A DNA stretch of 64,000 nt, taken from Dehalococcoidia bacterium (GTDB lineage Bacteria > Chloroflexota > Dehalococcoidia > Lucifugimonadales > Australimonadaceae). Shown piece after piece: positions 1 through 64,000 of the stretch. The stretch covers positions 1,754,737-1,818,736 of the forward strand of contig OZ252105.1 of NCBI GenBank assembly GCA_965248455.1, read 5' to 3'. Both the position numbers and the translations under genes were made by a program. The notes under the pieces were generated by a model. It was not told the DNA's origin. It saw only the letters and a list, made by a program, of their open reading frames with translations, and made no database searches. The first letter of the stretch is position 1, and each line of letters starts with the position of its first letter.

Positions 1-518
1 ACCACCTGGGTCGCGGCGATGAGGTAGGAGCAGCGTCCCGGGCCTGCGGCGTGTAAGGACTGCGCATCGCCCGCGAACAGTACATACTCGATGCCACCGA
101 GCCCCCGCTGCGTGGACGAGATATTGTTCCGCACCACGTCCGTCGTGACGGAGGGATTGGCAGCAAGGAACGCGTCTATCCGTTCGGGCTGGACTACCGC
201 CCACGCGATGACGCTCGTCGAACGCCTGTCCAGCACCGGGCCGAGCCCTGACGCCTCCGAACGAGCCCACGCCACGCGTGCGCCGCGCCACGCCTCTCGT
301 GCATCATTCATCACAGCGTCCGACGGGGCTGCGCAGAGTGCGTCCACCGCATCGCTCAGCGCAGCCGTCTCTGAGGCCAGCGCCTCGTAACTCGGCACAA
401 TGACGTCGTCCGTGATGCTGGCGATGACCTCAGTCTCGGCCGGTCCGCCGGAGCCGCAGGCGGCAGTCGCGGCCATCAAAGCCCCGAACAGCAACAGGGC
501 ACGCGATGCGCCGATCAT
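1..518 (-). CDS. Imelysin-like lipoprotein, N-terminal part only (gene runs off the window start)
   Basis: Minus-strand translation from ATG (518-516) gives the lipoprotein signal MIGASRALLLFGALMAATAAC-GSGG, then an open frame to position 1. It is absent from the ORF track because there is no stop in the window. Its start overlaps the stop of the upstream DUF1111 gene by 1 nt (TAATG). Its position matches the usual imelysin / DUF1111 / imelysin-like cluster layout. Confidence 0.55.
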   Translation of the reverse strand, partial: MIGASRALLLFGALMAATAACGSGGPAETEVIASITDDVIVPSYEALASETAALSDAVDALCAAPSDAVMNDAREAWRGARVAWARSEASGLGPVLDRRSTSVIAWAVVQPERIDAFLAANPSVTTDVVRNNISSTQRGLGGIEYVLFAGDAQSLHAAGPGRCSYLIAATQV

Positions 519-1927
519 TACAAGGACTCCAGGAAGCGCAGCAGCGCGGCCCGCTCGTCCGCGGAGAGCAGCGTGAACGCGTCACGGGAAGCCTGTGCCT
601 CGCCGCCGTGCCAGAGGATGGCCTCCTCCAGACCGCGTGCTCGCCCGTCGTGCAGGAACATCGTGTGGTCGCTCACCACCGGCACCAGCCCGATGCCCCA
701 GAGCGGCGGCGTGCGCCACTCGCTGCCAACGGCTTGGCCTTCCTGATGCTCGTCGGCCAGCCCCTCTCCCATGTCGTGCAGGAGCAGGTCGGTGTAGGGA
801 TAGATGGTCTGCCCCCGCAGCGGGCGTACCGGACGCGACGCGTGCGTTACGTGCTGTGGCGTGTGGCAGGCGATGCAGTTGGCCTGCGCGAAGAGTTGCG
901 CGCCTTCCCGCACCTGCGGGTCGTCCATGTCGCGCATGGCGGGCACGGCGAGCGTCTGCACGTAGAACGCGACGGTGGCAAGGCGTTCGTCCTCGACCTC
1001 AGGTTCCCCTCCATTGGGAGCGTCCCGGCAGGCCTGTTGCGCGTCCGAACAGTTCTGGTTCGGGAAGAGCACCGAGGTGACGCCGATATCGCCGAGGAAT
1101 GCCCCCGCGGACTGCTGTTCAACGGTGGGCTGACCCGCCTTCCACCCGAACCGGCCTAATGCGGCGTTCCCGCTGCGCAGGTCAGTGACCATGTTCGGGC
1201 GGCCCGATATGCCGTCGTTGTCCACGTCGTCGGGATCTGCTGCGGCCAGGATGCGCTCCTCCGGGATCGCTTCCAGCAGCCCCATGCCGATGGTGGCGGG
1301 CGCGATGCGCGGCGACATCGTAACGTCCGGGTGCAGCGGGCCGAAGGCCAGCTCTGCTATCGAGTACGTGGGCTTGCGGAGCGAATACGGCGTCCCGTCC
1401 GGGTACGTACCCGCTACTTCCTCGTAACGGATGCTGATGCGGCCTTCAGGGGGAACGCGGAGGATGCCGCGATCCTGCAATTGCCCGCCGTACACCGGGT
1501 CGTCCTCGGGGCCGTCTGGGCCGGGCACGCTAAGCCGCAGCAGCAGACCGCGCTCCGGATCGTCGTCGTTCTCAGGCGGTTTCGCGCGTCCGTCGTGGGT
1601 GTGACATGACGCGCAGGCGAGGGCGTTGAACGTCGGACCCAGGCCGTCGCGCGCCGTCGTGGAGGCCGGCGCGGTAACCCAGTTCTGATTGAAGAAGCTG
1701 TCTCCCACCTCGAACCTGCGGCGCTCCTCGTTCGTAAGATTGCGCGCCGACAACTCGAATGCGTTGGTGCCGCTGCTGAACGCGGTCGTCTCTCCGCCAA
1801 GCGCCTCTGCGAACAGCAGCGACTCGTCTATCCGATTGCCCTGCGAGCAGGCAGCGACCGAGGTGGCCAGCAGCGCTGCTGCGATGAACATCGCCGCCGC
1901 CGCCAGCCACCTCGGTACGCACTTCAT
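518..1927 (-). CDS. DUF1111-family di-haem cytochrome c (imelysin-associated thiol oxidoreductase/peroxidase-like) lipoprotein
   Basis: ORF 518..1951. Two CxxCH haem motifs (CASCH, CIACH). The likely start is MKCVPRW..., with lipobox VAAC. Adjacent to an imelysin gene. Confidence 0.85.
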   Translation of the reverse strand: MKCVPRWLAAAAMFIAAALLATSVAACSQGNRIDESLLFAEALGGETTAFSSGTNAFELSARNLTNEERRRFEVGDSFFNQNWVTAPASTTARDGLGPTFNALACASCHTHDGRAKPPENDDDPERGLLLRLSVPGPDGPEDDPVYGGQLQDRGILRVPPEGRISIRYEEVAGTYPDGTPYSLRKPTYSIAELAFGPLHPDVTMSPRIAPATIGMGLLEAIPEERILAAADPDDVDNDGISGRPNMVTDLRSGNAALGRFGWKAGQPTVEQQSAGAFLGDIGVTSVLFPNQNCSDAQQACRDAPNGGEPEVEDERLATVAFYVQTLAVPAMRDMDDPQVREGAQLFAQANCIACHTPQHVTHASRPVRPLRGQTIYPYTDLLLHDMGEGLADEHQEGQAVGSEWRTPPLWGIGLVPVVSDHTMFLHDGRARGLEEAILWHGGEAQASRDAFTLLSADERAALLRFLESL

Positions 1928-1960
1928 CCGTGTTACGTGACCGTCCCTCACTGCATCAGG

Positions 1961-3118
1961 TTAACTGACGCTGATGGTAATGCCGATAGCTTCCGCCGCC
2001 GAAACGATCGTGTCGGTCTGGTTTTCCAGCGCAACGATGGTGTTCAGGACTGCCATACGCCCGGCGGAGGCGTCCGACACACCCTCACGCAGATGCTGGT
2101 CGAACGGCGCGGGGATCGCATTGGCGAGGCTGACGCTCCGCCGTATCTCGTCCTCCAACTGCTGGGCGAGTTCCTCGTCCTCTGCAGCGATCAGATCCAT
2201 CACGCCGGGGCCGGAAACGCTGCCGTAGTCACCGGTGTACACCAGCCAGACGCCGGTGGCGTTGGCGATGATGTCAGCAGTGGTGTTGTCCGCGAAGCAG
2301 GAGTGCTCGTCCTCCTGCGAACGCGCCTCGTAGGCGACCGCCATTCGCTCGCCTGCGAGCTCGCCCCTGCTCATCTCACCGATGCCGGTGATTATTCGTC
2401 TGAGCGCTTCGTCCGGGTCAACGGATAGGAACTCCGCGCGGTAGTTCCCGCTTTCACCGGGCGCCCAGGCGTCAACCATGTCGCGCAGGTGACGCACAAG
2501 CACGTCCGACGCGGTGGCGAGGTAGGCAGCGCGCCGCTCTGCGTTGGCCTTCGTGGTGTAGTCCTCCAACGGGCGCAGGCCGGGGCCGTCGTCGTTCATG
2601 TCCTGTCCCCAGAGCAGGAACTCGATGGCATGCCAGCCCGTGGAGATGTTTGCCTCGCCGCCTTCCTCGTTGAGGGAGACGATCAGGTCTGCGTCGATAA
2701 CCGGGAAGTCGCCGGGGTTGTTGATGATGCCCGCGTCTGCATCGCCCTCGACGTAGTCGACGTACGCCTCGTCGAGAGGCCACGCGTTGACCAGCCCTTC
2801 AGGGCCGTCTTCCTCATTGTCTATCGGGCCGTCGTAGAACCGGTATATCTCGGTGGGGCCGTAGTCGTCGCGGGCGAGCAGCCACGCGCGCTTCGCAGCA
2901 TCGAGCCGCACCGCCGACGGGGCCGCGAGGAAGCGGTCGATGGCCGCATCCAGCGTCTCGGCGCTCGCGAGGCTCTTCGAGTACATCGCGTGCGCGCCGT
3001 CGGCGTAGTTTCGTACGACGTCCTGCTTCAGGTCGTCGTCTGCTCCTCCACCGCTGCAGGCCGCCACCAGGCCGCCAATAACCGTGAGGAGTACGCAGAG
3101 AATCGCTAACTTACGCAT
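1961..3118 (-). CDS. Imelysin family (peptidase M75-like, IrpA-like) lipoprotein
   Basis: ORF 1961..3202. The internal start MRKLAILCVLLTVIGGLVAAC-SGGG is preceded by GGAGG. Contains an HAIEFLLWGQD imelysin-type motif. Confidence 0.8.
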   Translation of the reverse strand: MRKLAILCVLLTVIGGLVAACSGGGADDDLKQDVVRNYADGAHAMYSKSLASAETLDAAIDRFLAAPSAVRLDAAKRAWLLARDDYGPTEIYRFYDGPIDNEEDGPEGLVNAWPLDEAYVDYVEGDADAGIINNPGDFPVIDADLIVSLNEEGGEANISTGWHAIEFLLWGQDMNDDGPGLRPLEDYTTKANAERRAAYLATASDVLVRHLRDMVDAWAPGESGNYRAEFLSVDPDEALRRIITGIGEMSRGELAGERMAVAYEARSQEDEHSCFADNTTADIIANATGVWLVYTGDYGSVSGPGVMDLIAAEDEELAQQLEDEIRRSVSLANAIPAPFDQHLREGVSDASAGRMAVLNTIVALENQTDTIVSAAEAIGITISVS

Positions 3119-3217
3119 CAGTCGTCCTCCATGAGTTGAATCGAAACCGGACAACGTGGTTGACCGGCTCGTGCTGGTTGGTGATGAGTGACACAAGGGC
3201 ATTTACGTCCCTTGCCC

Positions 3218-3688
3218 TCACTCTCGGATGTTCTGCGCGAGGTAGTGCTCGGTGCCGACTTGGCGGATGGTCTCCTGCTGTGTCTCCAGCCAGTCGACGT
3301 GTTCCTCCTCTTCGCGCACCATGTCCTCCAGTATCTCGCGCGTGCCGAAGTCGCCTACTTGCTCGCAGTGCGCGATGGCCTCTGCCAGCGTCTCCAACGC
3401 CGACATCTCGGACTCCAGGTCCAGTTGCAGGTTTTCCTCAACGCTCTCGCCGATCTTGATCGGACCCAGACGCTGGAGGTTCGGCAGTCCTTCGAGGTAG
3501 AGGATGTGCCGCACGAGCTTCTGCGCGTCGCGCATCTCATCCATGCTGGCCTCGCGCATCTTCTCGGCGGTGCGCAGGAATCCCCAGTTCCGCACCATCT
3601 CGGACTGGATGAAGTACTGATTGATCGCGGTCAGATCTATCGTGAGCAGCTCGTTGAGACGGTCTACTATTCCCTCCCTGGCTTTCAT
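3218..3688 (-). CDS. bfr: Bacterioferritin
   Basis: ORF 3218..3787 trimmed to MKAREGIVDRLNELL... (157 aa). Ferritin-like di-iron residues are present (E..EMRDAQKL..., EEEEHVDWLE). Confidence 0.9.
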   Translation of the reverse strand: MKAREGIVDRLNELLTIDLTAINQYFIQSEMVRNWGFLRTAEKMREASMDEMRDAQKLVRHILYLEGLPNLQRLGPIKIGESVEENLQLDLESEMSALETLAEAIAHCEQVGDFGTREILEDMVREEEEHVDWLETQQETIRQVGTEHYLAQNIRE

Positions 3689-3750
3689 GTGTCCTCCTTG
3701 TGAGCAGCGTATGCCCTGTGCGTGAACCATCGGGCGAGGTGCTCCTGTGC

Positions 3751-3802
3751 ATACTGAGTATATACATAAGTATTGACAACTATGCAAGATAGGGTGTACT
3801 AA
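3751..3802. promoter_or_regulatory. Divergent bfr/bfd control region: tandem palindromes plus a TTGACA-N17/18-TACTAA promoter for bfd
   Basis: ATACTGAGTAT (3751-3761) and ATACATAAGTAT (3762-3773) are adjacent palindromes in the only AT-rich patch of the intergenic region. TTGACA lies at 3773-3778 and GTACTA/TACTAA at 3796-3802. Confidence 0.3.
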
Positions 3803-3835
3803 CTACCACAAGCAATGCTGACGTAGGAAAACGCC

Positions 3836-4033
3836 ATGTACGTATGTGTGTGCAACAGGATCTCCGTCCGTGAGTTGGCTGCGTCCTGGGCGGAGACGAA
3901 CCCTGACCTGGACCGTTTGGCCGAGAGGCTGGGGCTCTACAACGAGGAGTGCTGCGGGCGCTGCGCGGACGAGTTGGACGAACTCGTCGACGTAGCCGAA
4001 TGTTCAGCCTTGTCTGCCGGAGCCGCGCGATGA
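3836..4033 (+). CDS. bfd: Bacterioferritin-associated ferredoxin (BFD-like [2Fe-2S] domain)
   Basis: 65 aa. MYVCVCNRIS...CCGRC gives the C-x-C...C-x-x-C pattern typical of Bfd. Divergent from bfr. Confidence 0.85.
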   Translation: MYVCVCNRISVRELAASWAETNPDLDRLAERLGLYNEECCGRCADELDELVDVAECSALSAGAAR

Positions 4034-4224
4034 AACTCGGATGGAAGCGTCCCGCCAAGCCAGCCCCGACCGGTGGTGCGCCGGGCGCTGAACCCTGCAA
4101 TCACCGGTTTGCCCGGCACATCCGCCGCAGGAGCTACTGGGTGCGTTCCACCTTGATGACGGACACCAGCGTCGTCTGCTCCAACTGCGGTCAGCCCATC
4201 AACGGCCAACGCTCCGCCCGTTAA
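4030..4224 (+). CDS. Possible small basic protein (64 aa) translationally coupled to bfd
   Basis: Its ATG overlaps the bfd stop (ATGA at 4030-4033). It is in frame with ORF 3949..4224 and ends ...CSNCGQPINGQRSAR. No recognisable family. Confidence 0.25.
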   Translation: MKLGWKRPAKPAPTGGAPGAEPCNHRFARHIRRRSYWVRSTLMTDTSVVCSNCGQPINGQRSAR

Positions 4225-4317
4225 GCCGGTGCCTCCGAGCGGTTCCTTCTATAAGGACTTCCCAGCGAAAAGTTCGCAGTACCGTACGCTCCGGCCCGCC
4301 ACTTCCATCGACCCAGA

Positions 4318-4530
4318 ACTCCTGCCCCCTGCGCTGTGCCCTGACTTCGCCTTCTAGTCCGGGTTGCGGCGTGGAAGCATGCTCGCCGTCCAAAGCTTGG
4401 CCGTGATGCGCAGCTTCTCCCCGGAGGAGAGCCGCACGCGCTCGCGGTAGACATCGAAGCCTCGCTGTTCCATGCGGTCGAGCAGCCGGCTGTAGAGGCC
4501 ATGGAGGATCGCCGAGCACGCGCGCGACCG
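4318..4530. repeat. Direct repeat, left copy (hpnD 3' end plus 36 bp of downstream flank)
   Basis: 213 bp aligning without indels to 6946..7158 (offset 2628 bp), with 9 mismatches by manual alignment. Confidence 0.95.
4354..4530 (-). pseudogene. Orphan 3' fragment of a presqualene diphosphate synthase (hpnD-like) gene
   Basis: ORF 4354..4662 ends ...RSRACSAILHGLYSRLLDRMEQRGFDVYRERVRLSSGEKLRITAKLWTASMLPRRNPD. This is nearly identical to the C-terminus of the intact gene at 6982..7860. The upstream part of the ORF is unrelated. Confidence 0.85.
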
Positions 4531-4685
4531 TCCCATACTCCCTAAGAGGCTGACGCTGCTCGGAAAACGGCTGGGTGTGCTCAGCAGTGCAGCGACGCTT
4601 AGACTACTCCCATGATGTCTAGCGCGCTCAGGCTCAGTCGTACACCATGGGTCCGGCGCCACAGCAAACGGGCAGGTGTAACGCG

Positions 4686-5312
4686 CTAGTTGACGCGGAG
4701 CACCCAGACTTGGTGTTCCACGTCCGGTTCACCTGTGGGCATCACGTGCTGCGGGTCAGTGGCTTCCACTATCGTCAACGCGTCCGTCGCTTCCAGTTCC
4801 GCGTGCTTTTCTCTGAAACCATTCTCCGCATACACGTCCGGGCGAAGGGAATAGACGATGTAGCCGCCGGACTTCGTCACACGCACCAACTCGTCCAGCG
4901 CGCTGGCGGGCGCGTGGCCCACCGTGAACACTCCAACGCTCACCACGGCGTCAAAGCTGTCCGTTGCGTAGTCCAGGGTTTCGCCCAACACCATCTGGTC
5001 GTAGCTCTCGTAAGCCTGGGTCTTCCTGGCCACGTCCAGCATGCCTTCCGAGAGGTCCATGGCCACCAGCGAATGGTAGCCCCTCTCCTTGAGGACGCGG
5101 CCCACTAGTCCCGTGCCGGCGCCGGCGTCCAGGATGCGCGCGCGCGGCGGCACGTACCTCTGGAGAACCCCTGCCGCCAGCTGGGGGGCGGTCCACCCAA
5201 AGTCGCGCTCCAGGTCTGAGTCATAGTCCTCCGCCCATATGTCATAGCGGGACCGCAACTCGGTGACATCCGCGGATGAGTATATCCACTGCACTCTATT
5301 GTCATCTGTCAT
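4686..5312 (-). CDS. Class I SAM-dependent methyltransferase
   Basis: 208 aa. Motif I is ILDAGAGTGLVG. The N-terminal YDIWAEDYDSD is typical of small-molecule methyltransferases. Confidence 0.8.
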   Translation of the reverse strand: MTDDNRVQWIYSSADVTELRSRYDIWAEDYDSDLERDFGWTAPQLAAGVLQRYVPPRARILDAGAGTGLVGRVLKERGYHSLVAMDLSEGMLDVARKTQAYESYDQMVLGETLDYATDSFDAVVSVGVFTVGHAPASALDELVRVTKSGGYIVYSLRPDVYAENGFREKHAELEATDALTIVEATDPQHVMPTGEPDVEHQVWVLRVN

Positions 5313-5359
5313 GGCGTCTGCCTTGAGATTGGTTGAATGTTCAGGAGGGATTCCATCGG

Positions 5360-6187
5360 TTAACCTGCCGCCTCCGCCACGTAGAGACCCCAGCCGAGCT
5401 CCTCCCGGTCTACGGCCTCCACCATCTTGCCGTAGGCGAACGACAAGGCGGTCAGTTTCTCCTCGAGCTCGCCACGGGCATGTTCCCTGGCCTTGGCTTC
5501 CAGCATCTGATAACTGCGCTTCAGGTACGCGGAGAGGTTCTCGGCTTCCAGGATGGTGAAGCCGGTTTCCCGCAGGTAATCCTGATAGCCGGTGAAGCTG
5601 AAAGGCGTGTCAAAGAGAAGCCGGTCATAGACGTACTGGCGGGACTCGGCGCTCACCTCCGGCTTGGGCTTCAGCAGGTCGTCCAAGACCAGCAGGCCGC
5701 CGTCCTGCAGTACACGGCGAACCCCCTGGATGGCCGCCTGCTTGTCAGGGATATGGTAGATGGTAGCTTGGCTCCATACATGAGTGAACTCGCCGTCCGC
5801 AAAGGGCAACTCGGTGGCGGAGCCATGCTGGAAGCGCAGCAACTGTTGCAACTCCTTCGGTTCCTCGGTTGCCATCTCCTGTGCGTTGGCGATGCGGACG
5901 CCGCTCAGGTCGATGCCTGTGACCCGGCACCCGTACGTTCTGGCCAGCCACAGAGACGTGTTGCCGTTCCCGCACCCCAGGTCCAATACGTGGGCGCCTG
6001 CGGTGATGCGGGCCTTCGCCGCCATCACCGCGTCGAGACGAGCGCAAGCCTTCAAGAAGTCCCCATCCGTAGTCTCGTCGAAGTAGCCCCAGTGCAGGCT
6101 GCCCTCCGCATCCCAGAAGGAGCGGTAGATGGCGTCTTCGATATCGTAGAACTGCTCGGTCTCGGCTTCGCTAAACTGGCTGTTCAT
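5360..6187 (-). CDS. SAM-dependent methyltransferase of the sarcosine/dimethylglycine-N-MT, sterol/tocopherol-MT-like group
   Basis: ORF 5360..6286 trimmed to MNSQFSEAETEQFYD... Shows FYD..YRSFWD..SLHWGYF, then VLDLGCGNGNTSLWLA, HVWSQATIYH and VLQDGGLLVLDD. This layout recalls SDMT-type enzymes from memory. Its start overlaps the panD stop. Confidence 0.75.
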   Translation of the reverse strand: MNSQFSEAETEQFYDIEDAIYRSFWDAEGSLHWGYFDETTDGDFLKACARLDAVMAAKARITAGAHVLDLGCGNGNTSLWLARTYGCRVTGIDLSGVRIANAQEMATEEPKELQQLLRFQHGSATELPFADGEFTHVWSQATIYHIPDKQAAIQGVRRVLQDGGLLVLDDLLKPKPEVSAESRQYVYDRLLFDTPFSFTGYQDYLRETGFTILEAENLSAYLKRSYQMLEAKAREHARGELEEKLTALSFAYGKMVEAVDREELGWGLYVAEAAG

Positions 6188-6551
6188 ACTTACGCGTCCT
6201 GATATTCGTCCTGAGGTAGTCCACGAATCGGTTGTCCTCGTCCACGAGGATCTGCTTGGGCTCCAGGGGCTCGTCGGTGAGCTCATAGGCCAGAATCACG
6301 ACACAGTCGCCCGGCTCGCACAGGCGCGCGCCCGGGCCCTGCACGGCGATGGATCCAGAGCCGTATGCTGCTGGCAGGACGTAGGTCTCCCAGCGGTTGC
6401 CGTTGTTGACGTTGCAGATGACGACCTGTTCGTACTCCCACAGGTCGCACTTCTCCATGAGCGCCCGATCGATTTCCACGCTGCCGACATAGTCCAGCCC
6501 TGTGCCGGTGACATACCCTCGGTGAATCTTGGATTTCAATACTGTGCGCAC
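6171..6551 (-). CDS. panD: Aspartate 1-decarboxylase (pyruvoyl-dependent)
   Basis: 126 aa. MRTVLKSKIHRGYVTGTGLDYVGSVEID carries the self-processing G-S site. GTG start preceded by AGGAGG. Confidence 0.9.
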   Translation of the reverse strand: MRTVLKSKIHRGYVTGTGLDYVGSVEIDRALMEKCDLWEYEQVVICNVNNGNRWETYVLPAAYGSGSIAVQGPGARLCEPGDCVVILAYELTDEPLEPKQILVDEDNRFVDYLRTNIRTRKYEQPV

Positions 6552-6797
6552 GGCATCCTCCTAGTAATTCGGTTAGATCGAAGCCTAGGGAAGACGGCAG
6601 AGTGACCAATCAGGGAGAGACGGTCCACAGCCCCAGGCCAGCAATCGTAAGTCTCGGAGCGGTCTATCAAGCTCTGCCGAGGTGCAAGAACGTAGCCGCA
6701 GCTGCTAGTTGGGCTGAACGGCGTACGGCACTACAGAACCGACGCTCCAATGGTTTAGCGGTAGCGGCATAGTAGGTGGGTCGGTGGGGGGTGTCAA
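6552..6797 (-). promoter_or_regulatory. Promoter (TTGACA-N17-TACTAT) and ~210-nt structured 5' leader of the panD-MT-MT cassette
   Basis: On the minus strand, TTGACA is at 6797-6792 and TACTAT at 6774-6769. The leader has long-range complements (CGGCAGAG/CUCUGCCG, GGAGCG/CGCUCC) and a CCCUAG segment able to pair with the CUAGGAGG SD. Confidence 0.4.
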
Positions 6798-6945
6798 GGA
6801 AAGGTGCTCGTTCCTTACATACGAGACGGCGGAATCTGCCCCCTGCTCGGGGAGGACAGTGCAGACGAGAGCACCCCTCTAGGGCTGTCGACCACCCCAC
6901 TCCTTCCCGCGGGGGAGGAGGTTGAGCGCGACCGCAGCAACGGCC

Positions 6946-7158
6946 ACTCCTGCCCCCTGCGCTGCGCCCTGATTGCGCCTTCTAGTCCGGGTTGCGGCGT
7001 GGAAGCAGGCTCGCCGTCCAAAGCTTGGCCGTGATGCGCAGCTTCTCCCCGGAGGAGAGCCGCACGCGCTCGCGGTAGACGTCGAATCCCCGCTGTTCCA
7101 TGCGGTCGAGCAACCGGCTGTAGAGGCCATGGAGAATCGCCGAGCACGCGCGCGACCG
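6946..7158. repeat. Direct repeat, right copy (inside and just downstream of intact hpnD)
   Basis: Pairs with 4318..4530. Confidence 0.95.
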
Positions 7159-7860
7159 GGGCGAGAGGTAGGCCAGCAGCGTCTCACCCGACCGGAAGTA
7201 CTCGCGGGCGCGCTCGGCTTCGAAACGCATCATCGCGGCGAAGGCGTCGTTCACGAGACCCCGCATCAAGTCGTCCTCGGTATAGCCGAACCTCTTCAAG
7301 TCCTCCTGCGGAAGATAGACCCGGCCCGCATCAGCGTCCTCCCGAACGTCCCGCATGATGTTGGTGAGCTGCATGGCAAGACCCAGGTCCACGGCTGCCG
7401 CCGGGGCTCGCGGGTCGGTATAACCGAATATTTCGATGGAGATGAGCCCCACCACCGACGCAACGTGGTAGCAATACTCGCGCAGCTCGTCGAAGGTCTC
7501 GTAGCGGCGCGGCGCAAGGTCCATCTCGACGCCGTCGATGAGCTCCTCGAAGAGCGCCGGGTCGATGCCGTACTCATCCGCCGCATGGGTCAGCGCAACC
7601 AGAACGGGCCCCTGGGGCTGTCCTGCGAACGCTTGCCGTAGGTCCGCGCGCAGCTCGCGGAGCAGCTCCGTCTTGTCGGCGTTCGACGCATCGCCGTCTG
7701 CGATGTCGTCGGCGAGCCGAGCGAAGGCGTAGGCCGCGTAGATGGCGCGCCGCCGCCGGGCAGGTAGCGTGACGAAGGCGAAGTAGAAGTTGCGCGCCTC
7801 CCGCTTCGTGACCGCCTGGCAGTAGTCGTAGGCAGCGGCGATAGCAGGGGCAGTGGTCAT
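6982..7860 (-). CDS. hpnD: Squalene/phytoene synthase family, HpnD-like presqualene diphosphate synthase
   Basis: ORF 6982..7908 trimmed to MTTAPAIAAAYDYC..., giving an ATGA overlap with the upstream gene. Shows YAFARLADDIAD and YCYHVASVVG...DVRED motifs. Confidence 0.8.
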   Translation of the reverse strand: MTTAPAIAAAYDYCQAVTKREARNFYFAFVTLPARRRRAIYAAYAFARLADDIADGDASNADKTELLRELRADLRQAFAGQPQGPVLVALTHAADEYGIDPALFEELIDGVEMDLAPRRYETFDELREYCYHVASVVGLISIEIFGYTDPRAPAAAVDLGLAMQLTNIMRDVREDADAGRVYLPQEDLKRFGYTEDDLMRGLVNDAFAAMMRFEAERAREYFRSGETLLAYLSPRSRACSAILHGLYSRLLDRMEQRGFDVYRERVRLSSGEKLRITAKLWTASLLPRRNPD

Positions 7861-8777
7861 GCGGCCCTCCGCAGCGCCAGCCGCAAGGCCGTGGACGCCA
7901 TGAGCCATAGCTTGCGGCCGGAGGTGACGACAGGACGGTTCGTCAACACGTCGTACTGCTGGCGGCGTATGGCTTCGAGGATGCTCATGCCGCCCTTGGT
8001 GAACAGGGCGATATCGAGCTTGAACCGGCCATCGAGGCGCTCGATGAGCGCGTAGCCCTGCTCGAATAGCTGCTGGGCGCGGTCCACCTCGAACGCCATC
8101 AGCTTCCGCAGATTGTCGTTAACCACGCCCGCTGCCAGGCTCTCTTCGGTGTAGCCGAAGCGCTCCATATCCTCCAGCGGCAGATAGATGCGGCCCATGT
8201 CGTGATCCCGCTTCACGTCCTGCCAGAAGTTGGCCAGTTGGAGTGCGGTACAGGTCGCATCGGATAGTTGATGGCTCTCCTCGGATCGATCTCCGAGCAC
8301 GTAGAGCACCATGTGCCCCACGGGGTTCGCCGAGTGGTCGCAGTAGTGCAGAAGGTCGTCATACGTGGGAAAGCGAACCTTCCCCTGATCCATGCGATTC
8401 GCCTGAATGAGCTTGCGGAACGGCGTATCGGGGATATCGAAGCGGCGAATGGTGTCCTGGAGCGCGACCACGATGAGGTGCGATGGCTGACCGCCGTAGG
8501 CTTGCGCGAGCGCCTCCTCCCACTCGCTGAGCTGGGCGAGCCTGTCGCCCGAGGCCTCGTCGCCGAGGTCGTCGGTCTGGCGGCAGAAGGCGTAGACGGC
8601 GTAGAAGTAGGGTCTCACGCTGCGAGGCAGCAGCAGCGAGCCGACGGTGAAGTTCTCGTAGTGGGCCTTGGCTAGACGCTCGCAGTGGGCGTATGCCTCG
8701 TCCAGACCGGGCGGCTTGCCGATGGCGCGATGCGTTGCCACGCTTGCTCCGGCAAGGGGAGTAGGGCTTACGGTCAC
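7857..8777 (-). CDS. hpnC: Squalene/phytoene synthase family, HpnC-like hydroxysqualene synthase
   Basis: 306 aa. AHYENFTVGSLLLPR and YAFCRQTDDLGDE are typical of HpnC. First gene of the hpnC-hpnD pair. Confidence 0.8.
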   Translation of the reverse strand: MTVSPTPLAGASVATHRAIGKPPGLDEAYAHCERLAKAHYENFTVGSLLLPRSVRPYFYAVYAFCRQTDDLGDEASGDRLAQLSEWEEALAQAYGGQPSHLIVVALQDTIRRFDIPDTPFRKLIQANRMDQGKVRFPTYDDLLHYCDHSANPVGHMVLYVLGDRSEESHQLSDATCTALQLANFWQDVKRDHDMGRIYLPLEDMERFGYTEESLAAGVVNDNLRKLMAFEVDRAQQLFEQGYALIERLDGRFKLDIALFTKGGMSILEAIRRQQYDVLTNRPVVTSGRKLWLMASTALRLALRRAA

Positions 8778-8878
8778 ATGAACACCGCTTGAGCGTGTCC
8801 AGGGCGACCGTTCAGACCGTGAGGCACGGCACTTACGCCACCCCTCGCCAATCTAGGTACGTCAGGCGGGAGTATACC

Positions 8879-9922
8879 TCACTTATCACGCGTGACGAAA
8901 TAATCCGCCATCGCCTGGATGCTCTCCTTCGCCTCGGACGGGAGCTGAAGCCCTTCGAGCGCATCCATCGCGCCGGAGGCTTGGCTGACCGCGGTCTGCT
9001 GCACAACCGCCTCGCTGTCGAGTTCAGCGAGCAAATCGAGAACGCGCTCGATGTCGTCGCCCGCCACCTCCTCCGCGGCGTAAGCGGTTCGGAGCCATTC
9101 GCGCTGCGCATCGTTCGCGCGTTGGAACAGGTGGACGATGGGCATGCTCTTCTTCTTGCGCTTGATATCGGAGCCGACCGGCTTACCCGTCGCCGCCGGG
9201 TCGCCCCAGATGCCGAGCAGGTCGTCGCGCACCTGGAATGCAAGCCCGAGCTTACGTCCGCACGCGCCGAACGCCTCCGCCGTCCTGGCGTCGCCGGTGG
9301 CCACCAGCGAGCCGAGGTACATGGCGCAGTCGATGAGCGCGCCCGTCTTGCGCGAGATCATGTCAAGGTAGGCGTCAGTCGTGACGTCGTCGGAGTCCTC
9401 GAAGGACATGTCCAGGTACTGGCCTTCGATCATCTCGACGTAGCGCGATGTCAGCGCGAGGGACGCCGCCATGACGGTGGACGCCGCAAGGCCGGTCTCC
9501 GACAGCGCCAGGAGCGTCTGATCGGCCACGACGCGCATCGCGTTGCCGGCGGCAATAGCCTCGTGGACGCCGAACACCGTCCACGCCGTCGACCGGCCTC
9601 GCCTTGTCGTATCCCTATCCTGGATATCGTCGTGGAGCAGTGAGAAGTTGTGGATAAGCTCCAGCGCCGCAGCGGCGGGGAGAGCGTCATGCCAGTCGCC
9701 GCCGTTGATCTCGCAGGACGCAAGCACGAGCACGGGGCGCAGCCCTTTGCCCGCGTCCTCGGCGGCGGGGTTGCCGTCGCGATCCTGCCACCCAAGGTGG
9801 TAGCGCAGCATGCTGAAGAGGCCGGTCTCGGAGTCGGGCACCGAGCGTCGAACCTGCTGCCTGATGTCAGCGGTGTACCGCTCGACGAGAGCTGCAACCC
9901 GACGTTCGGAGGAGACGGTCAA
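8879..9922 (-). CDS. Polyprenyl diphosphate synthase (FPP/GGPP synthase family)
   Basis: 347 aa. First aspartate-rich motif LLHDDIQDRD and second DDLLGIWGD. Confidence 0.9.
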   Translation of the reverse strand: MTVSSERRVAALVERYTADIRQQVRRSVPDSETGLFSMLRYHLGWQDRDGNPAAEDAGKGLRPVLVLASCEINGGDWHDALPAAAALELIHNFSLLHDDIQDRDTTRRGRSTAWTVFGVHEAIAAGNAMRVVADQTLLALSETGLAASTVMAASLALTSRYVEMIEGQYLDMSFEDSDDVTTDAYLDMISRKTGALIDCAMYLGSLVATGDARTAEAFGACGRKLGLAFQVRDDLLGIWGDPAATGKPVGSDIKRKKKSMPIVHLFQRANDAQREWLRTAYAAEEVAGDDIERVLDLLAELDSEAVVQQTAVSQASGAMDALEGLQLPSEAKESIQAMADYFVTRDK

Positions 9923-9948
9923 CCTGTCACCTGAGAGTGCCGCGTCGC

Positions 9949-11850
9949 CTATCCGGCTGCGGCTTCCCGATTCCTCTGCGGCGACGCTCCTGGGAAGAAG
10001 GCAGTCAGGATCTGCTGGACGATACCCTCTGCGTCCAGCTCCAACCGGTGCCTCTGAGCAGCCGCAGTGCTGTGCTCGATGAAAGAGTCAGGGAAGCCGA
10101 TGCGGTGAACCGACACATCCTCCATCCCAGCCTCGGCAAGCGCCTCGAGCACGGCGGAGCCGAACCCTCCAGCCAGCACGTTCTCTTCCACGGTAACGAT
10201 GCGCCGCGTGCTGCGGGCCGCGTCCAGCAGCAGTTCAGTGTCGAGAGGCTTCACGAAGAGCGGGTTCACGACGCCGCATACGATGCCGTACTCGGCGAGC
10301 TTGTCCGCCGCTTCCACAGCCGCGCTGCCCGGCTTGCCCAGAGCGAAGATAACGACATCGCGCCCCTCCCTGACCACCGCGCCGCGTCCGAGCGGCAGCT
10401 GCCGCAGGTTCTTGTCGAGCGGCGCGCCGGTGGCCGCGCCCCTCGGTATGCGGATGGCGAAGGGGCCCGGGTGCTTGTACGCGGTGTAGATGAGATGCTG
10501 CAGGTCGTTCTCGTCCATCGGAACCGCAACGATTGCGTTGGGGATGCACCGCAGGTACGAGATATCGAACGCGCCGTGGTGCGTCTTGCCGTCCTCGCCA
10601 ACGATACCGGCCCGATCGGCGATCAGCGTCACGGGCAGGTTCTGTAGGCAAACGTCATGCACGATCTGATCGAACGCCCGCTGGAGGAAGGTGGAGTAGA
10701 TCGAGACGAAGGGATGGAGGCCGGAGGAGGCCATGCCCGCCGCCATGCTGACGGCATGCTGCTCCGCGATGCCCACGTCGAAGACTCTGCTGGGGAACTC
10801 GTGCCGCACTTCCTCCAGCCCCGTGCCTTCGAGCATCGCCGCGGAGATACCGACGACGGATTCGTCGTCGCGCATGAGGCGCTGAATGGTCTGCGCGAAC
10901 ACCTTCGAGTAGGTGGGCGCTCCCGTCGAGGCCCCCAGAGGCGAACTTGGCTGGTGAAATCTGATGGGGTCGTCCTCGGCTGGCTCGTAGCCGTGCCCCT
11001 TGTGCGTCACAACGTGGATCAGAGGGACGGAGCCGGTGGGTATTCTGGCTTGCCGGAGCGTCTCTTCGAGCTGCTTGATATCGTGGCCGTCCACGGGACC
11101 GAGGTATTGGAATCCCAACTCGGTCCAGAACGTGGTGGGCACGATGATGCTGTCCAGCCCGCCACTGAACCTCTTGACGAGCCGGTAAACCATGTCGCCC
11201 GTAGGCACCCTCTTCGATAGCGCCTTCATGCGCCCGATCATCGCCTGGTACTCGGGGTGAGTGAGCACGCGTTTGCGCCAGTTGGTGAGGAAGCCGATGT
11301 TCTCGGAGATGGACATGCCGTTGTCGTTCAGAACGACAACGAACTTCTCCGGGTTGAGATGCACGATATTGTTCAGCGCCTCGAAGCTCGAGCCTGACGT
11401 CATCGCCCCGTCGCCCACCACCGCGATGGTCCAGGAGTCCGCCTTCCGGTTCGCCGCGCCTTGCGCTATGCCCAGAGCTATCGAAAGGCCCGTGCCGGCG
11501 TGCCCTGCCGCGAGAGTGTCATGTGGGCTTTCGCTCGGTTCCCCGAACCCGGACAGCCCGCCCTCCAGGCGGATGGCCTGGAACTCGTCGCGCCGCCCCG
11601 TCACCAGCTTGTGCGTGTAGCACTGGTTGGTCGTGTCCCAGACGATGCGGTCGATGGGGCTGTCGAAAACGCGGTGGAGCGCCAGCGTAATCTCAACGAC
11701 CCCCAGGTTCGACGCTAGGTGGCCGCCGCGCTCGGTTATCACAGAGATGATGGTGTCTCGAACCTCTTGCGCAACCTGAACCAGCTCCGCTCGAGTCAGA
11801 GCCTTCAGGTCGCTCGGTGCATCGATCTGGTCCAACAGACGGCTTACCAT
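9949..11850 (-). CDS. dxs: 1-deoxy-D-xylulose-5-phosphate synthase
   Basis: 633 aa. The N-terminus LLDQIDAPSDLKAL..., the GHAGTGLS TPP-binding region and the overall length are typical of Dxs. Confidence 0.95.
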   Translation of the reverse strand: MVSRLLDQIDAPSDLKALTRAELVQVAQEVRDTIISVITERGGHLASNLGVVEITLALHRVFDSPIDRIVWDTTNQCYTHKLVTGRRDEFQAIRLEGGLSGFGEPSESPHDTLAAGHAGTGLSIALGIAQGAANRKADSWTIAVVGDGAMTSGSSFEALNNIVHLNPEKFVVVLNDNGMSISENIGFLTNWRKRVLTHPEYQAMIGRMKALSKRVPTGDMVYRLVKRFSGGLDSIIVPTTFWTELGFQYLGPVDGHDIKQLEETLRQARIPTGSVPLIHVVTHKGHGYEPAEDDPIRFHQPSSPLGASTGAPTYSKVFAQTIQRLMRDDESVVGISAAMLEGTGLEEVRHEFPSRVFDVGIAEQHAVSMAAGMASSGLHPFVSIYSTFLQRAFDQIVHDVCLQNLPVTLIADRAGIVGEDGKTHHGAFDISYLRCIPNAIVAVPMDENDLQHLIYTAYKHPGPFAIRIPRGAATGAPLDKNLRQLPLGRGAVVREGRDVVIFALGKPGSAAVEAADKLAEYGIVCGVVNPLFVKPLDTELLLDAARSTRRIVTVEENVLAGGFGSAVLEALAEAGMEDVSVHRIGFPDSFIEHSTAAAQRHRLELDAEGIVQQILTAFFPGASPQRNREAAAG

Positions 11851-11890
11851 GTGAGGATCTCCTTATGGAGTGTCGGCTGCGACCCTGGCT

Positions 11891-12178
11891 TCACCATTTC
11901 GAGGACTCTTCCGAGTAAACGTGGTCGGGCAATGAGTAGCGGATTCCCTCCTCGTCGTACAGTGCAGAATCGAGCAAGGACGTGAATCTGCTGAAGTTGG
12001 TATCTTCGCGGCGGGTCCGAAGCAGCTTGCTCAGGATCTCGCCATAACGATTTTGCAGCTTGAACCACGGGACAGCGCCAAAGGAGGACAAAGGCGGATA
12101 TTCCAGTGCATTCGCAGTCTTATTTCCGATGAGTCCGCGGGAGACGCGGGCGCTGATCCGAGCCAGACGTTCCGTCAT
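11891..12178 (-). CDS. Hypothetical protein (95 aa)
   Basis: ORF 11891..12241 trimmed to MTERLARIS..., which is preceded by GGGAGG. Local GC is lower than the surroundings. No recognisable domain. Confidence 0.4.
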   Translation of the reverse strand: MTERLARISARVSRGLIGNKTANALEYPPLSSFGAVPWFKLQNRYGEILSKLLRTRREDTNFSRFTSLLDSALYDEEGIRYSLPDHVYSEESSKW

Positions 12179-12297
12179 AGGGCAGTCCTCCCGTCTCCTT
12201 ATAACTGAGGCCGTTCCCAAGTACCGGAGGTATCGCTCCAACTACGCAGTCCCGCAATAATAGCACGCCGCCTGTCTCGCAGTGTCCAGCCAACAGA

Positions 12298-12433
12298 GCG
12301 ACAAACGCCCATTGCGCCGACGCCGCGCCAGCCCATACAGTGGTTGGGCGCGTCGTTACGACGAAATCGCCCCGTCGTTCCCGCGAAGGCGGGAACCTCG
12401 CCCTCGGCCCCATCGCCCGCATAGACGAGAGGC
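12298..12433 (+). repeat. A-H element copy (promoter-like module A plus hairpin H) feeding into the tRNA-like array
   Basis: GCGACAAACGCCCATTGCGCCGACGCCGCGCCAGCCCATACAGTGG, with TTGCGC at 12312-12317, a 17-18 bp spacer and ATACAG/TACAGT at 12335-12341. Hairpin GTTCCCGC-GAAG-GCGGGAAC at 12377-12396. Ends in GACGAGAGG, where the iterons start in other copies. Confidence 0.8.
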
Positions 12434-12436
12434 TGT

Positions 12437-12508
12437 GGGCATTAGCTCAGTCAGTTAGAGCGTCGCGTCCACATCGCGGAAGCCAGAGGTTCGAGTCCCT
12501 ACCGCCCA
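12437..12508 (+). pseudogene. Degenerate tRNA-like sequence (anticodon-loop TCCACAT, Val-CAC-like)
   Basis: The D-arm GCTC-AGTCAGTTA-GAGC is intact. Defects: a 1-nt deletion in the 5' acceptor strand, acceptor mismatches, C at position 33, and the same aberrant T-arm as the other copies. No TATACT promoter in front. Confidence 0.4.
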
Positions 12509-12692
12509 TCACCGCTATCGGCCCAGGACTCCTGACCCCTGCGCTGCGGTTCAATTCCGCCTTCGAGTGCAACAACGGGACTCCGGCAGCGACGTACCAG
12601 CCTGAGCCGAAGCGAAGGTCAGCGGCTCTTCTCCCTCCGAACATCACGGGGCACGGAGGCCGAGCCTCAGCAGACATGCGGACGTGAACCGC

Positions 12693-12722
12693 TGGACTGC
12701 CCTGCGAGGCCAACCCTATACT
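12693..12722 (+). promoter_or_regulatory. Putative promoter of tRNA-like copy 2 (TGGACT-N18-TATACT)
   Basis: TATACT at 12717-12722, 11 nt upstream of the tRNA-like 5' end. The same module precedes copy 3. Confidence 0.35.
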
Positions 12723-12733
12723 CGAAAGACTGT

Positions 12734-12806
12734 GTGCGATTGGCCCAGCTGGCTAGAGCGTCGCGTTCACATCGCGGAGGCCAGAGGTTCGAGTCCCTAT
12801 CGCCCA
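12734..12806 (+). tRNA. tRNA-like gene, anticodon CAC (Val), non-canonical T-arm
   Basis: Manual cloverleaf. Acceptor GTGCGAT/ATCGCCC pairs 6 of 7 (U2-C71 mismatch). U8, A14, G18G19 and A21 are present. Anticodon stem TCGCG/CGCGG with loop TTCACAT. The T-loop TTCGAGT has only 4 nt (CCCT) on the 3' side of the stem, which requires a bulged A51. Confidence 0.5.
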
Positions 12807-12990
12807 TCACCGCTATCGGCTCAGGGCACCTGACCCCTGCGCTACGGTTCAATCGTGCCTTCGAGTGCAACGAGGGGATCCCGACAGCGACGTACCGTCC
12901 TGAGCCGAAGCGAAGGTCAGCGGCTCTTCTCCCTCCGAACATCACGGGGCACGGAGGCCAAGCCTCAACAGACATGTGGACGTGAACCGC

Positions 12991-13020
12991 TGGACTGCCT
13001 CGCGGGGCCAACCCTATACT
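12991..13020 (+). promoter_or_regulatory. Putative promoter of tRNA-like copy 3 (TGGACT-N18-TATACT)
   Basis: TGGACT at 12991-12996 and TATACT at 13015-13020. Confidence 0.35.
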
Positions 13021-13031
13021 CGAAAGACTGT

Positions 13032-13107
13032 GCGCGGTTGGTTCAGTTGGTTAGAGCGTCGCGTTCATATCGCGGAGGTCGGCGGTTCGAGTCCCTACCG
13101 CCCGCCA
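13032..13107 (+). tRNA. tRNA-like gene, anticodon CAT (Met/Ile2-type), encoded CCA, non-canonical T-arm
   Basis: Acceptor GCGCGGT/ACCGCCC pairs 6 of 7 (C2-C71). Anticodon loop TTCATAT. T-arm GGCGG-TTCGAGT-CCCT again needs a bulge (C51). G73 is followed by CCA. Confidence 0.5.
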
Positions 13108-13156
13108 CTTCCAGCCTAAGACAGTCGTGGAATTCAACCCAAGTGGAGGCAAATAT

Positions 13157-14019
13157 ATGTCCATCGATGATAAATTGAATAGTATCTCCACTCTAATCGA
13201 GGTAACCACGAGCACTGGTACTTTTCGGGGAACGGGGTTCTTCTACAATCAGTATGCGCCCACGGACAAACAGGGGCTTCAATACCGTCACATTGACGCA
13301 ATGTGGGTTGTGACCAATCGTCACGTATTGCTGCCCGGGCAGCAGGGTGTCGCATTTGCACCTTCAGCAGTGACGCTAAATATTCGCAAACTTACTGAAT
13401 CAGGTTTTATGGTTTGGGAACCGATCAAGTTATCGGCCGAAGAAGTCGAGACCCTTGCACGGTTTCATCCAAATAGGGCTGTAGATGTCGCCGCCATCAA
13501 TATCCTGGATCACTTTATTGAACGGTTCAATTCCAGTGATAAATACGTCGCGCCACATGCGCTTTCAGTTAAGGATCTCCCAGGAGACAATAGCGCAGAT
13601 ATAGAAGTGGCAAGTGACGTAATTATAGTAGGGTATCCAAGAGGCTTTTATGACAAGGTCAATCTCTTCCCCATTGTGAAGTCGGGAATCGTCGCTTCTC
13701 GTTGGGGTGTTGGTTTCGAAGGTAACCCATACTTCCTAATTGATTCCAAGCTGTTTCCAGGCTCTTCTGGGAGTGTGGTACTTTCAAAGCCTAACGATCT
13801 AATGATTAAGAACGGGCAAGTATGTATGCCGCAGAAAAGCATTTTTCGCTTTTGGGAATCTTTTCGGGTGAGCCCCAGTTTGAGGAACCTCCAGTGGAGA
13901 TCGGTGATCTCGTTGTCACACATAAGATCGGCTTTAATCTTGGAGTTGTTTGGTATGGCGAGTTGATTGAGGAGGTCATTTGCCAAGGCGTCCCTCCGAG
14001 CCAGGCATTGGCACCTTAA
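13157..14019 (+). pseudogene. Trypsin-like (S1/Trypsin_2-type) serine peptidase, frameshifted
   Basis: ORF 13127..13966 has an internal ATG at 13157 after GGAGG. It carries GTGFFY..VVTNRHV (His) and FPGSSGSVV (Ser). The reading frame switches near 13810-13835 into ORF 13822..14019 (...LLGIFSGEPQF...GVVWYGELIEEV). The region is visibly lower in GC. Confidence 0.7.
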
Positions 14020-14129
14020 GAACGGTACGCGGTGGAGCGAGCGATACCCAACCTCCACCCGATGCGCTGCTGGCACGGATCCCAGCCTCCCGCCCTCGCG
14101 GACGCGACGGGTTCGCCGAGCGCAATCCT

Positions 14130-14488
14130 GCGACAAACGCCCATTGCGCCGTCGCCGCGCCAGCCCTTACAGTGGTCGTATGCGTCGTTACGACGAAGGC
14201 ATATCGTCGTTCCCGCGAAGGCGGGGACCTCGCATCCCTGCCCCACGCAGACGAGAGGAATGAGACTGAATGAAACTAAATGAGACTGTTTTAAAAGTTC
14301 GTCACTCCTGGCCACTCGTGATGAAGCCAACCAAGGCCACAGCGAGGCCACGCTGGCTCAGCGCGTACGAGTGAACGGAGACCCAAACGAGACCACCCCG
14401 GCCTCATTTTCAGCCTCCCGACTAGGAGTGAATGGGGACAGATAGAGCCAAATGAGTCCTTGATTTGAAATTTACCCCTGAGGCGGCC
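14130..14488 (+). repeat. Complete A-H-B-C element (copy R1)
   Basis: Module A is 14130-14200, with TTGCGC at 14144-14149, N17, and TTACAG at 14167-14172. H hairpin at 14209-14228. Iterons AATGAGACTG / AATGAAACTA / AATGAGACTG at 14259-14288. TTTTAAAAGTTCGTCACTCCTGGCCACTC at 14289-14317. Module C runs to GAGGCGGCC at 14488. Confidence 0.9.
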
Positions 14489-14544
14489 CCCTACAGGTCC
14501 TTTCTCCCTCGGAGGACGGCTAAGATGAGAGTGAAGCCCCCAGC

Positions 14545-14610
14545 GCGTCTACGAGAGGAATGATCGGAAATGAGAGGAAATGAGAGGAAATTAAAAGTTT
14601 GCCACTCCTG
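14545..14610 (+). repeat. Solo B module 38 bp upstream of the enolase-superfamily gene
   Basis: CTACGAGAGG, then iterons AATGATCGGA / AATGAGAGGA / AATGAGAGGA (14559-14588), then AATTAAAAGTTTGCCACTCCTG. Confidence 0.85.
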
Positions 14611-14647
14611 AAAGCCCCGGAAGCGCTATCTCCGAAGGAACACCACC

Positions 14648-15745
14648 ATGAAGATCACCCACGTCGAACCGATCCTAGTCGCCCTCCCCTATGAGGACGG
14701 CGGCCCTGAACGAGAGACGACGCCCGGCCACAGCAGCGAGACCGTCCTTTCGCTGTTCGTCAAGGTCGAGACGGACGAGGGCGTCACCGGTTGGGGAGAG
14801 GCCTTCAGCTTCGCCACCGTGCCGGTCACCATCCCCGCCATCGCCGATGCGGTCGGACCGCTCGCCATCGGGCAGGACCCAACCGACATCGAAGCGGTCG
14901 CCGAGGACCTGCGTCGGCGCTATCAGAACATGATGCGCGGAGGGCCGGCGCGCTTCGCGCTCTCCGCCATCGAGATCGCCATGTGGGACATCAAGGGCAA
15001 GGTCGAGGGCAAACCCATCTGGCAACTCCTGGGAGGCGCGCCTAGGGAAAGCATCGAGGCCTACGCGAGTATGTTCCGCTACCACGAACCGGCGGTCGTC
15101 AAACAGATCGCCGCATCCGCCTGGCAGCGCGGCTACAGGAAGATCAAGCTCCACGAGCGAACCGTCGAAGCAGTCGCCGCCGCCCGAGATGCCCTCGGAT
15201 CCGGCGTGCCGCTCATGGTCGACGTCAACTGCGCCTGGTACCCCGACGAAGCCATCTCAATGGCGCAGCAGATGCAGCCCTACGACATCGCCTGGCTCGA
15301 AGAGCCGGTCTCGCCCCCCGACGACTACGACGGCTTGGCGCGAGTCCGTCGCGAGGGCGGAGTCCCGATCGCCAACGGTGAGAACATCGGCAATCCCTAC
15401 GATGTCAGATGGATGGCTGCCCGGGGCGCAGTCGATATCGTGCAGCCCTCCGTGGTCAAGCACGGCGGCATCAGCGACATCATGCGCATGGTCGAGATCG
15501 CCGAAAGCGCAGGCATGCGCGCCGTCCCCCATTGCCCCTTTGTCGGCCCCGGCCTGCTGGCGACCATCCACATCATCGCCGCGATGAAGACCGAGACGCC
15601 CTGCGAACACCGCTACTGCGACCTCAAAGCAAGCCCGCTCGGCGATGCCGTCGCCGCCGTGAACGGTCGTCTCAGCGTGCCGCAGGGCCCCGGCCTCGGC
15701 GTCGACCCGGATCTCGCCATCCTGGAACGCTACCGGGTTCGATAG
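14648..15745 (+). CDS. Enolase-superfamily enzyme (mandelate racemase/muconate lactonizing enzyme family)
   Basis: 365 aa. KIKLH, the metal ligands DVN...EEP...ENI, and an N-terminal capping domain layout. Confidence 0.85.
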   Translation: MKITHVEPILVALPYEDGGPERETTPGHSSETVLSLFVKVETDEGVTGWGEAFSFATVPVTIPAIADAVGPLAIGQDPTDIEAVAEDLRRRYQNMMRGGPARFALSAIEIAMWDIKGKVEGKPIWQLLGGAPRESIEAYASMFRYHEPAVVKQIAASAWQRGYRKIKLHERTVEAVAAARDALGSGVPLMVDVNCAWYPDEAISMAQQMQPYDIAWLEEPVSPPDDYDGLARVRREGGVPIANGENIGNPYDVRWMAARGAVDIVQPSVVKHGGISDIMRMVEIAESAGMRAVPHCPFVGPGLLATIHIIAAMKTETPCEHRYCDLKASPLGDAVAAVNGRLSVPQGPGLGVDPDLAILERYRVR

Positions 15746-15767
15746 AACGCTCGGTGCTCAGCAGGCG

Positions 15768-16133
15768 TCAGCCGTTCTCGCGACTGGGCCCGACCCTTTC
15801 GTCCTTGACGTTCGGGTCGTTGCCGGCAACATGGAGGATTTGCAGAGGTTCCGTCCCTGAGCTCTCGAACCAATACTTGAAGCCGTGGGGCATCACGATT
15901 CCCTCTTGCACCCCCAGCTCGGCCAGCACGACGTCACCCTCGCCGTAGAACTTCACGGAGCCTTGCAGAACCATGAAGAACCCATCGCTCACCGTGTGGC
16001 TGTGCAGCCTGTTCTCCCCGCCCTCTTTCACGAGCTGCATGTCCGCCGACACCCTGTCCGTCTTGCAGAGAACCGTCAAGTTCTTCGATCGATCGTTATC
16101 CGGACGCTGGTAACTGAACTGCTGGAGTTCCAT
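15768..16133 (-). CDS. Cupin domain protein
   Basis: 121 aa. The GGENRLHSH...GFFMVLQG...HGF pattern is typical of a cupin barrel. Confidence 0.7.
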   Translation of the reverse strand: MELQQFSYQRPDNDRSKNLTVLCKTDRVSADMQLVKEGGENRLHSHTVSDGFFMVLQGSVKFYGEGDVVLAELGVQEGIVMPHGFKYWFESSGTEPLQILHVAGNDPNVKDERVGPSRENG

Positions 16134-16474
16134 GCCGCATCAGCCTCCCTTTACCGCCTGCGGGTGCATCGCTCACCCTACGTATCGTGTCGAGACAACA
16201 GCCGGAGGGTTGAACCCTTCTCGCGGAGTATAGAGAAACGGTGGGTAGCATGCGAACCACGCGGTTAGCAGGAGCGCCCGGCAGCAGGCAACAGCAATCA
16301 CAGGTCGCGCTGCCTGCGGTAGACTACGCGGCGTCCCCACGTCTGCCCATCATCCGGGAACTTGCGAAAGGATACAGCTGATGGACATGCTCAGGCGGGT
16401 CGTCGGTGTGGTTCTTACGGTGCTGGCGGTCGTGCTGTCACACTGACCTGTGCGCGGATAGCCTGCCGCCTGCA

Positions 16475-17659
16475 TCAGCCGCCCTGCGTTGCGCCGACCT
16501 TGGTTCCGAAGCAGCGCTCGGCGTTCTCCCAGAACAGCTTGCGCTTGGCATCGGCGTCAATGCTGTCCCAGCCAAGGACGATGTCGACGGAGTCAGGGAA
16601 CCGCGACTCGGCGTGCGGGTAGTCCGACGAGAACATCAGCATCTCGTCGCCGCAGAGGCTGTTGACCATCCGCACCATGTCCTCGCCCTCGTGCAGCACG
16701 ACTGCGGCGAAGAACCGGCCTCCCGTCGTGTACTCCCACATGGACTGCTTGAGGTCGTCGGCGACGTAGCCCATGTAGGTAACTTGATCCTCCATGCGCT
16801 TGGCCCAGAACGGTATCCAGCCGAAGCCCGACTCCAGGATCGCGAGTTTCAGGTCCGGGTGGCGATCCATGATCCCCGATCCGAAGAACGCCCCCACCGT
16901 GCGCATCGCTCCCCATGGATGCGACGCCGTCCGGCCCAGGAACGGATTGTCCCAGAGGTCGCGCTCGCCGGGGTAGCCCGACGCACTGCTGTGGTGAACG
17001 ACGGTCAGGCCCTGCCGGCTGGCCTCGGCCCAGATCGGCTCCAGATCCGGGTGGTCAATCGGGTAGTCGAGCGGCAGATGCACAGTCATCGCAGTCGCCC
17101 AGGGCGCGCCTTCCCAACGCCGCATCTCCGTAACCGACCCCTCGACGTCCCTCGACGTGGTTTGCAGCATCGACGTGAACCGCCCGGGATACCTGCCGCA
17201 GACCTCATCCAGGTAGGCGTGGAGCGCACGGATGAACGCCATGTCTACGTCCGGGTCTTCGTGCGACCCGAAGGCGTTGCAGACGAGGAACTGCGTATCG
17301 ACGCCCTCCCGGTCCATCTCCTCGATGCGTTTGTCGATCAGGTCATCCTCGACGCCAACGGTGGGGTAGATCCGGCCCATGAACTGCTGGAAATGGCGCT
17401 CCTCGCCCTCTCGCGGCCCGGCCTCGCCGAGGCGGCGCGCCTGCCGCTGGCCCCATCCCTCCGCGCTGCCGCCGAACCGGTACCAGTTCTTGAAAGGCTC
17501 GGAGAGCTTCTGCCCTGCCCTGCCGGTCTTCACCGGACGTTTGAACGGCTCGAACTCCGCCAGCCGCGCTCGATATGCGGGCTCGAGGTACTCCACGATC
17601 GTCTCCACCGATGGCTGAAAATGGGTGTCCGCATCCCATACGCGGTAGCCTGCTCTCAC
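16475..17659 (-). CDS. Amidohydrolase-2 (ACMSD-like metal-dependent hydrolase/decarboxylase) family protein
   Basis: ORF 16475..18166 trimmed to the GTG at 17659, preceded by GGGAGGGG. Shows VWDADTH at the N-terminus and ...SSDYPHAE near the C-terminus. The long N-terminal extension in the track is Arg/Pro-rich junk. Confidence 0.8.
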   Translation of the reverse strand: MRAGYRVWDADTHFQPSVETIVEYLEPAYRARLAEFEPFKRPVKTGRAGQKLSEPFKNWYRFGGSAEGWGQRQARRLGEAGPREGEERHFQQFMGRIYPTVGVEDDLIDKRIEEMDREGVDTQFLVCNAFGSHEDPDVDMAFIRALHAYLDEVCGRYPGRFTSMLQTTSRDVEGSVTEMRRWEGAPWATAMTVHLPLDYPIDHPDLEPIWAEASRQGLTVVHHSSASGYPGERDLWDNPFLGRTASHPWGAMRTVGAFFGSGIMDRHPDLKLAILESGFGWIPFWAKRMEDQVTYMGYVADDLKQSMWEYTTGGRFFAAVVLHEGEDMVRMVNSLCGDEMLMFSSDYPHAESRFPDSVDIVLGWDSIDADAKRKLFWENAERCFGTKVGATQGG

Positions 17660-17727
17660 GATTCCCCTCCCAGGACGACTGCCTCGCCATGACTCGATGT
17701 CAGCCGATGATACCTCACGACGCGGGG
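17652..17727 (-). promoter_or_regulatory. Conserved 76-nt leader/RBS/start module, copy 1 (amidohydrolase)
   Basis: Minus-sense sequence CCCCGCGTCGTGAGGTATCATC...CGAGTCATGGCGAGGCAGTCGTCCTGGGAGGGGAATCGTGAGAGC. It is duplicated at 20619..20694. Confidence 0.6.
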
Positions 17728-17784
17728 CTTGGAGCGTATGGAACGGGTTCACACGGTTTTCAGGAGTGGCACGTCGCCCTGACG

Positions 17785-20580
17785 CTAGCGGACGGCGGCA
17801 ATCGTTTCGGGGATGGGTATCTCGATGCCGTACTCGCTTTCCGTTGCGCGGACATCGTAGGAGGAGCAGGCGTCCCGGTTGCCGACGTCGAACTGCCAGC
17901 GCATCTCGTACTGCGAGACCTCGTAGGTTCGTGTGCTGAGCGTGATGCTGATGCGCAGGGTCACGCTGCGCGCCCAGGAGGGCTGTAGGGCTTCCACGCC
18001 CGTGAGCGTTACCTTCAGCGTGGCCTCGCCGGGGGAAGGCCGCGTTAGCTCGACGGAGCCGGGGTCCGCGTAGCTGATGATGTTGACGAGCATATCGGCG
18101 GGGTTGGTGAAACCGTTCCGCCAGTTCGTAACGTCGGCGATAGCGCTGATGCTCGTCCCTCGCCATTCACTCGCGCGCTGCCGCCAGTAGCGCCATCCCA
18201 CACTTTCGGAGTAGCGGAAGATGAAACCCCGGGAGTTGCTGTCGAGACGAACAACGGCAGGGAAGCCGTAGCCGAGGTCCCCGATGGCATACCGGCCGTT
18301 GAAGGTGGCGTCGCGGCAGCCGCTTTGTCCTCCCCATCCGCCTCTGACGCGGAAGCGGGCGGAATCCGCCTCGAGCAGCGCAGCGTAGGCGCGTTCGGCG
18401 AGCCGGACGCCGTTCTCCTCAGCGACGGTGGGCGACGAGCCGCGCAGATTGTCGGCGAACACGATCAGCTCCTCGACCTCCTCCATCGTCATGCCGGGGC
18501 GGACGAGCGGGTGCGCGTGAAGGCGGAACAGCGCCTCGTCCAGCTCGCTCATCTCTGGCAGGCGCAGTGCGCTGTGAATGGACATCACACTGATGGGGGC
18601 AGGCCGGTGGTGTACTGCAGCGAGGGCATGGAGCGCCTCGTGGAGGGTTACGTGCCGAACCTCTGCGCGGAGTTCATCGGAGCCTCCCGTGCGGGTATCC
18701 AGCCACACGCTGATGGAGGCGTCGGTGACGGCGCCGTCCACGTAGAAGTCCGGCCCTCCGCACCCTGCCGCGTCCTGGCAGTATTCCTTGAACCCGATAT
18801 CCGCACTCCGGGTGGCCGGCACGCCAACGTACGCCTTGAGTTGCGCCTGGTCTCGTGTGTCCACCCACTCGAAATCGAGGTTCAGCAAGGGGGAGAGGCT
18901 ATCGAGCATCTCCTCCAGCACGCGGATGTACAGCGAATCGCCGGAGGGGTCTGCCCAGACCGTCACCGGCCCTTCCTGATCCCACTTGCGGATAGTTGGC
19001 GACGTCCACCCCCCACAGCCGCCGAGGAAGTCGTTGTCCAGAGTAGCTTCCCAATCGGGCCTGTCGCTGAAGCACTCCCAGACATCCCGATCGACGCCCA
19101 GGATGCGCTCCGGCACAGCAATGGGGGCCGATTCCGCTGCGCCATCGGCGAGGCTGGCGCGCAGGTCCGCGCCCATCGGCGCACGCACGCGCAGCACGTG
19201 CTCCGAAGGTCCGAATCCGTCCAGCAACCCCACGCTCTTCACCGCGCCGCCGCACCCACTCACCGGTTCGCCACTGTCTCCATGACAGCTCACGGCGATG
19301 TCATAGCTCTCCGTTGCAGGGCGGTAGCCGTCGTTGTTCAACGATAGCGCGAGTTCGACCTCCACCGTGCCGTCCGACCAGTAGCCGAGCACCTCCGCCG
19401 TCGCATCGAGCGCGAGTTCGACCGGCAGCTTGTCCAGTACGCGGATGACGTTCTGCGCGGTGTTGCGTTCGCCCCAACGGTAGCCGTCGTCCGGCGCTCC
19501 GGCGTAGGCGGTAACGAGCGTCTCGCCTTGCGGTAGGACGAGCATCAGGGTGGCATTCGCGCTGCTGCCTACTGGGATAGACCCTAGCGTTGCGGAGGAG
19601 GCGCAGACAGGAGGGGCGTCGTTGCAGAGCACGCCGACGGTCAGGGGGCCGCTTGGCCCGGCGCCCTCGTTCGCGACTCTCAGGGGTATCTCCACGATGC
19701 CGTCGCCGTCGCGATCGTAGCGGACTGTGCGCGCTGCACCGATGGCGAGGACGAGACCCACATATTCCACGAATACCGGCGCTGTGATGGCGTTGTCGTC
19801 GGTCAAGGCTTCAAGGCTTGTGGTCGCGGCGGAGAGCGTGATGTCGTACGCGCCGGTAGGGATGGGCAGGAGGAGCGTCGTGGTCTCGCTCGCGCCGGGT
19901 TCGATGCGCTCGATGATGACGGCTCGTTCGGCGCTGCCGGAGACGCCATCGTCATCGGGCAGCGCCGTCCATGCGGCGGAGAGCGCAACATCCTCTGCCG
20001 CGATGCTGCCCGCGTTGGTGACGCGCGCCTCGAACGCCATCGCACCGTCACCCGCAACGGCGTACTCCGTCAGCTCAAGCGCGAGGTCGGCTGCGTGAAC
20101 GCTCACGAACTCCGAACGCTCCGCGCCGCCGACGCTGAACGTGATGCGGTGCTCCCCAGGAGCGAGCGCCCGCACGATGGTGAGCGTTGCCGTTTCGCCT
20201 CCGGCCAGGCCGCTGATCATCCCGTCGTCCTGGAACGCTCCTCCGTCGACCGCGACACGGACGGCGACATCCTGTCCCGTCGCCTCGCCCTCGTTCGTCA
20301 CTGTAAGCGAGAGTTCGACCTGCACGGAGCCATCGCCCGCTCCGGTGAACTCAACGCCGTCGTAGGTGGCGCGATACGAGGCAGGCAGCGGCGTAGGCTT
20401 GGGCGTGGGCGATGGGGTCGGGGTTGGGGTTGGGGCCGACGTAGGCATCGAGGTAGCCGTCGGGGTAACCGGTGGGGTCGGCGTCGGGGCCGCGTTGCAC
20501 GCCAGCAGCGTCGCGACGGAGAGGATGCACGTCAGCGTAACGGCTGGGCGCCAGGCGGAGCGCACGAACACTCTACGCAA
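17785..20580 (-). CDS. Large secreted lipoprotein with Pro/Thr linker, CARDB-like repeats and a C-terminal HExxH zinc-metallopeptidase-like region
   Basis: 931 aa. Signal with lipobox LLAC. PTPTPPVTPTATSMPTSAPTPTPTPSPTPKPTP linker. Repeated ...VTNEG/VANEG...TL modules. HVTLHEALHAL motif. TTG start as given by the track. Confidence 0.7.
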   Translation of the reverse strand: MRRVFVRSAWRPAVTLTCILSVATLLACNAAPTPTPPVTPTATSMPTSAPTPTPTPSPTPKPTPLPASYRATYDGVEFTGAGDGSVQVELSLTVTNEGEATGQDVAVRVAVDGGAFQDDGMISGLAGGETATLTIVRALAPGEHRITFSVGGAERSEFVSVHAADLALELTEYAVAGDGAMAFEARVTNAGSIAAEDVALSAAWTALPDDDGVSGSAERAVIIERIEPGASETTTLLLPIPTGAYDITLSAATTSLEALTDDNAITAPVFVEYVGLVLAIGAARTVRYDRDGDGIVEIPLRVANEGAGPSGPLTVGVLCNDAPPVCASSATLGSIPVGSSANATLMLVLPQGETLVTAYAGAPDDGYRWGERNTAQNVIRVLDKLPVELALDATAEVLGYWSDGTVEVELALSLNNDGYRPATESYDIAVSCHGDSGEPVSGCGGAVKSVGLLDGFGPSEHVLRVRAPMGADLRASLADGAAESAPIAVPERILGVDRDVWECFSDRPDWEATLDNDFLGGCGGWTSPTIRKWDQEGPVTVWADPSGDSLYIRVLEEMLDSLSPLLNLDFEWVDTRDQAQLKAYVGVPATRSADIGFKEYCQDAAGCGGPDFYVDGAVTDASISVWLDTRTGGSDELRAEVRHVTLHEALHALAAVHHRPAPISVMSIHSALRLPEMSELDEALFRLHAHPLVRPGMTMEEVEELIVFADNLRGSSPTVAEENGVRLAERAYAALLEADSARFRVRGGWGGQSGCRDATFNGRYAIGDLGYGFPAVVRLDSNSRGFIFRYSESVGWRYWRQRASEWRGTSISAIADVTNWRNGFTNPADMLVNIISYADPGSVELTRPSPGEATLKVTLTGVEALQPSWARSVTLRISITLSTRTYEVSQYEMRWQFDVGNRDACSSYDVRATESEYGIEIPIPETIAAVR

Positions 20581-20618
20581 GGCTGGGAAACGTGCGGAAA
20601 AGCCGCTCTCGGTAATCC

Positions 20619-20694
20619 GCTCTCACGATTCCCCTCCAAGGTGACTGCCGCGCCACGACTCGGCGCCGGAGCGATGATACCCCACGACGCGGGG
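20619..20694 (-). promoter_or_regulatory. Conserved 76-nt leader/RBS/start module, copy 2 (lipoprotein)
   Basis: Same sequence family as 17652..17727. Here its GTG opens a 17-codon uORF (VRADYRERLFRTFPSLA*) whose stop overlaps the TTG start at 20580. Confidence 0.6.
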
Positions 20695-20818
20695 CGGGTG
20701 CCGAGCGGGCTGCCGCTACGCTCAACCGAGGGAGCCATACCGTAGTTTTCAGCGTTCTGTCCGTTTATCGGTCATTTCCCTCGATCGCTCAAACTTCTGG
20801 CGCGCGCGGTTGTTATAG

Positions 20819-21199
20819 GGCCGCCTCAGGAGTGAAATTTCAAATAGGGGACTCATTTGGCTCTATTTGGCTCCATTCACTCCTAGCCGGGAGGCTGAAA
20901 ATGAGGCCGGGGTGGTCTCGTTCTGCTTTCCGGTCACTCGTACGCGCTGAGCCAGCGTGGCCTCGCTGTGGCCTCGTTTGGCCTCGGTTACGGATCCGTA
21001 GGCGGGGCTGGGAGTGGCCAAGAGTGGCGAAACTTTTAAAACGGTCTCATTTAGTCTCATTCAGTCTCATTCCTCTCGTCTACGCGGGCCAAGGATGCGA
21101 GGTTCCTGTCTTCGCGGGAACGACGAGGGGCCTTCGCCGTAACGACGCACACAACCACTGTAAGGGCTGGCGCGGCGACGGCGCAATGGGCAATTGTCG
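20819..21199 (-). repeat. Complete A-H-B-C element (copy R2), inverted relative to R1
   Basis: On the plus strand the order is C (20819-20995), B core GAGTGGCCAAGAGTGGCGAAACTTTTAAAA, iterons 21042-21071 (reverse complement AATGAGACTG / AATGAGACTA / AATGAGACCG), H at about 21095-21125, then A to 21199. Reverse complement of TTACAG at 21158-21163 and of TTGCGC at 21181-21186. Confidence 0.9.
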
Positions 21200-21380
21200 T
21201 GGGGTACGCGTAGGGGTTGGTCTCGCCTCTGCTCTCGTCGCCCCAAGGGGCAGTTATGCGAATTAGGGGTTTATCGGGTTTCGCTAAACCATCCTAAACT
21301 TCCTATAAACCCGTCACTCGCCTCGGTTGCCAGTTGTCAAAAGGAGGTCGTTCGATCCCTCGCCGCCATTAGGTGAGGCG

Positions 21381-22643
21381 CTAGTCGTGGCGGCCCAGTA
21401 GGCGGGATAGCTCCGCCATGGCGGGGCTGCCGGCGGATGCGGCGGACGGCATACTCTCGTATCGTTCCAGCAATGCCGACTCTGAAAACTGCTGTGGCCA
21501 GTCCAGGTTAACGGCGGTCCATTCCTCAGTGCGCTTTACGGCAGACAGGTTGAGCAACTCGACCATATCCCGCACCATCGCACGGTCGGGGTGCTTGAGA
21601 TCTCTGTAATGTACGTAGTTTCGTGTGTAGAGGTCGCGAAGGCTGAGTTCCCCTGCATCCAACAGGAGGTCGAGAATCCGCAGTTGCCGTTCGGCGAGCG
21701 CCCTGCGCCTGCTGTTGCGTAGCTTCCCGAACAGCGACCGTGCGAACTCGCGGTAGAGCACCCGCTTCTGATGATTGACGATCTGCGCGACGAGCGCGTT
21801 GCAGCTCTCTGCGACGGCTGGCAATGCGAACAGCAGGAACGGGGTGAGGTCGTGCTCATTCCGGCGAGACTCGTACAGCGCCGCCCGGTACTCTTCTGCG
21901 TGCTCGTAGTAGTAGTTGGAGAGGCTGACCATGACCATCTCGTTGACGTGGGCCTCTCGCAGCATGAGGGCTTCCAGCGCGCGGGCGGTGCGCCCGTTGC
22001 CGTCGCCGAAAGGATGCATCGCACCGATATGGTAGTGGGCGGCCATCGCCTGGATGATGCGGTCATGCTGCGGGAACTCCGTGGTGATTGCATCCGCCAG
22101 CCTGTTGAAAGCGGCTCGGCAACCATCGCCTCCTGCGATGCCCCGACAGCGCGGCATCCCAAAGATGACGTTGTCTCCGGCGGATCGTGTTGCGCCGGGT
22201 TCGCAACGGTCGTCGTCACAGCCGGTGACGATGCGCCGGTGAATGTCCAGAATCAACTCGGCAGTAACCGGCTGGTCGGTTTGCAGTGAACGCAACCAGC
22301 GGTACGTGGCGTTGGCTGATCGCAACTGCCGTTGGGAGTGCGTCAGATCGGTACGCGCAGAAGCGTCGGGAGCAAAGGCTTCGTCCCGTTCACGCTGGGT
22401 AAACTCAGCCCCCTCTATGCGTGCAGTGCCGACTGCCTCCAGCCGCAGTTGCTCCTCGTGGGCCTGTTCGATCCACTGGGGCAGGTAGGGCATCCGGTTC
22501 AGGACACCGGCTGCGGTTCTGGCTTCGATCAGCGGACCCGCAACGGCCGCAATGTCGTAGCGCACCCACTGCCGCGGGACGACGTAGTGGCTCACAGGCT
22601 GCGTAGTCATGTACGGGTCGCTTCGCCGCATTTCAAAGTTCAT
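21381..22643 (-). CDS. Fic family protein (AMPylase-type; class II with internal inhibitory helix)
   Basis: 420 aa. Fic motif HPFGDGNGRTARAL. N-terminal TARIEGAEF matches the (S/T)xxxE(G/N) inhibitory motif. TATAAT and AGGAG lie upstream at about 22655-22675. Confidence 0.9.
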   Translation of the reverse strand: MNFEMRRSDPYMTTQPVSHYVVPRQWVRYDIAAVAGPLIEARTAAGVLNRMPYLPQWIEQAHEEQLRLEAVGTARIEGAEFTQRERDEAFAPDASARTDLTHSQRQLRSANATYRWLRSLQTDQPVTAELILDIHRRIVTGCDDDRCEPGATRSAGDNVIFGMPRCRGIAGGDGCRAAFNRLADAITTEFPQHDRIIQAMAAHYHIGAMHPFGDGNGRTARALEALMLREAHVNEMVMVSLSNYYYEHAEEYRAALYESRRNEHDLTPFLLFALPAVAESCNALVAQIVNHQKRVLYREFARSLFGKLRNSRRRALAERQLRILDLLLDAGELSLRDLYTRNYVHYRDLKHPDRAMVRDMVELLNLSAVKRTEEWTAVNLDWPQQFSESALLERYESMPSAASAGSPAMAELSRLLGRHD

Positions 22644-22805
22644 TTCGTGTTTCTACTCCTAAATTATACCGGTTTCCCAATTCCATTTCAAGTTCGTTTC
22701 AGATTGGTTTCCATGCTGCTCGTCAGCGCCCCGTAGCCTCCACGCCTGCACCATCCCACTCGATGAGTGACGGGCGCCCCTACACCCACCATCCGTGTCT
22801 CGAAT

Positions 22806-22960
22806 GCGACAACAGCCTATTGCGCCGTTGACACTTCAACCTTTACCATCATTTGCATACGTCAGCCTGCCGCGCGGGCGGAACCTCGCATCACGAGGAA
22901 ACGGAACGAAATGGAACTGAATGGAACCAATTTAACAGTTTGCCACTCCTACGCACTCCT
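22806..22960 (+). repeat. A-H-B element copy (divergent)
   Basis: GCGACAACAGCCTATTGCGCC (TTGCGC at 22820-22825)...TTTACCA. Hairpin-like CCTGCCGCGCGGGCGGAACCTCGC. Iterons AACGGAACGA / AATGGAACTG / AATGGAACCA at 22900-22929. ATTTAACAGTTTGCCACTCC. Confidence 0.8.
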
Positions 22961-23181
22961 GAGAGTCTCACCACGCGTGGAATCGCATAGCAATGAGCAA
23001 GAACGAGCACGAGCTTCAGCAGGCGCGGGAATGGCCCCTTGTCTCTATCGTGTCCCTTCCAGAACGGATCCGGGTGCGGCACGAAACATCGGGCGCGTCG
23101 ACCTCAGCGAGGATACCCTGCGCGAGATGCGAGACGCAGGGCGACCGTGATCGTCGTCAGCCCGCGCGACGGGAGCGACCC

Positions 23182-26109
23182 CTAGCGCAGCGCTTCCGCC
23201 AGGTACTCGGCGACGTGGCGAGGGGTCTTGGACGTGAAGTGGCCTATCTGCTGGCGACAGGAGATGCCCGAGACGGCGACCGGCCAGCCGCGCTTCTCCT
23301 CCGCTTCGATCGCGGGGAAGAGCTTGAGCGCGCCCATCGCGTGAGAGATGTCGTAGTGCTCCTTCTCGAACCCGAACGTGCCCGCCATGCCGCAGCACGC
23401 CGAGTCGATCAGCTCCGGCTCGTAGCCCGCGACGCGCAACGCCTCCAGCGTCGGCCCTGCGCCCACAATCGCCTTCTGGTGGCAGTGCCCGTGCACCTGC
23501 ACCGAGGCCTTCCCGCCCTCCGCGAACGCCGCCTGCACCGCCTCCGGCTCGTCCTTGGCCAGCTGCGTGATCAGCTCGTCGAGCATCAGCGCCTGGCTCG
23601 CCACAGACTTTGACGCATCGTCGCGCAGCAACTCCGGGTACTCGTCGCGCAGGGTCAGGAGGCATGACGGCTCCGTGCCGACGATGAGCGTGCCGCGCTC
23701 CGCATACGGCGCGAGTACGTCCACGTTCGCCCGGGCCCAGCCCTTCGCCTTCGCGAGCTGGCCCTTGGAGATAAGCGGCCTACCACAGCATCCGCGCTGC
23801 GATTCGACGGTCACGTTGTAGCCCAGCGCTTCCAGGACGCGGACGGCAGCGTGGCCGACCTCCGGGTGCATGTACTCGGTGAACGTATCGTTGAAATAGA
23901 GGACGTCGCCGCGCGTCCCTTTCACCGACGGAGCGCGCCGCGAGAACAGCGAGGAGAACCTGCGACGCGCGAACCGTGGCAGCGGCCGCTTACGCGATAT
24001 GCCGAGCACGCGCTCAGTGATGAGCTTGGTGGCCGGCAGGCTGCCCATGAAGTTCGTCACCGGCGCGACCGCCTGCCCTATGCGGCTGAGGCGGGCGACC
24101 TCGCCGAACAGCCTGGCACGCAGCGGCACGCCGTGCTTCTCGTAGTACTTGCTGAGCACCTCGGACTTCAGCTTTGCCATGTCCACATTGGAGGGGCACT
24201 CCGCCTTGCAGGCCTTACACTCCACGCAGAGGTCCATCGTCTCGTAGAGCCGCTTGCCGGTGAGTTCCTCGGCGGGCAGCTTGCCGCTGATCACCATGCG
24301 CAGCATCGTGGCGCGGGCGCGGGTCGAGTGCTCCTCCTCCCGCGTCGCCATGAACGAGGGGCACATCCCCCCGTCGAGCTTGCGGCATGCGCCCTGGCTG
24401 TTGCACATCTCCACGTGGCCCGCGAATCCGCCGTCCTCGCTGAAGTCGAGGTACGTCGAAACGTCGAGCACCTCGACGCCGGGGCCGATGCGCAGATTCT
24501 CGCGGATGCCGGGCGTCTCGATGATCTTGCCCGGGTTCATGATCGAGTCAGGGTCGAACGTCTGCTTGAGCTGCTTGAACGCCTGGTACAGCTCGGAGCC
24601 GAACATCTTCTCCGTGAACACGCCGCGGACGATGCCGTCGCCGTGCTCGCCGGTGAGGCTGCCGCCGAACTCCAGCACGAGGTCGGAGATCTCCTCGGCG
24701 ATAGCCGCCATCTTCTCGACGCCCTCATGCTGCTTCATGTTGACGACGGGGCGGATATGCAGGCAGCCGGTGGAAGCATGGCCGTAGTAGGCCGCCACGG
24801 TGTCATACCGCGCGACGACCTCCTCGAACCGGCGCACGTACTCCGGCAGTTGCTCAGGGGAGACTGCCGTGTCCTCGACGTACGGGAGCGGCTTGGCGTC
24901 GCCCTTGAGGGCCATCGCCAGCCCAAGCCCGGCCTCGCGGAGCGCGTACCACCGCCGCTGCTGGTCGGGGTCGTTCGTGATCATCGTGGCGTAGCCGAGG
25001 CGGCGGCGCTCCATGTCCGCCTTGAGCGCTTCGAGTTTCGCCTGGACTTCACGGGGGGAATCACCGTAGAACTCGACGAACAGCAGCTCGCGGGGGTCTC
25101 CGATGAACTGGTCGAGCATGTGGCGGTAGCCGGGGTTCACCTTGCAGTTGTCGATGATCATGTGGCCGACGAGCTCGACGGCGGAAGGGCTGTGCTCGAG
25201 TATCGGCACCGACGCCTCCATACATTCGATGAGGTCGGTGAAGTGCAGCACGCCGAGTCCCTTATGCTGCGGCAACGGCACGAGGTTCACCCGCGCCTCC
25301 GTAACGGCGACCAGCGTCCCTTCCGAGCCGACGACCGCGCGGGTGAGGTTCATGGGGCCGCTGCCGGTGAAGTCGTCGAGGTTGTAGCCCATAACGCGGC
25401 GCAGGATGCGCGGGAAGCGTTGGGCAATCTCGTCGGCGTGCTCCCACGCCAGGCGGCGCGTCTCGCGGTAGATCGCGCCCTCCAGGTCGTTCTGCGCAAG
25501 CTTGTCCTCCAGCCCCTCGCCTACCGTGGGAGCGAAGTGGACGCGGCTGCCGTCCGACAGGATGGCGTCGACCTCCAGGATGTGGTCGAGCGTCTTGCCG
25601 TAGATCACGGAGTGCGGCCCGCAGGAGTTGTTGCCGATGCCTCCGCCGACAGTGGCGCGGGCGCTGGTGACGGGATCCGGGGCGTACATCAGCCCGTGCT
25701 GGCGCACAGCGGCGGAGAGGTGGTTGTTGACGATGCCGGGCTGCACCCGCGCCCACCGTTCCTCCGGCGAGACCTCCAGGACGTTGCGCATGTACTTCGA
25801 GAAGTCCATGACGATGGCGTGGTTGGTGGTTTGCCCCGCGAGCGCGGTGCCGCCGCCGCGAGGCATGACAGGCACGCCGTGCTCGCGCGCGACACGGATG
25901 GTGGCCTCCACGTCATCGGCGCTCCGAGGCACCACGGCGCCCACGGGCATCATCTGGTACATGGAGGCGTCCGTGGAGTACATGAGGCGGTTGTAGCGGT
26001 CCATCCGAATCTCGCCCGCGATCTGCCCGCGCAGCTTGTCGGCTATCGCGCTGACCTCGGACGCGGAGATGTTGGCGGCTTTACGCGCAGTCTCGTACAG
26101 CAGTGGCAT
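23182..26109 (-). CDS. FAD-binding oxidase fused to an Fe-S/CCG domain (GlcD-GlcF-type fusion; D-lactate/glycolate oxidase-like)
   Basis: 975 aa. N-terminal FAD_binding_4-type region (PRGGGTALAGQ). Central 2x[4Fe-4S] motifs (CNSQGACRK..., CVECKACKAECPS). C-terminal cysteine-rich CCG repeats (GCCG, ACCGMAG). Confidence 0.9.
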   Translation of the reverse strand: MPLLYETARKAANISASEVSAIADKLRGQIAGEIRMDRYNRLMYSTDASMYQMMPVGAVVPRSADDVEATIRVAREHGVPVMPRGGGTALAGQTTNHAIVMDFSKYMRNVLEVSPEERWARVQPGIVNNHLSAAVRQHGLMYAPDPVTSARATVGGGIGNNSCGPHSVIYGKTLDHILEVDAILSDGSRVHFAPTVGEGLEDKLAQNDLEGAIYRETRRLAWEHADEIAQRFPRILRRVMGYNLDDFTGSGPMNLTRAVVGSEGTLVAVTEARVNLVPLPQHKGLGVLHFTDLIECMEASVPILEHSPSAVELVGHMIIDNCKVNPGYRHMLDQFIGDPRELLFVEFYGDSPREVQAKLEALKADMERRRLGYATMITNDPDQQRRWYALREAGLGLAMALKGDAKPLPYVEDTAVSPEQLPEYVRRFEEVVARYDTVAAYYGHASTGCLHIRPVVNMKQHEGVEKMAAIAEEISDLVLEFGGSLTGEHGDGIVRGVFTEKMFGSELYQAFKQLKQTFDPDSIMNPGKIIETPGIRENLRIGPGVEVLDVSTYLDFSEDGGFAGHVEMCNSQGACRKLDGGMCPSFMATREEEHSTRARATMLRMVISGKLPAEELTGKRLYETMDLCVECKACKAECPSNVDMAKLKSEVLSKYYEKHGVPLRARLFGEVARLSRIGQAVAPVTNFMGSLPATKLITERVLGISRKRPLPRFARRRFSSLFSRRAPSVKGTRGDVLYFNDTFTEYMHPEVGHAAVRVLEALGYNVTVESQRGCCGRPLISKGQLAKAKGWARANVDVLAPYAERGTLIVGTEPSCLLTLRDEYPELLRDDASKSVASQALMLDELITQLAKDEPEAVQAAFAEGGKASVQVHGHCHQKAIVGAGPTLEALRVAGYEPELIDSACCGMAGTFGFEKEHYDISHAMGALKLFPAIEAEEKRGWPVAVSGISCRQQIGHFTSKTPRHVAEYLAEALR

Positions 26110-26226
26110 GCGACCATCCCTCTGGGGAAGTTATCCGGCCCGGAGCGTACCGGGCGCCCCTTCATATTACGACACCACCGCCATGTGGGGCTTGAATGTA
26201 TCTGCACAGACTGGCAGGCTATAGCC

Positions 26227-27135
26227 ATGGCACAAGCGGCGCTGGTTCCCCAATGGCCCCTTGACTCTGAAAACCCCCTCTTCGGAGGGCTACATACGAT
26301 CTACCACGCCGATGCGTTCGAGTGGCTGGAAGCGGCGCCACCCCATTCCATCCACGCAGTGGTAACGGATCCACCCTACGGGCTGGTCGAGTATACGAAC
26401 GCGCAGCTGGCCAAGCTCAGAGCTGGCTCCGGCGGCGTGTGGCGCATGCCTCCGGTACTTGACGGCTACAGGCGCAAACCAGTGCCGCGCTTCACGGTGT
26501 TGACCGAGGCCGATAAACAGAACCTACGAGGATTCTTCACGAGGCTAGCCTCTTCCCTGCTTCGCGTGCTGACACCCGGAGCACACGTTTTCATCGCTAC
26601 CAACCCACTGCTCTCTTACCTCGTTTACGAGCCGTTCATCAACGCCGGTTTCGAGAAGCGCGGGGAGATTATCCGGACGGTAACCACACTGCGCGGAGGC
26701 GACAGGCCAAAGAACGCGCACGACGAGTTCACGGACATCACCGTGATGCCACGATCCTCCTGGGAGCCTTGGGGCCTCTTTCGCAAACCCATAGAGGCTC
26801 GCGTACAAGACAACCTGAGGAAATGGAAAACGGGAGCGCTCCGCCGCCCATCCCCCAGTGAACCGTTCCGAGACCTCATCCAATCTTCTCCCACGCCGGC
26901 GCGGGAACGGGCGATAGCGCCCCATCCCTCATTGAAACCCCAGCATTTCATCCGGCAGATCACGCATGCATCCCTTCCCCTTGGCGAAGGGGTCATCCTC
27001 GACCCTTTCATGGGCGCCGGTTCGACAATCGCAGCCGCCGACGCCTTGGGACTGCACAGCATTGGATTGGAAATAAACGAGGATTTCTTCAACTTGGCCA
27101 GCAGGGCGATTCCTGCCCTAGGTGCTCTGGCCTAA
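26227..27135 (+). CDS. DNA methyltransferase, beta-class N6-A/N4-C (PF01555-like)
   Basis: This is the in-frame tail of the artefactual 1094-aa ORF 23851..27135, with the true start at MAQAALVPQW. Motif IV VVTDPPYG comes before motif I ILDPFMGAGST. Confidence 0.85.
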   Translation: MAQAALVPQWPLDSENPLFGGLHTIYHADAFEWLEAAPPHSIHAVVTDPPYGLVEYTNAQLAKLRAGSGGVWRMPPVLDGYRRKPVPRFTVLTEADKQNLRGFFTRLASSLLRVLTPGAHVFIATNPLLSYLVYEPFINAGFEKRGEIIRTVTTLRGGDRPKNAHDEFTDITVMPRSSWEPWGLFRKPIEARVQDNLRKWKTGALRRPSPSEPFRDLIQSSPTPARERAIAPHPSLKPQHFIRQITHASLPLGEGVILDPFMGAGSTIAAADALGLHSIGLEINEDFFNLASRAIPALGALA

Positions 27136-27141
27136 GCTAAC

Positions 27142-27750
27142 ATGGTCAAGCGCACAGACTTCGACACGGGTGTGCCGTTGCCTCCGGGCCTTACCGTGCA
27201 AGCACTCAGCCGGGCCGTCGAATACGTTGAGCGAGAGCTCGCTGAGCTTATAGAAATCTATTTCGAGCAGGCGAACGTGTTCAGCGCTCTCGTTGGAATG
27301 TACGGCGCGAAAGCGCTCGATTCGTTCAGCGTTTATGAGAAGAGCAAGCACACGGACATAGCTCAACAACGCTTTCCTGACCTCAAGAGGAGGGGCAGCC
27401 CTGACCCTCCGCCTCCAGAACAATCCCTCGAATCAAAGGCCAGCAAGCGTCCTTGGGAACTCCAAGCACATTACGACCATCCCGGCTGGTATATCGTTTG
27501 GCGCTACCTGGTCGACCCCACGATGTCGTTCGAACCGAACTGCCCACTCATTGTCTGGCGAGTCGACGTCGCATTCCTGAACAAGAACGACTGGAAGTAC
27601 GAGCGCAGCACGGCCGGCAATCAAGGCGGTGGGCGAACGCACACCTTTGGCCTGATCAAGGCCGCCAAGCGACTGGCCAACACCCACGTCTATAAACGCA
27701 GCGACGTCCGTCTGGTCGGCGGCAAGCCTGGCCCCGCTAACGGGCATTAG
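27142..27750 (+). CDS. Putative PD-(D/E)XK restriction endonuclease
   Basis: 202 aa, starting 6 nt after the methyltransferase stop. FPDL...(16 aa)...LESKAS fits PD-(D/E)xK. No other recognisable domain. Confidence 0.5.
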   Translation: MVKRTDFDTGVPLPPGLTVQALSRAVEYVERELAELIEIYFEQANVFSALVGMYGAKALDSFSVYEKSKHTDIAQQRFPDLKRRGSPDPPPPEQSLESKASKRPWELQAHYDHPGWYIVWRYLVDPTMSFEPNCPLIVWRVDVAFLNKNDWKYERSTAGNQGGGRTHTFGLIKAAKRLANTHVYKRSDVRLVGGKPGPANGH

Positions 27751-27773
27751 CCGCTCAACTCTACTCATGCAGG

Positions 27774-27968
27774 CTAACGACGCTGCGCTTTGCTGCGCCA
27801 TGGACCGGGAGGTCCGTCGAGGGGCGCGCAGACCTTGCACGGACGGAAGCCCGCCGCACGAGCCTCGGACTCCGATTCGAACGCTACGCGATGCTCCGGC
27901 TTCGTGCGGCGTCCTGGTGGGCAGTTGGGGCGGCAGAAGATACGGGTGGTTACGCAGCCGTTGAACAT
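27774..27968 (-). CDS. Stand-alone Ada-type zinc-binding domain protein
   Basis: 64 aa. TTRIFCRPNCPPGRR...RVAFESESEARAAGFRPCKVC matches the Ada N-terminal Cys4 Zn domain pattern. Confidence 0.7.
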   Translation of the reverse strand: MFNGCVTTRIFCRPNCPPGRRTKPEHRVAFESESEARAAGFRPCKVCAPLDGPPGPWRSKAQRR

Positions 27969-28058
27969 ACCGTGATGATACTCGCGCCGTGAGTCCCATG
28001 AACAGATGGGCTGGCTCAGGCGTTCAGCAGGTGCTCAGGTGGTAGGCTTACGCACGAG

Positions 28059-28910
28059 ATGAACCGCATCGTGCTTGCCGACAATATGGCGGTGCTCCCG
28101 ACTATCGAGCCGGGCACGGCCAACCTCATCTACATCGACCCGCCGTTCAACACCGGCAAGGCGCAGCAGCGCGACCGTCTGCGAACCGTGCGCGACGACG
28201 AAGGCGGCGACCGCACCGGCTTCCAGGGCAAGCGCTACCGCACGCTAAAGCTCGGCTCGCAGTCGTTCGCGGATGCGTTCGACGATTTCATGGCGTTCAT
28301 CGAGCCCCGGCTGATGGAGGCGCACCGCATCCTCGCGCCGGACGGCTCGCTCTTCCTCCATATCGACTACCGCGAGGCGCACTACTGCAAGGTGATGCTC
28401 GACGCGCTCTTTGGCCGGGAATGTTTCATGAACGAGATCATCTGGGCGTACGACTACGGCGGACGACCGAAGAATCGCTGGCCCGCCAAGCATGACTCGC
28501 TGCTCTGGTACGTGTGCGACCCTGAACGCTACACGTTCAACTACGAGGCGGTCGACCGCATATCGTACATGGCGCCGGGGCTGGTGGGCGCCGAGAAGGC
28601 AGCGCGAGGCAAGACGCCCACCGACGTCTGGTGGCAGACCATCGTGCCTACGAACGGGCGCGAGCGCACCGGCTACCCGACACAGAAGCCGCTCGCGATT
28701 CTCGACCGCATCGTCAAGGTGCACTCGAACCCCGGCGACCTCGTGATGGACTTCTTCGCGGGGTCGGGCACGACGGGGGAGGCGGCGGCGCGCAACGACA
28801 GGCGCTACTACCTCATCGACAGCAGCATCGAGGCCGCGCAGGTCATGGCGCAGCGCCTCGCCTTCAGCGCTCCTGAGTGCGTGGGGTTCACGCCCGCTCA
28901 GTGTCGGTAG
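28059..28910 (+). CDS. DNA methyltransferase, beta-class N6-A/N4-C (second copy, different sequence)
   Basis: 283 aa. Motif IV IYIDPPFNTG and motif I VMDFFAGSGTTGEAA. Confidence 0.85.
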   Translation: MNRIVLADNMAVLPTIEPGTANLIYIDPPFNTGKAQQRDRLRTVRDDEGGDRTGFQGKRYRTLKLGSQSFADAFDDFMAFIEPRLMEAHRILAPDGSLFLHIDYREAHYCKVMLDALFGRECFMNEIIWAYDYGGRPKNRWPAKHDSLLWYVCDPERYTFNYEAVDRISYMAPGLVGAEKAARGKTPTDVWWQTIVPTNGRERTGYPTQKPLAILDRIVKVHSNPGDLVMDFFAGSGTTGEAAARNDRRYYLIDSSIEAAQVMAQRLAFSAPECVGFTPAQCR

Positions 28911-29508
28911 GCGCTCGGCCAGCGAGGGGCGCGGTTACGAGCCTGGTGTAGCGTGCGCCGGTCGGTAGCAACTCGCTGCGGTACAGTCCAACGTCCTCGA
29001 CCGCTAACGGCACGGGGGTCACGTCCATGTCGGCGACGGCGCGACGCAGCGCGTCTGATCCGGTGCGCGCGTCCGACGATGCCCCCGGACGTATCCTGCA
29101 CACCGTCAGATGCGGGCTGAACGACAGCTCCTGCTTGCCGCAGCCCATTGCCACGAGCGCAGCCGACACATCGCGCTGTAGCAGCCTCAGCGCATCGAGG
29201 TCTCCTCCTACGCCAACCCAGAGCACACGCGGCGCGCCCCGCGACGGGAAGACGCCTGCGCCCGCCAACGATAGCTCGAACGGGGCGTGCCTCGACGACG
29301 CCTGCGTGAGCGCCGCGTCAATCATCGCAACGTCATCGGCAGGGCGGTTGCCGATGAACTGCAGCGTGAGGTGCGCACCGGCCACGTCCATCCAGCGGGT
29401 GCCGTCCGGCGCGAACGTCCCCATCGACCCTCCCACGCGGCGCAGCTCTTCGCGGGCGGACTCGGGCAGGCCTATGGCCGCGAACAGGCGCAGGTCTCCA
29501 TCAGCCAT
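28888..29508 (-). CDS. thpR: RNA 2',3'-cyclic phosphodiesterase (2H phosphoesterase, LigT/ThpR)
   Basis: 206 aa. Two HxT motifs (HLTLQF and HLTVCR). Its 3' end overlaps the convergent methyltransferase gene by 23 bp. Confidence 0.85.
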   Translation of the reverse strand: MADGDLRLFAAIGLPESAREELRRVGGSMGTFAPDGTRWMDVAGAHLTLQFIGNRPADDVAMIDAALTQASSRHAPFELSLAGAGVFPSRGAPRVLWVGVGGDLDALRLLQRDVSAALVAMGCGKQELSFSPHLTVCRIRPGASSDARTGSDALRRAVADMDVTPVPLAVEDVGLYRSELLPTGARYTRLVTAPLAGRAPTDTERA

Positions 29509-30061
29509 GACTCTCCTCCTTCACGCGCGCAACGAGAGCCGCGAGAAGGCGATACCACGACGTTATGTCGTCGAGCGAGTAGGAGGCGTTCGCTGGGCTG
29601 GGGTTCGGCGCGACGAATACGCGGCTCTCCCCGATGCGCTCCGTCTGCTCACCGAGGGTTACCTCTTTCCGCTTATCGCCCTCCGCGTACTGAAGGAACC
29701 ACTTGTAGCCGGTGATGCCGTTGAAGCAGACGACGAGCGGGGCTGCCGATGCGAGGTTCTCTTTCGTGACCGGCGCCCATCGGCGGAAGTCAGCGGCGCG
29801 CAGGCTGGACGCGCTGTTGCTCGCGCGCTTCACCACGTCCGTGAAACCGACGCCCCGCTCGACGAGCCATGCCTCGTCTCCGGGAATCAGGTCGCGTTCG
29901 GCGGTCACGAGGCCGGAGCGGCTGAGCGCGCGCCAGAACCGGTTCTGCGGAGTCGCGAAGTACCTGCCAACGGATGCCGAGTACGCGCCAGGGTTGATGC
30001 CCACGAACACGACATCGAGGCCCGGCCGCAGGTAGTCCGGCAGCGTGGGAGCGTCAGCCAT
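29501..30061 (-). CDS. Mismatch-specific uracil/thymine DNA glycosylase (Mug/TDG, UDG family 2-like)
   Basis: ORF 29501..30445 trimmed to MADAPTLPDYLRPGLDVVFVGINPG... (186 aa). Shows GINPG and ...NPSPAN motifs. Overlaps both neighbouring genes by 8 nt. Confidence 0.8.
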   Translation of the reverse strand: MADAPTLPDYLRPGLDVVFVGINPGAYSASVGRYFATPQNRFWRALSRSGLVTAERDLIPGDEAWLVERGVGFTDVVKRASNSASSLRAADFRRWAPVTKENLASAAPLVVCFNGITGYKWFLQYAEGDKRKEVTLGEQTERIGESRVFVAPNPSPANASYSLDDITSWYRLLAALVARVKEESHG

Positions 30062-30914
30062 CGGCCAGACCCAGTAGGCGCGCAGCGTTCCCGCCAAGCA
30101 CCGCCTGCGCATCACGGGCGTCGAGCGTATCCCGCGCCTGCGCGATGACACGTCCGGCCCGCAGCAGCGGGTAATCCGAGCCAAACAGGATGCGCTCCGC
30201 GCCCGCCGCCCTCGACGCGACGCTGAACACATCCGCGTCGTAGAGAAACGGCGACGCCGCGCTGTCGAAGTACGCATTCGCAAGCGCCTCCCGCACCTCC
30301 GGCATGAGAGCGTAGAAAGGCAGACCGCCTCCCCAGTGCGCGAATACCCACGTAACGTCCGGGAAGCGCAACGCAGCCGCGAGCAGCTGATCCGGAGTCG
30401 TCCCGCCCTTACCGGCGTAGGCGTGGCCGACGGGCTCAGAGCCATGGACGACGATAGGCAGGCCCCTCGCTACCGCGAACTGCGCGATGGGCTCGACGGA
30501 TGCGCCGGATGCTAGGTCCACGCCCTGCGAGGTCGGGTGCAACTCGCCGATGCCTCTCGCGCCTGCATCCGCGCAACGCTCGATCTCGCGCAGGGCATCG
30601 TCGCCCCAGGCCGGATGGACGGCGCAGAACGCGATGATGCGACGAGGGAATCGAGACGCCGCATCCAGGAGGCAATCGTTCGCCTCGCGGGCTACAGCGA
30701 GGTCGCACCAGCCATAGCCGAGGGCGACCGAGACGTCCACGCCGTCCTCATCCATCGCCGCGACGAGTTCCTCCGCTGTGGTCATCCTCCCGCCCTCGCT
30801 GAAGAGCGCGGCGAACGTCGCATCGCGCCCGGCGATCTCATCGCGGCGTTCGCGGAACGAGGCCGGCAGCAGGTGCGTATGCCAATCGACAATCACGAGA
30901 TGTCCATGCTGCAA
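30054..30914 (-). CDS. Amidohydrolase-family TIM-barrel metal hydrolase
   Basis: 286 aa. VDWHTHL N-terminal metal motif and ...GSDYPL near the C-terminus. Confidence 0.75.
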   Translation of the reverse strand: MQHGHLVIVDWHTHLLPASFRERRDEIAGRDATFAALFSEGGRMTTAEELVAAMDEDGVDVSVALGYGWCDLAVAREANDCLLDAASRFPRRIIAFCAVHPAWGDDALREIERCADAGARGIGELHPTSQGVDLASGASVEPIAQFAVARGLPIVVHGSEPVGHAYAGKGGTTPDQLLAAALRFPDVTWVFAHWGGGLPFYALMPEVREALANAYFDSAASPFLYDADVFSVASRAAGAERILFGSDYPLLRAGRVIAQARDTLDARDAQAVLGGNAARLLGLADG

Positions 30915-30969
30915 GGTACGAGCATGCGTTCAGAGACGACATTCCGGCAGTGGGCAGGGTCCGTAGACG

Positions 30970-31345
30970 TGGCCAGGCGTGTGAGGGAGTGAAACCTCTG
31001 TCTCATTTTGATTCATTCTGATTCATTTTTTCTTATCCGCAAGGCGAGGAGCGGGACGGTTCGCAAGCGGCCCTCCGCCCAGGCAGAGGGCCTCCCAACC
31101 AAAGGGATGCGTCGTTCCCGCGCAGGCGGGAACGACGGAGGGCGTTCTGCTCAGCCTCTCGTTCATTTCTGTTGCTATCCCGCTTTTGGTACGGCTGTCA
31201 GGAATGCGTAGGAGTCGCAAACTTTTTATTTGGTTCCATTTGCTTCCATTTCGTCCCATTTCTACCGTATGCACGGGGCCTGCACGGGGAATAACTAACG
31301 TATGCAAACAATGTAGGGGTTGGCGCGACGATGGGGCAATGGGCA
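30970..31345 (-). repeat. Stacked element copies: B (30970-31030), H (31111-31136), B (31211-31265), A (31285-31345)
   Basis: Reverse-complement iterons AATGAATCAG / AATGAATCAA / AATGAGACAG at 30998-31027. Hairpin GTCGTTCCCGC-GCAG-GCGGGAACGAC. Reverse-complement iterons AATGGGACGA / AATGGAAGCA / AATGGAACCA at 31231-31260, next to AATAAAAAGTTTGCGACTCC. Module A reads GCGACAGATGCCCATTGCCCC...CCTACATTG. Confidence 0.8.
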
Positions 31346-31388
31346 TCTGTCGCAGATACGTTGAGGCCGTGATTACAGACAGCCCTTC

Positions 31389-32129
31389 GTGGGTTTCTCC
31401 GCTATGCTCAAGGAGACCTTTGCATCCAGCGCAGGCTATCCTCTGTCTCTCATCCTGTTCGTAGGCGGTACTATGCTGCGACCCACCGACGCCCTGCCGA
31501 CGTACCTCCGCGATTACCGCGAGATGCGCCATAGCCACGACCGCGACCTCCTTGGCGTGTTCAGAGCAGTCCGCGACCTCATCGGCGTCCAGCGCGTCGT
31601 CTATCCCGGCAGCTACGTACACCTCACTCCGTCGCTAGTGTTCCCGCGCGTGTGCTACGTGGACTCGGTCAAGGGATTCGGCGCCGCTATGGAGTCCGGC
31701 GACCTACCCGCGTGGCTCGACGCACACAAGGAGTACGCGGAGCAGGTCAAGGTTACCGCAGTCGAGGCCGCCTACGATCGGCTCCCGTCCACGCTGCTCG
31801 CGGGATTCGGCCTGATGATCTCGCTCAACGCGGGCGCCATCTCTCAAGAGTGCAAGCCGCTGCTGGCTGCTGGCTCTCACCTCCTCGCAAACGACGGCCA
31901 CTACGACGCAGCCCGCGCCCACGTGGACGCCGACTACACCCTCGTAGCAGCACTCAGCGCCGACGGCGCCGTCGAAACGGGCGAGGAAGCGTTGCGCGGG
32001 TACTTCGTCAGCAAACAGGGGCAGCCGCTGACACGCGAGATGCTGGCTGAGAATGCGCAGCGCTCCCCAAGCAAGGCTCGGTACAAGACGGCCCGCACGG
32101 CGGATGCTTTCCTGTTCCGGTTCAAGTAG
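31389..32129 (+). CDS. Hypothetical protein (start uncertain; MLRPTDALPTYL at 31473 is an alternative)
   Basis: 246-aa ORF with coding-like composition. No motif I can name. Confidence 0.45.
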   Translation: MGFSAMLKETFASSAGYPLSLILFVGGTMLRPTDALPTYLRDYREMRHSHDRDLLGVFRAVRDLIGVQRVVYPGSYVHLTPSLVFPRVCYVDSVKGFGAAMESGDLPAWLDAHKEYAEQVKVTAVEAAYDRLPSTLLAGFGLMISLNAGAISQECKPLLAAGSHLLANDGHYDAARAHVDADYTLVAALSADGAVETGEEALRGYFVSKQGQPLTREMLAENAQRSPSKARYKTARTADAFLFRFK

Positions 32130-32157
32130 GTGCTCTCATCCCTGCCGCGGCGGGGCG

Positions 32158-32640
32158 CTATCGGGGCACGGCGGCGGCTTCGGGGTGCTGGGCAGCGGCC
32201 CTATCCTCCACCACCAAGGAACGCCCAACGACTTCGAGGGCCTTTTCGACTGACGCAATGTGGGATCGATGCCCCGGATCGAGAAGCCGGCGGACTGCGT
32301 TCTCCTGTAGGCCCAGCCGGGCGGCAAGGGCGACATTGGTGATGTCCTGTTCCCGCATCGCCGCATAGAGGGCAATCTTCGCTGCGACGATGGGCACCAC
32401 GGAGATCAGCACCTGGCCCTCCGCCAGAAGGCTGGGAGCGGGGATGTCTTCACGGGCCTTGACGCACATGCCCAAGGCGACTCCCAAGCAGTCCTTGGCC
32501 ATCTCCAGTGTCTCTTCCCATGACCATCCGCCTGTGTTGGCCCCGTACACGTCCGGAAAGGTCGCGTTGTAGGCTTCCCTTCCAGTCGTTCGTTCTTCCT
32601 CCACATCACGGACGATACTGCACGGGTAGGCGTAGCGCAT
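32158..32640 (-). CDS. hicB: HicB-family antitoxin (HicB fold plus C-terminal HTH)
   Basis: Internal ATG at 32640, preceded by GGGAG. MRYAYPCSIVRDVEE...TNVALAARLGLQENAVRRLLDP. Confidence 0.8.
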   Translation of the reverse strand: MRYAYPCSIVRDVEEERTTGREAYNATFPDVYGANTGGWSWEETLEMAKDCLGVALGMCVKAREDIPAPSLLAEGQVLISVVPIVAAKIALYAAMREQDITNVALAARLGLQENAVRRLLDPGHRSHIASVEKALEVVGRSLVVEDRAAAQHPEAAAVPR

Positions 32641-32868
32641 GACCTGTAGCTCCCTTCTGTCGACGTGCAAGTCCTTCAGCATCGAAGCCAGTGTGCCCGT
32701 AGGAATCTCGCCATGAGGGACGGTAGTCCTGTAGAGCCCAAGCCGTACCTCTCCGTGGCTGCCCTTCCCGCGGCTGGGGGTGTAGTCGAAGTCCATCCTA
32801 TGCGTGCGTGCGTACCGCCGGGCACGCCTGAGAAACTCCCTGTCGTTCACGAATCCATTCCAGCACAT
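32641..32868 (-). CDS. hicA: HicA-family toxin reading frame, no stop codon before hicB
   Basis: MCWNGFVNDREFLRRARRYARTHRMDFDYTPSRGKGSHGEVRLGLYRTTVPHGEIPTGTLASMLKDLHVDRRELQV. It then continues in frame into hicB as one 265-aa ORF (32158..32955 in the track). Confidence 0.65.
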
Positions 32869-33079
32869 ATTTGTGCGATTATCAAGGGCACTCCCCTGGG
32901 GGCACTCCGGAGCAGGCAGGCTTTCCTTTTCCAAGGAGCCATCTCGATTCAGCACGGAGCGCCGCCGCTACCGCCGCGTTCCCTCGGCACGTGGACTGCC
33001 AAGCCTATGCTGGTACAATCAGAAGTACGAACGCGCCAGGGTACCGTTGTTAGCGACAGGCGCGCACCGAGGGCGCAGT

Positions 33080-34240
33080 ATGGCACTTCAAACCGCAGCT
33101 CCCGGCGCCGAGAGGCAAGACTCCCCGCTGCGCTATCAGCGGATCGTCGTCAAGGCGGGGACGAACGTCCTCACGCGCCTCAGCTCCAATCTCGACCGAT
33201 CCGTGATGGCCTCGATTACGAATCAGCTGGCGGACGTTGTCGCGCTGGGCGCGCAGGCCGTCCTCGTTACCTCGGGGGCTATCGCGGCCGGGCGTGAGGC
33301 CGCGCCGCAGATCGCCTCCGGCAAGGGCATCGCCGCAAGCCAGATGCTCGCGGCGATAGGCCAGAGCCGCCTGATGAATGCCTACCAGGAGCTCCTCGGC
33401 GAGCGCGGGCTGATAGCCGCGCAGGCGCTCCTCACCGCGCGTGATATGGACGAACGCGCCCGCTATCTGAACATCCGCAACACGCTTCGCGGCCTGCTCG
33501 ACCGGGGCATCGTACCCATCGTCAACGAGAACGACGTCGTGGACACGGCGGAGATCGACGGCGCGCATTTCGGCGACAACGATACGCTGTCAGCGATCGT
33601 GGCGAACGTCGTCGACGCCGACCTGCTGCTCATCCTGACGGACACGGGCGGGCTGTTCACCGCCGATCCTAAAAGCGACCCCTCCGCCGCGCTGATCCCC
33701 GAGGTAACGCACATCGACGAGTCCGTGATGGCCCTCGCGGGAGAGCATCATGGCACCGGGCGCGGCGGTATGGCCTCCAAGCTGGAGGCCGCACGATACG
33801 CGGCGGCGCTCGGCATCACCGTTGTGTTCGGCCCGGGCAACGCGCCAGATGCGGTGATGCGTGCGGCTCGCGGAGAGCCGATCGGCACGACGTTCCCGCC
33901 GTCAGCGCCGCGCGTCGAGAGCAGGAAGCGCTGGCTGTTGAGCGGCATGACGAAAAACGGCGGCGCGCTGGTGATAGACGACGGAGCGCAGCGCGCACTC
34001 GTCGACGGCGAGCGGAGCCTGCTGCCCGCCGGGGTGCGCACAGTGCGGGGCCGGTTCGTGCGCGGCGATGTCGTGGAGGTTGTGGCTGAGAGCGGCAAGC
34101 GGCTGGCCTATGGGCTGGCGAACTACGATTCGTCGGAGTTGCGCAAGATCGCGGGCGTCCGTTCCGACCGCATCGGCGATCTGCTTGGGCATCATCACGG
34201 CGACGAGGCCATCCACCGGAACAATCTGGTGATGGTTTGA
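33080..34240 (+). CDS. proB: Glutamate 5-kinase (with PUA domain)
   Basis: ORF 32804..34240 trimmed to MALQTAAPG...RIVVKAGTNVLT. Typical ProB core and C-terminal PUA region. Confidence 0.9.
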   Translation: MALQTAAPGAERQDSPLRYQRIVVKAGTNVLTRLSSNLDRSVMASITNQLADVVALGAQAVLVTSGAIAAGREAAPQIASGKGIAASQMLAAIGQSRLMNAYQELLGERGLIAAQALLTARDMDERARYLNIRNTLRGLLDRGIVPIVNENDVVDTAEIDGAHFGDNDTLSAIVANVVDADLLLILTDTGGLFTADPKSDPSAALIPEVTHIDESVMALAGEHHGTGRGGMASKLEAARYAAALGITVVFGPGNAPDAVMRAARGEPIGTTFPPSAPRVESRKRWLLSGMTKNGGALVIDDGAQRALVDGERSLLPAGVRTVRGRFVRGDVVEVVAESGKRLAYGLANYDSSELRKIAGVRSDRIGDLLGHHHGDEAIHRNNLVMV

Positions 34241-34269
34241 ACCTAGGGGCGGTTGAGAGAGAGGAAGCA

Positions 34270-35544
34270 ATGGCGACTATGACAGGGGAACTCATCACCA
34301 AGGCACGGGCGGCGCAGGCGGCTTCACGCGATATCCGCACGGCCTCGACGGACAGGAAGAACGCCGCGCTGGAGGCCATCGCAACCGCGCTCGAATCGAA
34401 CATAGGGCCCATCATCGAGGCGAACACACTCGACATGGACGCCGGGCGTCAGGCAGGGGTCGGCGAAGCGATGCTGGGGCGGCTGCTCCTGAACGAATCG
34501 AGCCTGCAGGGCATGGCCAGCGACGTGCGCTCTATCGCGCAGTTGCCCGATCCTATCGGGGAGCGGTTCGACTCGCGGACGCTGCCGAACGGCATCCGCA
34601 TCGAGCGCCGCCGGGTGCCGCTGGGGGTGATCGGCTGCGTCTACGAGAGCCGCCCCAACGTGACGATCGATATCGCGTCGCTCTGCATCAAGTCCGGCAA
34701 CGCGGTGGTGCTGCGTGGCGGGAAAGAGGCTATCCATTCCAATACGGCGCTGGCCTCGTTGGTGAGGGACGCGCTTGGCGAGGCGGGGATCACGCCGGAG
34801 GCCGTTCAGTTCGTCAGCGACACCGACCGCGCCATCGTCGATCAGATGATCAAGCTGAACGACTACCTCGACCTGTTCATCCCGCGCGGCAGCGAGACGC
34901 TCATCAAGTACGTTCGCGACAACGCTACCGTCCCGGCCATCACCGGAGGCGTCGGCGTGGTGCATGTCTACGTGGATGCCTCCGCCGACGTGGAGAAGGC
35001 GAACGGCATCATCTTCAACGCCAAGACGCAGCGTCCTGACGTCTGCAACGCGTTGGACACGCTGCTGGTCCACTCGGCGGTGGCTCCGGCGCTCCTTCCT
35101 CCGGCGGCGGCGAGGCTCACGTCGGCGGGCGTCGAGTTGCGCTGCGACCAGCGCGCGCTGTCGCTGATCGGGCCAGTGCTGGAGAGCCAGGTGCGCGCCG
35201 CCGACCCCACGGACTTCGGCCAGGAGTTCCTGTCGCTCACGATGTCAGTGAAAGTGGTGGACACGCTGGACAGCGCGGTGGAGCACATCGAGGAGTTCGG
35301 GTCAGGCCATACCGAGGCGATCGTGACGGAGGACTACTCCGCGGCGATGCGGTTCACCGACGAGGTGGACGCGGCGGTGGTGCTGGTGAACGCCAGCACG
35401 CGCTTCAACGACGGCGGGCAGCTGGGCCTCGGCTCCGAGGTGGCGATCAGCACGAACAAGCTCCACGCCCGGGGGCCGATGGGCCTTCGCGAGCTGACCA
35501 GCTACAAGTGGGTGGGGCTTGGGGACGGACAGGTTCGCGCCTAG
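34270..35544 (+). CDS. proA: Gamma-glutamyl phosphate reductase
   Basis: ORF 34237..35544 trimmed to MATMTGELITKARAAQ after GAGAGAGGAAG. Aldehyde dehydrogenase-type catalytic region ...NASTRFNDGGQLG. Confidence 0.9.
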   Translation: MATMTGELITKARAAQAASRDIRTASTDRKNAALEAIATALESNIGPIIEANTLDMDAGRQAGVGEAMLGRLLLNESSLQGMASDVRSIAQLPDPIGERFDSRTLPNGIRIERRRVPLGVIGCVYESRPNVTIDIASLCIKSGNAVVLRGGKEAIHSNTALASLVRDALGEAGITPEAVQFVSDTDRAIVDQMIKLNDYLDLFIPRGSETLIKYVRDNATVPAITGGVGVVHVYVDASADVEKANGIIFNAKTQRPDVCNALDTLLVHSAVAPALLPPAAARLTSAGVELRCDQRALSLIGPVLESQVRAADPTDFGQEFLSLTMSVKVVDTLDSAVEHIEEFGSGHTEAIVTEDYSAAMRFTDEVDAAVVLVNASTRFNDGGQLGLGSEVAISTNKLHARGPMGLRELTSYKWVGLGDGQVRA

Positions 35545-35587
35545 CGAGCCAGTGGACAGGCGGCGGTAAGCAAAGGAGATCTGAAAG

Positions 35588-35899
35588 ATGCTGCGTTTCG
35601 AGCGGGAGTGCCGCACGCCCTACTCCGAGGTGTATACGATCTATGACGACGACCAGCCGCAGGGACGGTTCGACGTTCACTTCTGCGGCACCATCATCCA
35701 CGCCACTCTGTGCGTGTCGGAGCGGTTCACGACGGACGAGATTCACGACCTAATCGAGGATCTGGACGATGACGTGCTGGACGCCATCGGGCTGGTGCGG
35801 GACGACTTCGTCGTGCACGTCCACCAGGGGCGAGAGGTAGGCGTCTTCTCCAACAGCACCTATGCCGAGGAAGACGAACAGCCCACCTCCGAGAACTGA
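35588..35899 (+). CDS. Hypothetical acidic protein (103 aa)
   Basis: AAGGAG RBS 8 nt upstream. Coding-like composition. No recognisable domain. Confidence 0.5.
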   Translation: MLRFERECRTPYSEVYTIYDDDQPQGRFDVHFCGTIIHATLCVSERFTTDEIHDLIEDLDDDVLDAIGLVRDDFVVHVHQGREVGVFSNSTYAEEDEQPTSEN

Positions 35900-35955
35900 C
35901 GGCGGATGCGAAGGGGCGTCCGCGTGCTGCGGACGCCCCCTCATCTCTCTGCGCC

Positions 35956-37284
35956 CTACGCGGCGCTCTTCACGTTGAACTGCAGCGCGGTGTGCGTGGC
36001 GGAGCGCGGGCTGCCGGTGCGCTCCGCGAAAGCGATGCGCATGCTGACGACCATGACGTTCTTGCGCCGCTGGATGTCCCGCTCCGTCTCGATCAGCAGC
36101 TCACGCTTGACGCCCTTGCGCCACTGCGTCCTGTTCACGAGCAGCAACCGCCCTCTGTCCGCGACGTTGCCTGCCGCGGTGACCTTGCCGTCGCTATCCG
36201 CCGGGCTCAGCTGCTCTGACACGATGAGCGGCACGCCCTCTATCGCGCCCAACTGGCCGGTGAGCAACGTCGCGTGCGGACCCAGCTTGTCGACCGTCTG
36301 GAAGCTCTCTACGGCCTGCACCGCGACGTAGGTGCCGATGTCCGTTACGAACGCCAACTCGGAGGGGCGGAGTCCGTACTTGCCCATCTTGCGTCGCAGC
36401 GCGTTGAACATGGACGCGGCGGGCGCGGCGTTGTAGTCGCTCCCCATCGCGGTGTTGTTCGCCAGGGGCTGGTGGATCAGGCCATCGAACCCTATCAGGT
36501 AGTGCGCTTTGCCCGCGGTGGACGGGGCCAACGCCGCACCGTCGTGGTTGATGTTGTTGGTCGTTGTCGTGTCGGCGTTGAGCAGAACGTCGTCGAGCAC
36601 CTGCGCGGCGTTCCGCACGAGGGTCGAGCGCACCTCCGCCATCATAGCGATGACGGCGTCCTCTTCCAGCTCGTAGGCCCATGGCACCATGCCGACCAGT
36701 TCATACGCCTTGAGCGTCTGCTTGGCCGTCGTCAGGTCGGTGGACGCGGCAACCGTATTGGTGGCGCCCGGGTACCAGTTGACGTCGCCCAGCTCGAGCG
36801 GCACGTCGAACGGGTTGGACGGCATGGTGACGGTCTCGAACAGAGAGGCCACGGCAGCCTCGGTATTCACGTCGGCCCACAGCTGGCGCGCCTCCTCCTG
36901 CGGCACGAGTTCGTCTCCCGCCCCGGCAGTCGTCGAATCCATCGCCTTGGCGACGCTCTCGCCCCAGGCACGGAGCATACGCGGGTCGTAGTCCTGCGGA
37001 CGCGCCTGCTGCGCCGCGAACAGGCTCCTGGCGATGGCGAGGTCCACCAGGTCGAATCCGTCCAGCTTGCCGCCGTGCACCCGGACGCGGTCGTTGGTGG
37101 TTCGGCTCAGAACGGCGTCGCGCCGCGAGGAGCGATCACGCTCCAGCGCACGGCGCACCTCTCCCGCGAGCCGCTCCTGCTCCTCACGCATGAGGGCCAA
37201 CTCCTTCGTGATGGGGTTGAGGCGTTCGCGGACGAACTCTTGGGTCTGCACGATCTCACGCTGTATCTCTTCCACTTCTGACAT
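35956..37284 (-). CDS. HK97-family phage major capsid protein
   Basis: 442 aa. N-terminal coiled-coil delta-like region (MSEVEEIQREIVQTQEFVRERL...). C-terminal ...LLLVNRTQWRKGVKRELLIETERDIQRRKNVMVVSMRIAF is typical of HK97-fold capsid proteins. Confidence 0.85.
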   Translation of the reverse strand: MSEVEEIQREIVQTQEFVRERLNPITKELALMREEQERLAGEVRRALERDRSSRRDAVLSRTTNDRVRVHGGKLDGFDLVDLAIARSLFAAQQARPQDYDPRMLRAWGESVAKAMDSTTAGAGDELVPQEEARQLWADVNTEAAVASLFETVTMPSNPFDVPLELGDVNWYPGATNTVAASTDLTTAKQTLKAYELVGMVPWAYELEEDAVIAMMAEVRSTLVRNAAQVLDDVLLNADTTTTNNINHDGAALAPSTAGKAHYLIGFDGLIHQPLANNTAMGSDYNAAPAASMFNALRRKMGKYGLRPSELAFVTDIGTYVAVQAVESFQTVDKLGPHATLLTGQLGAIEGVPLIVSEQLSPADSDGKVTAAGNVADRGRLLLVNRTQWRKGVKRELLIETERDIQRRKNVMVVSMRIAFAERTGSPRSATHTALQFNVKSAA

Positions 37285-37320
37285 CTCTCTCTTCCTCCTT
37301 TGGAATGTTCCCTTTGACGC

Positions 37321-37563
37321 TTAGCCCTGCATCACCGGCGCGGCCTCTATAGCCTGTGCGAGCTCCTCGCCGAACCGGCGCGCGCCCGCCGCGAGCGCGT
37401 CACGCTCCGCTGCGGTCAGGCCATCCGGCGCAGCCTTGCGCACGGCTTTCACCAGCCGCGCGCCGCTCTGCAGCACGTCCACGGCTTCCGGCGCCAGCCG
37501 GTACAGGTCGCTCACGACGCCGGCGGCACGCAATCCCACTCTCACTGCTTCCACGACCCGCAT
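37321..37563 (-). CDS. Hypothetical small protein (80 aa) between protease and capsid
   Basis: AAGGAGGAG RBS. Ala/Arg-rich and helical-looking. Confidence 0.4.
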   Translation of the reverse strand: MRVVEAVRVGLRAAGVVSDLYRLAPEAVDVLQSGARLVKAVRKAAPDGLTAAERDALAAGARRFGEELAQAIEAAPVMQG

Positions 37564-37653
37564 CGCTCTCTCCTCCTTCTTTCTCTTTCCTGTGTTCTGC
37601 TGACGAAAACCGGCGCTCCGGCGCTCCCGTCCTGTGCAGGAGCGGCGAGGCTG

Positions 37654-37757
37654 CCAGGAGTGGCCAGGCGTGGCGAACTTTTAATTTCCGCTCATTTCCG
37701 CTCATTCGCCCGAACCTTCACCCTCTCCCTCGCCTGGATTCCAGCCTCCGCTGGAAT
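37654..37757 (-). repeat. H-B element copy inside the phage head module
   Basis: Hairpin ATTCCAGC-CTCC-GCTGGAAT at 37738-37757. Reverse-complement iterons AATGAGCGGA x2 at 37687-37706. Reverse complement reads AATTAAAAGTTCGCCACGCCTGGCCACTCCTGG. Confidence 0.8.
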
Positions 37758-37773
37758 GACGGGGCAGGGGCTA

Positions 37774-38469
37774 TTACTCCGCTACGATCTGGCGGAGCCT
37801 CCGCAGCTCGGCGATGACCTTCTGCGCCGACGACGGGTCGATGCAGGCCGCCGGGAGGTCGAACGTCAGCACGGACCGCAGCCTCGGCACGTCCAGCCCT
37901 CCATCGAGCGCCCTTGCGAGCGCGTGCGGGTTCGCCGGCACCGGCACGGCGCTCACCTCCAGCAGCTCCTGCCGGGTGTACTCCACGCCCTCTATGGCTC
38001 CGCCCTTGCCTTTGCGGAACGTGAAGGCGTGAGCCCTGAAGCCGACGCTCACCGCGCGCAGAAAGCGCTGCCGGTACAGCGTCTCCACCTCTCTCGCGAA
38101 ACCGGTCGGCGCGAACTCCAGGGTGGCGAGCAGGCGCTTGCCCTCGACCCCAACCCAGGAGCTGCGTCCGATGGGGGTGCGGGTGTAGTCGTGCGCCCAC
38201 AGGAAGACCGGGTTGTGCTTGTATGCATTGAGATCCCAGCCGCTGACCCGCACGATGTCGCCGAGCCTGTCCTCCGATTCGTCCGAGGCCACGACGGTGA
38301 GCGGGCGGGCGTCGTTCGGGAGCGCCGCGCGGCCTATGGCGAACTTCTGCACGAGCGGCGCATCCGCCAGCCCCCGGCGGTACGCATCCAACGATTCGAG
38401 GAGCCGTTCGCGCTCCCAACGCTCACGCTCGTTCACGCCCTCAACTGCTTCGGTAGTGGTCATCTGCAC
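37774..38469 (-). CDS. HK97-family prohead serine protease (S78)
   Basis: 231 aa. NPVFLWAHDYTRTPIGRS...VSVGF...LEVSAVPVPANP. Confidence 0.85.
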   Translation of the reverse strand: MQMTTTEAVEGVNERERWERERLLESLDAYRRGLADAPLVQKFAIGRAALPNDARPLTVVASDESEDRLGDIVRVSGWDLNAYKHNPVFLWAHDYTRTPIGRSSWVGVEGKRLLATLEFAPTGFAREVETLYRQRFLRAVSVGFRAHAFTFRKGKGGAIEGVEYTRQELLEVSAVPVPANPHALARALDGGLDVPRLRSVLTFDLPAACIDPSSAQKVIAELRRLRQIVAE

Positions 38470-38533
38470 GTCCTCTCTTGATGGGGAGACGCCCCGCCGA
38501 GTCCGCTGAGCGGAACCCGGTTCGGTTTGGCGG

Positions 38534-38577
38534 AAGCAAAGAAAGAGCCCCGGCCCTTCTCTCAGGACCGGGGCTCT
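38534..38577 (-). terminator. Rho-independent terminator after the TerL/small-membrane-protein unit
   Basis: A 10-bp stem (AGAGCCCCGG / CCGGGGCTCT) is followed on the minus strand by TTCTTTGCTT. Confidence 0.6.
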
Positions 38578-38695
38578 TCCCCGGGTGTCTTACCCATTGC
38601 GCTTGCTGCGCTATTGATGTTGACGCCAGCATAAGCGCATGCGCGTCATCCACGCAACCGTCATGTGTCGCTATTTTGCCTTCTTCGGTTCGCGC

Positions 38696-38899
38696 CTATG
38701 AATCGCCTGCCGCGCCGGCCCGACCACGCGAGGCGCGCAGCCTCGCGGCCAGCCATACGTACCAGCTGACGCCCCACGCCGCCGCCAGCGCGACGCTCTC
38801 CCACGCCAGCCCCACGTAACTCGCCGCGAGGATCGGCCCCAGCGGAGCCAGCCCAATCGCGACGAACAGAGTTATCAGTTCGATGGTTGCCTTGCTCAT
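38696..38899 (-). CDS. Small membrane protein (67 aa, two predicted TM helices)
   Basis: Hydrophobic stretches ELITLFVAIGLAPLGPILAASYVGL and VALAAAWGVSWYVWLAA. Confidence 0.45.
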   Translation of the reverse strand: MSKATIELITLFVAIGLAPLGPILAASYVGLAWESVALAAAWGVSWYVWLAARLRASRGRAGAAGDS

Positions 38900-38921
38900 A
38901 CCCTGCTCTCCTTCTTCATGT

Positions 38922-40253
38922 TCAAACCCACAGATCCATCGAGCGCGGCTCCAGGAAGGCGAGCGACAGCGCGTCCGCCTTGTCCGGCGAGGGCAGCCCC
39001 CGCTTCCGAAACTCCTGTTTGCTCTTCAGGTGTATCCGTTCGGGTTCCGCTATCACGTACCGGATCGCGAGCAGCTGGCTGATGAGCTCGTCGTCCTTGG
39101 GGATCGCGATGCTGCCTTCCCTGAACCTGCGCTTCAGCTCCCAGAAGAGCTCCGCACGCTTGTTGCCGTACTGCTCCGGGCGGGACGCTTTCACGCCGGC
39201 CTGCACGCCGATGACCGGCATGCCGTCCTTCTTCAGCTGATCCACGACGCCCCCGCCGACGCCGGTCTCGTCGACGAACACCGCCGGTATCCCCAGCCTC
39301 CTCACCTGCTCCTCGATCTCCTCCGCCACCTCGACCGTATCGGCCTTACGCATCTCTATCATGCGTTCCACGCGGTCTCCGCGACGGAGGCACAGCACCG
39401 TCTTATCGTCTCCGTACCGCGCGACATCGACGCCCATGCGCCATGGGTCCTGCCGGCGAGGCTCCTCCCGTTCCCAGCGCTCCACTGCCCGGTCGACGTC
39501 CGACCGCGAGATGAGTGAGTCCTCCAGCGCGTCGGGGAACTGCCCCAGCACCGATGCCACGTAGAGCGCATCCTTATCGCCCCAGTCCCGCAGCCGCTCC
39601 TCCACGTCCTCGGGCGTCACCATCCCCGGCGTTGCGTCGGCCCGGTTCTCGATGAGGTTGGGCGTATCGAACGCAGAGATCGCGATGCGCGTGTAGAGGT
39701 AACTCTTCGAGTGATGCGATTCGAAGAACTCTCCCTCCAGGGTCAGCGGGTTGCCGGTCAACAGCATCCGCGCCGGATTCAGACGCTTGAGCGCGTCCAT
39801 GTGCAGCTGTCCGACCGCATGCGCCTCCGTAACCACCACCAGCAGTTGCGGCGAGTGGAAGCCCTGCAGGTTGTACGGATGATTCGTCGAGAACCCCAGC
39901 GCGAACCGCTCGTCGTTCACGACGTACTTCGAGGCGTACATCTCTCCATGCAACGCCTGGCCAGCCATGGCGTAGGCCACCCGCATCTCCCGCCAGATGA
40001 CATCCTCCACCTGACGCTGCGTGGGCCCGGTTACGATCGCTTTCGACCGCTCCCGCGTCTCGATCCACCACAGCACCGCGCGGGCCGCGGCCCAGTCCTT
40101 CCCCGAGGCGTTGCATCCCACGACCGTCACCCTCCGATCGGCGGCAAGCGCGGACAGCGCTTCCGCCTGCTTGGAATACGGCACGCCGCCTTCCGGTAGA
40201 ACGTGGGTCACGAACCCCACCGGATCGGCAGCGTACTCGCTGAGCGTCTCCAT
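38922..40253 (-). CDS. Phage terminase large subunit
   Basis: ORF 38922..40271. The preferred start is METLSEY after GGAGGAGGAGG. Walker A-like VVGCNASGKD and Walker B LLVVVTEAH. C-terminal RNaseH-like nuclease acidic residues (GVDVARYGDD, VDETGVGGGV, PDKADAL). Confidence 0.8.
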   Translation of the reverse strand: METLSEYAADPVGFVTHVLPEGGVPYSKQAEALSALAADRRVTVVGCNASGKDWAAARAVLWWIETRERSKAIVTGPTQRQVEDVIWREMRVAYAMAGQALHGEMYASKYVVNDERFALGFSTNHPYNLQGFHSPQLLVVVTEAHAVGQLHMDALKRLNPARMLLTGNPLTLEGEFFESHHSKSYLYTRIAISAFDTPNLIENRADATPGMVTPEDVEERLRDWGDKDALYVASVLGQFPDALEDSLISRSDVDRAVERWEREEPRRQDPWRMGVDVARYGDDKTVLCLRRGDRVERMIEMRKADTVEVAEEIEEQVRRLGIPAVFVDETGVGGGVVDQLKKDGMPVIGVQAGVKASRPEQYGNKRAELFWELKRRFREGSIAIPKDDELISQLLAIRYVIAEPERIHLKSKQEFRKRGLPSPDKADALSLAFLEPRSMDLWV

Positions 40254-40295
40254 GCCTCCTCCTCCCAACATCCACCCCCCCTTCTCCTCCGATGC

Positions 40296-40496
40296 CTACG
40301 CCACGCCAGCCTGGCGAACCTGTTGCCGATGGCGCTCCGTGGGGCTGGCGTCGGCGCGTCCCTCCTCGCACCACGTGTGCTTGCAGAATGGGCACATGAG
40401 CACCGCATGGCCCTCCTCAGGAAGCTTGCTGAGCTCCCGCGCGCCCCGCGCTGAGCATCGCGGGCAGCGCACCTGTTCGTGAACGATAGCTGGCAT
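40296..40496 (-). CDS. Small zinc-ribbon protein (66 aa)
   Basis: CPRC...(24 aa)...CPFC. AAGGAGGAGG RBS. Confidence 0.5.
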   Translation of the reverse strand: MPAIVHEQVRCPRCSARGARELSKLPEEGHAVLMCPFCKHTWCEEGRADASPTERHRQQVRQAGVA

Positions 40497-40664
40497 ACAC
40501 CCTCCTCCTTTTCTGTCAGAGACACGACTGGTTCAAATCGTGTCATATCATTGACATAGTGCGGGAGACGCCGCGCAACGCACAAGCGGGTGATGTCGCA
40601 ATTCGGTGGGGGCGGGGCCGGGAGGGGGGCGTGGGGGCTAACCGCTCCGCCTATACGAGCAGAC

Positions 40665-40708
40665 GCAAAAAGAGGACGGCAACCCTGCCGTCCTCTTCTC
40701 TTTCTCTC
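40665..40708. terminator. Bidirectional hairpin terminator downstream of fba
   Basis: A 10-bp stem (AGAGGACGGC / GCCGTCCTCT). It is followed by T5 on the minus strand and by a TCTCTTTCTCTCTT tract on the plus strand. Confidence 0.65.
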
Positions 40709-40734
40709 TTCGTCCGGGGAGCCAGGCGATGCCG

Positions 40735-41775
40735 CTAACCGGCGGCGGCCAACTCCTTCTCCATCGCCGCTGAGTACATGCCCTGCCGCGCCGCGCTGGT
40801 GAGCTTGCAGCGGTGCAGGAACGCCTTCTGCGCAGCCGGAACGTTCGCCACCTCGCCGAGCCATACGCCCAGCGGCAACCCCTGAAGCCCGCGACCGAAC
40901 GAGTAACTGAGCTCCCACGGCGCGTTGAGCTCTGCGCCGCGCCTGGCGATCTCGTGCATGTTCAGCGTCGCCTCGTCGTCCGGCTGCCCGCCGGAGAGGA
41001 AGACGATGCCCGGCACAGCGGCGGGTACGGCGTGGAGGAACGTGTCCACCGTGCGCACAGCGACTTCCGACGCAGGCGCGCGGTCGGCGGCAGTCGAGCC
41101 GGATGTCACCATGTTGGGCTTGAGCAGGATGCCCTCGGGCGCAACACCGTACAGCGCGAGCGTAGCGAAAACCTCCTGCAGCGTCCGCTCTGTGACTTCG
41201 TAGTCAACCTCGATGCTGTGGCTTCCGTCTATCAGCACCTCAGGCTCGACGATGGGAACGAGTCCCGCCTCCTGGCTGAGGGAGGCGTAGCGCGCGAGGC
41301 CGTGGGCGTTCGCGGCGATGCATTTCGCGCTGGGGATACCGTCGCCGATGGTGATGACCGCCCGCCATTTCGCAAAGCGCGCGCCGAGCTGGTAGTACTC
41401 CTCCAGCCGGCTCCGCAGGCCATCCAACCCCTCCGTGACCAACTCGCCGGGGGAACCCGCAAGCGGCATCGCGCCGGTGTCCACCTTGATGCCCGGGATG
41501 ATTCCGCGATCCTGCAGCACGTTCACGAGCGGCGTGCCGTCAGCGGCCTGCTGCTTCAGAGTTTCGTCGTAGAGGATGACGCCGCTGACGTAGTTCTCCG
41601 CACCCTCGGCGCGGAAGAGCATCTCGCGATAGTCGCGCCTGCTCTGCTCGGTGCTCTCGACGCCTATCTGGTCGAATCTGCGCTTGATGGTTCCAGAACT
41701 CTCGTCCGCTGCCAGGATGCCTTTCGCGGGCGCTACGAGCGCTCGCGCGGTCTGCGCCAGTGCGTTGATGTTCAT
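40735..41775 (-). CDS. fba: Fructose-bisphosphate aldolase, class I
   Basis: 346 aa. The N-terminus KGILAADESSGTIKRRF is typical of class I aldolases. Confidence 0.9.
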   Translation of the reverse strand: MNINALAQTARALVAPAKGILAADESSGTIKRRFDQIGVESTEQSRRDYREMLFRAEGAENYVSGVILYDETLKQQAADGTPLVNVLQDRGIIPGIKVDTGAMPLAGSPGELVTEGLDGLRSRLEEYYQLGARFAKWRAVITIGDGIPSAKCIAANAHGLARYASLSQEAGLVPIVEPEVLIDGSHSIEVDYEVTERTLQEVFATLALYGVAPEGILLKPNMVTSGSTAADRAPASEVAVRTVDTFLHAVPAAVPGIVFLSGGQPDDEATLNMHEIARRGAELNAPWELSYSFGRGLQGLPLGVWLGEVANVPAAQKAFLHRCKLTSAARQGMYSAAMEKELAAAG

Positions 41776-41908
41776 CGTTCTGCCTCCGTTCCCAACCTGT
41801 TCTGCGTGGCTTACCGGCCCTATGATAACCTTAGCAACCGACCTCAGGCCACACTAAGCACAGCGCAGCGGCACTGCTGCGCTGTGCCCACGAAAGGCGC
41901 AACCGCCC

Positions 41909-42916
41909 ATGGACAACCTCGCCGTAGCCGTTCCCGTATTTCTCGCCAGCGCGATCGTCGTTGTGCTTGCGGGCATAGCGCTGGCAAGGCTTGGCGACGC
42001 GGTCGCCGACATCACCGGCTGGGGCGCGCTCTGGGTCGGCACGATACTCGTGAGCATCGCGACGTCGCTGCCGGAGCTGGTCACGAACATCACGGCGGTT
42101 CGCATCTCCGCGCCGGGTCTTGCATTGGGGAACGTGTTCGGCGCTGACATGATCAACATCTTCACCATCTCCATGGTGGCCATCGTGTTCGGCATCGGCA
42201 ACGTGTTCGGCAGGCAACCGAGGGACACCCAGACGCTCGTGATTGTGGCCGTCGTCATGGGCATCATCGCGTTCGGCTTCGGCGTGCTTGGCGATTGGGC
42301 GCTGGGGCCCACGAGCGTGAGCGCGCTCGTGATAGCGGTGGCCTACATCGTAGGGATGAAGATGGTCTACGGCGCAGGCAAGGAGGCGCGGGAGGTGGAA
42401 GCGAGCGCAGACTCTACCGGCGAGGGCGGGGCAGGCCACAGCGCCACCAAGGTTTGGTTGGGGTTCCTGGGCGCGGGGCTGGTGGTGCTCGTCGCAGCGT
42501 ACTGGCTGGCGCTGAGCGCCGACGGCATCGCTGAGGCGTCGGGCCTTGGCCGAAGTTTCGTCGGCGTGCTACTCGTCTCCATCGTAACGACGCTGCCGGA
42601 AGCGTCCGTAACGGTAACCGCTGCGATGCGCAAGTCGTACGGGATCGTCATCGGCAACATCTACGGCAGTTGCGCGTTCAACCTCTTCGTGATTCCCATC
42701 GCGGGGCTGTTCTTCGCGGGCGGACCGCTGCTCCAGGAGATGGAGGATTCCCACGTCGTGGCAGCGGGCGCCGCGATAGGGCTCATGGCGGCAGGGTTCC
42801 TGATCATCCGCAGCTTCAAGACGCCGGGGCTTGCCGCGCTGCGGCACCTGACGTTCGCGCTGCCGCCGGCCTACGTAGTGGCGCTCTTCTTCGTCTTCCG
42901 CCTCTCGCAGGCGTAG
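41909..42916 (+). CDS. CaCA-family sodium/calcium (cation) antiporter
   Basis: 335 aa, polytopic. Two alpha-repeats with ATSLPEL and VTTLPEA signatures. Confidence 0.85.
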   Translation: MDNLAVAVPVFLASAIVVVLAGIALARLGDAVADITGWGALWVGTILVSIATSLPELVTNITAVRISAPGLALGNVFGADMINIFTISMVAIVFGIGNVFGRQPRDTQTLVIVAVVMGIIAFGFGVLGDWALGPTSVSALVIAVAYIVGMKMVYGAGKEAREVEASADSTGEGGAGHSATKVWLGFLGAGLVVLVAAYWLALSADGIAEASGLGRSFVGVLLVSIVTTLPEASVTVTAAMRKSYGIVIGNIYGSCAFNLFVIPIAGLFFAGGPLLQEMEDSHVVAAGAAIGLMAAGFLIIRSFKTPGLAALRHLTFALPPAYVVALFFVFRLSQA

Positions 42917-43045
42917 CGTAGCCTCATCTTGCCATCTCCTGTCGAGGGAGAAGGGGGCGCACCGCAACCCTGCCCGAGTCGGTGGTAAGTTCAGAGAATC
43001 ACCGCGAGCCTTTTCGACAGCGGCGGAGCGCAGTGGAGGGAGCAG

Positions 43046-44062
43046 ATGCCCGAACCTACGGATGCACAGTGGCGAGACCTGTACTCAGCGTTCGAGGATT
43101 TCTGCCGGATGGAGCCATGGCGCTGGCTGAGCGACGCTGACGTCGTAGCCATCAAGCATCCATCCGGAGAAGAGATCGGCTACTGCGCGGTTCTGGGCAA
43201 TGCAGGGTTCGAGTACGGCTTGGGCGTGTACGTCGGCGACGAGGGGCTGGCGAGCTACCTTGCCCTCGCCACCGATGAGGTCGAGCCCGAGTCGGATGCG
43301 GCTCTAGAAACGACTCACGCGCTATCGGCCATTCTTGCCGACAGGGAAGACTTGTACGCAATGGACCGCGCCACCATTCGGAGGTTAGGCATCAGGTACC
43401 GAGGGCGAGGCGGATGGCCTCTGTTTCTCAGCACTCATCCGGGCCACGTGCCGTGGCGCCTGGACGCAGATGAATCGATCTTCCTGACAACGGCGTTGCG
43501 AAACATGGCGGATGTCGCATTGAGAGTCGCTAGCGGTGAACTGTCGCTCTACACGGGGCGCGAACCCGGCTCGATGCTGACCCGTGTCTTTCGGGACGGC
43601 GCATGGCAGGACGAGTGGGGAATGTTCAGGCTGCCGCAACCGCCCGCGCCCATCCCCGACTACCCCGATTCGGAGAAGCTCCGGCGATTGGCTCAATCGA
43701 AACACAGGGAGCCGATGGCCTGGGAGGTCGGCATCTTCCTTCTCCACACGCCCATCCAGGAGAAGAAGGACGAGCGGCCGTTCTTCCCAACCATGTCCCT
43801 TGTCGTCGATAGCGCCTCGTCCCACATACTGAGCATGAAGATCCTGGGAGCAGCGCCCTCGCCGCTCGAACTTCAGGAGGCGTTGGTCGAACAGCTGGAC
43901 ACTCTGGACATGCTGCCGGCCGAGTTGGTTGTCGATTCGAGGCGCACCGCCTCTCTGGTGGAGTCGGTCGCCAAGGGCCTTGGGATCGAGGTCTCGTTGG
44001 GGGAGACACCGGCGCTGGACGATGCGAAAGAAGCAATGACGGCGTTCGCCGACTTCGAGTGA
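43046..44062 (+). CDS. Hypothetical protein (338 aa)
   Basis: Coding-like composition with GGAGGGAG upstream. No motif I can name with confidence. Confidence 0.5.
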   Translation: MPEPTDAQWRDLYSAFEDFCRMEPWRWLSDADVVAIKHPSGEEIGYCAVLGNAGFEYGLGVYVGDEGLASYLALATDEVEPESDAALETTHALSAILADREDLYAMDRATIRRLGIRYRGRGGWPLFLSTHPGHVPWRLDADESIFLTTALRNMADVALRVASGELSLYTGREPGSMLTRVFRDGAWQDEWGMFRLPQPPAPIPDYPDSEKLRRLAQSKHREPMAWEVGIFLLHTPIQEKKDERPFFPTMSLVVDSASSHILSMKILGAAPSPLELQEALVEQLDTLDMLPAELVVDSRRTASLVESVAKGLGIEVSLGETPALDDAKEAMTAFADFE

Positions 44063-44117
44063 ACCTTCGCAGGGCACGACGGGGGCGCTCCCCCCGTCCC
44101 CAGCACCCTCATCCTAA

Positions 44118-44143
44118 CCTTCTCCCCTCAAGGGAGAAGGGAT
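44118..44143. repeat. CCTTCTCCCCTCAAGGGAGAAGGGAT hairpin repeat between convergent genes
   Basis: An 8-bp stem (CTTCTCCC / GGGAGAAG). Related copies lie at 42934-42956, 62450-62468 and 62624-62644. Confidence 0.7.
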
Positions 44144-44153
44144 CTGAGAGCGC

Positions 44154-45545
44154 TTAGCGAGACTGTTGCGGCTTGCGGGCGGCGCGCCATGGCTTGCGCG
44201 TGAAGCGGTGGCCGAGTCCGCGCTCAATCTCACGCCATTTCCGCTCTTCCTCCGGCGTGATGAACGTTACCGCCTCTCCGGAGCGGCCCATGCGGCCCGT
44301 TCGTCCTATGCGATGGGTGAAGAGTTGCTCTGAGTCCGGCAGGTCGTAGTTGATGACCTGGCCGATGCCTTCAACGTCCAGGCCCCGGGCCGCCACGTTC
44401 GTCGCCACGAGGATCGGCGCAGCGCCGGAGCGGAAGTCAATCATCACGCGCTCGCGTGCGCCCTGGCTAAGATTCCCCTGGAGCGCTCCGACCGGATAGC
44501 CCAATGTGTCGAGTTGCGTTGCCAGCTTCTTAACGCCGTGCTTGGTCTTGCCGAAGACAAGGATCGGAGCGTCCCCGCGCTGGTCCAACAGCGTTTGGAG
44601 GGCCTTCAGCTTGTCGCCCTTCTCTATGGAGTAGACCAGGTGCTCCACCGTGGGAGGCGCTTGCAGACCTGCGTCTACCTCCACCGTTACGGGATTGCGC
44701 AGGTACTGCTCAGCGGTCTTCGCCACCCACTCCGGCATGGTTGCGGAGAAGAGCGCGGTCTGCCGCCCTGAAGGCGTCCGGCCAAGGATGGCCTCGACGT
44801 CGTGGGCAAAGCCTCTGTCCAGCATCTCGTCCGCCTCATCGAGGACGAGGAACCGCACCGACCGCAGGTCGAGCGTGCCCCGGCGCAGGTGGTCCAGCGT
44901 GCGGCCCGGCGTGCCGATGATGATCTGCGCGCCGTTCTTCAGCGCCGCGCTCTCGGGCGACAACGATCGTCCGCCGTACAGTAACGTCACGCGCAAGCGC
45001 CGCGACGAGGCCAATGCCTCCGTGACACCTCCCACCTGGATGGCCAACTCCCGTGTGGGCACCAGCACGAGCGCCTGAATCTTCCGGAGCGACGGGTCGC
45101 ACTGCTCCACCAGGGGCGCGGCAAACGCCAGCGTCTTACCGGATCCGGTGCGCGCCTGTCCTATCACGTCGCGTCCCGCCAGCAGGTGGGGGATGGCCTT
45201 CTCCTGAATGGGAGTGGGCTCCGATATGTTCATCCGGGCGATGGCCGCTCGTGTGCTGGCCTTCAGGGTCATTCCGGGAAACACGGACGCGTTGGCGGAG
45301 GAGTCATCAGCAGCGGTCTCTTCCGCAGCGAATGGCTCCCTTACAGGCGCAGCGGCTGCGAAGGGAAGGCCGTTGCGGCGCACCCCGAAGCACGGGGAGC
45401 AGTACACCGGCCGGCCCTGGGTTGGCCGAAAGCGGACCGTCGTGGACGCTCCGCAGTCAGCACATGTGGTCGAGAAACGTTGTGTGTAGCGAGGCTGGAT
45501 GCGGCTGGATGAACGTGGGCGAGTAGATAGGGATTCGATGGGCAT
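44154..45545 (-). CDS. DEAD-box ATP-dependent RNA helicase with N-terminal CxxC...CxxC zinc ribbon
   Basis: 463 aa. Q-motif, AQTGSGKT, DEAD, SAT and HRIGRTGR. The N-terminus CADCGASTTVRFRPTQGRPVYCSPC forms the zinc ribbon. Confidence 0.9.
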   Translation of the reverse strand: MPIESLSTRPRSSSRIQPRYTQRFSTTCADCGASTTVRFRPTQGRPVYCSPCFGVRRNGLPFAAAAPVREPFAAEETAADDSSANASVFPGMTLKASTRAAIARMNISEPTPIQEKAIPHLLAGRDVIGQARTGSGKTLAFAAPLVEQCDPSLRKIQALVLVPTRELAIQVGGVTEALASSRRLRVTLLYGGRSLSPESAALKNGAQIIIGTPGRTLDHLRRGTLDLRSVRFLVLDEADEMLDRGFAHDVEAILGRTPSGRQTALFSATMPEWVAKTAEQYLRNPVTVEVDAGLQAPPTVEHLVYSIEKGDKLKALQTLLDQRGDAPILVFGKTKHGVKKLATQLDTLGYPVGALQGNLSQGARERVMIDFRSGAAPILVATNVAARGLDVEGIGQVINYDLPDSEQLFTHRIGRTGRMGRSGEAVTFITPEEERKWREIERGLGHRFTRKPWRAARKPQQSR

Positions 45546-45693
45546 AGGGGAACGGATTACCTCGGTCTATTGGGTGATGCAGTGATTCAAGGCGCAGGCG
45601 GAAGACGAGAAAGGTGGGGCACATGACGATTCGCCGCTATGCGGGCCTATGAGACGCCGATCAAACTGCACCTCAGTATTGTAGCAGATATGC

Positions 45694-46533
45694 CTACGGA
45701 GTGTCGCGCCCTTCACGTGCGAGTTGCACCTTCTCCTCGTGCTGTACAGCGTAGTAGAGCGTGAGCAGGAGCGTCGCGGCAACGACGAACGACCCCGGTA
45801 TCCACATGATAACGCCGCCTATCTGCTGATCTTCGAGTGCCGTGATGCCGTAGGCAGGAACAGTCAGCTCGTAGTGCGGGTACCAGGCGTTCGGAGCGAA
45901 CGTGAGGAACGCGCCGAGGATGAAGTTCGGCACGATGGTGATGAACACGAACGGCACGCGGGCCAGGTACGAGAGGCTGGCGCGCAGAGGCGCGGGGTCT
46001 ATCACGTTCCACCACCACAGATATGCGCCGAGGGCAAAGGTCAGATGCTCGGCGATGTGTATAGCCTCGTTGGCCAGCGCAGCCTCGAACGCAACCGGGA
46101 AGTGCCAGCCCATGAGAATACCCACGAACAACGGCCACGCGACGAGCGGGTGAAAGAGGCCTCTGAGCAGCGCGCGCACCGGCGGCGACTTGAAGATCGG
46201 TATGACGACGCGCCGCCGGATCGGTCTCGGGATGCCGCGCATGATCGGGATGACGGGCGCGCCCAGCTGTATCGCCGGGACGACCACGAACAGCAGCAGC
46301 ATGTGCTGACCCATGTGCGCTAGGAAGAGATCATCGGCCAGCGCGTCGAGCGGGCTGGCGAGCGCGATGAAGACGGCGCCGAGCCCGAAGTAGAACGAAA
46401 ACGTACGCCAACCGCGGTGGATGCGCCGGCGTTGGAGGCTGCGCAGGCCGCTCGCGTAGAGGAAGGCAGCCAGCGGGATGCCGATGAGTACGGTGGGGTC
46501 CGCGCTCCATGCCAGCCAGAGCGAACCGGTCAC
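45694..46533 (-). CDS. ctaG: Cytochrome c oxidase assembly protein CtaG (caa3-type, membrane)
   Basis: 279 aa, polytopic. Lies directly downstream of the oxidase subunit genes. Confidence 0.75.
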   Translation of the reverse strand: MTGSLWLAWSADPTVLIGIPLAAFLYASGLRSLQRRRIHRGWRTFSFYFGLGAVFIALASPLDALADDLFLAHMGQHMLLLFVVVPAIQLGAPVIPIMRGIPRPIRRRVVIPIFKSPPVRALLRGLFHPLVAWPLFVGILMGWHFPVAFEAALANEAIHIAEHLTFALGAYLWWWNVIDPAPLRASLSYLARVPFVFITIVPNFILGAFLTFAPNAWYPHYELTVPAYGITALEDQQIGGVIMWIPGSFVVAATLLLTLYYAVQHEEKVQLAREGRDTP

Positions 46534-46594
46534 GATATCCCCAAAGCGAAGAGACGCGCGGGAAAGGCGATAGGCATCAAGCGGAAGCGGAGCG

Positions 46595-46903
46595 CTAGCG
46601 CGTCAGGTTGAAGAAGAGGGCCATCAGCACAGCGGCGAGGCTGATCATGATGAAGAAGGGCGCGAAGAACAGCAGCGAGAAGCGTGCGTCGTCGAACTTC
46701 AAGTGCATGAAGTAGCCGACCACGAGCATGAACTTCGACCCGGAGAGCGTCAGGATGACCCACGTCATCAGCGCAGGGTCCAGCGTGAGGTAGAAGACGC
46801 CAAACTCGATCCCCGTCAGGACGGCAAGAATCGTGCCGATGATGATGTATTGCCGCGCTCCCGGGTGGTGGTGTTCTTCTATGTGGGCGTGATCAGTGGT
46901 CAT
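46595..46903 (-). CDS. ctaF: Cytochrome c oxidase subunit IV (prokaryotic)
   Basis: 102 aa with three TM helices. Sits after subunit III. Confidence 0.75.
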   Translation of the reverse strand: MTTDHAHIEEHHHPGARQYIIIGTILAVLTGIEFGVFYLTLDPALMTWVILTLSGSKFMLVVGYFMHLKFDDARFSLLFFAPFFIMISLAAVLMALFFNLTR

Positions 46904-46915
46904 GGCCTCGCTCCG

Positions 46916-47569
46916 TTAGATGAGAGACGCCGCGCGCGCAGCGTGCTCCGCTCCTTCGAGGATGCGATCGTTCGCGCCGTATGCGCCGATGAGGTAAACG
47001 ACACCGAAGATGACGATCCAAACGATGTCCACGAAGTGCCAGTACAGCCCCGCGATCTCCACCTGCAGCGCGTTGCCCTGGTGAATCTTGCCTTTGTAGG
47101 ACGCGAAGAGGATCGACCACATCCACAGGATGCCGACGGTAACGTGCGCCCCGTGGAAGCCCGTCATCACCAGGAACGTGCTGCCGAAGAGGTTCGTGCG
47201 GGGAGTCAGTCCTATGTGGGCGAACTCCGCGAACTCGAACATCTGGAAGCCGATGAAGATGGAGCCGAACACGGCCACGACGGTGAGCCATAGCCGGAAA
47301 CTGCCCATGTTGCCGCGCTGGATGGCCGCCAACGCCAGCACCATCGCCAGACTGCTCATCAGCAACACGAACGTGCTGATCGTCGTGATGGGGATGCTGA
47401 GTATCTCCTCCTGCGGGCCGGAGATCGACCTGTTGCGGTAGATGAGGTGCGTGCCGATCAGCGTACCGAAGAACATGATGTCGGAGCCGAGGAAGGCCCA
47501 CATCAGCAACTTGCGGTTGTCGAGCCCTGTCGACGTTCGATGGTCGTCTATGCCGGTAACGTACTGCAT
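46916..47569 (-). CDS. ctaE: Cytochrome c oxidase subunit III
   Basis: 217 aa. The ...FHGAHVTVG...YWHFVDIVW motifs are typical of subunit III. Confidence 0.9.
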   Translation of the reverse strand: MQYVTGIDDHRTSTGLDNRKLLMWAFLGSDIMFFGTLIGTHLIYRNRSISGPQEEILSIPITTISTFVLLMSSLAMVLALAAIQRGNMGSFRLWLTVVAVFGSIFIGFQMFEFAEFAHIGLTPRTNLFGSTFLVMTGFHGAHVTVGILWMWSILFASYKGKIHQGNALQVEIAGLYWHFVDIVWIVIFGVVYLIGAYGANDRILEGAEHAARAASLI

Positions 47570-47607
47570 CCGATTCCTTGCGTTCCTCTGTGATCCTTCG
47601 CGAGGCC

Positions 47608-49470
47608 TTAGGCGTGAACCGCGTGAGCGTGTTCTTCGACCTCAGCCGCCAGAGGTTCGAATACCCAACCATAGATGCCGCGTATGCCGATGAAACCGAA
47701 CACTGAGATAACGGCCAGCCCCAGGAAGCTGTTCGCCTGCCAGATGAGCAACCCGCCGGCGGACATCGTCATGCCGAGCGCAACGACGATCGGCCAATAG
47801 GACGGGCTGGGCATGTGCGGCTCTCCGTGCTCAGGCAGCGGGGGCGGCTCGACGGCGTTCGCTTCCTCGTCCCACAGTGGGTGCTGACTGCGCACCGTGG
47901 GGACGACGGCGAAGTTGTAGTGCGGCGGCGGCGAGGGTATCGACCATTCGAGGGTCGAGGCCTCCCAGGGGTTCATTCCCGCGATCTCGCCCTTCCTGAG
48001 GGAACGAGCGATGTTGATGATGAGCAGTACGATAGAGATGGCGATGACGAACGCGCCGATGCTGACGAACAGGTTGATGCCCGCCCAGTTCTGATCCGTC
48101 GAGTAGGTGTATATCCGGCGCGGCATACCGAGCACTCCGAGGATGTGCATGGGCATGAACGCCATGTTGAAACCGATGAACATCACCCAGAAATGCATCT
48201 TGCCGATCTTCTCGCTCAGCATCCGCCCGGTCATCTTGGGGAACCAGTAGTAGATGCCCGCGGTGAGTCCGAAGATGCTGCCTCCGAAGAGCACGTAATG
48301 GAAGTGCGCGACGATGAAATAGGTGTCCTGCTGCTGTGTGTCCACCGGCACGGCGGCGTGCATGACGCCGCTGAGCCCGCCCAGCATGAACATGCTGATG
48401 AAGCCGAGCGCGAACAGCATCGGCGTAGCGAAGCGTATGGTTCCGCCCCACATGGTGGCCAACCAATTGAATATCTTCACGCCCGTGGGCACGCCGATGG
48501 CCATCGTCGCGCCTGCAAAGGCGGCGGTCGCCCAGGCGCCGAGGCCCGTCGTGAACATGTGATGCGCCCAGACGCCGAAACCGAGGAACGCGATGACCGC
48601 GCCCGCGAACACGACCGTCGTGTAGCCGAACAGCGGCTTACGCGAGAAGGTCGGCAGCACGTCCGACACGATGCCCATCGCGGGCAGGATGAGGATGTAC
48701 ACCTCTGGGTGACCGAATATCCAGAACAGGTGCTGCCAGAGCAGCGGGTCTGCCCCTGCGCCGATGGTGTTGAAGAAGTTGGTATCGAAGAAGCGGTCGA
48801 ACAGCAGGAACGTCAACGCAATCGTGAGAGGCGGGAACGCGAAGATGATGAGGAAGGAGACGATGAGCGTCATCCACGCGAACAGCGGCATGCGCATCAA
48901 CGTCATACCCGGCGCGCGAAGATTCAGGATCGTGATGACGAAGTTGAACCCCGCGGCGGTCGTGCCGACGCCCATGATCAGCAGGCCCAGCACCCAGTAG
49001 TCGGTGCTGCTGGAGAGCGTGTACTCGGAGGTCGTCAGCGGCGCGTACCCGAACCATCCCACGTCGGGGAAGGCTGCCTTGAAGAAGCTGAAGTTCATCA
49101 GAAGCGCGCCGAAGAGGAACACCCAGTAGCTCAGTGCGTTCAGCCGGGGGAACGCAACGTCCCGCGCGCCAAGCATGAGAGGTATCAGGAAGTTGAAGAA
49201 CGCCGCTCCTGCCGGCATCACCACCATGAACACCATCGTGGTGCCGTGCATCGTGAAGAGCGCGTTGAAGGTTCCCGCGTCGACGAACGTGCCGTTCGGC
49301 TGGGCGAGTTGCACGCGCATGAGCAGCGCCTCAATCCCGGCGATGAGGAAGAAGACGAACGCGGTTACTCCGTAGAGAATGCCGATGCGCTTGTGGTCGA
49401 CGGTGGTTATCCACCCCCAAACGCCCGAAGTCGATACGGGGCGGCGCAGGATTCCTATGCTTGCTGCCAT
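47608..49470 (-). CDS. ctaD: Cytochrome c oxidase subunit I
   Basis: 620 aa. WFFGHPEVY-type motif (LFWIFGHPEVYILILP) and HHMF...HFHYV haem/CuB ligands. Confidence 0.95.
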   Translation of the reverse strand: MAASIGILRRPVSTSGVWGWITTVDHKRIGILYGVTAFVFFLIAGIEALLMRVQLAQPNGTFVDAGTFNALFTMHGTTMVFMVVMPAGAAFFNFLIPLMLGARDVAFPRLNALSYWVFLFGALLMNFSFFKAAFPDVGWFGYAPLTTSEYTLSSSTDYWVLGLLIMGVGTTAAGFNFVITILNLRAPGMTLMRMPLFAWMTLIVSFLIIFAFPPLTIALTFLLFDRFFDTNFFNTIGAGADPLLWQHLFWIFGHPEVYILILPAMGIVSDVLPTFSRKPLFGYTTVVFAGAVIAFLGFGVWAHHMFTTGLGAWATAAFAGATMAIGVPTGVKIFNWLATMWGGTIRFATPMLFALGFISMFMLGGLSGVMHAAVPVDTQQQDTYFIVAHFHYVLFGGSIFGLTAGIYYWFPKMTGRMLSEKIGKMHFWVMFIGFNMAFMPMHILGVLGMPRRIYTYSTDQNWAGINLFVSIGAFVIAISIVLLIINIARSLRKGEIAGMNPWEASTLEWSIPSPPPHYNFAVVPTVRSQHPLWDEEANAVEPPPLPEHGEPHMPSPSYWPIVVALGMTMSAGGLLIWQANSFLGLAVISVFGFIGIRGIYGWVFEPLAAEVEEHAHAVHA

Positions 49471-49540
49471 CGTCCTCTCACCTTCGTTGCCTGGCCACGG
49501 CGCTTCTGCGCCCCGGCATCCTCCTTCGTCGTAGCGTTCA

Positions 49541-50632
49541 CTATTGTAACTTCTGACTCTTCAGATAGGTAACGATCTGGTCAACCTGGCCCTCGCTGAG
49601 AATGTCGACGCTCGGGTCGCCTATGTGGAAGGTCGGCATCATATTCGCTATCTCAGGGACGGGCTTGATCGAACGCAGGTTGGAGACCCACGCCTTCACG
49701 TTCTCGTCCGTGCTTTCGAGGATACCTGCTCCAACGGTGCCCCTGTCGCCGAACAGCGTCAGGTTCGGGCCGGTATCGCCGTCGGATACGCCCTGGATAG
49801 TGTGGCAGGTGGCGCACTGCGCAATGAATATGCGGGAGCCCGCTTGCTCCGGGCTGCCATCAACCGGAGCCGTTGGCTCGGCGTTCATGGCGGCAACCCA
49901 CCTGTCGAAGTCGGCGTGGGATTCGACGTGTACGCGGAAGCGCATGAGCGCGTGGGCGGAGCCGCAGAACTCGGCGCACTGCCCATAGAACGAGCCTATC
50001 TCCGTAGGCGTGAACTTCTCGAGTATGTTGACCCTTCCGGGCACCATGTCCGTCTTGCCGACGAGTTGCGGCACCCAGAACGAATGGATGACGTCCTTCG
50101 CCTCGAGCGTGATCGCCACCTGGCGCCCTATGGGAACGCGGAGCTCGTTCGCGGTGACCAGGTCACCGCCGTCCGGGCCGAGGCCGGGGTAGCGGAACTC
50201 GAACCACCACTGGTGGCCGATGGCCTCTACGTTCAGCACGTCCGGATCCGGGTCTTCGGTCGTGCCCGCGATCCAGATGATGGTAGGAATGGCGATGGCG
50301 ATAAGGATAAAGATGGGCAGAATGGTCCAAGCCACTTCCAGCTTGGCGTTCCCGTGGATCTGCTGGGGGACACGCCCCGGGCGGTCGCGGTACTTCAGCA
50401 GGATGTAGGCCATCGCAAGGAACACGAGAAAGCCCACGATGCTGGCCGCGACAATGACGAAGATGTAGATGGTATGGATGCGCTGGGCAGCGTCCGAGCG
50501 GGGCTCGAAGGTGGTTTGCGGGGTGTCGCAGGAAGCGAGTACGACAAGCAGCGACGCTATCGTGAGCGCAGCAAGGCCGATGCCGAGAATCCTGGCAAGC
50601 CGACTATGTGAAGAGGGCGTTCGTGTGGACAC
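49541..50632 (-). CDS. ctaC: Cytochrome c oxidase subunit II with fused C-terminal cytochrome c (caa3-type)
   Basis: 363 aa. CuA site CAEFCGSAHALM. C-terminal CATCH haem c motif. Confidence 0.9.
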   Translation of the reverse strand: MSTRTPSSHSRLARILGIGLAALTIASLLVVLASCDTPQTTFEPRSDAAQRIHTIYIFVIVAASIVGFLVFLAMAYILLKYRDRPGRVPQQIHGNAKLEVAWTILPIFILIAIAIPTIIWIAGTTEDPDPDVLNVEAIGHQWWFEFRYPGLGPDGGDLVTANELRVPIGRQVAITLEAKDVIHSFWVPQLVGKTDMVPGRVNILEKFTPTEIGSFYGQCAEFCGSAHALMRFRVHVESHADFDRWVAAMNAEPTAPVDGSPEQAGSRIFIAQCATCHTIQGVSDGDTGPNLTLFGDRGTVGAGILESTDENVKAWVSNLRSIKPVPEIANMMPTFHIGDPSVDILSEGQVDQIVTYLKSQKLQ

Positions 50633-50831
50633 TGTGAGTAAACCCGCGCCGTTCCCGCGCCGTTCAGACGCTTGTTACAAATATCACAGAGTGAGCGTGA
50701 GGGTCAAGCAGCCACGCCTGCTCCCCGACGCAACGAGGCGGCGAGGCGCTTCCACACGCGCATGCCGCCTCGTTGTTCCCTGTGTCAGGCGAGACCTCGC
50801 GCCCGTCGCCCCGCGACGGGCATCCCTCAAC

Positions 50832-51084
50832 CGACGACAACGGCCCCTTGTCCCAGCGCCGCGCCGCCCCCTACATTGTCTACATGCGCCGTCCGGCACA
50901 GGCTCGCCAGCGACCTACCCCGTCCCCGGATGGCCGATCCGCAACCAGCGCCACACGAGGCCGGAAATGAGGCACCTCTCAGTCCGCGTACGAGTGAACG
51001 GAGCGCAGAACGAGGCCACCCTGGCCTCATTTCCGGTTCGCGGCCAGGAGTAAACAAGGCCAAATAGGGCCAGGGTTTGGGGGG
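50832..51084 (+). repeat. A-C element copy (no B module) just upstream of the 23S promoter
   Basis: TTGTCC at 50848-50853, N18, TACATT at 50872-50877. Module C reads ...CGCGTACGAGTGAACGGAGCGCAGAACGAGGCCACCCTGGCCTCATTTCC...GGAGTAAACAAGGCCAAATAGGGCC. Confidence 0.75.
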
Positions 51085-51256
51085 CACCACTTCTGATCAC
51101 TCCTGACCAACCGTGCGCCGAAGGTGGGATAAGCGACAGGAACGGGGGGATGACCCCCGCCGGAGTCCCATCACCGTCGGGAGGCGAGGCATGAGGCCTG
51201 CAGCCGGTGCGATCGGACGGGCCGCGCGAGTTCAAGGCAACGCGGCGGCATTGGCG

Positions 51257-51285
51257 TTGACAAGCCCCGGCAGGGTGCCTATACT
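51257..51285 (+). promoter_or_regulatory. Strong sigma70-type promoter of the 23S rRNA unit (TTGACA-N17-TATACT)
   Basis: TTGACA at 51257-51262 and TATACT at 51280-51285, about 185 nt upstream of the mature 23S 5' end. Confidence 0.7.
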
Positions 51286-51468
51286 CACTTGGCTAGGTTG
51301 GAGACGAAGGCACGATTGGTGCCATCGAACCGACCGGTTGTATGATTGCTACCGACAAGGCGGTGGCTGGCATGAGCAAGCCGCCGCTGTTTGCACGTTA
51401 ACAAGGGAATATCGAGCGAGTACGAGCCAAGGTGATCCACCGTTCGCGGTGGATCCCAGTAAGCGTTA

Positions 51469-54461
<2,993 letters not shown>

Positions 54462-54538
54462 ACTCTTAGGTTTCCTCTGCTCGCTCGATTTCCCTTGTTA
54501 GCGTGCAAACGCTTTCCCTCCTTTCCTATGTCATCCGT

Positions 54539-54613
54539 TGCGGGGTGGAGCAGTGGCAGCTCGTCGGGCTCATAACCCGAAGGTCCCAGGTTCGAGTCCT
54601 GGCCCCGCTACCA
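54539..54613 (+). tRNA. Initiator tRNA-Met (CAT), encoded CCA
   Basis: Canonical cloverleaf. Three consecutive G-C pairs close the anticodon stem (GGG-CTCATAA-CCC). The 1:72 position is unpaired (U1/U72). T-arm CCAGG-TTCGAGT-CCTGG. Confidence 0.9.
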
Positions 54614-54630
54614 ACTATCGTCCTCTCTGT

Positions 54631-54656
54631 GCGCCCCTCCTGCGGGGCGCTTCTTG
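54631..54656 (+). terminator. Rho-independent terminator after 23S-tRNA
   Basis: GCGCCCC-TCCTGC-GGGGCGC followed by TTCTTG. Confidence 0.6.
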
Positions 54657-54743
54657 CGTAAATCCGGCATGGCGTACACAGCGCCTCCCGGCAAAGCGTT
54701 GTGCTACTCTGTCGTCTATCCTTTGGCATAAGGAGCCGCAGCC

Positions 54744-55202
54744 ATGGAATACGCAGGCCGGAGACGCCGCTTCTTTGGATTCGTGATTGACCTGATCGTC
54801 GTGCTCATCCTGGTGGGAATCCTCAACGCCGTTGGACTAATCGACACTTTCGCCTCCGAAGAAGGCGAGGTTGTGTCAACCGTGGACGGCCTCGTGCAGG
54901 CTGGCGTCGGTTTCGGTTACTACTTCGTGCTCACCGCCCTCATGGGAGCAACGCTTGGCAAGATGGCGCTCGGCATGAAAGTAGTAGGCGCCGATGGCAA
55001 CAAGGCCCGGCCCGGTGCCGTGCTAGTCAGAGAGCTCATCGCGAGAGCGTTAGGAGCAATCCTCAGCGCCGTCATCGGCGCGGCCATCGGCGGTATTGTC
55101 GGCGTGGCTGTCGCCATCATCATCATCATCATGATCCTGTTCGATGACAAGCGACAGGGCCTGCACGACAAGATCGGCGGCACGTTCGTGGTGAGAGCGT
55201 AG
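54744..55202 (+). CDS. RDD family membrane protein
   Basis: 152 aa. N-terminal R..FFGFVIDLIVV and C-terminal DDKRQGLHDKIGGTFVV. Confidence 0.8.
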   Translation: MEYAGRRRRFFGFVIDLIVVLILVGILNAVGLIDTFASEEGEVVSTVDGLVQAGVGFGYYFVLTALMGATLGKMALGMKVVGADGNKARPGAVLVRELIARALGAILSAVIGAAIGGIVGVAVAIIIIIMILFDDKRQGLHDKIGGTFVVRA

Positions 55203-55363
55203 TAGAAGCAACAGCGTCCCCTCGCGGGACGGAGCGCGTGGATATCGAGGCGGTGGCGCGTTCGCGCATCGAGAGTGCCACCGCTTCGTGGCGTCCATGG
55301 TGTCTGCTGAACCCTTCTGCGGGGTAGAATCTGCGCACCTGTAACACCGCCCGGGAGGTTCTC

Positions 55364-55966
55364 ATGCCTGATTTCTTCGATGTCGTTCGCAGTCAGCGCG
55401 GCACCGCCCTCTACAAGCCCGACCCCATACCCGCTGAGGATCTGACCCGCATAATGGAGGCTGCCACCCGCGCGCCCAGCGGCAGCAACCGCCAGCCTTG
55501 GCGGTTCGTCGTCGTCCAGGACCGCGAGACGAAGCGCACCCTCGGCGAGCTCTACCGCGAAGGCCAGCGACGCTCCCGGGGCTCAGCCCCCGACGCTCCC
55601 CCAGCCAACGAACCTCGGCGCTTCAACGATTCGATGGAGGATGTCCCCGTCGTCGTCATGGCCTGCGTCGAGAAGTGGACCGTCGTAGGGAACGACATCT
55701 ACCGCGGAGCGTCGATCTACCCCGCTGTCCAGAACCTCATGCTCGCCGCAGCCGCCCTTGGCATCGGCACCCGCCTCACCACCATCTGGCAGCACTGCTA
55801 CGACGAGACCGCCGCCCTCCTGGGCGTGCCTCACGATTGGCAGATGATGGCGCTGATCCCCATGGGCTATCCGCAAGCGCCGGATCACCTCGGGGGCAGC
55901 CGGCGCAAACCGCTCAGCGAGGTCGTCTACCGCGACTGCTGGGGCAACGCGGAGCCGGACGCCTAG
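55364..55966 (+). CDS. Nitroreductase family protein
   Basis: 200 aa. RAPSGSNRQPWRFVVV motif. Confidence 0.85.
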   Translation: MPDFFDVVRSQRGTALYKPDPIPAEDLTRIMEAATRAPSGSNRQPWRFVVVQDRETKRTLGELYREGQRRSRGSAPDAPPANEPRRFNDSMEDVPVVVMACVEKWTVVGNDIYRGASIYPAVQNLMLAAAALGIGTRLTTIWQHCYDETAALLGVPHDWQMMALIPMGYPQAPDHLGGSRRKPLSEVVYRDCWGNAEPDA

Positions 55967-56013
55967 CGCAGTAATTCCTCAACCGCAAGTCTGTCCTCAT
56001 CAGGAGTGCCGCC

Positions 56014-56409
56014 ATGACATACGCCGGCTTCGGAATCAGATTCGCCGCACTTATCATCGACGCCGTCGTCCTAGGGATCGTCGTCGCCATCCTCTCGCTC
56101 GTGAACATCACGAGCATCACCGACCCGAGTGCGTCAGGCACCATCATCCAAACGCTTATCAGTTTCGCCTACTACATCATATTCACAGCAACAACCGGAC
56201 AGACCCTCGGCAAGATGGCCCTGGGAATCATGGTCGTTGACGCGAACGGCGGCAAGCTAGCCATCGGAAAGGTGATCCTGCGCGAGACCATCGGGAAGTT
56301 CGTGTCTTTTGTGACACTGTTCATCGGTTTCATCATCGTCAGGTTCGATGCGAAGAACCAAGGCTTCCACGACAAGATCGCCTCGAGCTACGTCATCAAG
56401 TGTAGATAG
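56014..56409 (+). CDS. RDD family membrane protein (second, divergent)
   Basis: 131 aa. YAGFGIRFAALIIDAVVL...DAKNQGFHDKIASSYVIK. Confidence 0.8.
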   Translation: MTYAGFGIRFAALIIDAVVLGIVVAILSLVNITSITDPSASGTIIQTLISFAYYIIFTATTGQTLGKMALGIMVVDANGGKLAIGKVILRETIGKFVSFVTLFIGFIIVRFDAKNQGFHDKIASSYVIKCR

Positions 56410-56423
56410 CCGCGAGCAGGCAC

Positions 56424-56513
56424 ACGCAAGGGGCGGTTCACCTCGGCGGCAGCCGCCTCAAACCACTCAACGAGGTCGCCTACCGCGACCGCTGGGGCAA
56501 CGCGGGGGAGTGA
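56424..56513 (+). pseudogene. Orphan 3' fragment of a nitroreductase paralogue
   Basis: About 90 nt align to 55872..55966 at roughly 80% identity by eye. The corresponding frame reads ...VHLGGSRLKPLNEVAYRDRWGNAGE*, against ...DHLGGSRRKPLSEVVYRDCWGNAEPDA* in the intact gene. Confidence 0.7.
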
Positions 56514-56621
56514 GAGGAGACATACTTCGGAGTAGCGATTGCTCACCGGTCTTACCCCTGCCCTCGGAAAGTTTATCGGAGCGCGGCGGCAGAACCGTGA
56601 GGATTGCATGGAGATGCTGTA

Positions 56622-57167
56622 ATGACTGATGCACACCAACAACGCATCCTTGAGGGGATTGCCACACGGTACGACCAGCGAGTGATAGCCAATGTCCGGC
56701 GCAGCGACTACGTGGAGAGCATGGTCGCCGTGGCATTGGGGAGCGGATGGCAATGGGAGGGGGATTGGGAGTTGTGGGATCTGGCATGTCGTTCTGACGG
56801 CGTCCGCGTGGAAGTGAAGCAATCAGCGGCAATGCAGACGTGGTCCTTACCGGATGAAACCCCTAAACCTTCGTTCGATATCGCTCCTCGCCAAGGTGAT
56901 GAGAAACCCAAACGGCACGCCGACATCTATGTTTTTGCTTGGCACCCTCTCCGTGAGGAAAGCGCAGATCATCGGTGCGTGGAGCAGTGGGAGTTCTACG
57001 TCGTGGCTGAAAAGGATCTTCCGGCGAACCAGAAAACCATACGCCTTGGTCCGCTTACGCGACTCAAAGGCGCCCGTAAGGCCACATTCACCAACCTCTC
57101 TCGCGTGATATCCACGACGACCAAGGGCTTGCTCAGCCGCAAGGGAGGGGCGGAGTCCCCAACCTGA
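56622..57167 (+). CDS. Hypothetical protein with PD-(D/E)XK nuclease-like motif
   Basis: ORF 56604..57167 trimmed to MTDAHQQRIL. ...ELWDLAC...VRVEVKQS fits D...ExK. GC is lower than the surroundings by eye. Confidence 0.45.
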   Translation: MTDAHQQRILEGIATRYDQRVIANVRRSDYVESMVAVALGSGWQWEGDWELWDLACRSDGVRVEVKQSAAMQTWSLPDETPKPSFDIAPRQGDEKPKRHADIYVFAWHPLREESADHRCVEQWEFYVVAEKDLPANQKTIRLGPLTRLKGARKATFTNLSRVISTTTKGLLSRKGGAESPT

Positions 57168-57251
57168 GGGTTCAGTAAGCGAGTGAGGCTTCAACAAGCA
57201 TCAACAGGCATTGGTTCTACGAACGCGGGAGAGTGAGGCCGGGTGGGGAGG

Positions 57252-58394
57252 CTACTCCGCCATCGCGTCTGCTACGACTTGCACCTCTTCCAGGAGGGCG
57301 CTGAGCATGTCCGCCTCCTCTACTACGCGAGCCTTCTGCCCTTTGCGGAAGATGACGGCGCGACCATTGCCCGCCGCTATGCCCACGTCCGCGTCCTTCG
57401 CCTCGCCGGGGCCGTTCACTTCGCAGCCCATCACCGCCACCTTCACCGGCGAGTCCATGCCTTTCAGCATCTCGTCCACCGTATTCGCCAGCTTGCGTAT
57501 GTCCACGTCCGCCCGGCCGCACGATGGGCAGGCGACCATCTGTATGCCCTTCTTGCGCAAATCCAACGCCTTCAGTATCTCGTAGCCAACCTCCACCTCT
57601 TCGCGCGACTCATCGCTGAGCGAGACGCGGATCGTGTCGCCGATGCCGTCGTACAGCAGCGCGCCGAGTCCGATGGCGCTGCGTATCGAGCCTGAGCGCG
57701 CCGTCCCCGCCTCCGTGATGCCCAGGTGGAACGGATAGGGCACCATCCGCGCCAGTTTGCGATACGCCTCCACCGTGGTGTCTATGTCGTATGCCTTCAG
57801 CGATATCTTGATGAGGTCAAAATCCAGCTCTTCGAGCAGCTGTATCTCCCACAGCCCTGTCGCGACCATGTGATCGACGACCGAGACCTCCTCGCCCTCG
57901 CCGGAGGCGGTCGCGCCCTTGACGAGGCGGTTCACGCCGTCTGCATGGCGGTGCTGCCCGCGCGTTACGCCGATAGCCCCCACGGGAGGCAGGCTGCCGA
58001 AATTCACGCCGATGCGGATGGGCACCTGGCGCGCCTTCGCCTCTCGCACGACCACTCGCACCTTCTCAGGATCGCGGATGTTGCCAGGGTTCAGGCGCAG
58101 GCAATCGACGCCCTGATTCAATGCCTCCAGCGCGAGTTGGTAGTGGAAGTGGATGTCCGCGACGACGGGGATCGAAACCTGGCTCTTGATGGGGCCGAGC
58201 GCCTGCGCAGCCTCCATGTCCGGCACGGCGCAGCGGATGATCTCGCAACCCGCCTCTTCCAGCTCGTGGATCTGGCGAACGGTCGCCTCCACGTCGCGTG
58301 TATCCGTCTTCGTCATGGACTGAACGCTGATGGGAGCGTCGCCGCCCACCTTTACATCACCCACCCATACCGGCTTCGTCACTCGGCGTTGCAT
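57252..58394 (-). CDS. ispG: 4-hydroxy-3-methylbut-2-en-1-yl diphosphate synthase
   Basis: 380 aa. ...APISVQSMTKTDTRDV..., with the C-terminal Fe-S cysteines CPSCGR...GCEVNGPGE. Confidence 0.95.
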   Translation of the reverse strand: MQRRVTKPVWVGDVKVGGDAPISVQSMTKTDTRDVEATVRQIHELEEAGCEIIRCAVPDMEAAQALGPIKSQVSIPVVADIHFHYQLALEALNQGVDCLRLNPGNIRDPEKVRVVVREAKARQVPIRIGVNFGSLPPVGAIGVTRGQHRHADGVNRLVKGATASGEGEEVSVVDHMVATGLWEIQLLEELDFDLIKISLKAYDIDTTVEAYRKLARMVPYPFHLGITEAGTARSGSIRSAIGLGALLYDGIGDTIRVSLSDESREEVEVGYEILKALDLRKKGIQMVACPSCGRADVDIRKLANTVDEMLKGMDSPVKVAVMGCEVNGPGEAKDADVGIAAGNGRAVIFRKGQKARVVEEADMLSALLEEVQVVADAMAE

Positions 58395-58446
58395 GTCCCG
58401 CTCCTTCGATTCGCAGCCAGGCCGTTCTCCTTGCGGGCGAGCCTCC

Positions 58447-59751
58447 TTAGAAGAAGTCCGCGCCCGAGACCAGCCGCCGGATGTCGTTCACTGAGATAAT
58501 GATAACCGTCCCGATGAGTAAGGCGAATCCCGCCAGATGGACGATACGCTCTTTCTGAGGCGCAAGCCGCCGGCCGCCGCGCGCCAACTCCAGCAATACG
58601 AACGTGATGCGCCCTCCGTCCAGCGCGGGTATAGGCAGCAGGTTCACGATGGCGAGGTTGATGGAGAGCAACGCCGTCCACGTGATGAGCGGACTCAGAC
58701 CCGCCCGCGCAACGTCTCCCGTGATCTGCGCGATGCCCACCGGCCCCGCGAGCTGGATGCCGGACGAACCCGCTATCCATCTCGATACCTCGTTGCGGAA
58801 GACGAGGAGTATCTCGCCTATCTGCCTGAAGCTCGAGCCGAACGCTGAGATCGGCCCCTGCGAGCGCGACTCCTCCGGGCGCACGTCGACGGCGAGTCCA
58901 TCGAGCGCCCCCGATCCTGTATCGATGTCCAACGTCATTATGCTGCCTCTGCGCAGCACTTCCACGCGCACCGGTTCCCCCGGTTCCTCCATCACTGCGA
59001 GATCGCTTTCATGCAGAACCCGCTGTCCGCAACCGTCGTCCCAGCAGCTCGCCGGGCCTGCGCGCAGGAACAGATCACCCGACGCGAGCCCTGCACGAGC
59101 AGCCGCCGAGCCGCTCGCCGCCGACCCCACGCTCACCCGTGCATCGCTCAGCAGGAAGCCTATGGCCCCCTGCCCTTCGGGCGGAGCCACTCGCGCCTCA
59201 GCGATATGCAGTTCCCTCAGGCGCCCGCCTCTCTCGACGGTCAGCGCTACGTCCGCGCCCAGCCTGAGCTGGATGGCCCTCAGCAGGTCGGTCGAGTTAT
59301 CGATACGCCTCCCGTTCGCGATGCGCACGAAGTCGCCCGGCATGACGCCCGCAGCCTGCGCAGGAGAGTCCGGCTCGACCTGCCGCACGACGACATCCGT
59401 TATCAACACCGGCTGCGGGAGCATGAACGCCAACGTGAGCAGGAGAACCGGCAGGACGGCGTTCATCCCAGACCCTGCAACCAGGATGGCGAGCCGCTGC
59501 CATGCGCTCTTGCCTGCGAAACTGCCCGGGTGAGATGGATCCTCTTCGCCGAGCATGCGCACGAAGCCGCCGAGCGGCAGCAGGTTGAGCGTATAGTCTG
59601 TGTCGCCGCGCCTGAATCCGAACACCCTCGGCGGAAAGCCGATGCCGAACTCCAGCACCCTTACCCCCATCAGTTTCGCCACGGTGAAGTGGCCGAGCTC
59701 GTGCACGATAACGAGTACGCCAAGGACGGCGAGGAAGATGAGGATGGTCAT
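58447..59751 (-). CDS. rseP: RIP site-2 metalloprotease (M50, RseP-like) with PDZ domains
   Basis: 434 aa. HELGHF zinc motif at the N-terminus and the NLLPIPALDGG motif near the C-terminus. Confidence 0.9.
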   Translation of the reverse strand: MTILIFLAVLGVLVIVHELGHFTVAKLMGVRVLEFGIGFPPRVFGFRRGDTDYTLNLLPLGGFVRMLGEEDPSHPGSFAGKSAWQRLAILVAGSGMNAVLPVLLLTLAFMLPQPVLITDVVVRQVEPDSPAQAAGVMPGDFVRIANGRRIDNSTDLLRAIQLRLGADVALTVERGGRLRELHIAEARVAPPEGQGAIGFLLSDARVSVGSAASGSAAARAGLASGDLFLRAGPASCWDDGCGQRVLHESDLAVMEEPGEPVRVEVLRRGSIMTLDIDTGSGALDGLAVDVRPEESRSQGPISAFGSSFRQIGEILLVFRNEVSRWIAGSSGIQLAGPVGIAQITGDVARAGLSPLITWTALLSINLAIVNLLPIPALDGGRITFVLLELARGGRRLAPQKERIVHLAGFALLIGTVIIISVNDIRRLVSGADFF

Positions 59752-59761
59752 GTTCGACCTG

Positions 59762-60892
59762 CTACGTGGAACCTACCGCCGCCGCCGTCTGACGGCGCGC
59801 CCATGCGTCGGCCTCGAACACAGCCTCGGGCGTCGCCACGTCGAACGGCTCATGCTTGTCGAGTACGTCCTGCACGATGCGGTGGATGTCTCCGAAGGCG
59901 ATGCGTCCATCGAGGAAGAGGTGCACGGCCTCCTCGTCTACCGCACTGAGCACTGCCGGGTAGCTCCGTTCCTTGCTCCCCGCCTCGATCGCTGTCGCGA
60001 AGCACGGGTAACGCGCTTCGTCCAGCGCCTCGAACGTGAGCGACGGGGTCGTGATCGGGTCGTACCGGGGCAGTGTGCCGTTGGGCAGCCGCGTCGGGTA
60101 CGCAAGAGCGACCTGGATGGGCATGCGCATATCCGGCAGGCCCATCTGTGCCTTGACCGAGCCGTCGGCGAACTCGACCATCGAGTGGATGATGCTCTGC
60201 GGGTGAACGACCACCTCTATCTGCTCGAACGGGATGTCAAAGAGCCAGCGGCTCTCGATGACCTCGAACCCCTTGTTCATCAGCGTGGAGGAGTCGATCG
60301 TGATCTTCCTGCCCATCACCCACGTGGGGTGGGCCAGCGCCTCCTTCGGCGTGACGGATGGAATCTCCGCGAGGGGGCGCGTGCGGAACGGCCCGCCTGA
60401 CGCCGTGATGATGAGCCTGCGCACCGGTTCGTCCTCGCCGCGCAGGCATTGCCATATCGCGGACGGCTCGCTGTCCACCGGCAGCACCGGAGCGCCGTAC
60501 TCGACGGCGGTGCGCATCACCAGCTCGCCGGCCATCACGACGACTTCCTTGTTCGAGAGCGCCACGGCCTTGCGCTCGCGCAGTGCGTTGAGCGTCGGCA
60601 GCAGGCCCGTGCGTCCCGTGGTGGCGACCATCACGATATCGACGTCCGGCTCCGTGACCATCGCTTCCATGGGAGTGAGCGCTGCGTTGCCCAGCACAGG
60701 CGTCAGCTTGTCCGGCGGCGCGTCCGCCCAGACCATGCGCGGCGCGAACTCCGCGATCTGCGCCGCCAGCAGGTCCAGGTTGCGCCCCGCCGAAAGCCCA
60801 ACGACGCGGAACTCGTCCGGCAGCGCGCGCACGACGTCCAGCGTCTGCGTACCGATGGAGCCGGTGGATCCAAGAACTACGAGGCCTTTCAT
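59762..60892 (-). CDS. dxr: 1-deoxy-D-xylulose 5-phosphate reductoisomerase
   Basis: 376 aa. MKGLVVLGSTGSIGTQTLDVV N-terminus. Confidence 0.95.
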   Translation of the reverse strand: MKGLVVLGSTGSIGTQTLDVVRALPDEFRVVGLSAGRNLDLLAAQIAEFAPRMVWADAPPDKLTPVLGNAALTPMEAMVTEPDVDIVMVATTGRTGLLPTLNALRERKAVALSNKEVVVMAGELVMRTAVEYGAPVLPVDSEPSAIWQCLRGEDEPVRRLIITASGGPFRTRPLAEIPSVTPKEALAHPTWVMGRKITIDSSTLMNKGFEVIESRWLFDIPFEQIEVVVHPQSIIHSMVEFADGSVKAQMGLPDMRMPIQVALAYPTRLPNGTLPRYDPITTPSLTFEALDEARYPCFATAIEAGSKERSYPAVLSAVDEEAVHLFLDGRIAFGDIHRIVQDVLDKHEPFDVATPEAVFEADAWARRQTAAAVGST

Positions 60893-60971
60893 GCGGTTAT
60901 TGTACTCGCAGCAACAGTTCGCAGTCAGAACCAGCGGGACGCACGTAACTGTTCAGCAACTGTGTTGAAAG

Positions 60972-62150
<1,179 letters not shown>

Positions 62151-62177
62151 GTCCGCCGCTGCGCGGGAACGAAGGGG

Positions 62178-62805
62178 GGTCAACCCCTGGCCCCATTTGG
62201 CCCTGTTCGGCCCTGTTTACTCCTAGCGGCGAGGCTGGAAATGAGGCCAGAGTGGCCTCGTTTGGCACACCGCTTACTCGTAGGCACTGTACCAGGGTGG
62301 TCCCGTTTGTGGCCACGTTGGCCTCATCATGAGTGGCCAAGAGTGGCGAAACTTTTAAATCAGTTGCATTTCGTTGCATTTCGTTGCATTCCTTGTCGTT
62401 GTTGGTTTGGGGTTCACCCCGCTGGGGGTGAACCTCACCTCATCCTCGCTTTCTCCCCTCAAGGAGACCTTGCGTAACTGTGCCTGACGGACGTAGTTCT
62501 TCCCACCCACCCGCCCAGTATGCTTGTGGGGGACACCCCCACGCCCCCGGCAGTGGGGCATCGCCCCCTCTGCACTCCCCCATTCGAGGGGCTACGCGAG
62601 CCGCCCCTATGAGTTAAGCAACGGTCCCTCAAGGGAGAAGGGATTTGCCCGCATTCGCGGGAACGACGGGTGTTTTCGCTTAAACGACGCATACAATCAA
62701 TGTAAGGGTTGGGGCGGCGACGGCGCAATGGGCAGTTGTCGTTGGTTTGGCGTTTGGGTATGGGGGCAGGGGCAGGGATGCGAGGTTCCCGCCTGCGCGG
62801 GAACG
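62178..62805 (-). repeat. Largest A-H-(insert)-B-C element copy
   Basis: On the plus strand: C at 62178-62330; B core GAGTGGCCAAGAGTGGCGAAACTTTTAAAT with iterons at 62361-62390 (reverse complement AATGCAACGA x2 / AATGCAACTG); a ~245-bp insert containing CCCTCAAGGGAGAAGGGAT hairpins; H at 62645-62672; A at 62690-62740 (reverse complement TTGCGC at 62723-62728 and TTACAT at 62700-62705); and a second H at 62778-62805. Confidence 0.85.
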
Positions 62806-62837
62806 ACGGACGCCTCTCGAAGTCTGAACAGTTACCG

Positions 62838-63206
62838 TCAGTTGATGCCGCTTGCGCGTTGCAAGGCGCGAACGTACTCGATTATCTCGCTCACCTGCTC
62901 CTCGGAGACGGACGGCACCGGCGGCATGTCGCCGAAGAACCAGTGGTGGGCAGGGACGCCCTCCCGCACGGCGCGTTGGAAGGCGGCGTCTCCGTGGTGG
63001 CCAGGCCGGTAGATGGGACTTATGAGCGTCGGCCCTTTGTCGGAGCCTGCTGCGTTTGCGCCGTGGCAGCCCGCGCAGTTCACAGCGAACAGCTGCTCGC
63101 CTCCCTCCGCCTGGGATGGGAGGTTCGACTGGATCAGCCACCAGAGGCCCGCCGAAGCGAGAAACACCGCGACCAACATGCCCGCTATCAGGTAACGCCC
63201 GCTCAT
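62838..63206 (-). CDS. Membrane-anchored class I c-type cytochrome
   Basis: 122 aa. N-terminal TM helix, then the CAGCH haem motif. Confidence 0.8.
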   Translation of the reverse strand: MSGRYLIAGMLVAVFLASAGLWWLIQSNLPSQAEGGEQLFAVNCAGCHGANAAGSDKGPTLISPIYRPGHHGDAAFQRAVREGVPAHHWFFGDMPPVPSVSEEQVSEIIEYVRALQRASGIN

Positions 63207-63242
63207 ACACCGCCTCCTCTCGTTCTGCTTACCATCGAAGGC

Positions 63243-64000
63243 TCACCACGCAAGGCTCGCGTAGTAGACGAGGGGGAACACCGGCACGAGGCTATCGAGG
63301 CGATCGAGGAGCCCGCCGTGGCCGGGGATGAGGCGTCCGGAGTCTTTGACGTTTGCCAGGCGTTTCATCTTCGATTCCAGCAGATCGCCGGCCTGCGAAA
63401 CGACGCCGATGCCCACACCAAGCCCCACCGCGAGCCAAACGCGGCTCTCTATGCCGTCCAGCAGGTACACGAGGCCGATCGTCGCGCCAACCGCCCCTGC
63501 CAAGCCGCCTATCGAGCCCTCCCACGTCTTGCCCGGTGATATGGACGGCACGAGCTTGTGCCGTCCGATGGCCTTGCCGACGACGTAGGCGCTCGTGTCC
63601 GTGGCGAACGTGGCAAGGAACGCCAGCAGCACCCATTGCAGGCCTGCGTCGCCCAGCCTCGTGAGCACGAGTGCGGCAAGCGACAGGGCAACGTAGCAGA
63701 CGCCCAGCGTCGCGAGCGACCATCCACGCCATGCGCCGCCCGGGCCGCGCGCAACGATCGCCGTGAGCCCCAGGACGAGGGCGCCTGCAGCGAGCGCGGC
63801 CAGCATCAGGAGCCCGTCCACAATGGCGAGCGCGACCACGATGCCACCCCAGAGCGCGGCTCCCCTCACGAACGAGGGTTGCCAGCCCGCCTGACGTTGG
63901 AGCGTGAGCAGTTCGTTGGAGGCGATCAGCGCGGCTATCGCGGCAGCGCCCGCTATCCACGGCCCGCCCGCCCAGAGGATCAGCGCGAGCAGCGGCAGGC
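63243..64000 (-). CDS. cdsA: Phosphatidate cytidylyltransferase (partial, N-terminus beyond the window end)
   Basis: ORF 63243..63869 carries SPGKTWEGSIGG and GDLLESKMKRLANVKDSGRLIPGHGGLLDRLDS. The same frame stays open and hydrophobic up to position 64000 (...LPLLALILWAGGPWIAGAAAIAALIASNELL...). Confidence 0.85.
   Translation of the reverse strand, partial: LPLLALILWAGGPWIAGAAAIAALIASNELLTLQRQAGWQPSFVRGAALWGGIVVALAIVDGLLMLAALAAGALVLGLTAIVARGPGGAWRGWSLATLGVCYVALSLAALVLTRLGDAGLQWVLLAFLATFATDTSAYVVGKAIGRHKLVPSISPGKTWEGSIGGLAGAVGATIGLVYLLDGIESRVWLAVGLGVGIGVVSQAGDLLESKMKRLANVKDSGRLIPGHGGLLDRLDSLVPVFPLVYYASLAW

Follow-up and report, generated by a model that had tools for sequence, protein, structure and literature searches.

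The window analysed here is the whole 64,000-nt stretch of contig OZ252105.1 from a Dehalococcoidia bacterium. Its intergenic regions contain copies of a modular repeat whose parts, called A, H, B and C, occur in the overall order [H]-A-H-B-C-[H], and one copy lies beside an IS110-family insertion sequence. The genes neighbouring the copies are unrelated in function and include tRNA, 23S, rpsB, rpsO, dcd, dxr, a capsid gene and an amidohydrolase. Ten loci had been listed in the original prediction, and nhmmer module profiles found modules at all 10 (E down to 1e-40). The features are given below, with the copies numbered W1 to W8.

12298..12433, + strand: W1, A box, half-H and H, ending at GACGAGAGG (nhmmer A 4.7e-15, H 7.4e-9)
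14130..14488, + strand: W2, full A-H-B-C, with A at 14131-14197, H at 14205-14243, B at 14256-14317 and C at 14323-14465 plus an extension (nhmmer E 2e-18 to 6e-39)
14500..14610, + strand: extra hairpin module (CCTTTCTCCCTCGGAGG...ATGAGAGTGAA) followed by a solo B with iterons AATGAGAGG and TTAAAAGTTTGCCACTCCTG (nhmmer B 9.8e-13, sequence reading)
17725..17791, - strand: 66-bp scar with a B remnant, TTTTCAGGAGTGGCA (strain comparison)
20819..21199, - strand: W3, full A-H-B-C (pairwise repeats and nhmmer)
22806..22960, + strand: W4, A, a degenerate H and B with iterons AATGGAAC (nhmmer A 1.5e-10, B 9.2e-14)
30969..31352, - strand: W5, A at 31297-31352, B at 31202-31262, H at 31110-31137 and a second-type iteron module at 30969-31027
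37654..37757, - strand: W6, variant H CGTCATTCCAGCGGAGGCTGGAATCC, GGGTGAA motif, B containing two AATGAGCGG iterons (nhmmer B 1.8e-12)
50832..51084, + strand: W7, A and C without B (nhmmer A 2.3e-11, C 3.9e-27)
60955..62131, - strand: IS110-family insertion sequence, transposase at 60972-61931 (Pfam DEDD_Tnp_IS110 and Transposase_20)
62178..62809, - strand: W8, H-A-H-[277-nt cassette, 62373-62649]-B-C-degenerate H (nhmmer, relatives)
62813..62835, + strand: empty site resembling the IS110 target, CCTCTCGAAGT-CT-GAACAGTTAC, immediately next to the 5' H of W8

W1 abuts tRNA-Val (12436), the solo B at 14500..14610 ends 38 nt upstream of the MR_MLE start codon, and W8 is located between a cytochrome c gene and dxr.

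Extent of the repeat family

The profiles matched A at 12299, 14131, 21133(-), 22807, 31297(-), 50835 and 62675(-); H at 12373, 14205, 21088(-), 31110, 62646(-) and 62770(-); B at 14256, 14557, 21012(-), 22898, 30969(-), 31202(-), 37658(-) and 62331(-); and C at 14323, 20843(-), 50955 and 62183(-). E-values ranged from 1e-8 to 1e-40, apart from the weakest match, B at 30969 (E 0.004). The H that had been claimed within 22806-22960 is degenerate and has no profile match. A pairwise repeat search connected the same loci. W2 (14131-14473) matches 20835-21199 over two arms, 169 and 151 nt long and both 90% complementary, making it 90% identical to the inverted copy at 20819-21199. The stretch 12298-12401 is 88% identical to 14130-14233, and other pairs connect 31100-31350, 37665-37706, 50835-51034 and 62183-62809.

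Copies are not restricted to the window, since twelve more 21-kb same-lineage loci on ten contigs, mostly loci outside the window, carry them. Nor do the copies go back to one segmental duplication. The window and related contigs, ~270 kb in which two of the ten contigs duplicate others, gave 23 A, 34 H, 23 B and 18 C matches. Copy-number and context statistics are rough because the DNA of this lineage, known from ENA metagenome contigs, amounted to ~330 kb and half of it was chosen through IS110. As for the lineage, the DXR protein is 80% identical to that of a 'Chloroflexi bacterium', 72% to Dehalococcoidia and 68% to SAR202.

Within the collections searched, no lineage but this one had A, B or C. 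The A pattern had no match in 185,579 GTDB species genomes, the B and C patterns had none in JGI metagenomes, the C patterns had none in IMG/VR, and plasmids and phages gave no match. The A-H-B-C elements are a real, lineage-specific, non-coding mosaic repeat family in Chloroflexota. The profiles and the strain comparison bear out the predicted picture of an ordered intergenic family whose modules are swapped or lost, and the elements have no coding capacity, no terminal inverted repeats and no spacer-repeat structure. Coding potential was rejected because single-base indels separate the copies and exclude a conserved reading frame. A mini-ORF of 7-9 codons in the iterons is a consequence of AATGA words.

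Structure of the modules and resemblance to known repeats

A is ~67 nt long and contains the bipartite motif CGACAA..TTGCGCC-N16/17-TACATTG, and its tail is half an H. B consists of a variable block of three 10-bp iterons and a highly conserved 30-nt constant part. The variable core of the iterons is common within one copy and different between copies. Among paralogs the constant part of B is 10% divergent, compared to 22-27% for the rest. The four predicted modules are all present, but further types exist, one of them another hairpin (CCCTTCTCCC..GGGAGAAGG + ATGAGGGTGAA) and one a second kind of iteron block (AATGAATCA x3 + GGGGTTGACCCC), giving about five families in a mostly conserved order. 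A lies between two H, and B and C (63 + 143 nt) lie between two H, in W8, L005a, L005b, L001 and L010b. By-eye checks for alternative sigma, sigma-54, IHF and DnaA boxes in B gave no convincing match.

H consists of CGTC followed by a 20-bp unit, an 8-bp stem and 4-nt loop with the core TTCCC-N8-GGGAA, and alignment of 26 distinct copies gave the consensus CGTC + GTTCCCGC-GAAG/GCAG-GCGGGAAC. The tag is unpaired; 21 of the 26 copies start with CGTCG and the H of relatives carry the same tag. The exact core occurs three times in the window (0.03 expected). Compensatory changes are present in the stem, for example GCTCCCGT/ACGGGAGC in L001, and the H of W5 is a perfect palindrome. In this lineage the first stem pairs are mostly G-C then T-A (GTTCCC...GGGAAC), followed by a CCT/CTC tail; the ATTCCC...GGGAAT form is seen in the 37654-37757 variant and in relatives L077, L129 and L130. 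Relatives also hold ATTCCCGCG.AGGCGGGAAT arrays. The hairpin is also present in many Betaproteobacteria: scanning with the H pattern gave over 117 loci, spread over Massilia, Duganella, Cupriavidus and ~20 Dehalococcoidia/Chloroflexota MAGs, and no A, B or C was found at these loci of other taxa.

Judged by this predicted fold and its tag, H is a described type, a CGTC-tagged REP hairpin with the CGTC-1/dRS3 geometry. CGTC-1 is defined by an 8-bp stem and a 4-nt loop and is equated with dRS3 (PMC3733652). The family had been put forward as matching no known element type; for H a clear match to a described REP family was found because it is a CGTC-1/dRS3 REP, and for A, B and C there was no such match. 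The survey in PMC3733652 reported CGTC repeats from five phyla, Chloroflexi not among them, and reports neither a dedicated transposase nor a RAYT association for them. The elements here are likewise extragenic and present in many copies, with no dedicated transposase in sight. CGTC-1 REPs usually form head-to-head dimers between convergent or unidirectional genes, downstream of ORFs (PMC3733652), whereas the H copies here are single, head-to-tail and oriented like the modules within a composite that is mostly 5' of genes. CGTC-1 repeats have A-T pairs at the first two stem positions and a 3-nt tail of CCA type, where H in this lineage has CCT/CTC. Neither the hairpin sequence nor repeats of Chloroflexi/SAR202 turned up in the literature searched.

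Ordered intergenic modules are also known from the pneumococcal BOX elements, which are built from boxA, boxB and boxC with some modules variable or missing, are non-coding and have no transposase of their own. BOX modules are shorter, and boxA and boxC are partly complementary and fold as one long stem. The present family shares the ordered, modular, non-coding layout without its own transposase, but BOX lacks REP hairpin punctuation and 10-bp iterons, and there is no sequence relationship. Correia elements and MITEs are small, abundant, intergenic and often 5' of genes, some with promoter-like boxes. The elements here are likewise small, abundant, intergenic and often upstream of genes; however, MITEs have terminal inverted repeats and target-site duplications, and the A-H-B-C ends have neither. 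Pairwise repeats joined no inverted repeat across the unit ends, and the flanks of A differ, with no target-site duplication.

In their sequence organisation the elements closely resemble the Neisseria intergenic mosaic elements (NIMEs), and here, too, the claim of an unknown type was not supported, since hairpins with 50-150-bp modules in strain-variable arrays are the NIME architecture (PMC1797815). The geometry of dRS3 (ATTCCC-N8-GGGAAT) and of H ((G/A)TTCCC-N8-GGGAA(C/T) after CGTC) is identical, and their sequences are nearly so. Both systems have 50-150-bp repeat modules between hairpins, syntenic arrays with a strain-dependent number of units, nested IS elements or other repeats, and strain-variable genes nearby. 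In Neisseria a phage-encoded transposase/recombinase inserts filamentous phage into dRS3 (PMC1797815), and here an IS110-family recombinase targets the hairpin neighbourhood. There are also differences. According to PMC1797815, NIME arrays had not been seen beyond the genus Neisseria, and the host here is in Chloroflexota/Dehalococcoidia. About five module families in a largely fixed A-H-B-C order compare with >100 RS families in free order in NIMEs. The hairpins are mostly single and in one orientation with a G-C first stem pair, the IS110 target is a 22-nt site adjoining the hairpin and not the hairpin itself, and A, B and C lack similarity to anything searched.

Strain variation and landing sites

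Relatives with 75-89% identical flanking proteins have empty sites. Where W8 lies in the window, just 14-40 bp separate dxr from the cytochrome c gene (cdsA in L129) at the syntenic loci of relatives, which contain no modules over 21 kb each. The composite is an insertion into ancestral intergenic DNA.

At the site of the 17725..17791 scar, other strains have a B-C-B-A-(H-A)n array and a Type ISP R-M island. The A-H units number seven in L131 (a 258-bp period repeated 4.7 times), three in L133 and two in L132, so A-H tandem arrays occur in 0, 2, 3 or 7 copies across strains. The A-H orthologous to W1 is kept in L131-L133 and the DNA after it is strain-specific. Between W1 and W2 the window has a tRNA array, L131 has AAA_15 and DUF4276 genes, L133 has other ORFs, and in L132 the interval is mostly deleted with a tRNA fragment left; W2 is found in L131 and L133 and missing from L132. 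L003 and L010 differ by a 7-kb inversion with copies at its bounds. Elements are found at or adjoining the borders of strain-variable cassettes that include the tRNA array, defence genes and an R-M system.

Exchange between copies was also evident. W8 and its ortholog L005b differ by 3-4% in A, the B constant part and C, compared to 27% in the iterons, and the 277-nt cassette of W8 is swapped relative to L005b and resembles paralog L009. Mantel correlations were 0.54 for the B constant part vs C (p=0.002), 0.37 for A vs C and 0.02 for A vs iterons, so the coupling of module histories is only loose. Units amplify into arrays of strain-dependent length, and blocks are exchanged between paralogous copies. 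Orthologous elements are 90-91% identical (C 86-87%), compared to 91-93% at adjacent third codon positions. There is no in-situ purifying selection on the elements, as orthologs evolve no slower than synonymous sites.

The family serves particular mobile elements as a landing pad. The IS110 element inserted at CTCATCAACT-CT-GAACAGTTAC, beside the degenerate H that closes W8; its boundaries were set from nine copies and an empty orthologous site in L003, and its target is a 22-nt site beside H. The original prediction had stated that there was no transposase; this holds for the elements themselves, but the IS110 transposase gene (60972-61931, -) adjoins the copy predicted at 62178-62805. The idea that the elements are the non-coding left end or bridge RNA of IS110 was dropped because the nine IS copies have identical ends (CT...CT) with the modules outside them, and because the empty site exists. 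The IS110 element is a neighbour and user of the repeat family, not a module. GAACAGTTGC may be a stretch of the IS110 5' non-coding RNA, in a putative target-setting part. A tyrosine-integrase island has its junction within C, and L005 and L008 differ at this junction. CGGAGTGCCAAACGAGGCCAC forms the core of C and is a candidate site of the island integrase.

Explanations for the elements

These loci are probably lineage-specific, non-coding, non-autonomous, NIME/BIME-like selfish mosaic repeats that act as a recombination and integration hotspot. The H hairpin would be the punctuation, with A, B, C and at least two more 50-150-bp module families between or beside it. Hairpin-associated recombination, unequal crossing-over, and ordinary homologous recombination or gene conversion may account for spread and reshuffling. 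Conserved blocks such as the bipartite A motif and the B constant part would then answer to the needs of proliferation and not be sites serving neighbours, and any effect on neighbours, such as A acting as a weak outward promoter for tRNA-Val (12436), would be a by-product. The lineage DNA compared showed no fresh insertion with clean ends, no target-site duplication and no dedicated enzyme. Some other observations sit against this reading. The A-H-B-C order is mostly fixed with few families, which a discrete composite element fits equally. The blocky conservation of paralogs, seen among others in the A motif and the B constant part, and the 10-bp-phased iterons appear similar to protein-binding sites. 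The promoter loss at tRNA-Val, described below, points to a copy that may matter for expression.

Another explanation, which we consider unlikely, is that A-H-B-C is a discrete non-autonomous transposable element moved whole in trans, with the A and B blocks as enzyme sites. An HUH/Y1 enzyme acting on the flanking H (cf. IS200/IS605-derived elements and REPINs), an IS110-type recombinase or a tyrosine integrase could be the mover. Complete copies do have one order with same-orientation hairpin bounds (H-A-H-B-C-H in L005a, L005b/W8 and L001), and the B constant part and C co-vary. Conservation among paralogs but not orthologs is expected of a master-copy model, and the insertion between the cytochrome c gene and dxr is in an otherwise tight operon. 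However, the 5' edge of A varies raggedly from copy to copy, and neither a target duplication nor a common target motif was seen. Solo modules and A-H-only arrays exist, the histories of A and the iterons are uncoupled from that of C, and the IS110 target is separate from any element end. No Y1/HUH gene was noticed in the ~330 kb of lineage DNA, and the reported lack of a dedicated transposase for CGTC REPs (PMC3733652) also argues against this explanation.

It is improbable that a full copy is a small transcription unit, with A as promoter (TTGCGC-18-TACATT), producing a multicopy regulatory or sponge RNA or a cis leader. Such an RNA would have H as its 5' hairpin, an anti-Shine-Dalgarno-like CACUCCUG in B, and a Shine-Dalgarno-like CUAGGAGU with a GAGGCC..GGCCUC-AUUU hairpin in C. 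The invariance of the hexamer-like blocks of A around a variable 16-17-nt spacer is consistent with this, as are the 8-nt complementarity between ACTCCTGG (B) and CTAGGAGT (C) in 97.5% of cells, the one-sided changes there, which all preserve wobble pairing on the module strand, and some compensatory changes in local hairpins. The tRNA-Val at 12436 lacks the promoter of its two tandem sisters (TGGACT-18-TATACT) and has A-H in its place, suggesting that at least one copy may matter for expression. As a sigma-70 promoter, however, A scores only 7/12 and was not called by the promoter scan (TTGACA, 16-18 nt, TATAAT, at least 9/12 matches), while the host's real promoters reach 11/12. W7 lies upstream of the genuine 23S promoter (TTGACA-17-TATACT, 51257-51285, 11/12 consensus positions) without replacing it, and that promoter is kept in relative L128, which has no W7. 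A was rejected as the 23S or rpsB promoter because both genes retain conserved canonical promoters downstream of the elements. Co-orientation with genes at eight window loci was also dropped as promoter evidence, because most copies lie between divergent genes and face a gene whichever way they are oriented, and tandem contexts are ~5 co-oriented vs 5 anti.

Rfam 15 gave only rRNA and tRNA matches at gathering score, and over 14050-14700 the best match had E=2.9 (18 bits vs a 66-bit threshold) and the elements had no match even at E<=10. A structured RNA was rejected since RNAalifold on 10 B-C copies and a proposed three-helix model showed no significant covariation; the covariation term was +0.6, and 73-196 of 500 shuffles scored as well as the proposed structure or better. 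A T-rich terminator is missing, A or C is absent from many copies, one strain has seven tandem A units, and C outpaces synonymous sites in divergence between orthologs.

Equally improbable is that the modules are working parts of a cassette-exchange system, in which H and the A and B blocks would be recognised by recombinases, with an IS110/bridge-RNA type as the prime suspect, which would move, amplify and swap the DNA between elements, such as defence genes, R-M systems and tRNA arrays. If true, this would be the functional counterpart of a role that had only been hypothesised for neisserial NIMEs, and A could supply an outward promoter for the captured cassette.

The proposal of a mosaic regulatory or nucleoprotein platform, in which a regulator or nucleoid protein would control adjacent genes by binding the phased iterons and GGCCA words, is very improbable: AAATG iterons and GGCCA words recur at ~10-11-bp spacing, and copies are mostly on the promoter (5') side of genes, about half between divergent genes, in regions with promoters, and none between convergent genes, but the neighbours have no function in common, in relatives the same genes do without elements, orientation is unbiased, promoters of 23S and rpsB lie downstream, presence, copy number and iteron sequence differ by strain at one locus (A is sevenfold in tandem in one strain and absent at the same site of the window), and orthologous copies diverge no slower than synonymous sites. 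The elements mark strain-variable spots of the genome and are not gene-control platforms.

The selfish mosaic repeats that we favour do not represent a new regulatory mechanism. They do account for cassette turnover, inversions and breaks in the assembly of these metagenome-assembled genomes, and they provide a second system for asking how CGTC REPs, which have no known transposase, spread. The CGTC hairpin and the NIME-type architecture are now found in a distant uncultured phylum, once more at strain-variable loci and together with an IS110-family element. This points to a CGTC hairpin with interleaved repeats as a recurrent, possibly horizontally seeded, route to recombination hotspots rather than the oddity of one lineage.

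Module order and composition of the repeat family

The repeat family is real and rather elaborate, and its parts belong to known categories. A repeat search of the window paired 14131-14299 with 21031-21199 and 14323-14473 with 20835-20985, each at 90% identity, and 12298-12401 matched 14130-14233 at 88%. Module profiles were made by iterated nhmmer, using as the seed the 14130-14488 copy split into the four modules of the original prediction: the A box, the GC hairpin H, the iteron block B and the GGCCA-rich C. The profiles matched all ten loci at which an ordered module family had been predicted, with E values of 1e-8 to 1e-40, and the sole weak match was B at 30969 (E 0.004). The H claimed for 22806-22960 was lost, since it is too degenerate to match the H profile. 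The canonical arrangement of the profile matches is [H]-A-H-(optional insert)-B-C-[H].

In the alignments, A reads CGACAA-n2-GCCCATTGCGCC, a variable 16-17 nt and TACATTG, and the tail of A corresponds to half an H. B consists of three 10-bp iterons (AATG plus six bases) and a nearly invariant TTAAAAGTT(T)CGCCACTCCTGGCCACTC. The variable iteron cores (CAAC, AGAC, GAAC, AGCG and AGAG) are largely uniform inside one copy and different among copies. C, at ~143 nt, has GGCCA words every ~10-11 nt, a GAGGCC-loop-GGCCTC hairpin with ATTT after it, an invariant CTAGGAGT and, at its 3' end, three additional iterons. One extra module type is a CCCTTCTCCC..GGGAGAAGG hairpin with ATGAGGGTGAA, and another is a block of AATGAATCA (x3) and GGGGTTGACCCC. 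A solitary hairpin of an extra module type, CTTCTCCCCTCAAGGGAGAA, is also present between two convergent genes at 44119-44139.

H is CGTC-GTTCCCGC-GAAG-GCGGGAAC, with an unpaired CGTC tag, an 8-bp stem showing compensatory substitutions in the alignment, and a 4-nt loop. The same tag, stem and loop define the CGTC-1 family of CGTC-tagged REPs; Di Nocera et al. (2013, PMC3733652) equated its neisserial representatives with the dRS3 repeat, ATTCCC-N8-GGGAAT. By its tag, stem and loop, H is of the CGTC-1 type. The TTCCC-N8-GGGAA core was found three times in the window compared to 0.03 expected. H differs from the published description in its first stem pair (this lineage has G-C, the variant at 37654 and relatives having A-T), in its tail, which is not CCA, and in its single, head-to-tail copies in place of head-to-head dimers. 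The 2013 survey reported CGTC repeats in five phyla, Chloroflexi not among them, and found no dedicated transposase for them (PMC3733652).

Distribution within the lineage and beyond

The window has a G+C content of ~64% and contains a 23S rRNA gene and four tRNAs, without 16S or 5S. Its DXR protein shares 80% identity with a 'Chloroflexi bacterium' MAG protein; the values are 72% for Dehalococcoidia and 68% for SAR202. Ten 21-kb loci of the same lineage were found in ENA metagenome contigs via the IS110 transposase adjoining one element, and three further loci via near-identical MR_MLE protein homologues. Family modules were present on all 13 except L006. In the ~270 kb made up of the window and the first ten loci (two are duplicates of others), the profiles gave 23 A, 34 H, 23 B and 18 C matches, a density of about one locus every 8-10 kb. 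The family thus extends genome-wide, and the alternative that the copies are confined to the window, or stem from one local duplication, was refuted.

Outside the lineage the picture is split: A, B and C were lineage-restricted in our searches and H was wider. No matches were found for a 25-base A-box pattern among 185,579 species-representative genomes, for B and C patterns in JGI metagenomes, for C patterns in IMG/VR, or for the whole 14130-14610 stretch in plasmids or phages. The Rfam comparison that had been proposed gave no match for the element, even at E<=10. In contrast, the H pattern occurs at more than 117 loci at least. Among the matches listed are numerous Massilia, Duganella and Cupriavidus genomes and ~20 Dehalococcoidia/Chloroflexota MAGs, and A, B and C were absent from all H-pattern loci among them. 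A, B and C were also not found in 21 kb of each syntenic relative locus (DXR 75-80% or MR_MLE 89% identical). The DXR relatives carry H-type hairpins, partly as tandem ATTCGTCATTCCCGCGTAGGCGGGAATC arrays with periods of 41 or 59 bp, and in the MR_MLE relatives (L134-L136) H was not found either.

The same CGTC-tagged hairpin, CGTC[AG]TTCCCGCG.AGGCGGGAA[CT], is arranged in tandem in other Dehalococcoidia and in some Betaproteobacteria, Massilia for example. That this 24-nt repeat is identical across phyla could be due to ancestry, transfer or convergence.

CGTC-tagged hairpin arrays at loci elsewhere
L077, 1124-1680
L089, 2165-2540
L130, 15626-15772
L053 and L059

Strain variation and mobile elements

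One array locus differs among the window strain and the three strains found via MR_MLE (L131-L133).

Variable array locus
Window, 17725-17791: 66-bp scar with a B remnant and no A
L131, 13512-15491: B-C-B-A, then H-A units repeating every 258 bp; 4.7 copies (TRF), 7 A matches
L132, 13514-14190: two A units
L133, 13513-14385: three A units

A Type ISP restriction-modification gene lies beside this locus in L131-L133, with a Fic gene also in L133, and is missing from the window strain. The contents of the interval between the copies at 12298 and 14130 depend on the strain: the window has a tRNA-Val/Val/Met array and L131 an AAA_15+DUF4276 gene pair; L133 has different ORFs, and only the first tRNA of the array was seen to align there; and almost nothing but a tRNA fragment is left in L132. 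Copies also lie at the bounds of a 7-kb inversion between lineage loci L003 and L010. The manner of strain variation in the intergenic mosaic elements of Neisseria (NIMEs) was described previously (Bentley et al. 2007, PMC1797815), and the strain differences seen here follow exactly the pattern described for those arrays.

The copy at 62178-62809 (-) and its ortholog L005b are 96-97% identical in A, the B constant part and C, compared to iteron blocks that are 27% different. At 62373-62649 (-), this copy has a 277-nt cassette in place of 52 nt (L005 9507-9558). The cassette has hairpin-like ends (CCCTTCTCCCTTGAGGG ... CCTTGAGGGGAGAAAG), disrupts the right arm of an H hairpin, and is also present in the L009 paralog. 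It comes with CAAC-type iterons, and the L005 ortholog has the AGAC type. Module distance matrices correlate only loosely, with a Mantel r of 0.54 for B-constant and C, 0.37 for A and C, and 0.02 for A and the iterons.

A 213-nt direct repeat (4318-4530 and 6946-7158, 96%) bounds a 2.4-kb segment missing from strain L132, all within a run of squalene/phytoene synthase genes. Between element copies, at 21381-27135 and 35956-37284, are Fic-domain, DNA methylase and phage-capsid-family genes, a stretch that could represent a prophage remnant or defence island.

The family serves as a landing pad for mobile elements, namely an IS110 element and an integrase island.

Mobile elements and IS110 target look-alikes
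60955-62131 (-): IS110-family element, target site beside H hairpins
62813-62835 (+): unoccupied target look-alike adjoining the 5' H of the 62178-62809 copy
L005 ~9331 and L009 ~8609: other target look-alikes
L008 2937-4337, L010 8313-9781 and L003 1566-2253: tyrosine-integrase island inside C

Nine IS110 copies have identical exact ends, and L003 has an empty site, GGGCATTCGCCTCATCAACT-CT-GAACAGTTGC (9300-9345, -), orthologous to an occupied site in L010. This defines the target as 22 nt long, CTCAYSAAST-CT-GAACAGTTRC, with a CT core that is duplicated, and it adjoins H-type hairpins. The 5' non-coding region of IS110 (~61990-61999) contains the right half of this target, GAACAGTTGC, as would be expected of a putative bridge-RNA guide of the IS110/IS621 kind. 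A second, different IS110 gene (L003 16146-17090) carries GAACAGTTGC too and is located between A and B of another copy. The integrase island adjoins truncated C in L008, and also in L003 and L010 (these two apparently one locus), and homology at the junction begins at CGGAGTGCCAAACGAG inside C. The island in L008 is polymorphic, since the same rpsB-upstream site is unoccupied in L005.

Relation to neighbouring genes

The cytochrome c gene-dxr gap is 14-21 bp in syntenic relatives L128 and L130, and the cdsA-dxr gap is 40 bp in L129. In the window, a 630-bp element and a 1.2-kb IS fill the cytochrome c gene-dxr gap, and the element is an insertion. The 23S promoter, TTGACA-17-TATACT at 51257-51285 (11/12 consensus positions), is conserved in L128, a relative without the element, and L005 rpsB retains a TGTGCTACAAT promoter and conserved leader downstream of an H-A-H-B-C-H copy. 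The adjacent 23S and rpsB genes do not depend on the element. The A box (TTGCGC-18-TACATT) has 7/12 promoter consensus positions and was not called by the promoter scan. In gene maps, ~5 copies are co-oriented and ~5 anti-oriented in tandem contexts, and convergent regions of the window and lineage loci contain no copies. The idea that every copy faces the gene downstream was dropped because about half are in divergent intergenic regions, where it is trivially true.

Orthologous copies in the window and in L131 and L133 are 90-91% identical over the element and 86-87% in C, compared to 91-93% at third codon positions of the adjacent gene. Element identity is no higher than at these positions, and purifying selection in place is therefore absent. 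Among paralogs, divergence is 10% in B-constant and 22-27% in the rest. This blocky conservation fits better with the needs of proliferation, a spread we infer, than with service to neighbouring genes. With neighbours independent of the insertion, no orientation bias in tandem contexts and no purifying selection in place, the regulatory platform originally proposed was not supported.

RNAalifold on ten B-C copies gave local hairpins only, with a covariation term of +0.6. ACTCCTGG in B is complementary to CTAGGAGT in C, and every one-sided change preserves wobble pairing; when a three-helix model was based on this complementarity, 73-196 of 500 column shuffles did as well or better. A conserved coding frame was ruled out by single-base indels between copies.

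The 23S rRNA gene (51257-54613) has no upstream 16S and no 5S detected downstream, and tRNA-Met (54539) follows directly. A tandem tRNA-Val, tRNA-Val, tRNA-Met array with a 298-bp unit occupies 12436-13106. TGGACT-18-TATACT stands just upstream of copies 2 and 3, and copy 1 has an A-H element in its place; this A-H copy, before the tRNA-Val at 12436, may have taken over a promoter role. The rpsB leader (GCCGTGGGGAACGTCGAGCC..GCGGAAAT.TCT.AGATCGAC.GAAAGGCAGGTCCCATG) is conserved after an extended -10 promoter in 4/4 genomes and may be a ribosomal-protein S2 autoregulatory leader.

Conserved rpsB leader
L005, 4560-4670
L128, 5290-5362
L129, 5490-5558
L130, 3300-3376

Overall, the family interleaves a REP hairpin of the CGTC-1/dRS3 type with repeat modules specific to the lineage, and together they form strain-variable mosaic arrays at or beside borders of variable cassettes. 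The composite is a NIME-type pattern, not control-region behaviour. Unlike the neisserial NIMEs, the Chloroflexota version is more ordered, with few modules in a mostly fixed order. The 10-bp iterons, whose cores agree inside a copy, and the highly conserved 30-nt B constant part are the likeliest features to conceal a specific protein partner. The hairpin type and the NIME-like architecture are known; the Chloroflexota host and the more ordered module arrangement are new.

Follow-up and report, generated by a model that had tools for sequence, protein, structure and literature searches.

Phased 10-bp iterons upstream of genes in a Dehalococcoidia bacterium: a candidate family of lineage-restricted mosaic intergenic repeats

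The three phased 10-bp iterons and the adjoining box at positions 14259-14317 of the window (the whole stretch of DNA that was analysed, 64 kb in length) are, on balance, best read as one copy of a B module, the recurrent part of a lineage-restricted family of mosaic interspersed intergenic repeats that is shaped by slippage and recombination and would be mainly selfish or neutral, and we consider this account somewhat probable. An earlier note on this DNA had weighed homogenisation within copies by slippage or gene conversion against a code read by a family of proteins or RNAs. Slippage and recombination are favoured here over a conserved code because orthologous arrays of closely related strains change their units, change their words or vanish altogether. 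The partners to which B modules are attached are REP hairpins of the CGTC type, a triplex motif of the TMECO type or an R element of ~220 nt, and the 10-bp array behaves as a minisatellite, in which units are gained or lost as whole 10-bp steps and changes spread across units. Homologous crossover within the conserved box swaps arrays and deletes or duplicates the DNA that lies between two modules. The family itself may persist for the most part as selfish or neutral repetitive DNA, a marker of intergenic spots that are prone to recombination.

Structure of the module and its copies in the window

The array of phased AATG iterons, which abuts an AT-rich tract followed by phased CACTC repeats as the earlier note had described, is real and far beyond chance. 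The pattern AATG-N6-AATG-N6-AATG with at most one mismatch has 12 matches in the 64-kb window versus 0.06 expected, a 19-mer of the box with at most three mismatches has five matches versus none expected, and TRF reported period-10 arrays at every site cited in the earlier note. The three-unit array at 14259-14288 is followed on its 3′ side by TTTTAAAAGTTCGTCACTCCTGGCCACTC, and the letters at 14289-14317 agree with the AT-rich tract and the CACTC repeats. A profile based on module sequence only, with 19 modules as input, detected seven strong copies (58-71 bits) and one degenerate copy in the window, so that the presence of the iterons at many chromosomal intergenic sites is confirmed; the flagged pattern, with two to four AATG units of 10 bp, recurs at at least six other intergenic sites (Table 1).

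A B module consists of a leader, two to four tandem 10-bp units, one AT-rich unit (WWTTAAAAGT) and one to three CACTCC units of the form nnGCCACTCC. The leader is itself a degenerate unit, GACGAGAGG or GGACGATCGG, and the 10-bp phase extends across the AT box and the CACTCC units. A unit length of exactly 10 bp had been claimed for every copy, and the period of 10 does hold at all cited sites, but decaying copies contain occasional 9-bp units. The box, which had been called invariant, is less uniform than that: the flagged copy has two mismatches to the 19-mer quoted in the earlier note, and only about 10 columns are invariant across the 19 aligned module copies, in which the terminal T of the AT box (AAAAGT) is nearly invariant.

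Table 1. Modules and associated repeat elements in the window.
Feature	Coordinates	Strand	Composition and context
A module, directly 5′ of the flagged iterons	14120..14258	+	CGTC-tagged REP hairpin GTTCCCGCGAAGGCGGGGAC, ends in GACGAGAGG; family D7
Three 10-bp units, flagged module	14259..14288	+	AATGAGACTG / AATGAAACTA / AATGAGACTG
AT-rich box and two phased CACTC units, flagged module	14289..14317	+	TTTTAAAAGT, then TCGTCACTCC, TGGCCACTC
R element body, copy R1	14318..14421	+	10-11-bp CGAGGCCAC-type units, imperfect GAGGCCA/TGGCCTC hairpins
R1 3′ iteron module	14422..14484	+	AGGAGTG + GAATGGGGAC AGATAGAGCC AAATGAGTCC + TTGATTTGAAATTT + ACCCCTGAGG
Short-type module	14550..14628	+	AATGATCGGA AATGAGAGGA AATGAGAGGA AATTAAAAGT TTGCCACTCC TGA; 66 bits
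R2 3′ iteron module	20830..20890	-	AGGAGTG AATGGAGCCA AATAGAGCCA AATGAGTCCC ... TTTCACTCCTGAGG
R2 5′ module, GAGACT words	21007..21081	-	upstream of CARDB gene; 66.5 bits
Module, GGAAC words	22894..22969	+	upstream of ORF 22993-23613; 63.4 bits
Degenerate module without AT box	30968..31031	-	AATGAATCAG AATGAATCAA AATGAGACAG; 20 bits
Module, GGAAC/GGAAG words	31194..31270	-	upstream of amidohydrolase gene 30054-30914; 61.5 bits
Two-unit module	37647..37724	-	AATGAGCGGA x2; 57.9 bits
Partial R body and degenerate 3′ module	50930..51110	+	upstream of 23S rRNA promoter; family D15
R3 5′ module, GCAAC words	62319..62397	-	71.4 bits

At R1, R2 and R3, the B module opens the ~220-nt R element and follows the ~140-nt A module with its CGTC-headed REP hairpin. 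A second copy of the A module (12290-12432; 88% identity, also family D7) adjoins a tRNA-Val gene at 12436. The three R elements, R1, R2 and R3, align with a mean column identity of 74%, and each carries a second iteron module at its 3′ end, in which AGGAGTG, three AATG/AATA units and an AT tract are followed by CACTCCTGAGG. The short-type module lies 40 nt upstream of an enolase-superfamily gene (14648-15745), the two-unit module lies between same-strand prohead-protease and HK97-type capsid genes in an apparent operon, and R3 has an IS110-family insertion immediately on its 3′ side. Two further features were observed in passing: the 23S gene is followed by a tRNA-Met gene, and homologues of the MR_MLE type with about 62% identity bear Alphaproteobacteria names.

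In relatives, many modules are located directly 3′ of a TMECO-type intrastrand triplex motif. Stacks also occur, in which as many as four modules, at intervals of 150-190 bp, precede a single gene. The B module was always seen with partners (the R element, the TMECO motif or other modules), and the A module was found with a tRNA gene as well. A, B, R-body, 3′-B and TMECO modules occur in varying order at at least 10 loci, as a mosaic repeat.

Unit words and their coherence within arrays

The consensus of the unit is AATGRRACNR, with A, G or C at position 5 and A or G at positions 6 and 10. The earlier note had described the six nucleotides after AATG as homogenised within a copy and as locus-specific, and only the first half of this description stands. 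Among 17 independent arrays, identity of the 6-nt core is 0.72 within arrays versus 0.44 between arrays, a value that was reached in none of 20,000 permutations. The words are not free, given that identity between arrays is 0.44 and not the 0.25 of arbitrary cores, that A stands at position 7 in 71% of units and C at position 8 in 73%, and that about five word classes, such as GAGACT, GCAAC, GGAAC/GGAAG and GAGCGG/GAGAGG, recur at unrelated loci. Positions 5 and 8 are uniform across the units of an array (0.96 and 0.91, respectively), and positions 9-10 show a recurring unit order CGA/CCA/CTG. This positional coherence of the words, together with the recurring unit order, is odd and goes beyond what plain slippage predicts. 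Since the R body contains, as GGCCTCATTT, the reverse complement of the unit AAATGAG(G/T)CC, the arrays look like a tandem amplification of one arm of a REP-like palindrome.

Distribution among relatives and in sequence collections

The close relatives considered here are the long-read environmental assemblies L006, L007, L020, L035 and L036, which were recognised by matches to Dxs at 98% identity (L006 and L007), to the enolase-family protein at 98% identity (L035 and L036) and to the IS110 transposase at 100% identity after rounding (L020). Modules are present in all five, and the profile counted 21 strong copies in ~148 kb comprising the window, L006, L020, L035 and L036. In ~156 kb of other DNA the profile detected no copy, neither at the loci of relatives with 92% and 87% Dxs identity, nor at loci that are 91% and 89% identical in the enolase-family gene, nor in four IS-rich contigs of another sample. 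The relative with 92% Dxs identity has a single variant array, AATGGCAC three times after AGGAGT.

Exact-pattern scans of 185,579 GTDB species-representative genomes, JGI metagenome contigs and IMG/VR returned either chance matches in AT-rich DNA or none, and blastn of the R1 element against PLSDB plasmids gave no match. Phage, plasmid and other origins of the module were sought in these wider collections and were not found. In E. coli, the TMECO part has matches in 5337 of 5426 genomes, and the iteron and box part has none. As judged from these comparisons, the repeat family is young and narrow, with copies found only in very close relatives.

The earlier note had likened phased iterons beside an AT-rich tract to the grammar of origins, partition sites, transposon ends and arm-type recombinase sites. 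In form, helical-phase direct repeats beside an AT-rich tract do resemble origin, partition and recombinase systems, and an IS110-family element adjoins R3. However, the idea that the module functions as an origin of replication, as a partition site of the plasmid type, as the end of a transposon or as an arm-type site of a recombinase is rejected here as exceedingly improbable, considering that seven or eight copies occur in 64 kb (about one copy per 8 kb) and that no Rep, ParAB/ParMR-type or integrase (Phage_integrase) genes were present among the Pfam-scanned neighbours of the modules in the window. DnaA-box-like matches number six in the window versus 4.2 expected, with none at the flagged module or at six of the seven other modules; the sole match near an array (31033, one mismatch) adjoins the degenerate copy at 31027. 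Terminal inverted repeats were sought without success, and the R element has its two iteron modules in direct, not inverted, orientation; the presence or absence of modules between strains is explained by crossover between copies, not by clean insertion. The boundaries of the IS110 element (~60947-62137) lie outside R3, which rules out that the R element is part of it, and because in L020 the identical IS sits on the 3′ side of another R copy, R is the neighbourhood of the IS110 element and not its end.

Turnover at orthologous loci

Strains were compared at orthologous arrays where the flanking gene is 97-98% identical. The earlier note had proposed a search for length polymorphism, and orthologous arrays indeed differ between strains by whole 10-bp units, as VNTRs do, at two loci: the short array of the enolase-family gene has three units in the window versus two in L035, and the array of the amidohydrolase gene has three units in L035 versus two in L036. 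At the short array a word change affecting several units (GAGAGG versus GAGCGG) was also observed, with ATCGGA / GAGAGGA / GAGAGGA in the window, GAGCGG three times in L006, GAGCGGA twice plus GAGAGGG in L007, and two units only in L035.

Crossover and replacement were observed as well. At the amidohydrolase locus, the L006 module (L006_789) is chimeric: parts of two L035 modules meet in the box, at a crossover that removes ~290 bp. The enolase-family protein of L036 is identical to that of L035, yet the L036 locus lacks R1 and the short module, whose place is taken by an A module and a decayed module together with a truncated tRNA and a TATACT promoter, the replacement being joined to the gene leader with a breakpoint exactly after the box position.

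Mean pairwise identity among four strains differs between segments: it is 0.97 for the R1 5′ module, whose array upstream of the enolase-family gene is nearly unchanged in the four strains, 0.93 for both the A module and the R 3′ module, and 0.79 for both the R body and the short array, compared with 0.95 for third codon positions of the adjacent gene. At least one array, the short array, therefore changes faster than neutral sites (0.79 versus 0.95). Conservation of the cores between orthologous loci, on which the earlier note had let its proposal depend, breaks down at this locus.

Two versus three units, the multi-unit word change, the crossover in the box and the absence in L036 all speak for slippage or gene conversion, the first of the alternatives in the earlier note. 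The second, a code read by proteins or RNAs, finds no support, given the presence of different words before an orthologous gene in different strains, of one word before unrelated genes and of different words stacked before one gene, as well as the low identity of the short array relative to synonymous sites. A correlation of word with gene class, which had been suggested as a check, does not emerge, as the same amidohydrolase gene carries GGAAG, GAGCGG and GCAAC modules. Because units are gained and lost, changes spread and crossover occurs in the box, the words are better understood as markers of subfamily and recent homogenisation than as addresses.

The same comparisons bear on the possibility that a multimeric DNA-binding protein occupies the arrays as direct-repeat sites, with one site in each helical turn, and that paralogues of it read different word classes; candidate binders would be a nucleoid protein, an MraZ-like ring or a winged-helix regulator of the OmpR/PhoB type. 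The exact 10-bp phase, the invariant AATG core, the resemblance of the TGnAAC consensus to winged-helix half-sites, the uniformity of position 5 within arrays while other positions drift, and a vocabulary of only about five words are all consistent with such sites. Nevertheless, both this reading and its candidate binders are very unlikely, in view of the different words at orthologous loci of close strains, the independence of words from gene class seen at the amidohydrolase gene, the unstable unit number, the lack of a candidate binder gene linked to the modules, and the fact that the module is missing before the same gene in L036 and in the 89%-identity relatives.

Alternatively, the module might act as RNA, either as a 5′-UTR element or, in the case of the R element, as a small RNA; this we regard as improbable, and we are equally doubtful of the more specific proposal that CACUCCU motifs mimic the anti-Shine-Dalgarno sequence and pair with GGAG-type sites or with the internal AGGAGUG. 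Co-orientation with genes implies transcription of the module in one sense, AGGAGTG and CACTCCT, which flank the R2 3′ iterons, match as a perfect inverted pair over 7 bp, GGCCTCATTT has a pairing partner in AAATGAGTCC at a distance of 40 nt in both R1 and R2, and GAGGCCA-NNN-TGGCCTC followed by ATTTT resembles a weak terminator. However, the R1 fold is no better than that of shuffled sequence (z = -1.3), and an alifold alignment of five copies gave an unfavourable covariation term with three of 61 pairs compensated, a result of limited power with 5-10 copies. Changes in hairpin arms of L006 and R3 appear uncompensated on inspection, complementarity of iteron to box exists only for the GAGCGG word, and the R body is the fastest-evolving segment, equal to the short array. 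No Rfam family matched, the best score being 18 bits for FtrB versus a gathering score of 66.

Several smaller candidates at the RNA and coding level were discarded. Pairing of iteron with box (GAGCGG/CCGCTC) shows no covariation, since CCGCTC boxes also follow GGAAG and GCAAC arrays, and pairing of a GAGAGG leader with CCACTC shows none either. ATG occurs in every frame and some 7-codon mini-ORFs end at the TGA of the third unit, but these mini-ORFs are not conserved, being lost in GCAAC and GGAAC copies.

Placement relative to genes and possible function

The module lies 5′ of a gene at all 10 independent loci. It is co-oriented with the genes in five of five tandem-gene contexts, the remaining five contexts are divergent, and convergent ones do not occur; the chance probability of this placement is ~0.002, as a rough estimate from gene calls. 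Such placement, unlike that of REP/BIME elements, suggests selection or an insertion bias tied to transcription.

One explanation of the placement would be a portable non-canonical promoter or promoter-enhancing cassette, with the AT box as a -10-like or UP-like element. More specifically, the AATG of the middle unit (aTGnnA) could serve as a weak -35 element 17 bp upstream of AAAAGT, with transcription starting near CACTCC. We consider both the general and the specific version unlikely. Besides the constant 5′ position and the co-orientation in tandem contexts, they would account for the near-invariant T that closes the AT box, for the distance of 40-44 nt between the end of the box and two start codons, and for the lack of a canonical promoter of ORF 22993 on its own strand in the shared intergenic region; moreover, the tRNA-type TATACT promoter that takes the place of the module in L036, at a similar distance, resembles a promoter swap. 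On the other hand, the strong promoters of this organism are canonical, namely TTGACA-17-TATACT (23S rRNA), TTGAAA-17-TATAAT (Fic gene) and TGGACT-N18-TATACT (tRNAs), and the rRNA and Fic promoters score 11/12 in a scan for sigma-70 sites (-35 and -10 hexamers with a 16-18 bp spacer) that finds zero sites in the modules, whose best manual fit reaches ~7/12. In addition, neither the count of CACTCC units nor the spacing to the gene is constant, one copy resides inside the apparent prohead protease/capsid operon, as many as four modules are stacked before one gene, and the arrays evolve at or above the neutral rate.

Other promoter and protein-site types were inspected by eye and dismissed. There is no GG-N10-GC as in sigma-54 promoters in the modules; AAAAGTTT resembles the sigma-28 element TAAAGTTT, but GCCGATAA is absent after it; the distance between the TGnAAC units and CGTC is 13 or 23 nt, where ECF-type promoters have 16-17 nt, and most copies have no CGTC; the Bacteroidetes promoter TAnnTTTG is not conserved; and no match to the IHF site WATCAANNNNTTR was seen.

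Within the preferred account of a mainly selfish or neutral repeat family, any function would most likely operate at the level of DNA, with the module serving as a site on which an architectural or nucleoid-associated protein could land, or as an upstream promoter-like element. The setting for such a role would be an AT-rich, easily melted and moderately curved patch in a genome of 64% G+C, in the 5′ region of mostly accessory genes. Predicted curvature of the modules has a median of 45 degrees versus 28 degrees for 52-bp tiles, values that depend on the wedge parameters assumed, and composition-matched shuffles often reach the values of the modules. Intrinsic curvature was therefore discarded as a signal, the raised values being largely explained by AT content, and a putative architectural role is weakly supported.

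A further, rather improbable possibility is that the modules are portable regulatory cassettes of a novel kind, in which a lineage-specific multimeric DNA-binding protein or a group of paralogues would read one AATG-word unit per helical turn and rewire accessory genes. The word class would pick the regulator, and a unit number set by slippage, together with recombination in the box, would alter expression between strains. This possibility is kept alive because one word runs throughout an array and because the modules lie 5′ of genes and are co-oriented in all tandem contexts.

Comparison with known systems

BOX elements of Streptococcus pneumoniae are interspersed intergenic repeats with the organisation boxA-boxB(n)-boxC, in which the number of boxB repeats varies by locus and strain. 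The pneumococcal boxB repeat is 45 nt long and not in helical phase, and BOX elements fold into stable RNA. Both BOX and the B-module family are modular interspersed repeats with an internal tandem module of variable number, whereas BOX elements have neither an AT box nor a CACTCC array and their sequences are unrelated to the B module.

Helically phased, AT-rich sites are also known from OmpR/PhoB boxes, MraZ boxes, plasmid iterons, UP elements and phased A-tracts. These protein sites share with the B module a period of 10-11 bp, a short core per turn and an AT-rich tract near a gene, but the B module differs from them in having no linked regulator, Rep or Par gene, many copies, and unstable units and words.

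REPs are typically located at 3′ ends or between convergent genes, and IS110-family elements are known to target them. The B module is a direct-repeat array, unlike the palindromic REP, and lies 5′ of genes, co-oriented with them in tandem contexts. The whole region is nonetheless BIME-like in being a mosaic of short repeat modules, and the A module beside the iterons has a CGTC-headed palindrome, CGTCGTTCCCGCGAAGGCGGGAACG, like the CGTC-tagged REP/BIME elements (PMC3733652).

The TMECO intrastrand triplex (Holder et al. 2015, PMC4666352) consists of one C-rich and two G-rich 9-mers, in that order, with a loop after the C-rich 9-mer and a loop of 3 nt between the two G-rich ones. A motif of this type, CCCTCGCCC...GGGAGAGGGTTAGGGTGAGGG, is found immediately 5′ of many modules, and the loci described here are likewise hot spots of intergenic rearrangement between close strains. 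The TMECO arrangement is absent from the B module; the motif forms a neighbouring module in its own right. Intergenic tandem repeats of the VNTR/MIRU type, among them the staphylococcal STAR elements (PMC3532100), share strain-variable unit numbers and slippage-type evolution with the B-module family; they differ from it in unit sequence, unit length and architecture, the 10-bp phase and the AT box being particular to the B-module family.

The B module had no match in any collection or library searched, and its neighbours, the CGTC REPs and TMECO, are known. It adds an undescribed family to the interspersed repeats of bacteria, from a lineage that is known here from assembled environmental contigs, and it provides an example of REP hairpins, triplex motifs and a phased minisatellite that are reshuffled, by slippage and by crossover between copies, upstream of accessory genes between near-identical strains. 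Such arrays can mimic origin, partition or regulator sites in sequence scans, and they may be used as strain-typing markers. If the 5′ placement and co-orientation were functional, the family could provide a natural set of upstream cassettes that can be exchanged. Its nearest counterparts in kind are the pneumococcal BOX elements, BIME/REP mosaics and VNTR-type intergenic repeats such as STAR.

Mobile elements and rearrangements at the repeats

An IS110-family insertion sequence lies directly 3′ of R3, one of the copies of the ~220-nt R element that opens with an iteron module (10-bp AATG units, an AT-rich box and CACTCC units), its insertion point being just past a REP-like hairpin. An identical element is found directly 3′ of a different R copy in L020, a locus of a close relative (about 9770-10985), and since the same insertion sequence thus sits beside different R copies in two genomes, it seems to target the repeat neighbourhood. 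Its 5′ non-coding region contains a weak match to Rfam sX15 (61968-62091, plus strand, E = 0.0017). In the relative's locus L036 (9670-9975), the leader of the enolase-family gene is joined to a truncated tRNA and the TATACT promoter of this tRNA, with the breakpoint falling exactly after the position of the module box in other strains.

The recurrent A module (~140 nt) has the layout GACAAACGCCCATTGCGCC...CCCTTACAGTGGTTGTATGCG...CGTC-REP hairpin...GACGAGAGG, and is adjoined by tRNA-Val at one site and by the iteron module at other sites. The gene cassettes between A modules differ among relatives, comprising DUF433, MMPL/MPAB, or AAA_15 plus DUF4276.

Features of the window and of related loci (window coordinates unless a locus is named)
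Feature	Position	Strand	Remark
Prohead protease (Peptidase_S78) and HK97-type capsid genes	35956-38469	-	
Two DNA methyltransferase genes	23851-27135; 28059-28910		One product 1094 aa
tRNA-Val, tRNA-Val, tRNA-Met	12436-13106		Tandem, 298-bp period
23S rRNA gene	51257-54613		Canonical promoter TTGACA-17-TATACT
IS110-family insertion sequence	60947-62137	-	Transposase 60972-61931
A module	12290-12432		
A module	14120-14258		
A module	21073-21220	-	
A module	62640-62815	-	
A module	near 22830-22890		Partial
A module	near 31290-31345	-	Partial
A module	near 50855-50890		Partial
~83-bp leader segment	17643-17725; 20610-20692		Duplicated; before amidohydrolase and CARDB genes
TMECO-type motif	L006, about 735-775		
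TMECO-type motif	L035, about 13590-13640	-	
TMECO-type motif	37707-37740	-	Degenerate
TMECO-type motif	62425-62470	-	Degenerate
TMECO-type motif	14490-14540	+	Degenerate

Genomic surroundings

A two-unit module lies in the gap (about 490 bp) between the prohead protease and capsid genes, a cluster that may be a prophage or gene-transfer-agent-like. The DNA methyltransferase genes and a nearby Fic-domain gene may form a module-flanked restriction or defence island. The tRNA array, which adjoins a trypsin-like peptidase gene, contains low-scoring tRNAs (33-39 bits), with a TGGACT-N18-TATACT promoter in the spacers preceding its second and third genes; the lower-GC stretch holding it (0.555 over 12001-14000) may likewise be an island. 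In the window, no 16S gene was detected within 51 kb upstream of the 23S rRNA gene and no 5S match downstream of it; a tRNA-Met starts 78 nt past its end.

Other repeats include a 213-nt direct repeat (4318-4530 and 6946-7158; 96% identity, 2.6 kb apart), both copies of which lie in the squalene/phytoene-synthase gene region. The duplicated leader copies share a 32-nt core (88% identity), and each is about 81% identical to one and the same leader in L006. The CARDB gene is missing from L006, which is consistent with its putative loss by deletion between the leader repeats.

The motif preceding the modules

Many modules are immediately preceded on their 5′ side by a TMECO-type intrastrand-triplex motif (CCCTCGCCC..GGGAGAGGGTTAGGGTGAGGG). 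When 5426 E. coli genomes were searched, the adjacent iteron part gave no match, and the motif part matched in 5337 of them, most records showing 90-95% identity.

Follow-up and report, generated by a model that had tools for sequence, protein, structure and literature searches.

Inward-facing copies of a modular intergenic repeat as probable promoter-like elements of two convergent transcription units in a Dehalococcoidia genome

Two inverted copies of a non-coding repeat bracket a four-gene segment of 6.3 kb in the 64,000-nucleotide stretch of Dehalococcoidia DNA that we analysed (the window). Both copies belong to a modular repeat family, and we consider it probable that they are old paralogues of an intergenic repeat that is promoter-like and specific to this lineage, each located 5' of its own transcription unit. 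Two convergent units that each carry a co-oriented upstream copy necessarily produce an inward-facing inverted repeat, and the inverted geometry is therefore a by-product and not a mobile or invertible device. The sequence-only reading had placed a composite mobile unit or invertible segment on an equal footing with a pair of promoter platforms driving convergent operons. We found that the latter explanation fits best: its sequence support lies in the orientation bias and fixed box spacing of the family, from which we infer promoter activity.

The inverted arms and the genes they enclose

The left arm, R1, occupies 14128-14490 on the plus strand (363 nt) and the right arm, R2, occupies 20818-21202 on the minus strand (385 nt). 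Both are non-coding, they face inward, and they have the word AATGAGACT in common. A repeat search, blastn, and MAFFT all agree with the earlier description of inverted arms sharing an iteron word. R2 is the top match of R1 within the window by blastn (84.3% over 382 columns, E 4e-120), consistent with the claim that the two are its closest pair, and MAFFT puts the identity at 82.3% across 378 shared columns. The identity of 85-90% estimated by eye holds for two ungapped inverted blocks, 14131-14299/21031-21199 (169 nt) and 14323-14473/20835-20985 (151 nt), each 90% identical, but overall identity is lower, at about 82-84%. The block indel that had been noticed is an additional stretch of about 23 nt specific to R2 (around 20987-21010), adjoining GGCCAAACGAGGCC. 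The 10-mer AATGAGAC(T) occurs three times in each arm, at 14259-14288 in R1 and 21071-21042 in R2.

R1 and R2 are full A-B-C copies of a family with at least eight sites in the window, where blastn and nhmmer detected seven copies of module A, eight of B, and four of C, always in the order A-B-C. With nhmmer profiles, A, B, and the C core lie at 14128-14257, 14256-14317, and 14364-14473 in R1 (plus strand) and at 21202-21073, 21074-21011, and 20944-20835 in R2 (minus strand), so that A is outermost and C innermost in both arms, as had been proposed. Module A consists of a sigma70-like box pair and a CGTC-tagged REP hairpin. The boxes of R1 are TTGCGC (14144-14149) and TACAGT (14168-14173), separated by an 18-nt spacer on the plus strand, and form an inferred sigma70-type promoter; those of R2 are TTGCGC (21186-21181) and TACAGT (21162-21157) on the minus strand. 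The R1 hairpin (14205-14231, plus strand) reads CGTC GTTCCCGC GAAG GCGGGGAC, and CGTC followed by GTTCCCGC-GAAG-GCGGGAAC recurs at 12373, 31110/31137, 37761, and 62808, and in degenerate form in R2.

Module B is a 10-nt repeat array followed by an AT box and CACTCCTG. In R1 (14259-14311, plus strand), it contains three 10-nt units (AATGAGACTG / AATGAAACTA / AATGAGACTG), then TTTTAAAAGTT and CGTCACTCCTGG, and the module B pattern has six exact matches in the window against none expected. As a canonical sigma70, sigma54, or ECF promoter, module B was rejected, with no convincing hexamers by eye and a best candidate, ATGAGA-17-AAAAGT, of 7/12. Module C has a conserved core of about 110 nt, which holds most of the 41 invariant columns of its alignment. 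The R1 copy (14312-14490, plus strand) has a variable start, the conserved core AACGAGACCACCCCGGCCTCATTTTCAGCCTCCCGACTAGGAGTGAA, and a B-like tail of three 10-nt units followed by TTTGAAATTTACCCCTGAGG. Small open reading frames in module C were not conserved, their ATG-led heptapeptides varying between copies.

R1 points at an enolase-superfamily (MR_MLE) gene (14648-15745; Pfam MR_MLE_C 4.5e-58, MR_MLE_N 7.5e-20), which stands alone on the plus strand. The other three genes, in a correction of the earlier strand assignment, are all on the minus strand: a gene for a CARDB/HExxH secreted protein comes first (17785-20580; CARDB 4.5e-11), followed by an amidohydrolase-2 gene (16475-17659; Amidohydro_2 5e-18; a 394-aa product in related contigs) and last a cupin gene (15768-16133; Cupin_2 2.1e-06). 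Pfam agrees with the four gene identities given before. The CARDB protein has HEALH at residue 647 and a signal-like N-terminal stretch (...TLLAC), and its homologues are 86-99% identical. The exact cupin protein is present in 12 contigs, and an exact-protein search returned no record for the exact enolase protein or P0104.

The end of R1 is 158 nt from the enolase ATG and that of R2 about 240 nt from the CARDB start, so that A-B-C covers 158-520 nt and about 240-620 nt upstream, respectively. A second, gene-proximal B unit, B2, lies between R1 and the enolase gene (14544-14610, plus strand), 37 nt ahead of the ATG at 14648, and has one to three units in orthologous copies. On the other side, an 86-nt leader repeat containing GGTATCAT and GGAGGGGAATCGTG precedes CARDB (20610-20695, minus strand) and is paralogous to one ahead of the amidohydrolase gene (17643-17728, minus strand). 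The two were found as direct repeats of 88% and 96%, each with a spacing of 2967 nt; the amidohydrolase copy has blastn matches of 80-85% in relatives, and a TATCAT box is common to both leaders. Outside the arms, the left flank contains three tRNA genes (12436-13106) and a peptidase gene of 46.5% GC, matching the low-GC islet with tRNA-like genes described earlier. The right flank contains Fic (21381-22643) and then a further A+B copy (22805-22962, plus strand) between Fic and a FAD-oxidase gene, also as described.

Order and orientation in related contigs

Could the segment be a composite transposon, or invert by recombination between its arms? The inverted geometry is real, and the arms, at about 370 nt, have exchanged sequence by gene conversion, which implies that they are able to pair; moreover, they lie in a hot spot of gene turnover. 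In composite transposons and invertible segments, inverted repeats of a few hundred bases likewise bracket several genes. However, the arms here come without a transposase or target duplication, occur in a single orientation in the contigs, and enclose an interior that is not constant. We therefore regard a mobile or invertible unit as highly improbable. Pfam detected no transposase, invertase, or recombinase gene among the open reading frames tested beside the repeats (13.1-26.1 kb). A comparison of the sequences just outside the arms, GGTTCGCCGAGCGCAATCCTG and GGTACGCGTAGGGGTTGG, revealed no target-site duplication, and no direct repeat is shared by the left flank (...GCCGAGCGCAATCCTG) and the right flank (GGTACGCGTAGGGG...).

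We compared the region with about 15 contigs from close relatives (Chloroflexota/Dehalococcoidia). The related genomes are labelled only as Chloroflexota/Dehalococcoidia MAGs. Both arms lie at the same orthologous positions across these contigs, R1 in L024, L026, L027, L038-41, L043, and L044 and R2 in L023-L027, L040, and L042. The order Fic-R2-CARDB-...-cupin-enolase-R1-...-dxs is kept wherever a contig extends far enough (L024-27, L040, and L042; partly L023 and L039), and the orientation of enolase relative to dxs is the same in L038-41 and L043. No related contig carries the segment inverted, including the eight that reach both sides and the additional ones that reach one. Nor did we see the segment present or absent as a whole block, or at a second site, in these contigs. 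The synteny check that the sequence-only reading had proposed speaks against its mobile or invertible unit, for the elements are found without any signal of inversion or excision.

The arms are retained while the interior and the two outer flanks each vary on their own. Restriction-modification genes, an integrase island, and defence candidates are among the DNA that varies. Within the interior, L025-27 and L039 carry an inserted Type IIG/ISP restriction-modification gene together with arrays of module A, L042 shows a replacement of CARDB, and the integrase island adjoins the cupin gene in L038 and L041. The last two contigs carry R1 without R2 nearby, and single element copies occur at many unrelated genes, both of which argue against a mobile or invertible unit. 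The element is also not a MITE: its ends, GCGACAAACGCCC... and ...CTGAGGCGGCCCC, do not form terminal inverted repeats, and indel boundaries fall off the element ends. The sole transposase in the window belongs to an IS110-type element (60972-61931) that inserts beside a family copy. Its sequence is unrelated to the arms, which we rejected as part of the IS because the IS ends (60946-62135) lie outside the A-B-C copy and L030 and L034 have the IS without the family.

As to their age, orthologous arms are 89-94% identical, compared with 81-85% between R1 and R2. Family copies exchange sequence block by block, as in gene conversion. In the resulting mosaic, copies cluster by ortholog at the outer A end and the C tail but by genome at the C start, and R2 has AATGCAAC as its B word in L024-26 where the window and L023 have AATGAGAC. 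Between the window and L023, CARDB is 99.7% identical, and module A of R2 is just 89.8% identical.

Promoter-like features and rival readings

Across the window and related contigs, 13 of 16 independent sites are co-oriented toward the next gene start (one-sided binomial p ~0.01). For example, a solo module A (12297-12431, plus strand), in direct orientation to R1 and 88% identical to it, ends 4 nt ahead of the tRNA array, and a promoter scan found no other promoter-like site before the first tRNA. An A + C copy lies upstream of 23S rRNA, and a truncated A precedes DUF433 in five contigs. Moreover, the boxes CGACAAnnGCCCATTGCGCC and TACNNT keep their 18-nt distance in 23 non-redundant copies with differing spacers, including copies with unrelated ones (e.g., L031, L032, L028_5073, and the 22.8 kb copy).

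How would such an element work? R1 would serve the plus-strand enolase-superfamily gene and R2 the minus-strand CARDB-amidohydrolase-cupin unit. Module A would act as a sigma70-type promoter (TTGCGC, 18 nt, TACAGT) with a conserved CGACAA box immediately upstream, and the transcript would have a long leader that passes the CGTC-type REP hairpin and then B and C before entering the gene. In Neisseria and Haemophilus, for example, tandem repeats in promoter regions vary by slippage, which causes phase or rheostat variation. The unit number of module B likewise varies, from one to five among orthologous copies of close strains; in contrast to those repeats, module B has units of one full helical turn, placed upstream of the AT box and outside the -35 to -10 interval. 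Module B may thus be a slippage-prone 10-nt array adjoining an AT-rich box, in which whole-helical-turn changes between strains could tune expression.

Several features weigh against a promoter role. Of the 12 positions of the sigma70 consensus (TTGACA/TATAAT, 16-18 nt apart), the box pair matches 7, among them A2 and T6 of the -10, and it falls under the scan threshold. The clear promoters of this organism resemble TTGACA-N17-TATACT. Three or four sites face gene 3' ends (the 22.8 kb copy in the window, L032, and L028/L035, with L038 202-482 as the fourth). The 22.8 kb copy lies inside a 435-nt indel (22740-23175) whose sequence the window shares with L023 alone. Divergence of the orthologous arms is close to that of third codon positions (85-94%), with no sign of strong purifying selection. 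Furthermore, the proximal leader with its TATCAT box could be the true promoter of CARDB and the amidohydrolase gene. Tandem arrays of four to seven copies, as module A forms in L025-27, would be unusual for a simple promoter.

The sites at gene 3' ends, the arm divergence, the proximal leader, and the tandem arrays also favor a reading in which the arms are neutral or selfish mosaic repeats without a promoter role, similar to BIMEs and built on REP hairpins, that are tolerated in long upstream spacers while the real promoters are gene-proximal. The family is also narrow, with no match for two patterns in JGI metagenomes and no copy in six relatives of 80-92%. Additionally, CGTC- and GTAG-tagged REP hairpins insert independently: a 60-nt hairpin sits inside R2 of L025/L026, and GTAG-tagged palindromes occur in the same arrays of related contigs. 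Against it stand the bias toward downstream gene starts, the location of module A straight in front of the tRNA array, where the scan detects no other promoter-like site, and the constant distance between the two conserved boxes in copies with diverged spacers. We therefore find this reading plausible but appreciably less likely than a promoter-like repeat.

A further proposal is that B-C forms a structured RNA, either a cis leader or a small RNA transcribed from A, whose multi-branched fold would be closed by pairing of CACUCCUGG with CUAGGAGUG. A 10-bp closing helix is indeed part of the minimum-free-energy fold of R1 (14303-14311 with 14420-14430), and both pairing strings are conserved in nearly all A-B-C copies, with single-sided changes that preserve G-U pairs. 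However, fold z-scores are weak (-1.1 forward, -2.0 reverse), and for 14 copies RNAalifold found no compensatory pairs, with the consensus energy reaching just -14.5 kcal/mol. In R2, the 62 kb copy, and L024_R2, uncompensated changes disrupt the inner helix; the GAGACC/GGCCTC hairpin has a forward-strand A-C mismatch in most copies; and B units also occur alone, without their pairing partner. Rfam returned nothing at gathering score and only chance-level matches over R1 (E>3). Given the negative Rfam search, weak z-scores, and lack of covariation, we rejected a riboswitch and judge a structured RNA of any kind to be distinctly unlikely.

Returning to promoter-like repeats, A-B-C copies might be self-propagating portable cassettes that combine a promoter, an expression rheostat in the form of the 10-nt array, and homology for swapping defence cassettes in the dxs-to-FAD-oxidase hot spot. 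Each newly acquired cassette could arrive behind, or acquire, a copy of module A. Orthologues of the solo A adjoin dxs in L024, L038-41, L043, and L044, each followed by different cargo. The break points after this dxs-proximal A differ between cargos, and an integron-like cassette site in module A was rejected on that basis. We consider portable cassettes of this kind an unlikely extension of the promoter-like repeat.

Relation to known repeats and significance

The family resembles known classes of intergenic repeat in part. Putative mobile promoters are similar non-coding stretches (>50 nt, >=80% identity) upstream of non-homologous genes in one genome; their presence varies among related strains, and spread by recombination or association with mobile DNA has been proposed (Matus-Garcia, Nijveen and van Passel 2012; PMC3488235). 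R1 and R2 likewise precede unrelated genes and align at that level (84% over 382 columns), with MR_MLE and CARDB downstream and peptidase/tRNA and Fic genes upstream. However, the elements are longer, modular, and farther upstream. That study screened just -150 to -50 from the start codon (PMC3488235), an interval that includes neither R1 nor R2 but only B2 and the 86-nt CARDB/amidohydrolase leader.

The palindrome that ends module A has a CGTC tag, an 8-bp stem, and a 4-nt loop, which is the form of the CGTC-1 REPs described together with GTAG-tagged ones by Di Nocera et al. 2013 (PMC3733652). As a GTAG/CGTC-tagged short palindrome with several extragenic copies, the hairpin qualifies as a REP. 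In BIMEs (PMC2817692), hairpins and other conserved motifs form mosaics, as they do here. The REPs of classical BIMEs alternate in orientation at regular spacing and lie mostly at gene 3' ends, whereas the elements in this family have one hairpin each, a fixed A-B-C order, 10-nt arrays, and a bias toward gene 5' regions. We found no alternating, regularly spaced REPs of the BIME type, since R1 and R2 carry a single hairpin each and the arrays in L026 run head-to-tail with a 255-nt period.

What does the inverted pair mean for this lineage? The feature is of an ordinary kind, and the pair should not be carried forward as a new mobile device. The family itself is undescribed: it comes from a Chloroflexota (Dehalococcoidia) lineage that is uncultured, is a marker of gene 5' regions, and includes 10-nt arrays that vary among strains. 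It also lies at the borders of slots in which defence genes turn over. Should module A prove to be a promoter, the family would offer a clear example of promoter reuse in nature and help in practice to predict transcription units in these genomes.

Inverted arms built from a modular repeat family

A repeat search of the window recovers two inverted arms, R1 (14128-14490, +) and R2 (20818-21202, -), as paired blocks of 169 nt (14131-14299/21031-21199) and 151 nt (14323-14473/20835-20985), each at 90% identity. The top blastn match of R1 in the window is 21199-20818 (84.3% over 382 columns, E 4e-120), global alignment gives 82.3% identity, and R2 carries a ~23-nt additional block at ~20987-21010. 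These results bear out the sequence-only reading, which had located both arms and described them as the most similar pair in the window, with one block indel. The common 10-nt word and outermost module A that it described are found in both arms, with AATGAGAC(T) three times in each. Pfam agrees on the four enclosed genes: an MR_MLE enolase-superfamily gene (14648-15745, +), a cupin gene (15768-16133, -), an Amidohydro_2 gene (16475-17659, -) and a CARDB gene (17785-20580, -), whose protein has the expected HExxH motif as HEALH at residue 647. R1 is directed to the enolase gene start and R2 to CARDB-amidohydrolase-cupin.

The arms belong to a repeat family whose copies we located in the window by blastn and by nhmmer profiles made from copies, and whose modules invariably follow the order A, B, C. 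Module A (12297, 14128, 21202(-), 22805, 31354(-), 50834, 62744(-)) has boxes CGACAAnnGCCCATTGCGCC and TACNNT at a distance of 18 nt, then a small hairpin and a CGTC-tagged palindrome, CGTC GTTCCCGC GAAG GCGGGAAC. Module B (14256, 14556, 21074(-), 22897, 31262(-), 31027(-), 37706(-), 62393(-)) has two to three repeats in the window of a 10-nt unit, AATGnnnnnn, followed by TTTAAAAGTT and CACTCCTG; this pattern matches six times in the window, with zero matches expected. The unit's variable part is constant inside a copy and different among copies (GAGACT, GAGAGG, GGAAC, GAGCGG, GCAAC). Module C (14364, 20944(-), 50987, 62283(-)) has an almost invariant core in 14 aligned copies and terminates in a second B-like unit.

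Unit number in module B ranges from 1 to 5 among orthologous copies, which points to slippage by whole helical turns. The enolase-proximal module B (window 14559-14591; fetched related contigs L024 16420, L039 11578, L040 9177, L046 3653) has 1, 2 or 3 units by strain, with AGCGG, AGAGG or ATCGG as its variable part, and R1 of L039 has five (11830-11910).

Copies also lie apart from the arms. Relative to L024/L025, the window and L023 alone have a 435-nt indel (window 22740-23175) in place of a short hairpin; within it are an A+B copy directed to the 3' end of a FAD-oxidase gene and a possible 40-51 codon ORF (22993 or 23031 to 23150). A B-only module at 37658-37706 lies in a locus (35956-38469, -) where an 80-codon ORF is placed between genes for a phage-type major capsid protein (35956-37284) and a prohead protease S78 (37774-38469); possible identities for this locus are a prophage remnant, a satellite or something encapsulin-like.

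The arms in related genomes

Far closer relatives than the enolase-derived MAGs described below were reached through two proteins: CARDB homologues (99, 90, 86 and 86% identity) led to contigs L023-L027, and 12 contigs encode the exact cupin protein, ten of which we fetched (L038-L047). Both arms are at orthologous positions in L024, L026 and L027, and R2 is so placed in L023 and L025. R1 lies ahead of the enolase gene in L038-41, L043 and L044, and L040 has both arms; L042 has R2, but different genes follow it and CARDB is replaced. Might the arms bound a composite mobile unit or an invertible segment, as the sequence-only reading proposed from their geometry? The order Fic-R2-CARDB-amidohydrolase-cupin-enolase-R1-...-dxs is constant wherever seen, with no inversion in any related contig examined. 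Pfam analysis of neighbouring ORFs found no transposase or recombinase close to the arms, and their outer flanks show no target duplication. Orthologous arms are 89-94% identical, whereas R1 and R2 are 81-85% identical in each genome, so the R1/R2 duplication is older than these lineages. With the interior also variable, these findings do not support a composite transposon, and the constant order and missing recombinase do not support an invertible segment. The pair is genuine and its inverted arrangement is not random, yet it is incidental: its geometry follows from two convergent units, each with a family copy upstream.

The alignment of the arms shows a mosaic: clustering is by ortholog at the outer end of A and in the tail of C, and by genome at the start of module C (GGCCACAGCGAGGCCACGCTGG in both arms of the window and L023, GGCCAGCGTGGCCTCACGGTGG in both arms of L024-27). 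In its module B, R2 has the word AATGCAAC in L024-26, whereas the window and L023 have the word of R1 there, AATGAGAC. Between the window and L023, CARDB is 99.7% identical, compared with 89.8% for module A of R2 and 81.5% for the outer spacer, which puts a recombination break within R2. Such patterns are signs that family copies undergo gene conversion, in the simplest case R1 with R2; inversion, the crossover product of such exchange, was not seen in related contigs.

A structured RNA does not serve as the main explanation. R1 can fold with a closing helix, CACUCCUGG/CUAGGAGUG, but its z-scores are weak (-1.1 forward, -2.0 reverse), RNAalifold reaches -14.5 kcal/mol across 14 copies and finds zero compensatory pairs, the inner helix is disrupted without compensation in several copies, and an Rfam search returned no match.

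The family appears narrow in distribution, since it is absent upstream of the enolase gene and across ~20 kb in the Chloroflexota/Dehalococcoidia MAGs recovered with the enolase protein (79-92% identity), and exact-pattern scans of JGI metagenome contigs gave zero matches.

Proposed promoter role and known kinds of repeat

What might family copies do ahead of genes? Of the independent sites counted across the window and its related contigs, 13 are directed to a co-oriented downstream gene start and 3 are not (window 22.8 kb, L032, L028/L035; one-sided binomial p ~0.01); L038 202-482 is a further exception. Module A ends 4 nt ahead of the first tRNA of an array, an A + C copy lies upstream of 23S rRNA, and a truncated module A precedes DUF433 in five contigs. 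Where a restriction-modification (R-M) gene splits the amidohydrolase gene from CARDB, the former gains a separate A array along with a B-C-B copy. Moreover, 23 non-redundant A copies keep both boxes and the 18-nt distance even with unrelated spacer, a pattern that would be expected of a promoter.

The sequence-only reading had alternatively cast the arms as promoter platforms for the convergent units. This interpretation is better than the mobile or invertible one, with promoter activity as a prediction. The module A hexamers agree with consensus at 7/12 positions and are not called by a promoter scan, whereas the rRNA promoter of this organism has the textbook form TTGACA-17-TATACT (51264-51292). 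Orthologous arms diverge about as much as third codon positions, which implies weak constraint. Furthermore, the CARDB and amidohydrolase genes have in common a separate proximal leader of 86 nt (17643-17728, 20610-20695; blocks 88-96% identical), which contains a TATCAT box, GGTATCAT and the ribosome-binding region GGAGGGGAATCGTG. For these reasons we infer rather than demonstrate a promoter role for module A, which is the best-supported account.

Ahead of the 23S rRNA gene (51469-54461) lie the rRNA promoter and a boxA-like GCACGTTAACAAG, with tRNA-Met (54539-54613) after the gene. No 16S or 5S rRNA was detected within the window, and the rRNA genes thus appear unlinked.

The family is undescribed, yet of a familiar kind. 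The nearest concept is promoter propagation by putative mobile promoters (PMC3488235): R1 and R2 have the similarity and non-homologous neighbours asked of these, but lie farther upstream than the interval screened, and the 86-nt leader falls within the published operational definition. The module A hairpin is shaped like CGTC-1 REPs, and GTAG REPs are present in related contigs (PMC3733652). Like BIMEs, the copies are mosaics of REPs with other motifs; unlike BIMEs, they have no alternating regular REP arrangement.

IS110 and variable cargo beside family copies

An IS110-family element (60946-62135, -; transposase 60972-61931, DEDD_Tnp_IS110 + Transposase_20), which does not involve R1 or R2, has the 62 kb A-B-C copy directly upstream. 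At least 22 contigs carry the identical transposase, at various sites, and the element is invariably co-oriented with the next gene; left flanks are similar to GGCATTCGCCTCATC, and 8 of 10 fetched loci directly adjoin a family copy or REP-like hairpin. This siting fits the known behaviour of IS110 elements, which are bridge-RNA guided and frequently target repeats (PMC11208160). The 204-nt left end has internal repeats of AACTCTTG and CATC, as expected of a bridge-RNA guide, and a weak opposite-strand Rfam match to sX15 (35 bits, E 0.0014); joined ends would give TTGCTG-17/18-TATGTT, a possible junction promoter. Just downstream of the right end, dxr appears to start only ~7 nt past a TACAAT box (TTGCTGCGAGTACAATAACCGCATG; window 60893-60945, L033 4986-5040), which suggests a leaderless or near-leaderless mRNA.

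Genes inside and around the arms turn over. Between the CARDB and amidohydrolase genes, L025-27 and L039 carry a Type IIG/ISP R-M gene and, on its amidohydrolase side, tandem A arrays of 3-7 units with 255- and 184-nt periods (L026 16324-17438; L025 16365-18524; L027 16564-17681; L039 6827-7348). Each unit comprises a GTAG-tagged REP, module A, a CGTC REP and a CCCTTCTCCC...GGGAGAAGG hairpin. An integrase-bearing island adjoins cupin in L038 and L041, and a KAP-type NTPase gene lies between R2 and Fic in L023. The R1-dxs interval holds a tRNA array and trypsin-like peptidase in the window, DUF433 and a Type IIG enzyme in L024, two tRNAs and a TIR protein in L043, and an rve integrase and four further genes in L040. 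Past the dxs-proximal A copy, these cargos have different break points, so module A is not a site-specific attachment site. By PADLOC scoring (PDC-S45 2e-37, PDC-S35, SoFic 1e-40, PDC-S20 5e-102, Type IIG R-M), the variable genes are defence candidates.

In the window, a HicA/HicB-like toxin-antitoxin ORF, fused or adjacent (32158-32868, -), shares a variable neighbourhood with an N6/N4 DNA methylase (28059-28910, +); together with the SoFic-like Fic, they mark the region as a defence/addiction hot spot.

In the window, the slot that runs from the dxs-proximal A copy to R1 has a cargo (12436-13966) beginning with tandem tRNAs Val-CAC, Val-CAC and Met-CAT (unit 298 nt; low Rfam scores, 33-39 bits), with TGGACT-18-TATACT in the units preceding the second and third. 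The peptidase that follows has 46.5% GC and is the match to PDC-S45. The same slot in L043 (3470-5032) holds tRNA-Ile(GAT), tRNA-Val(CAC) and the TIR protein (PDC-S35). Such co-travelling of tRNA genes with single-gene defence candidates may merit separate study.
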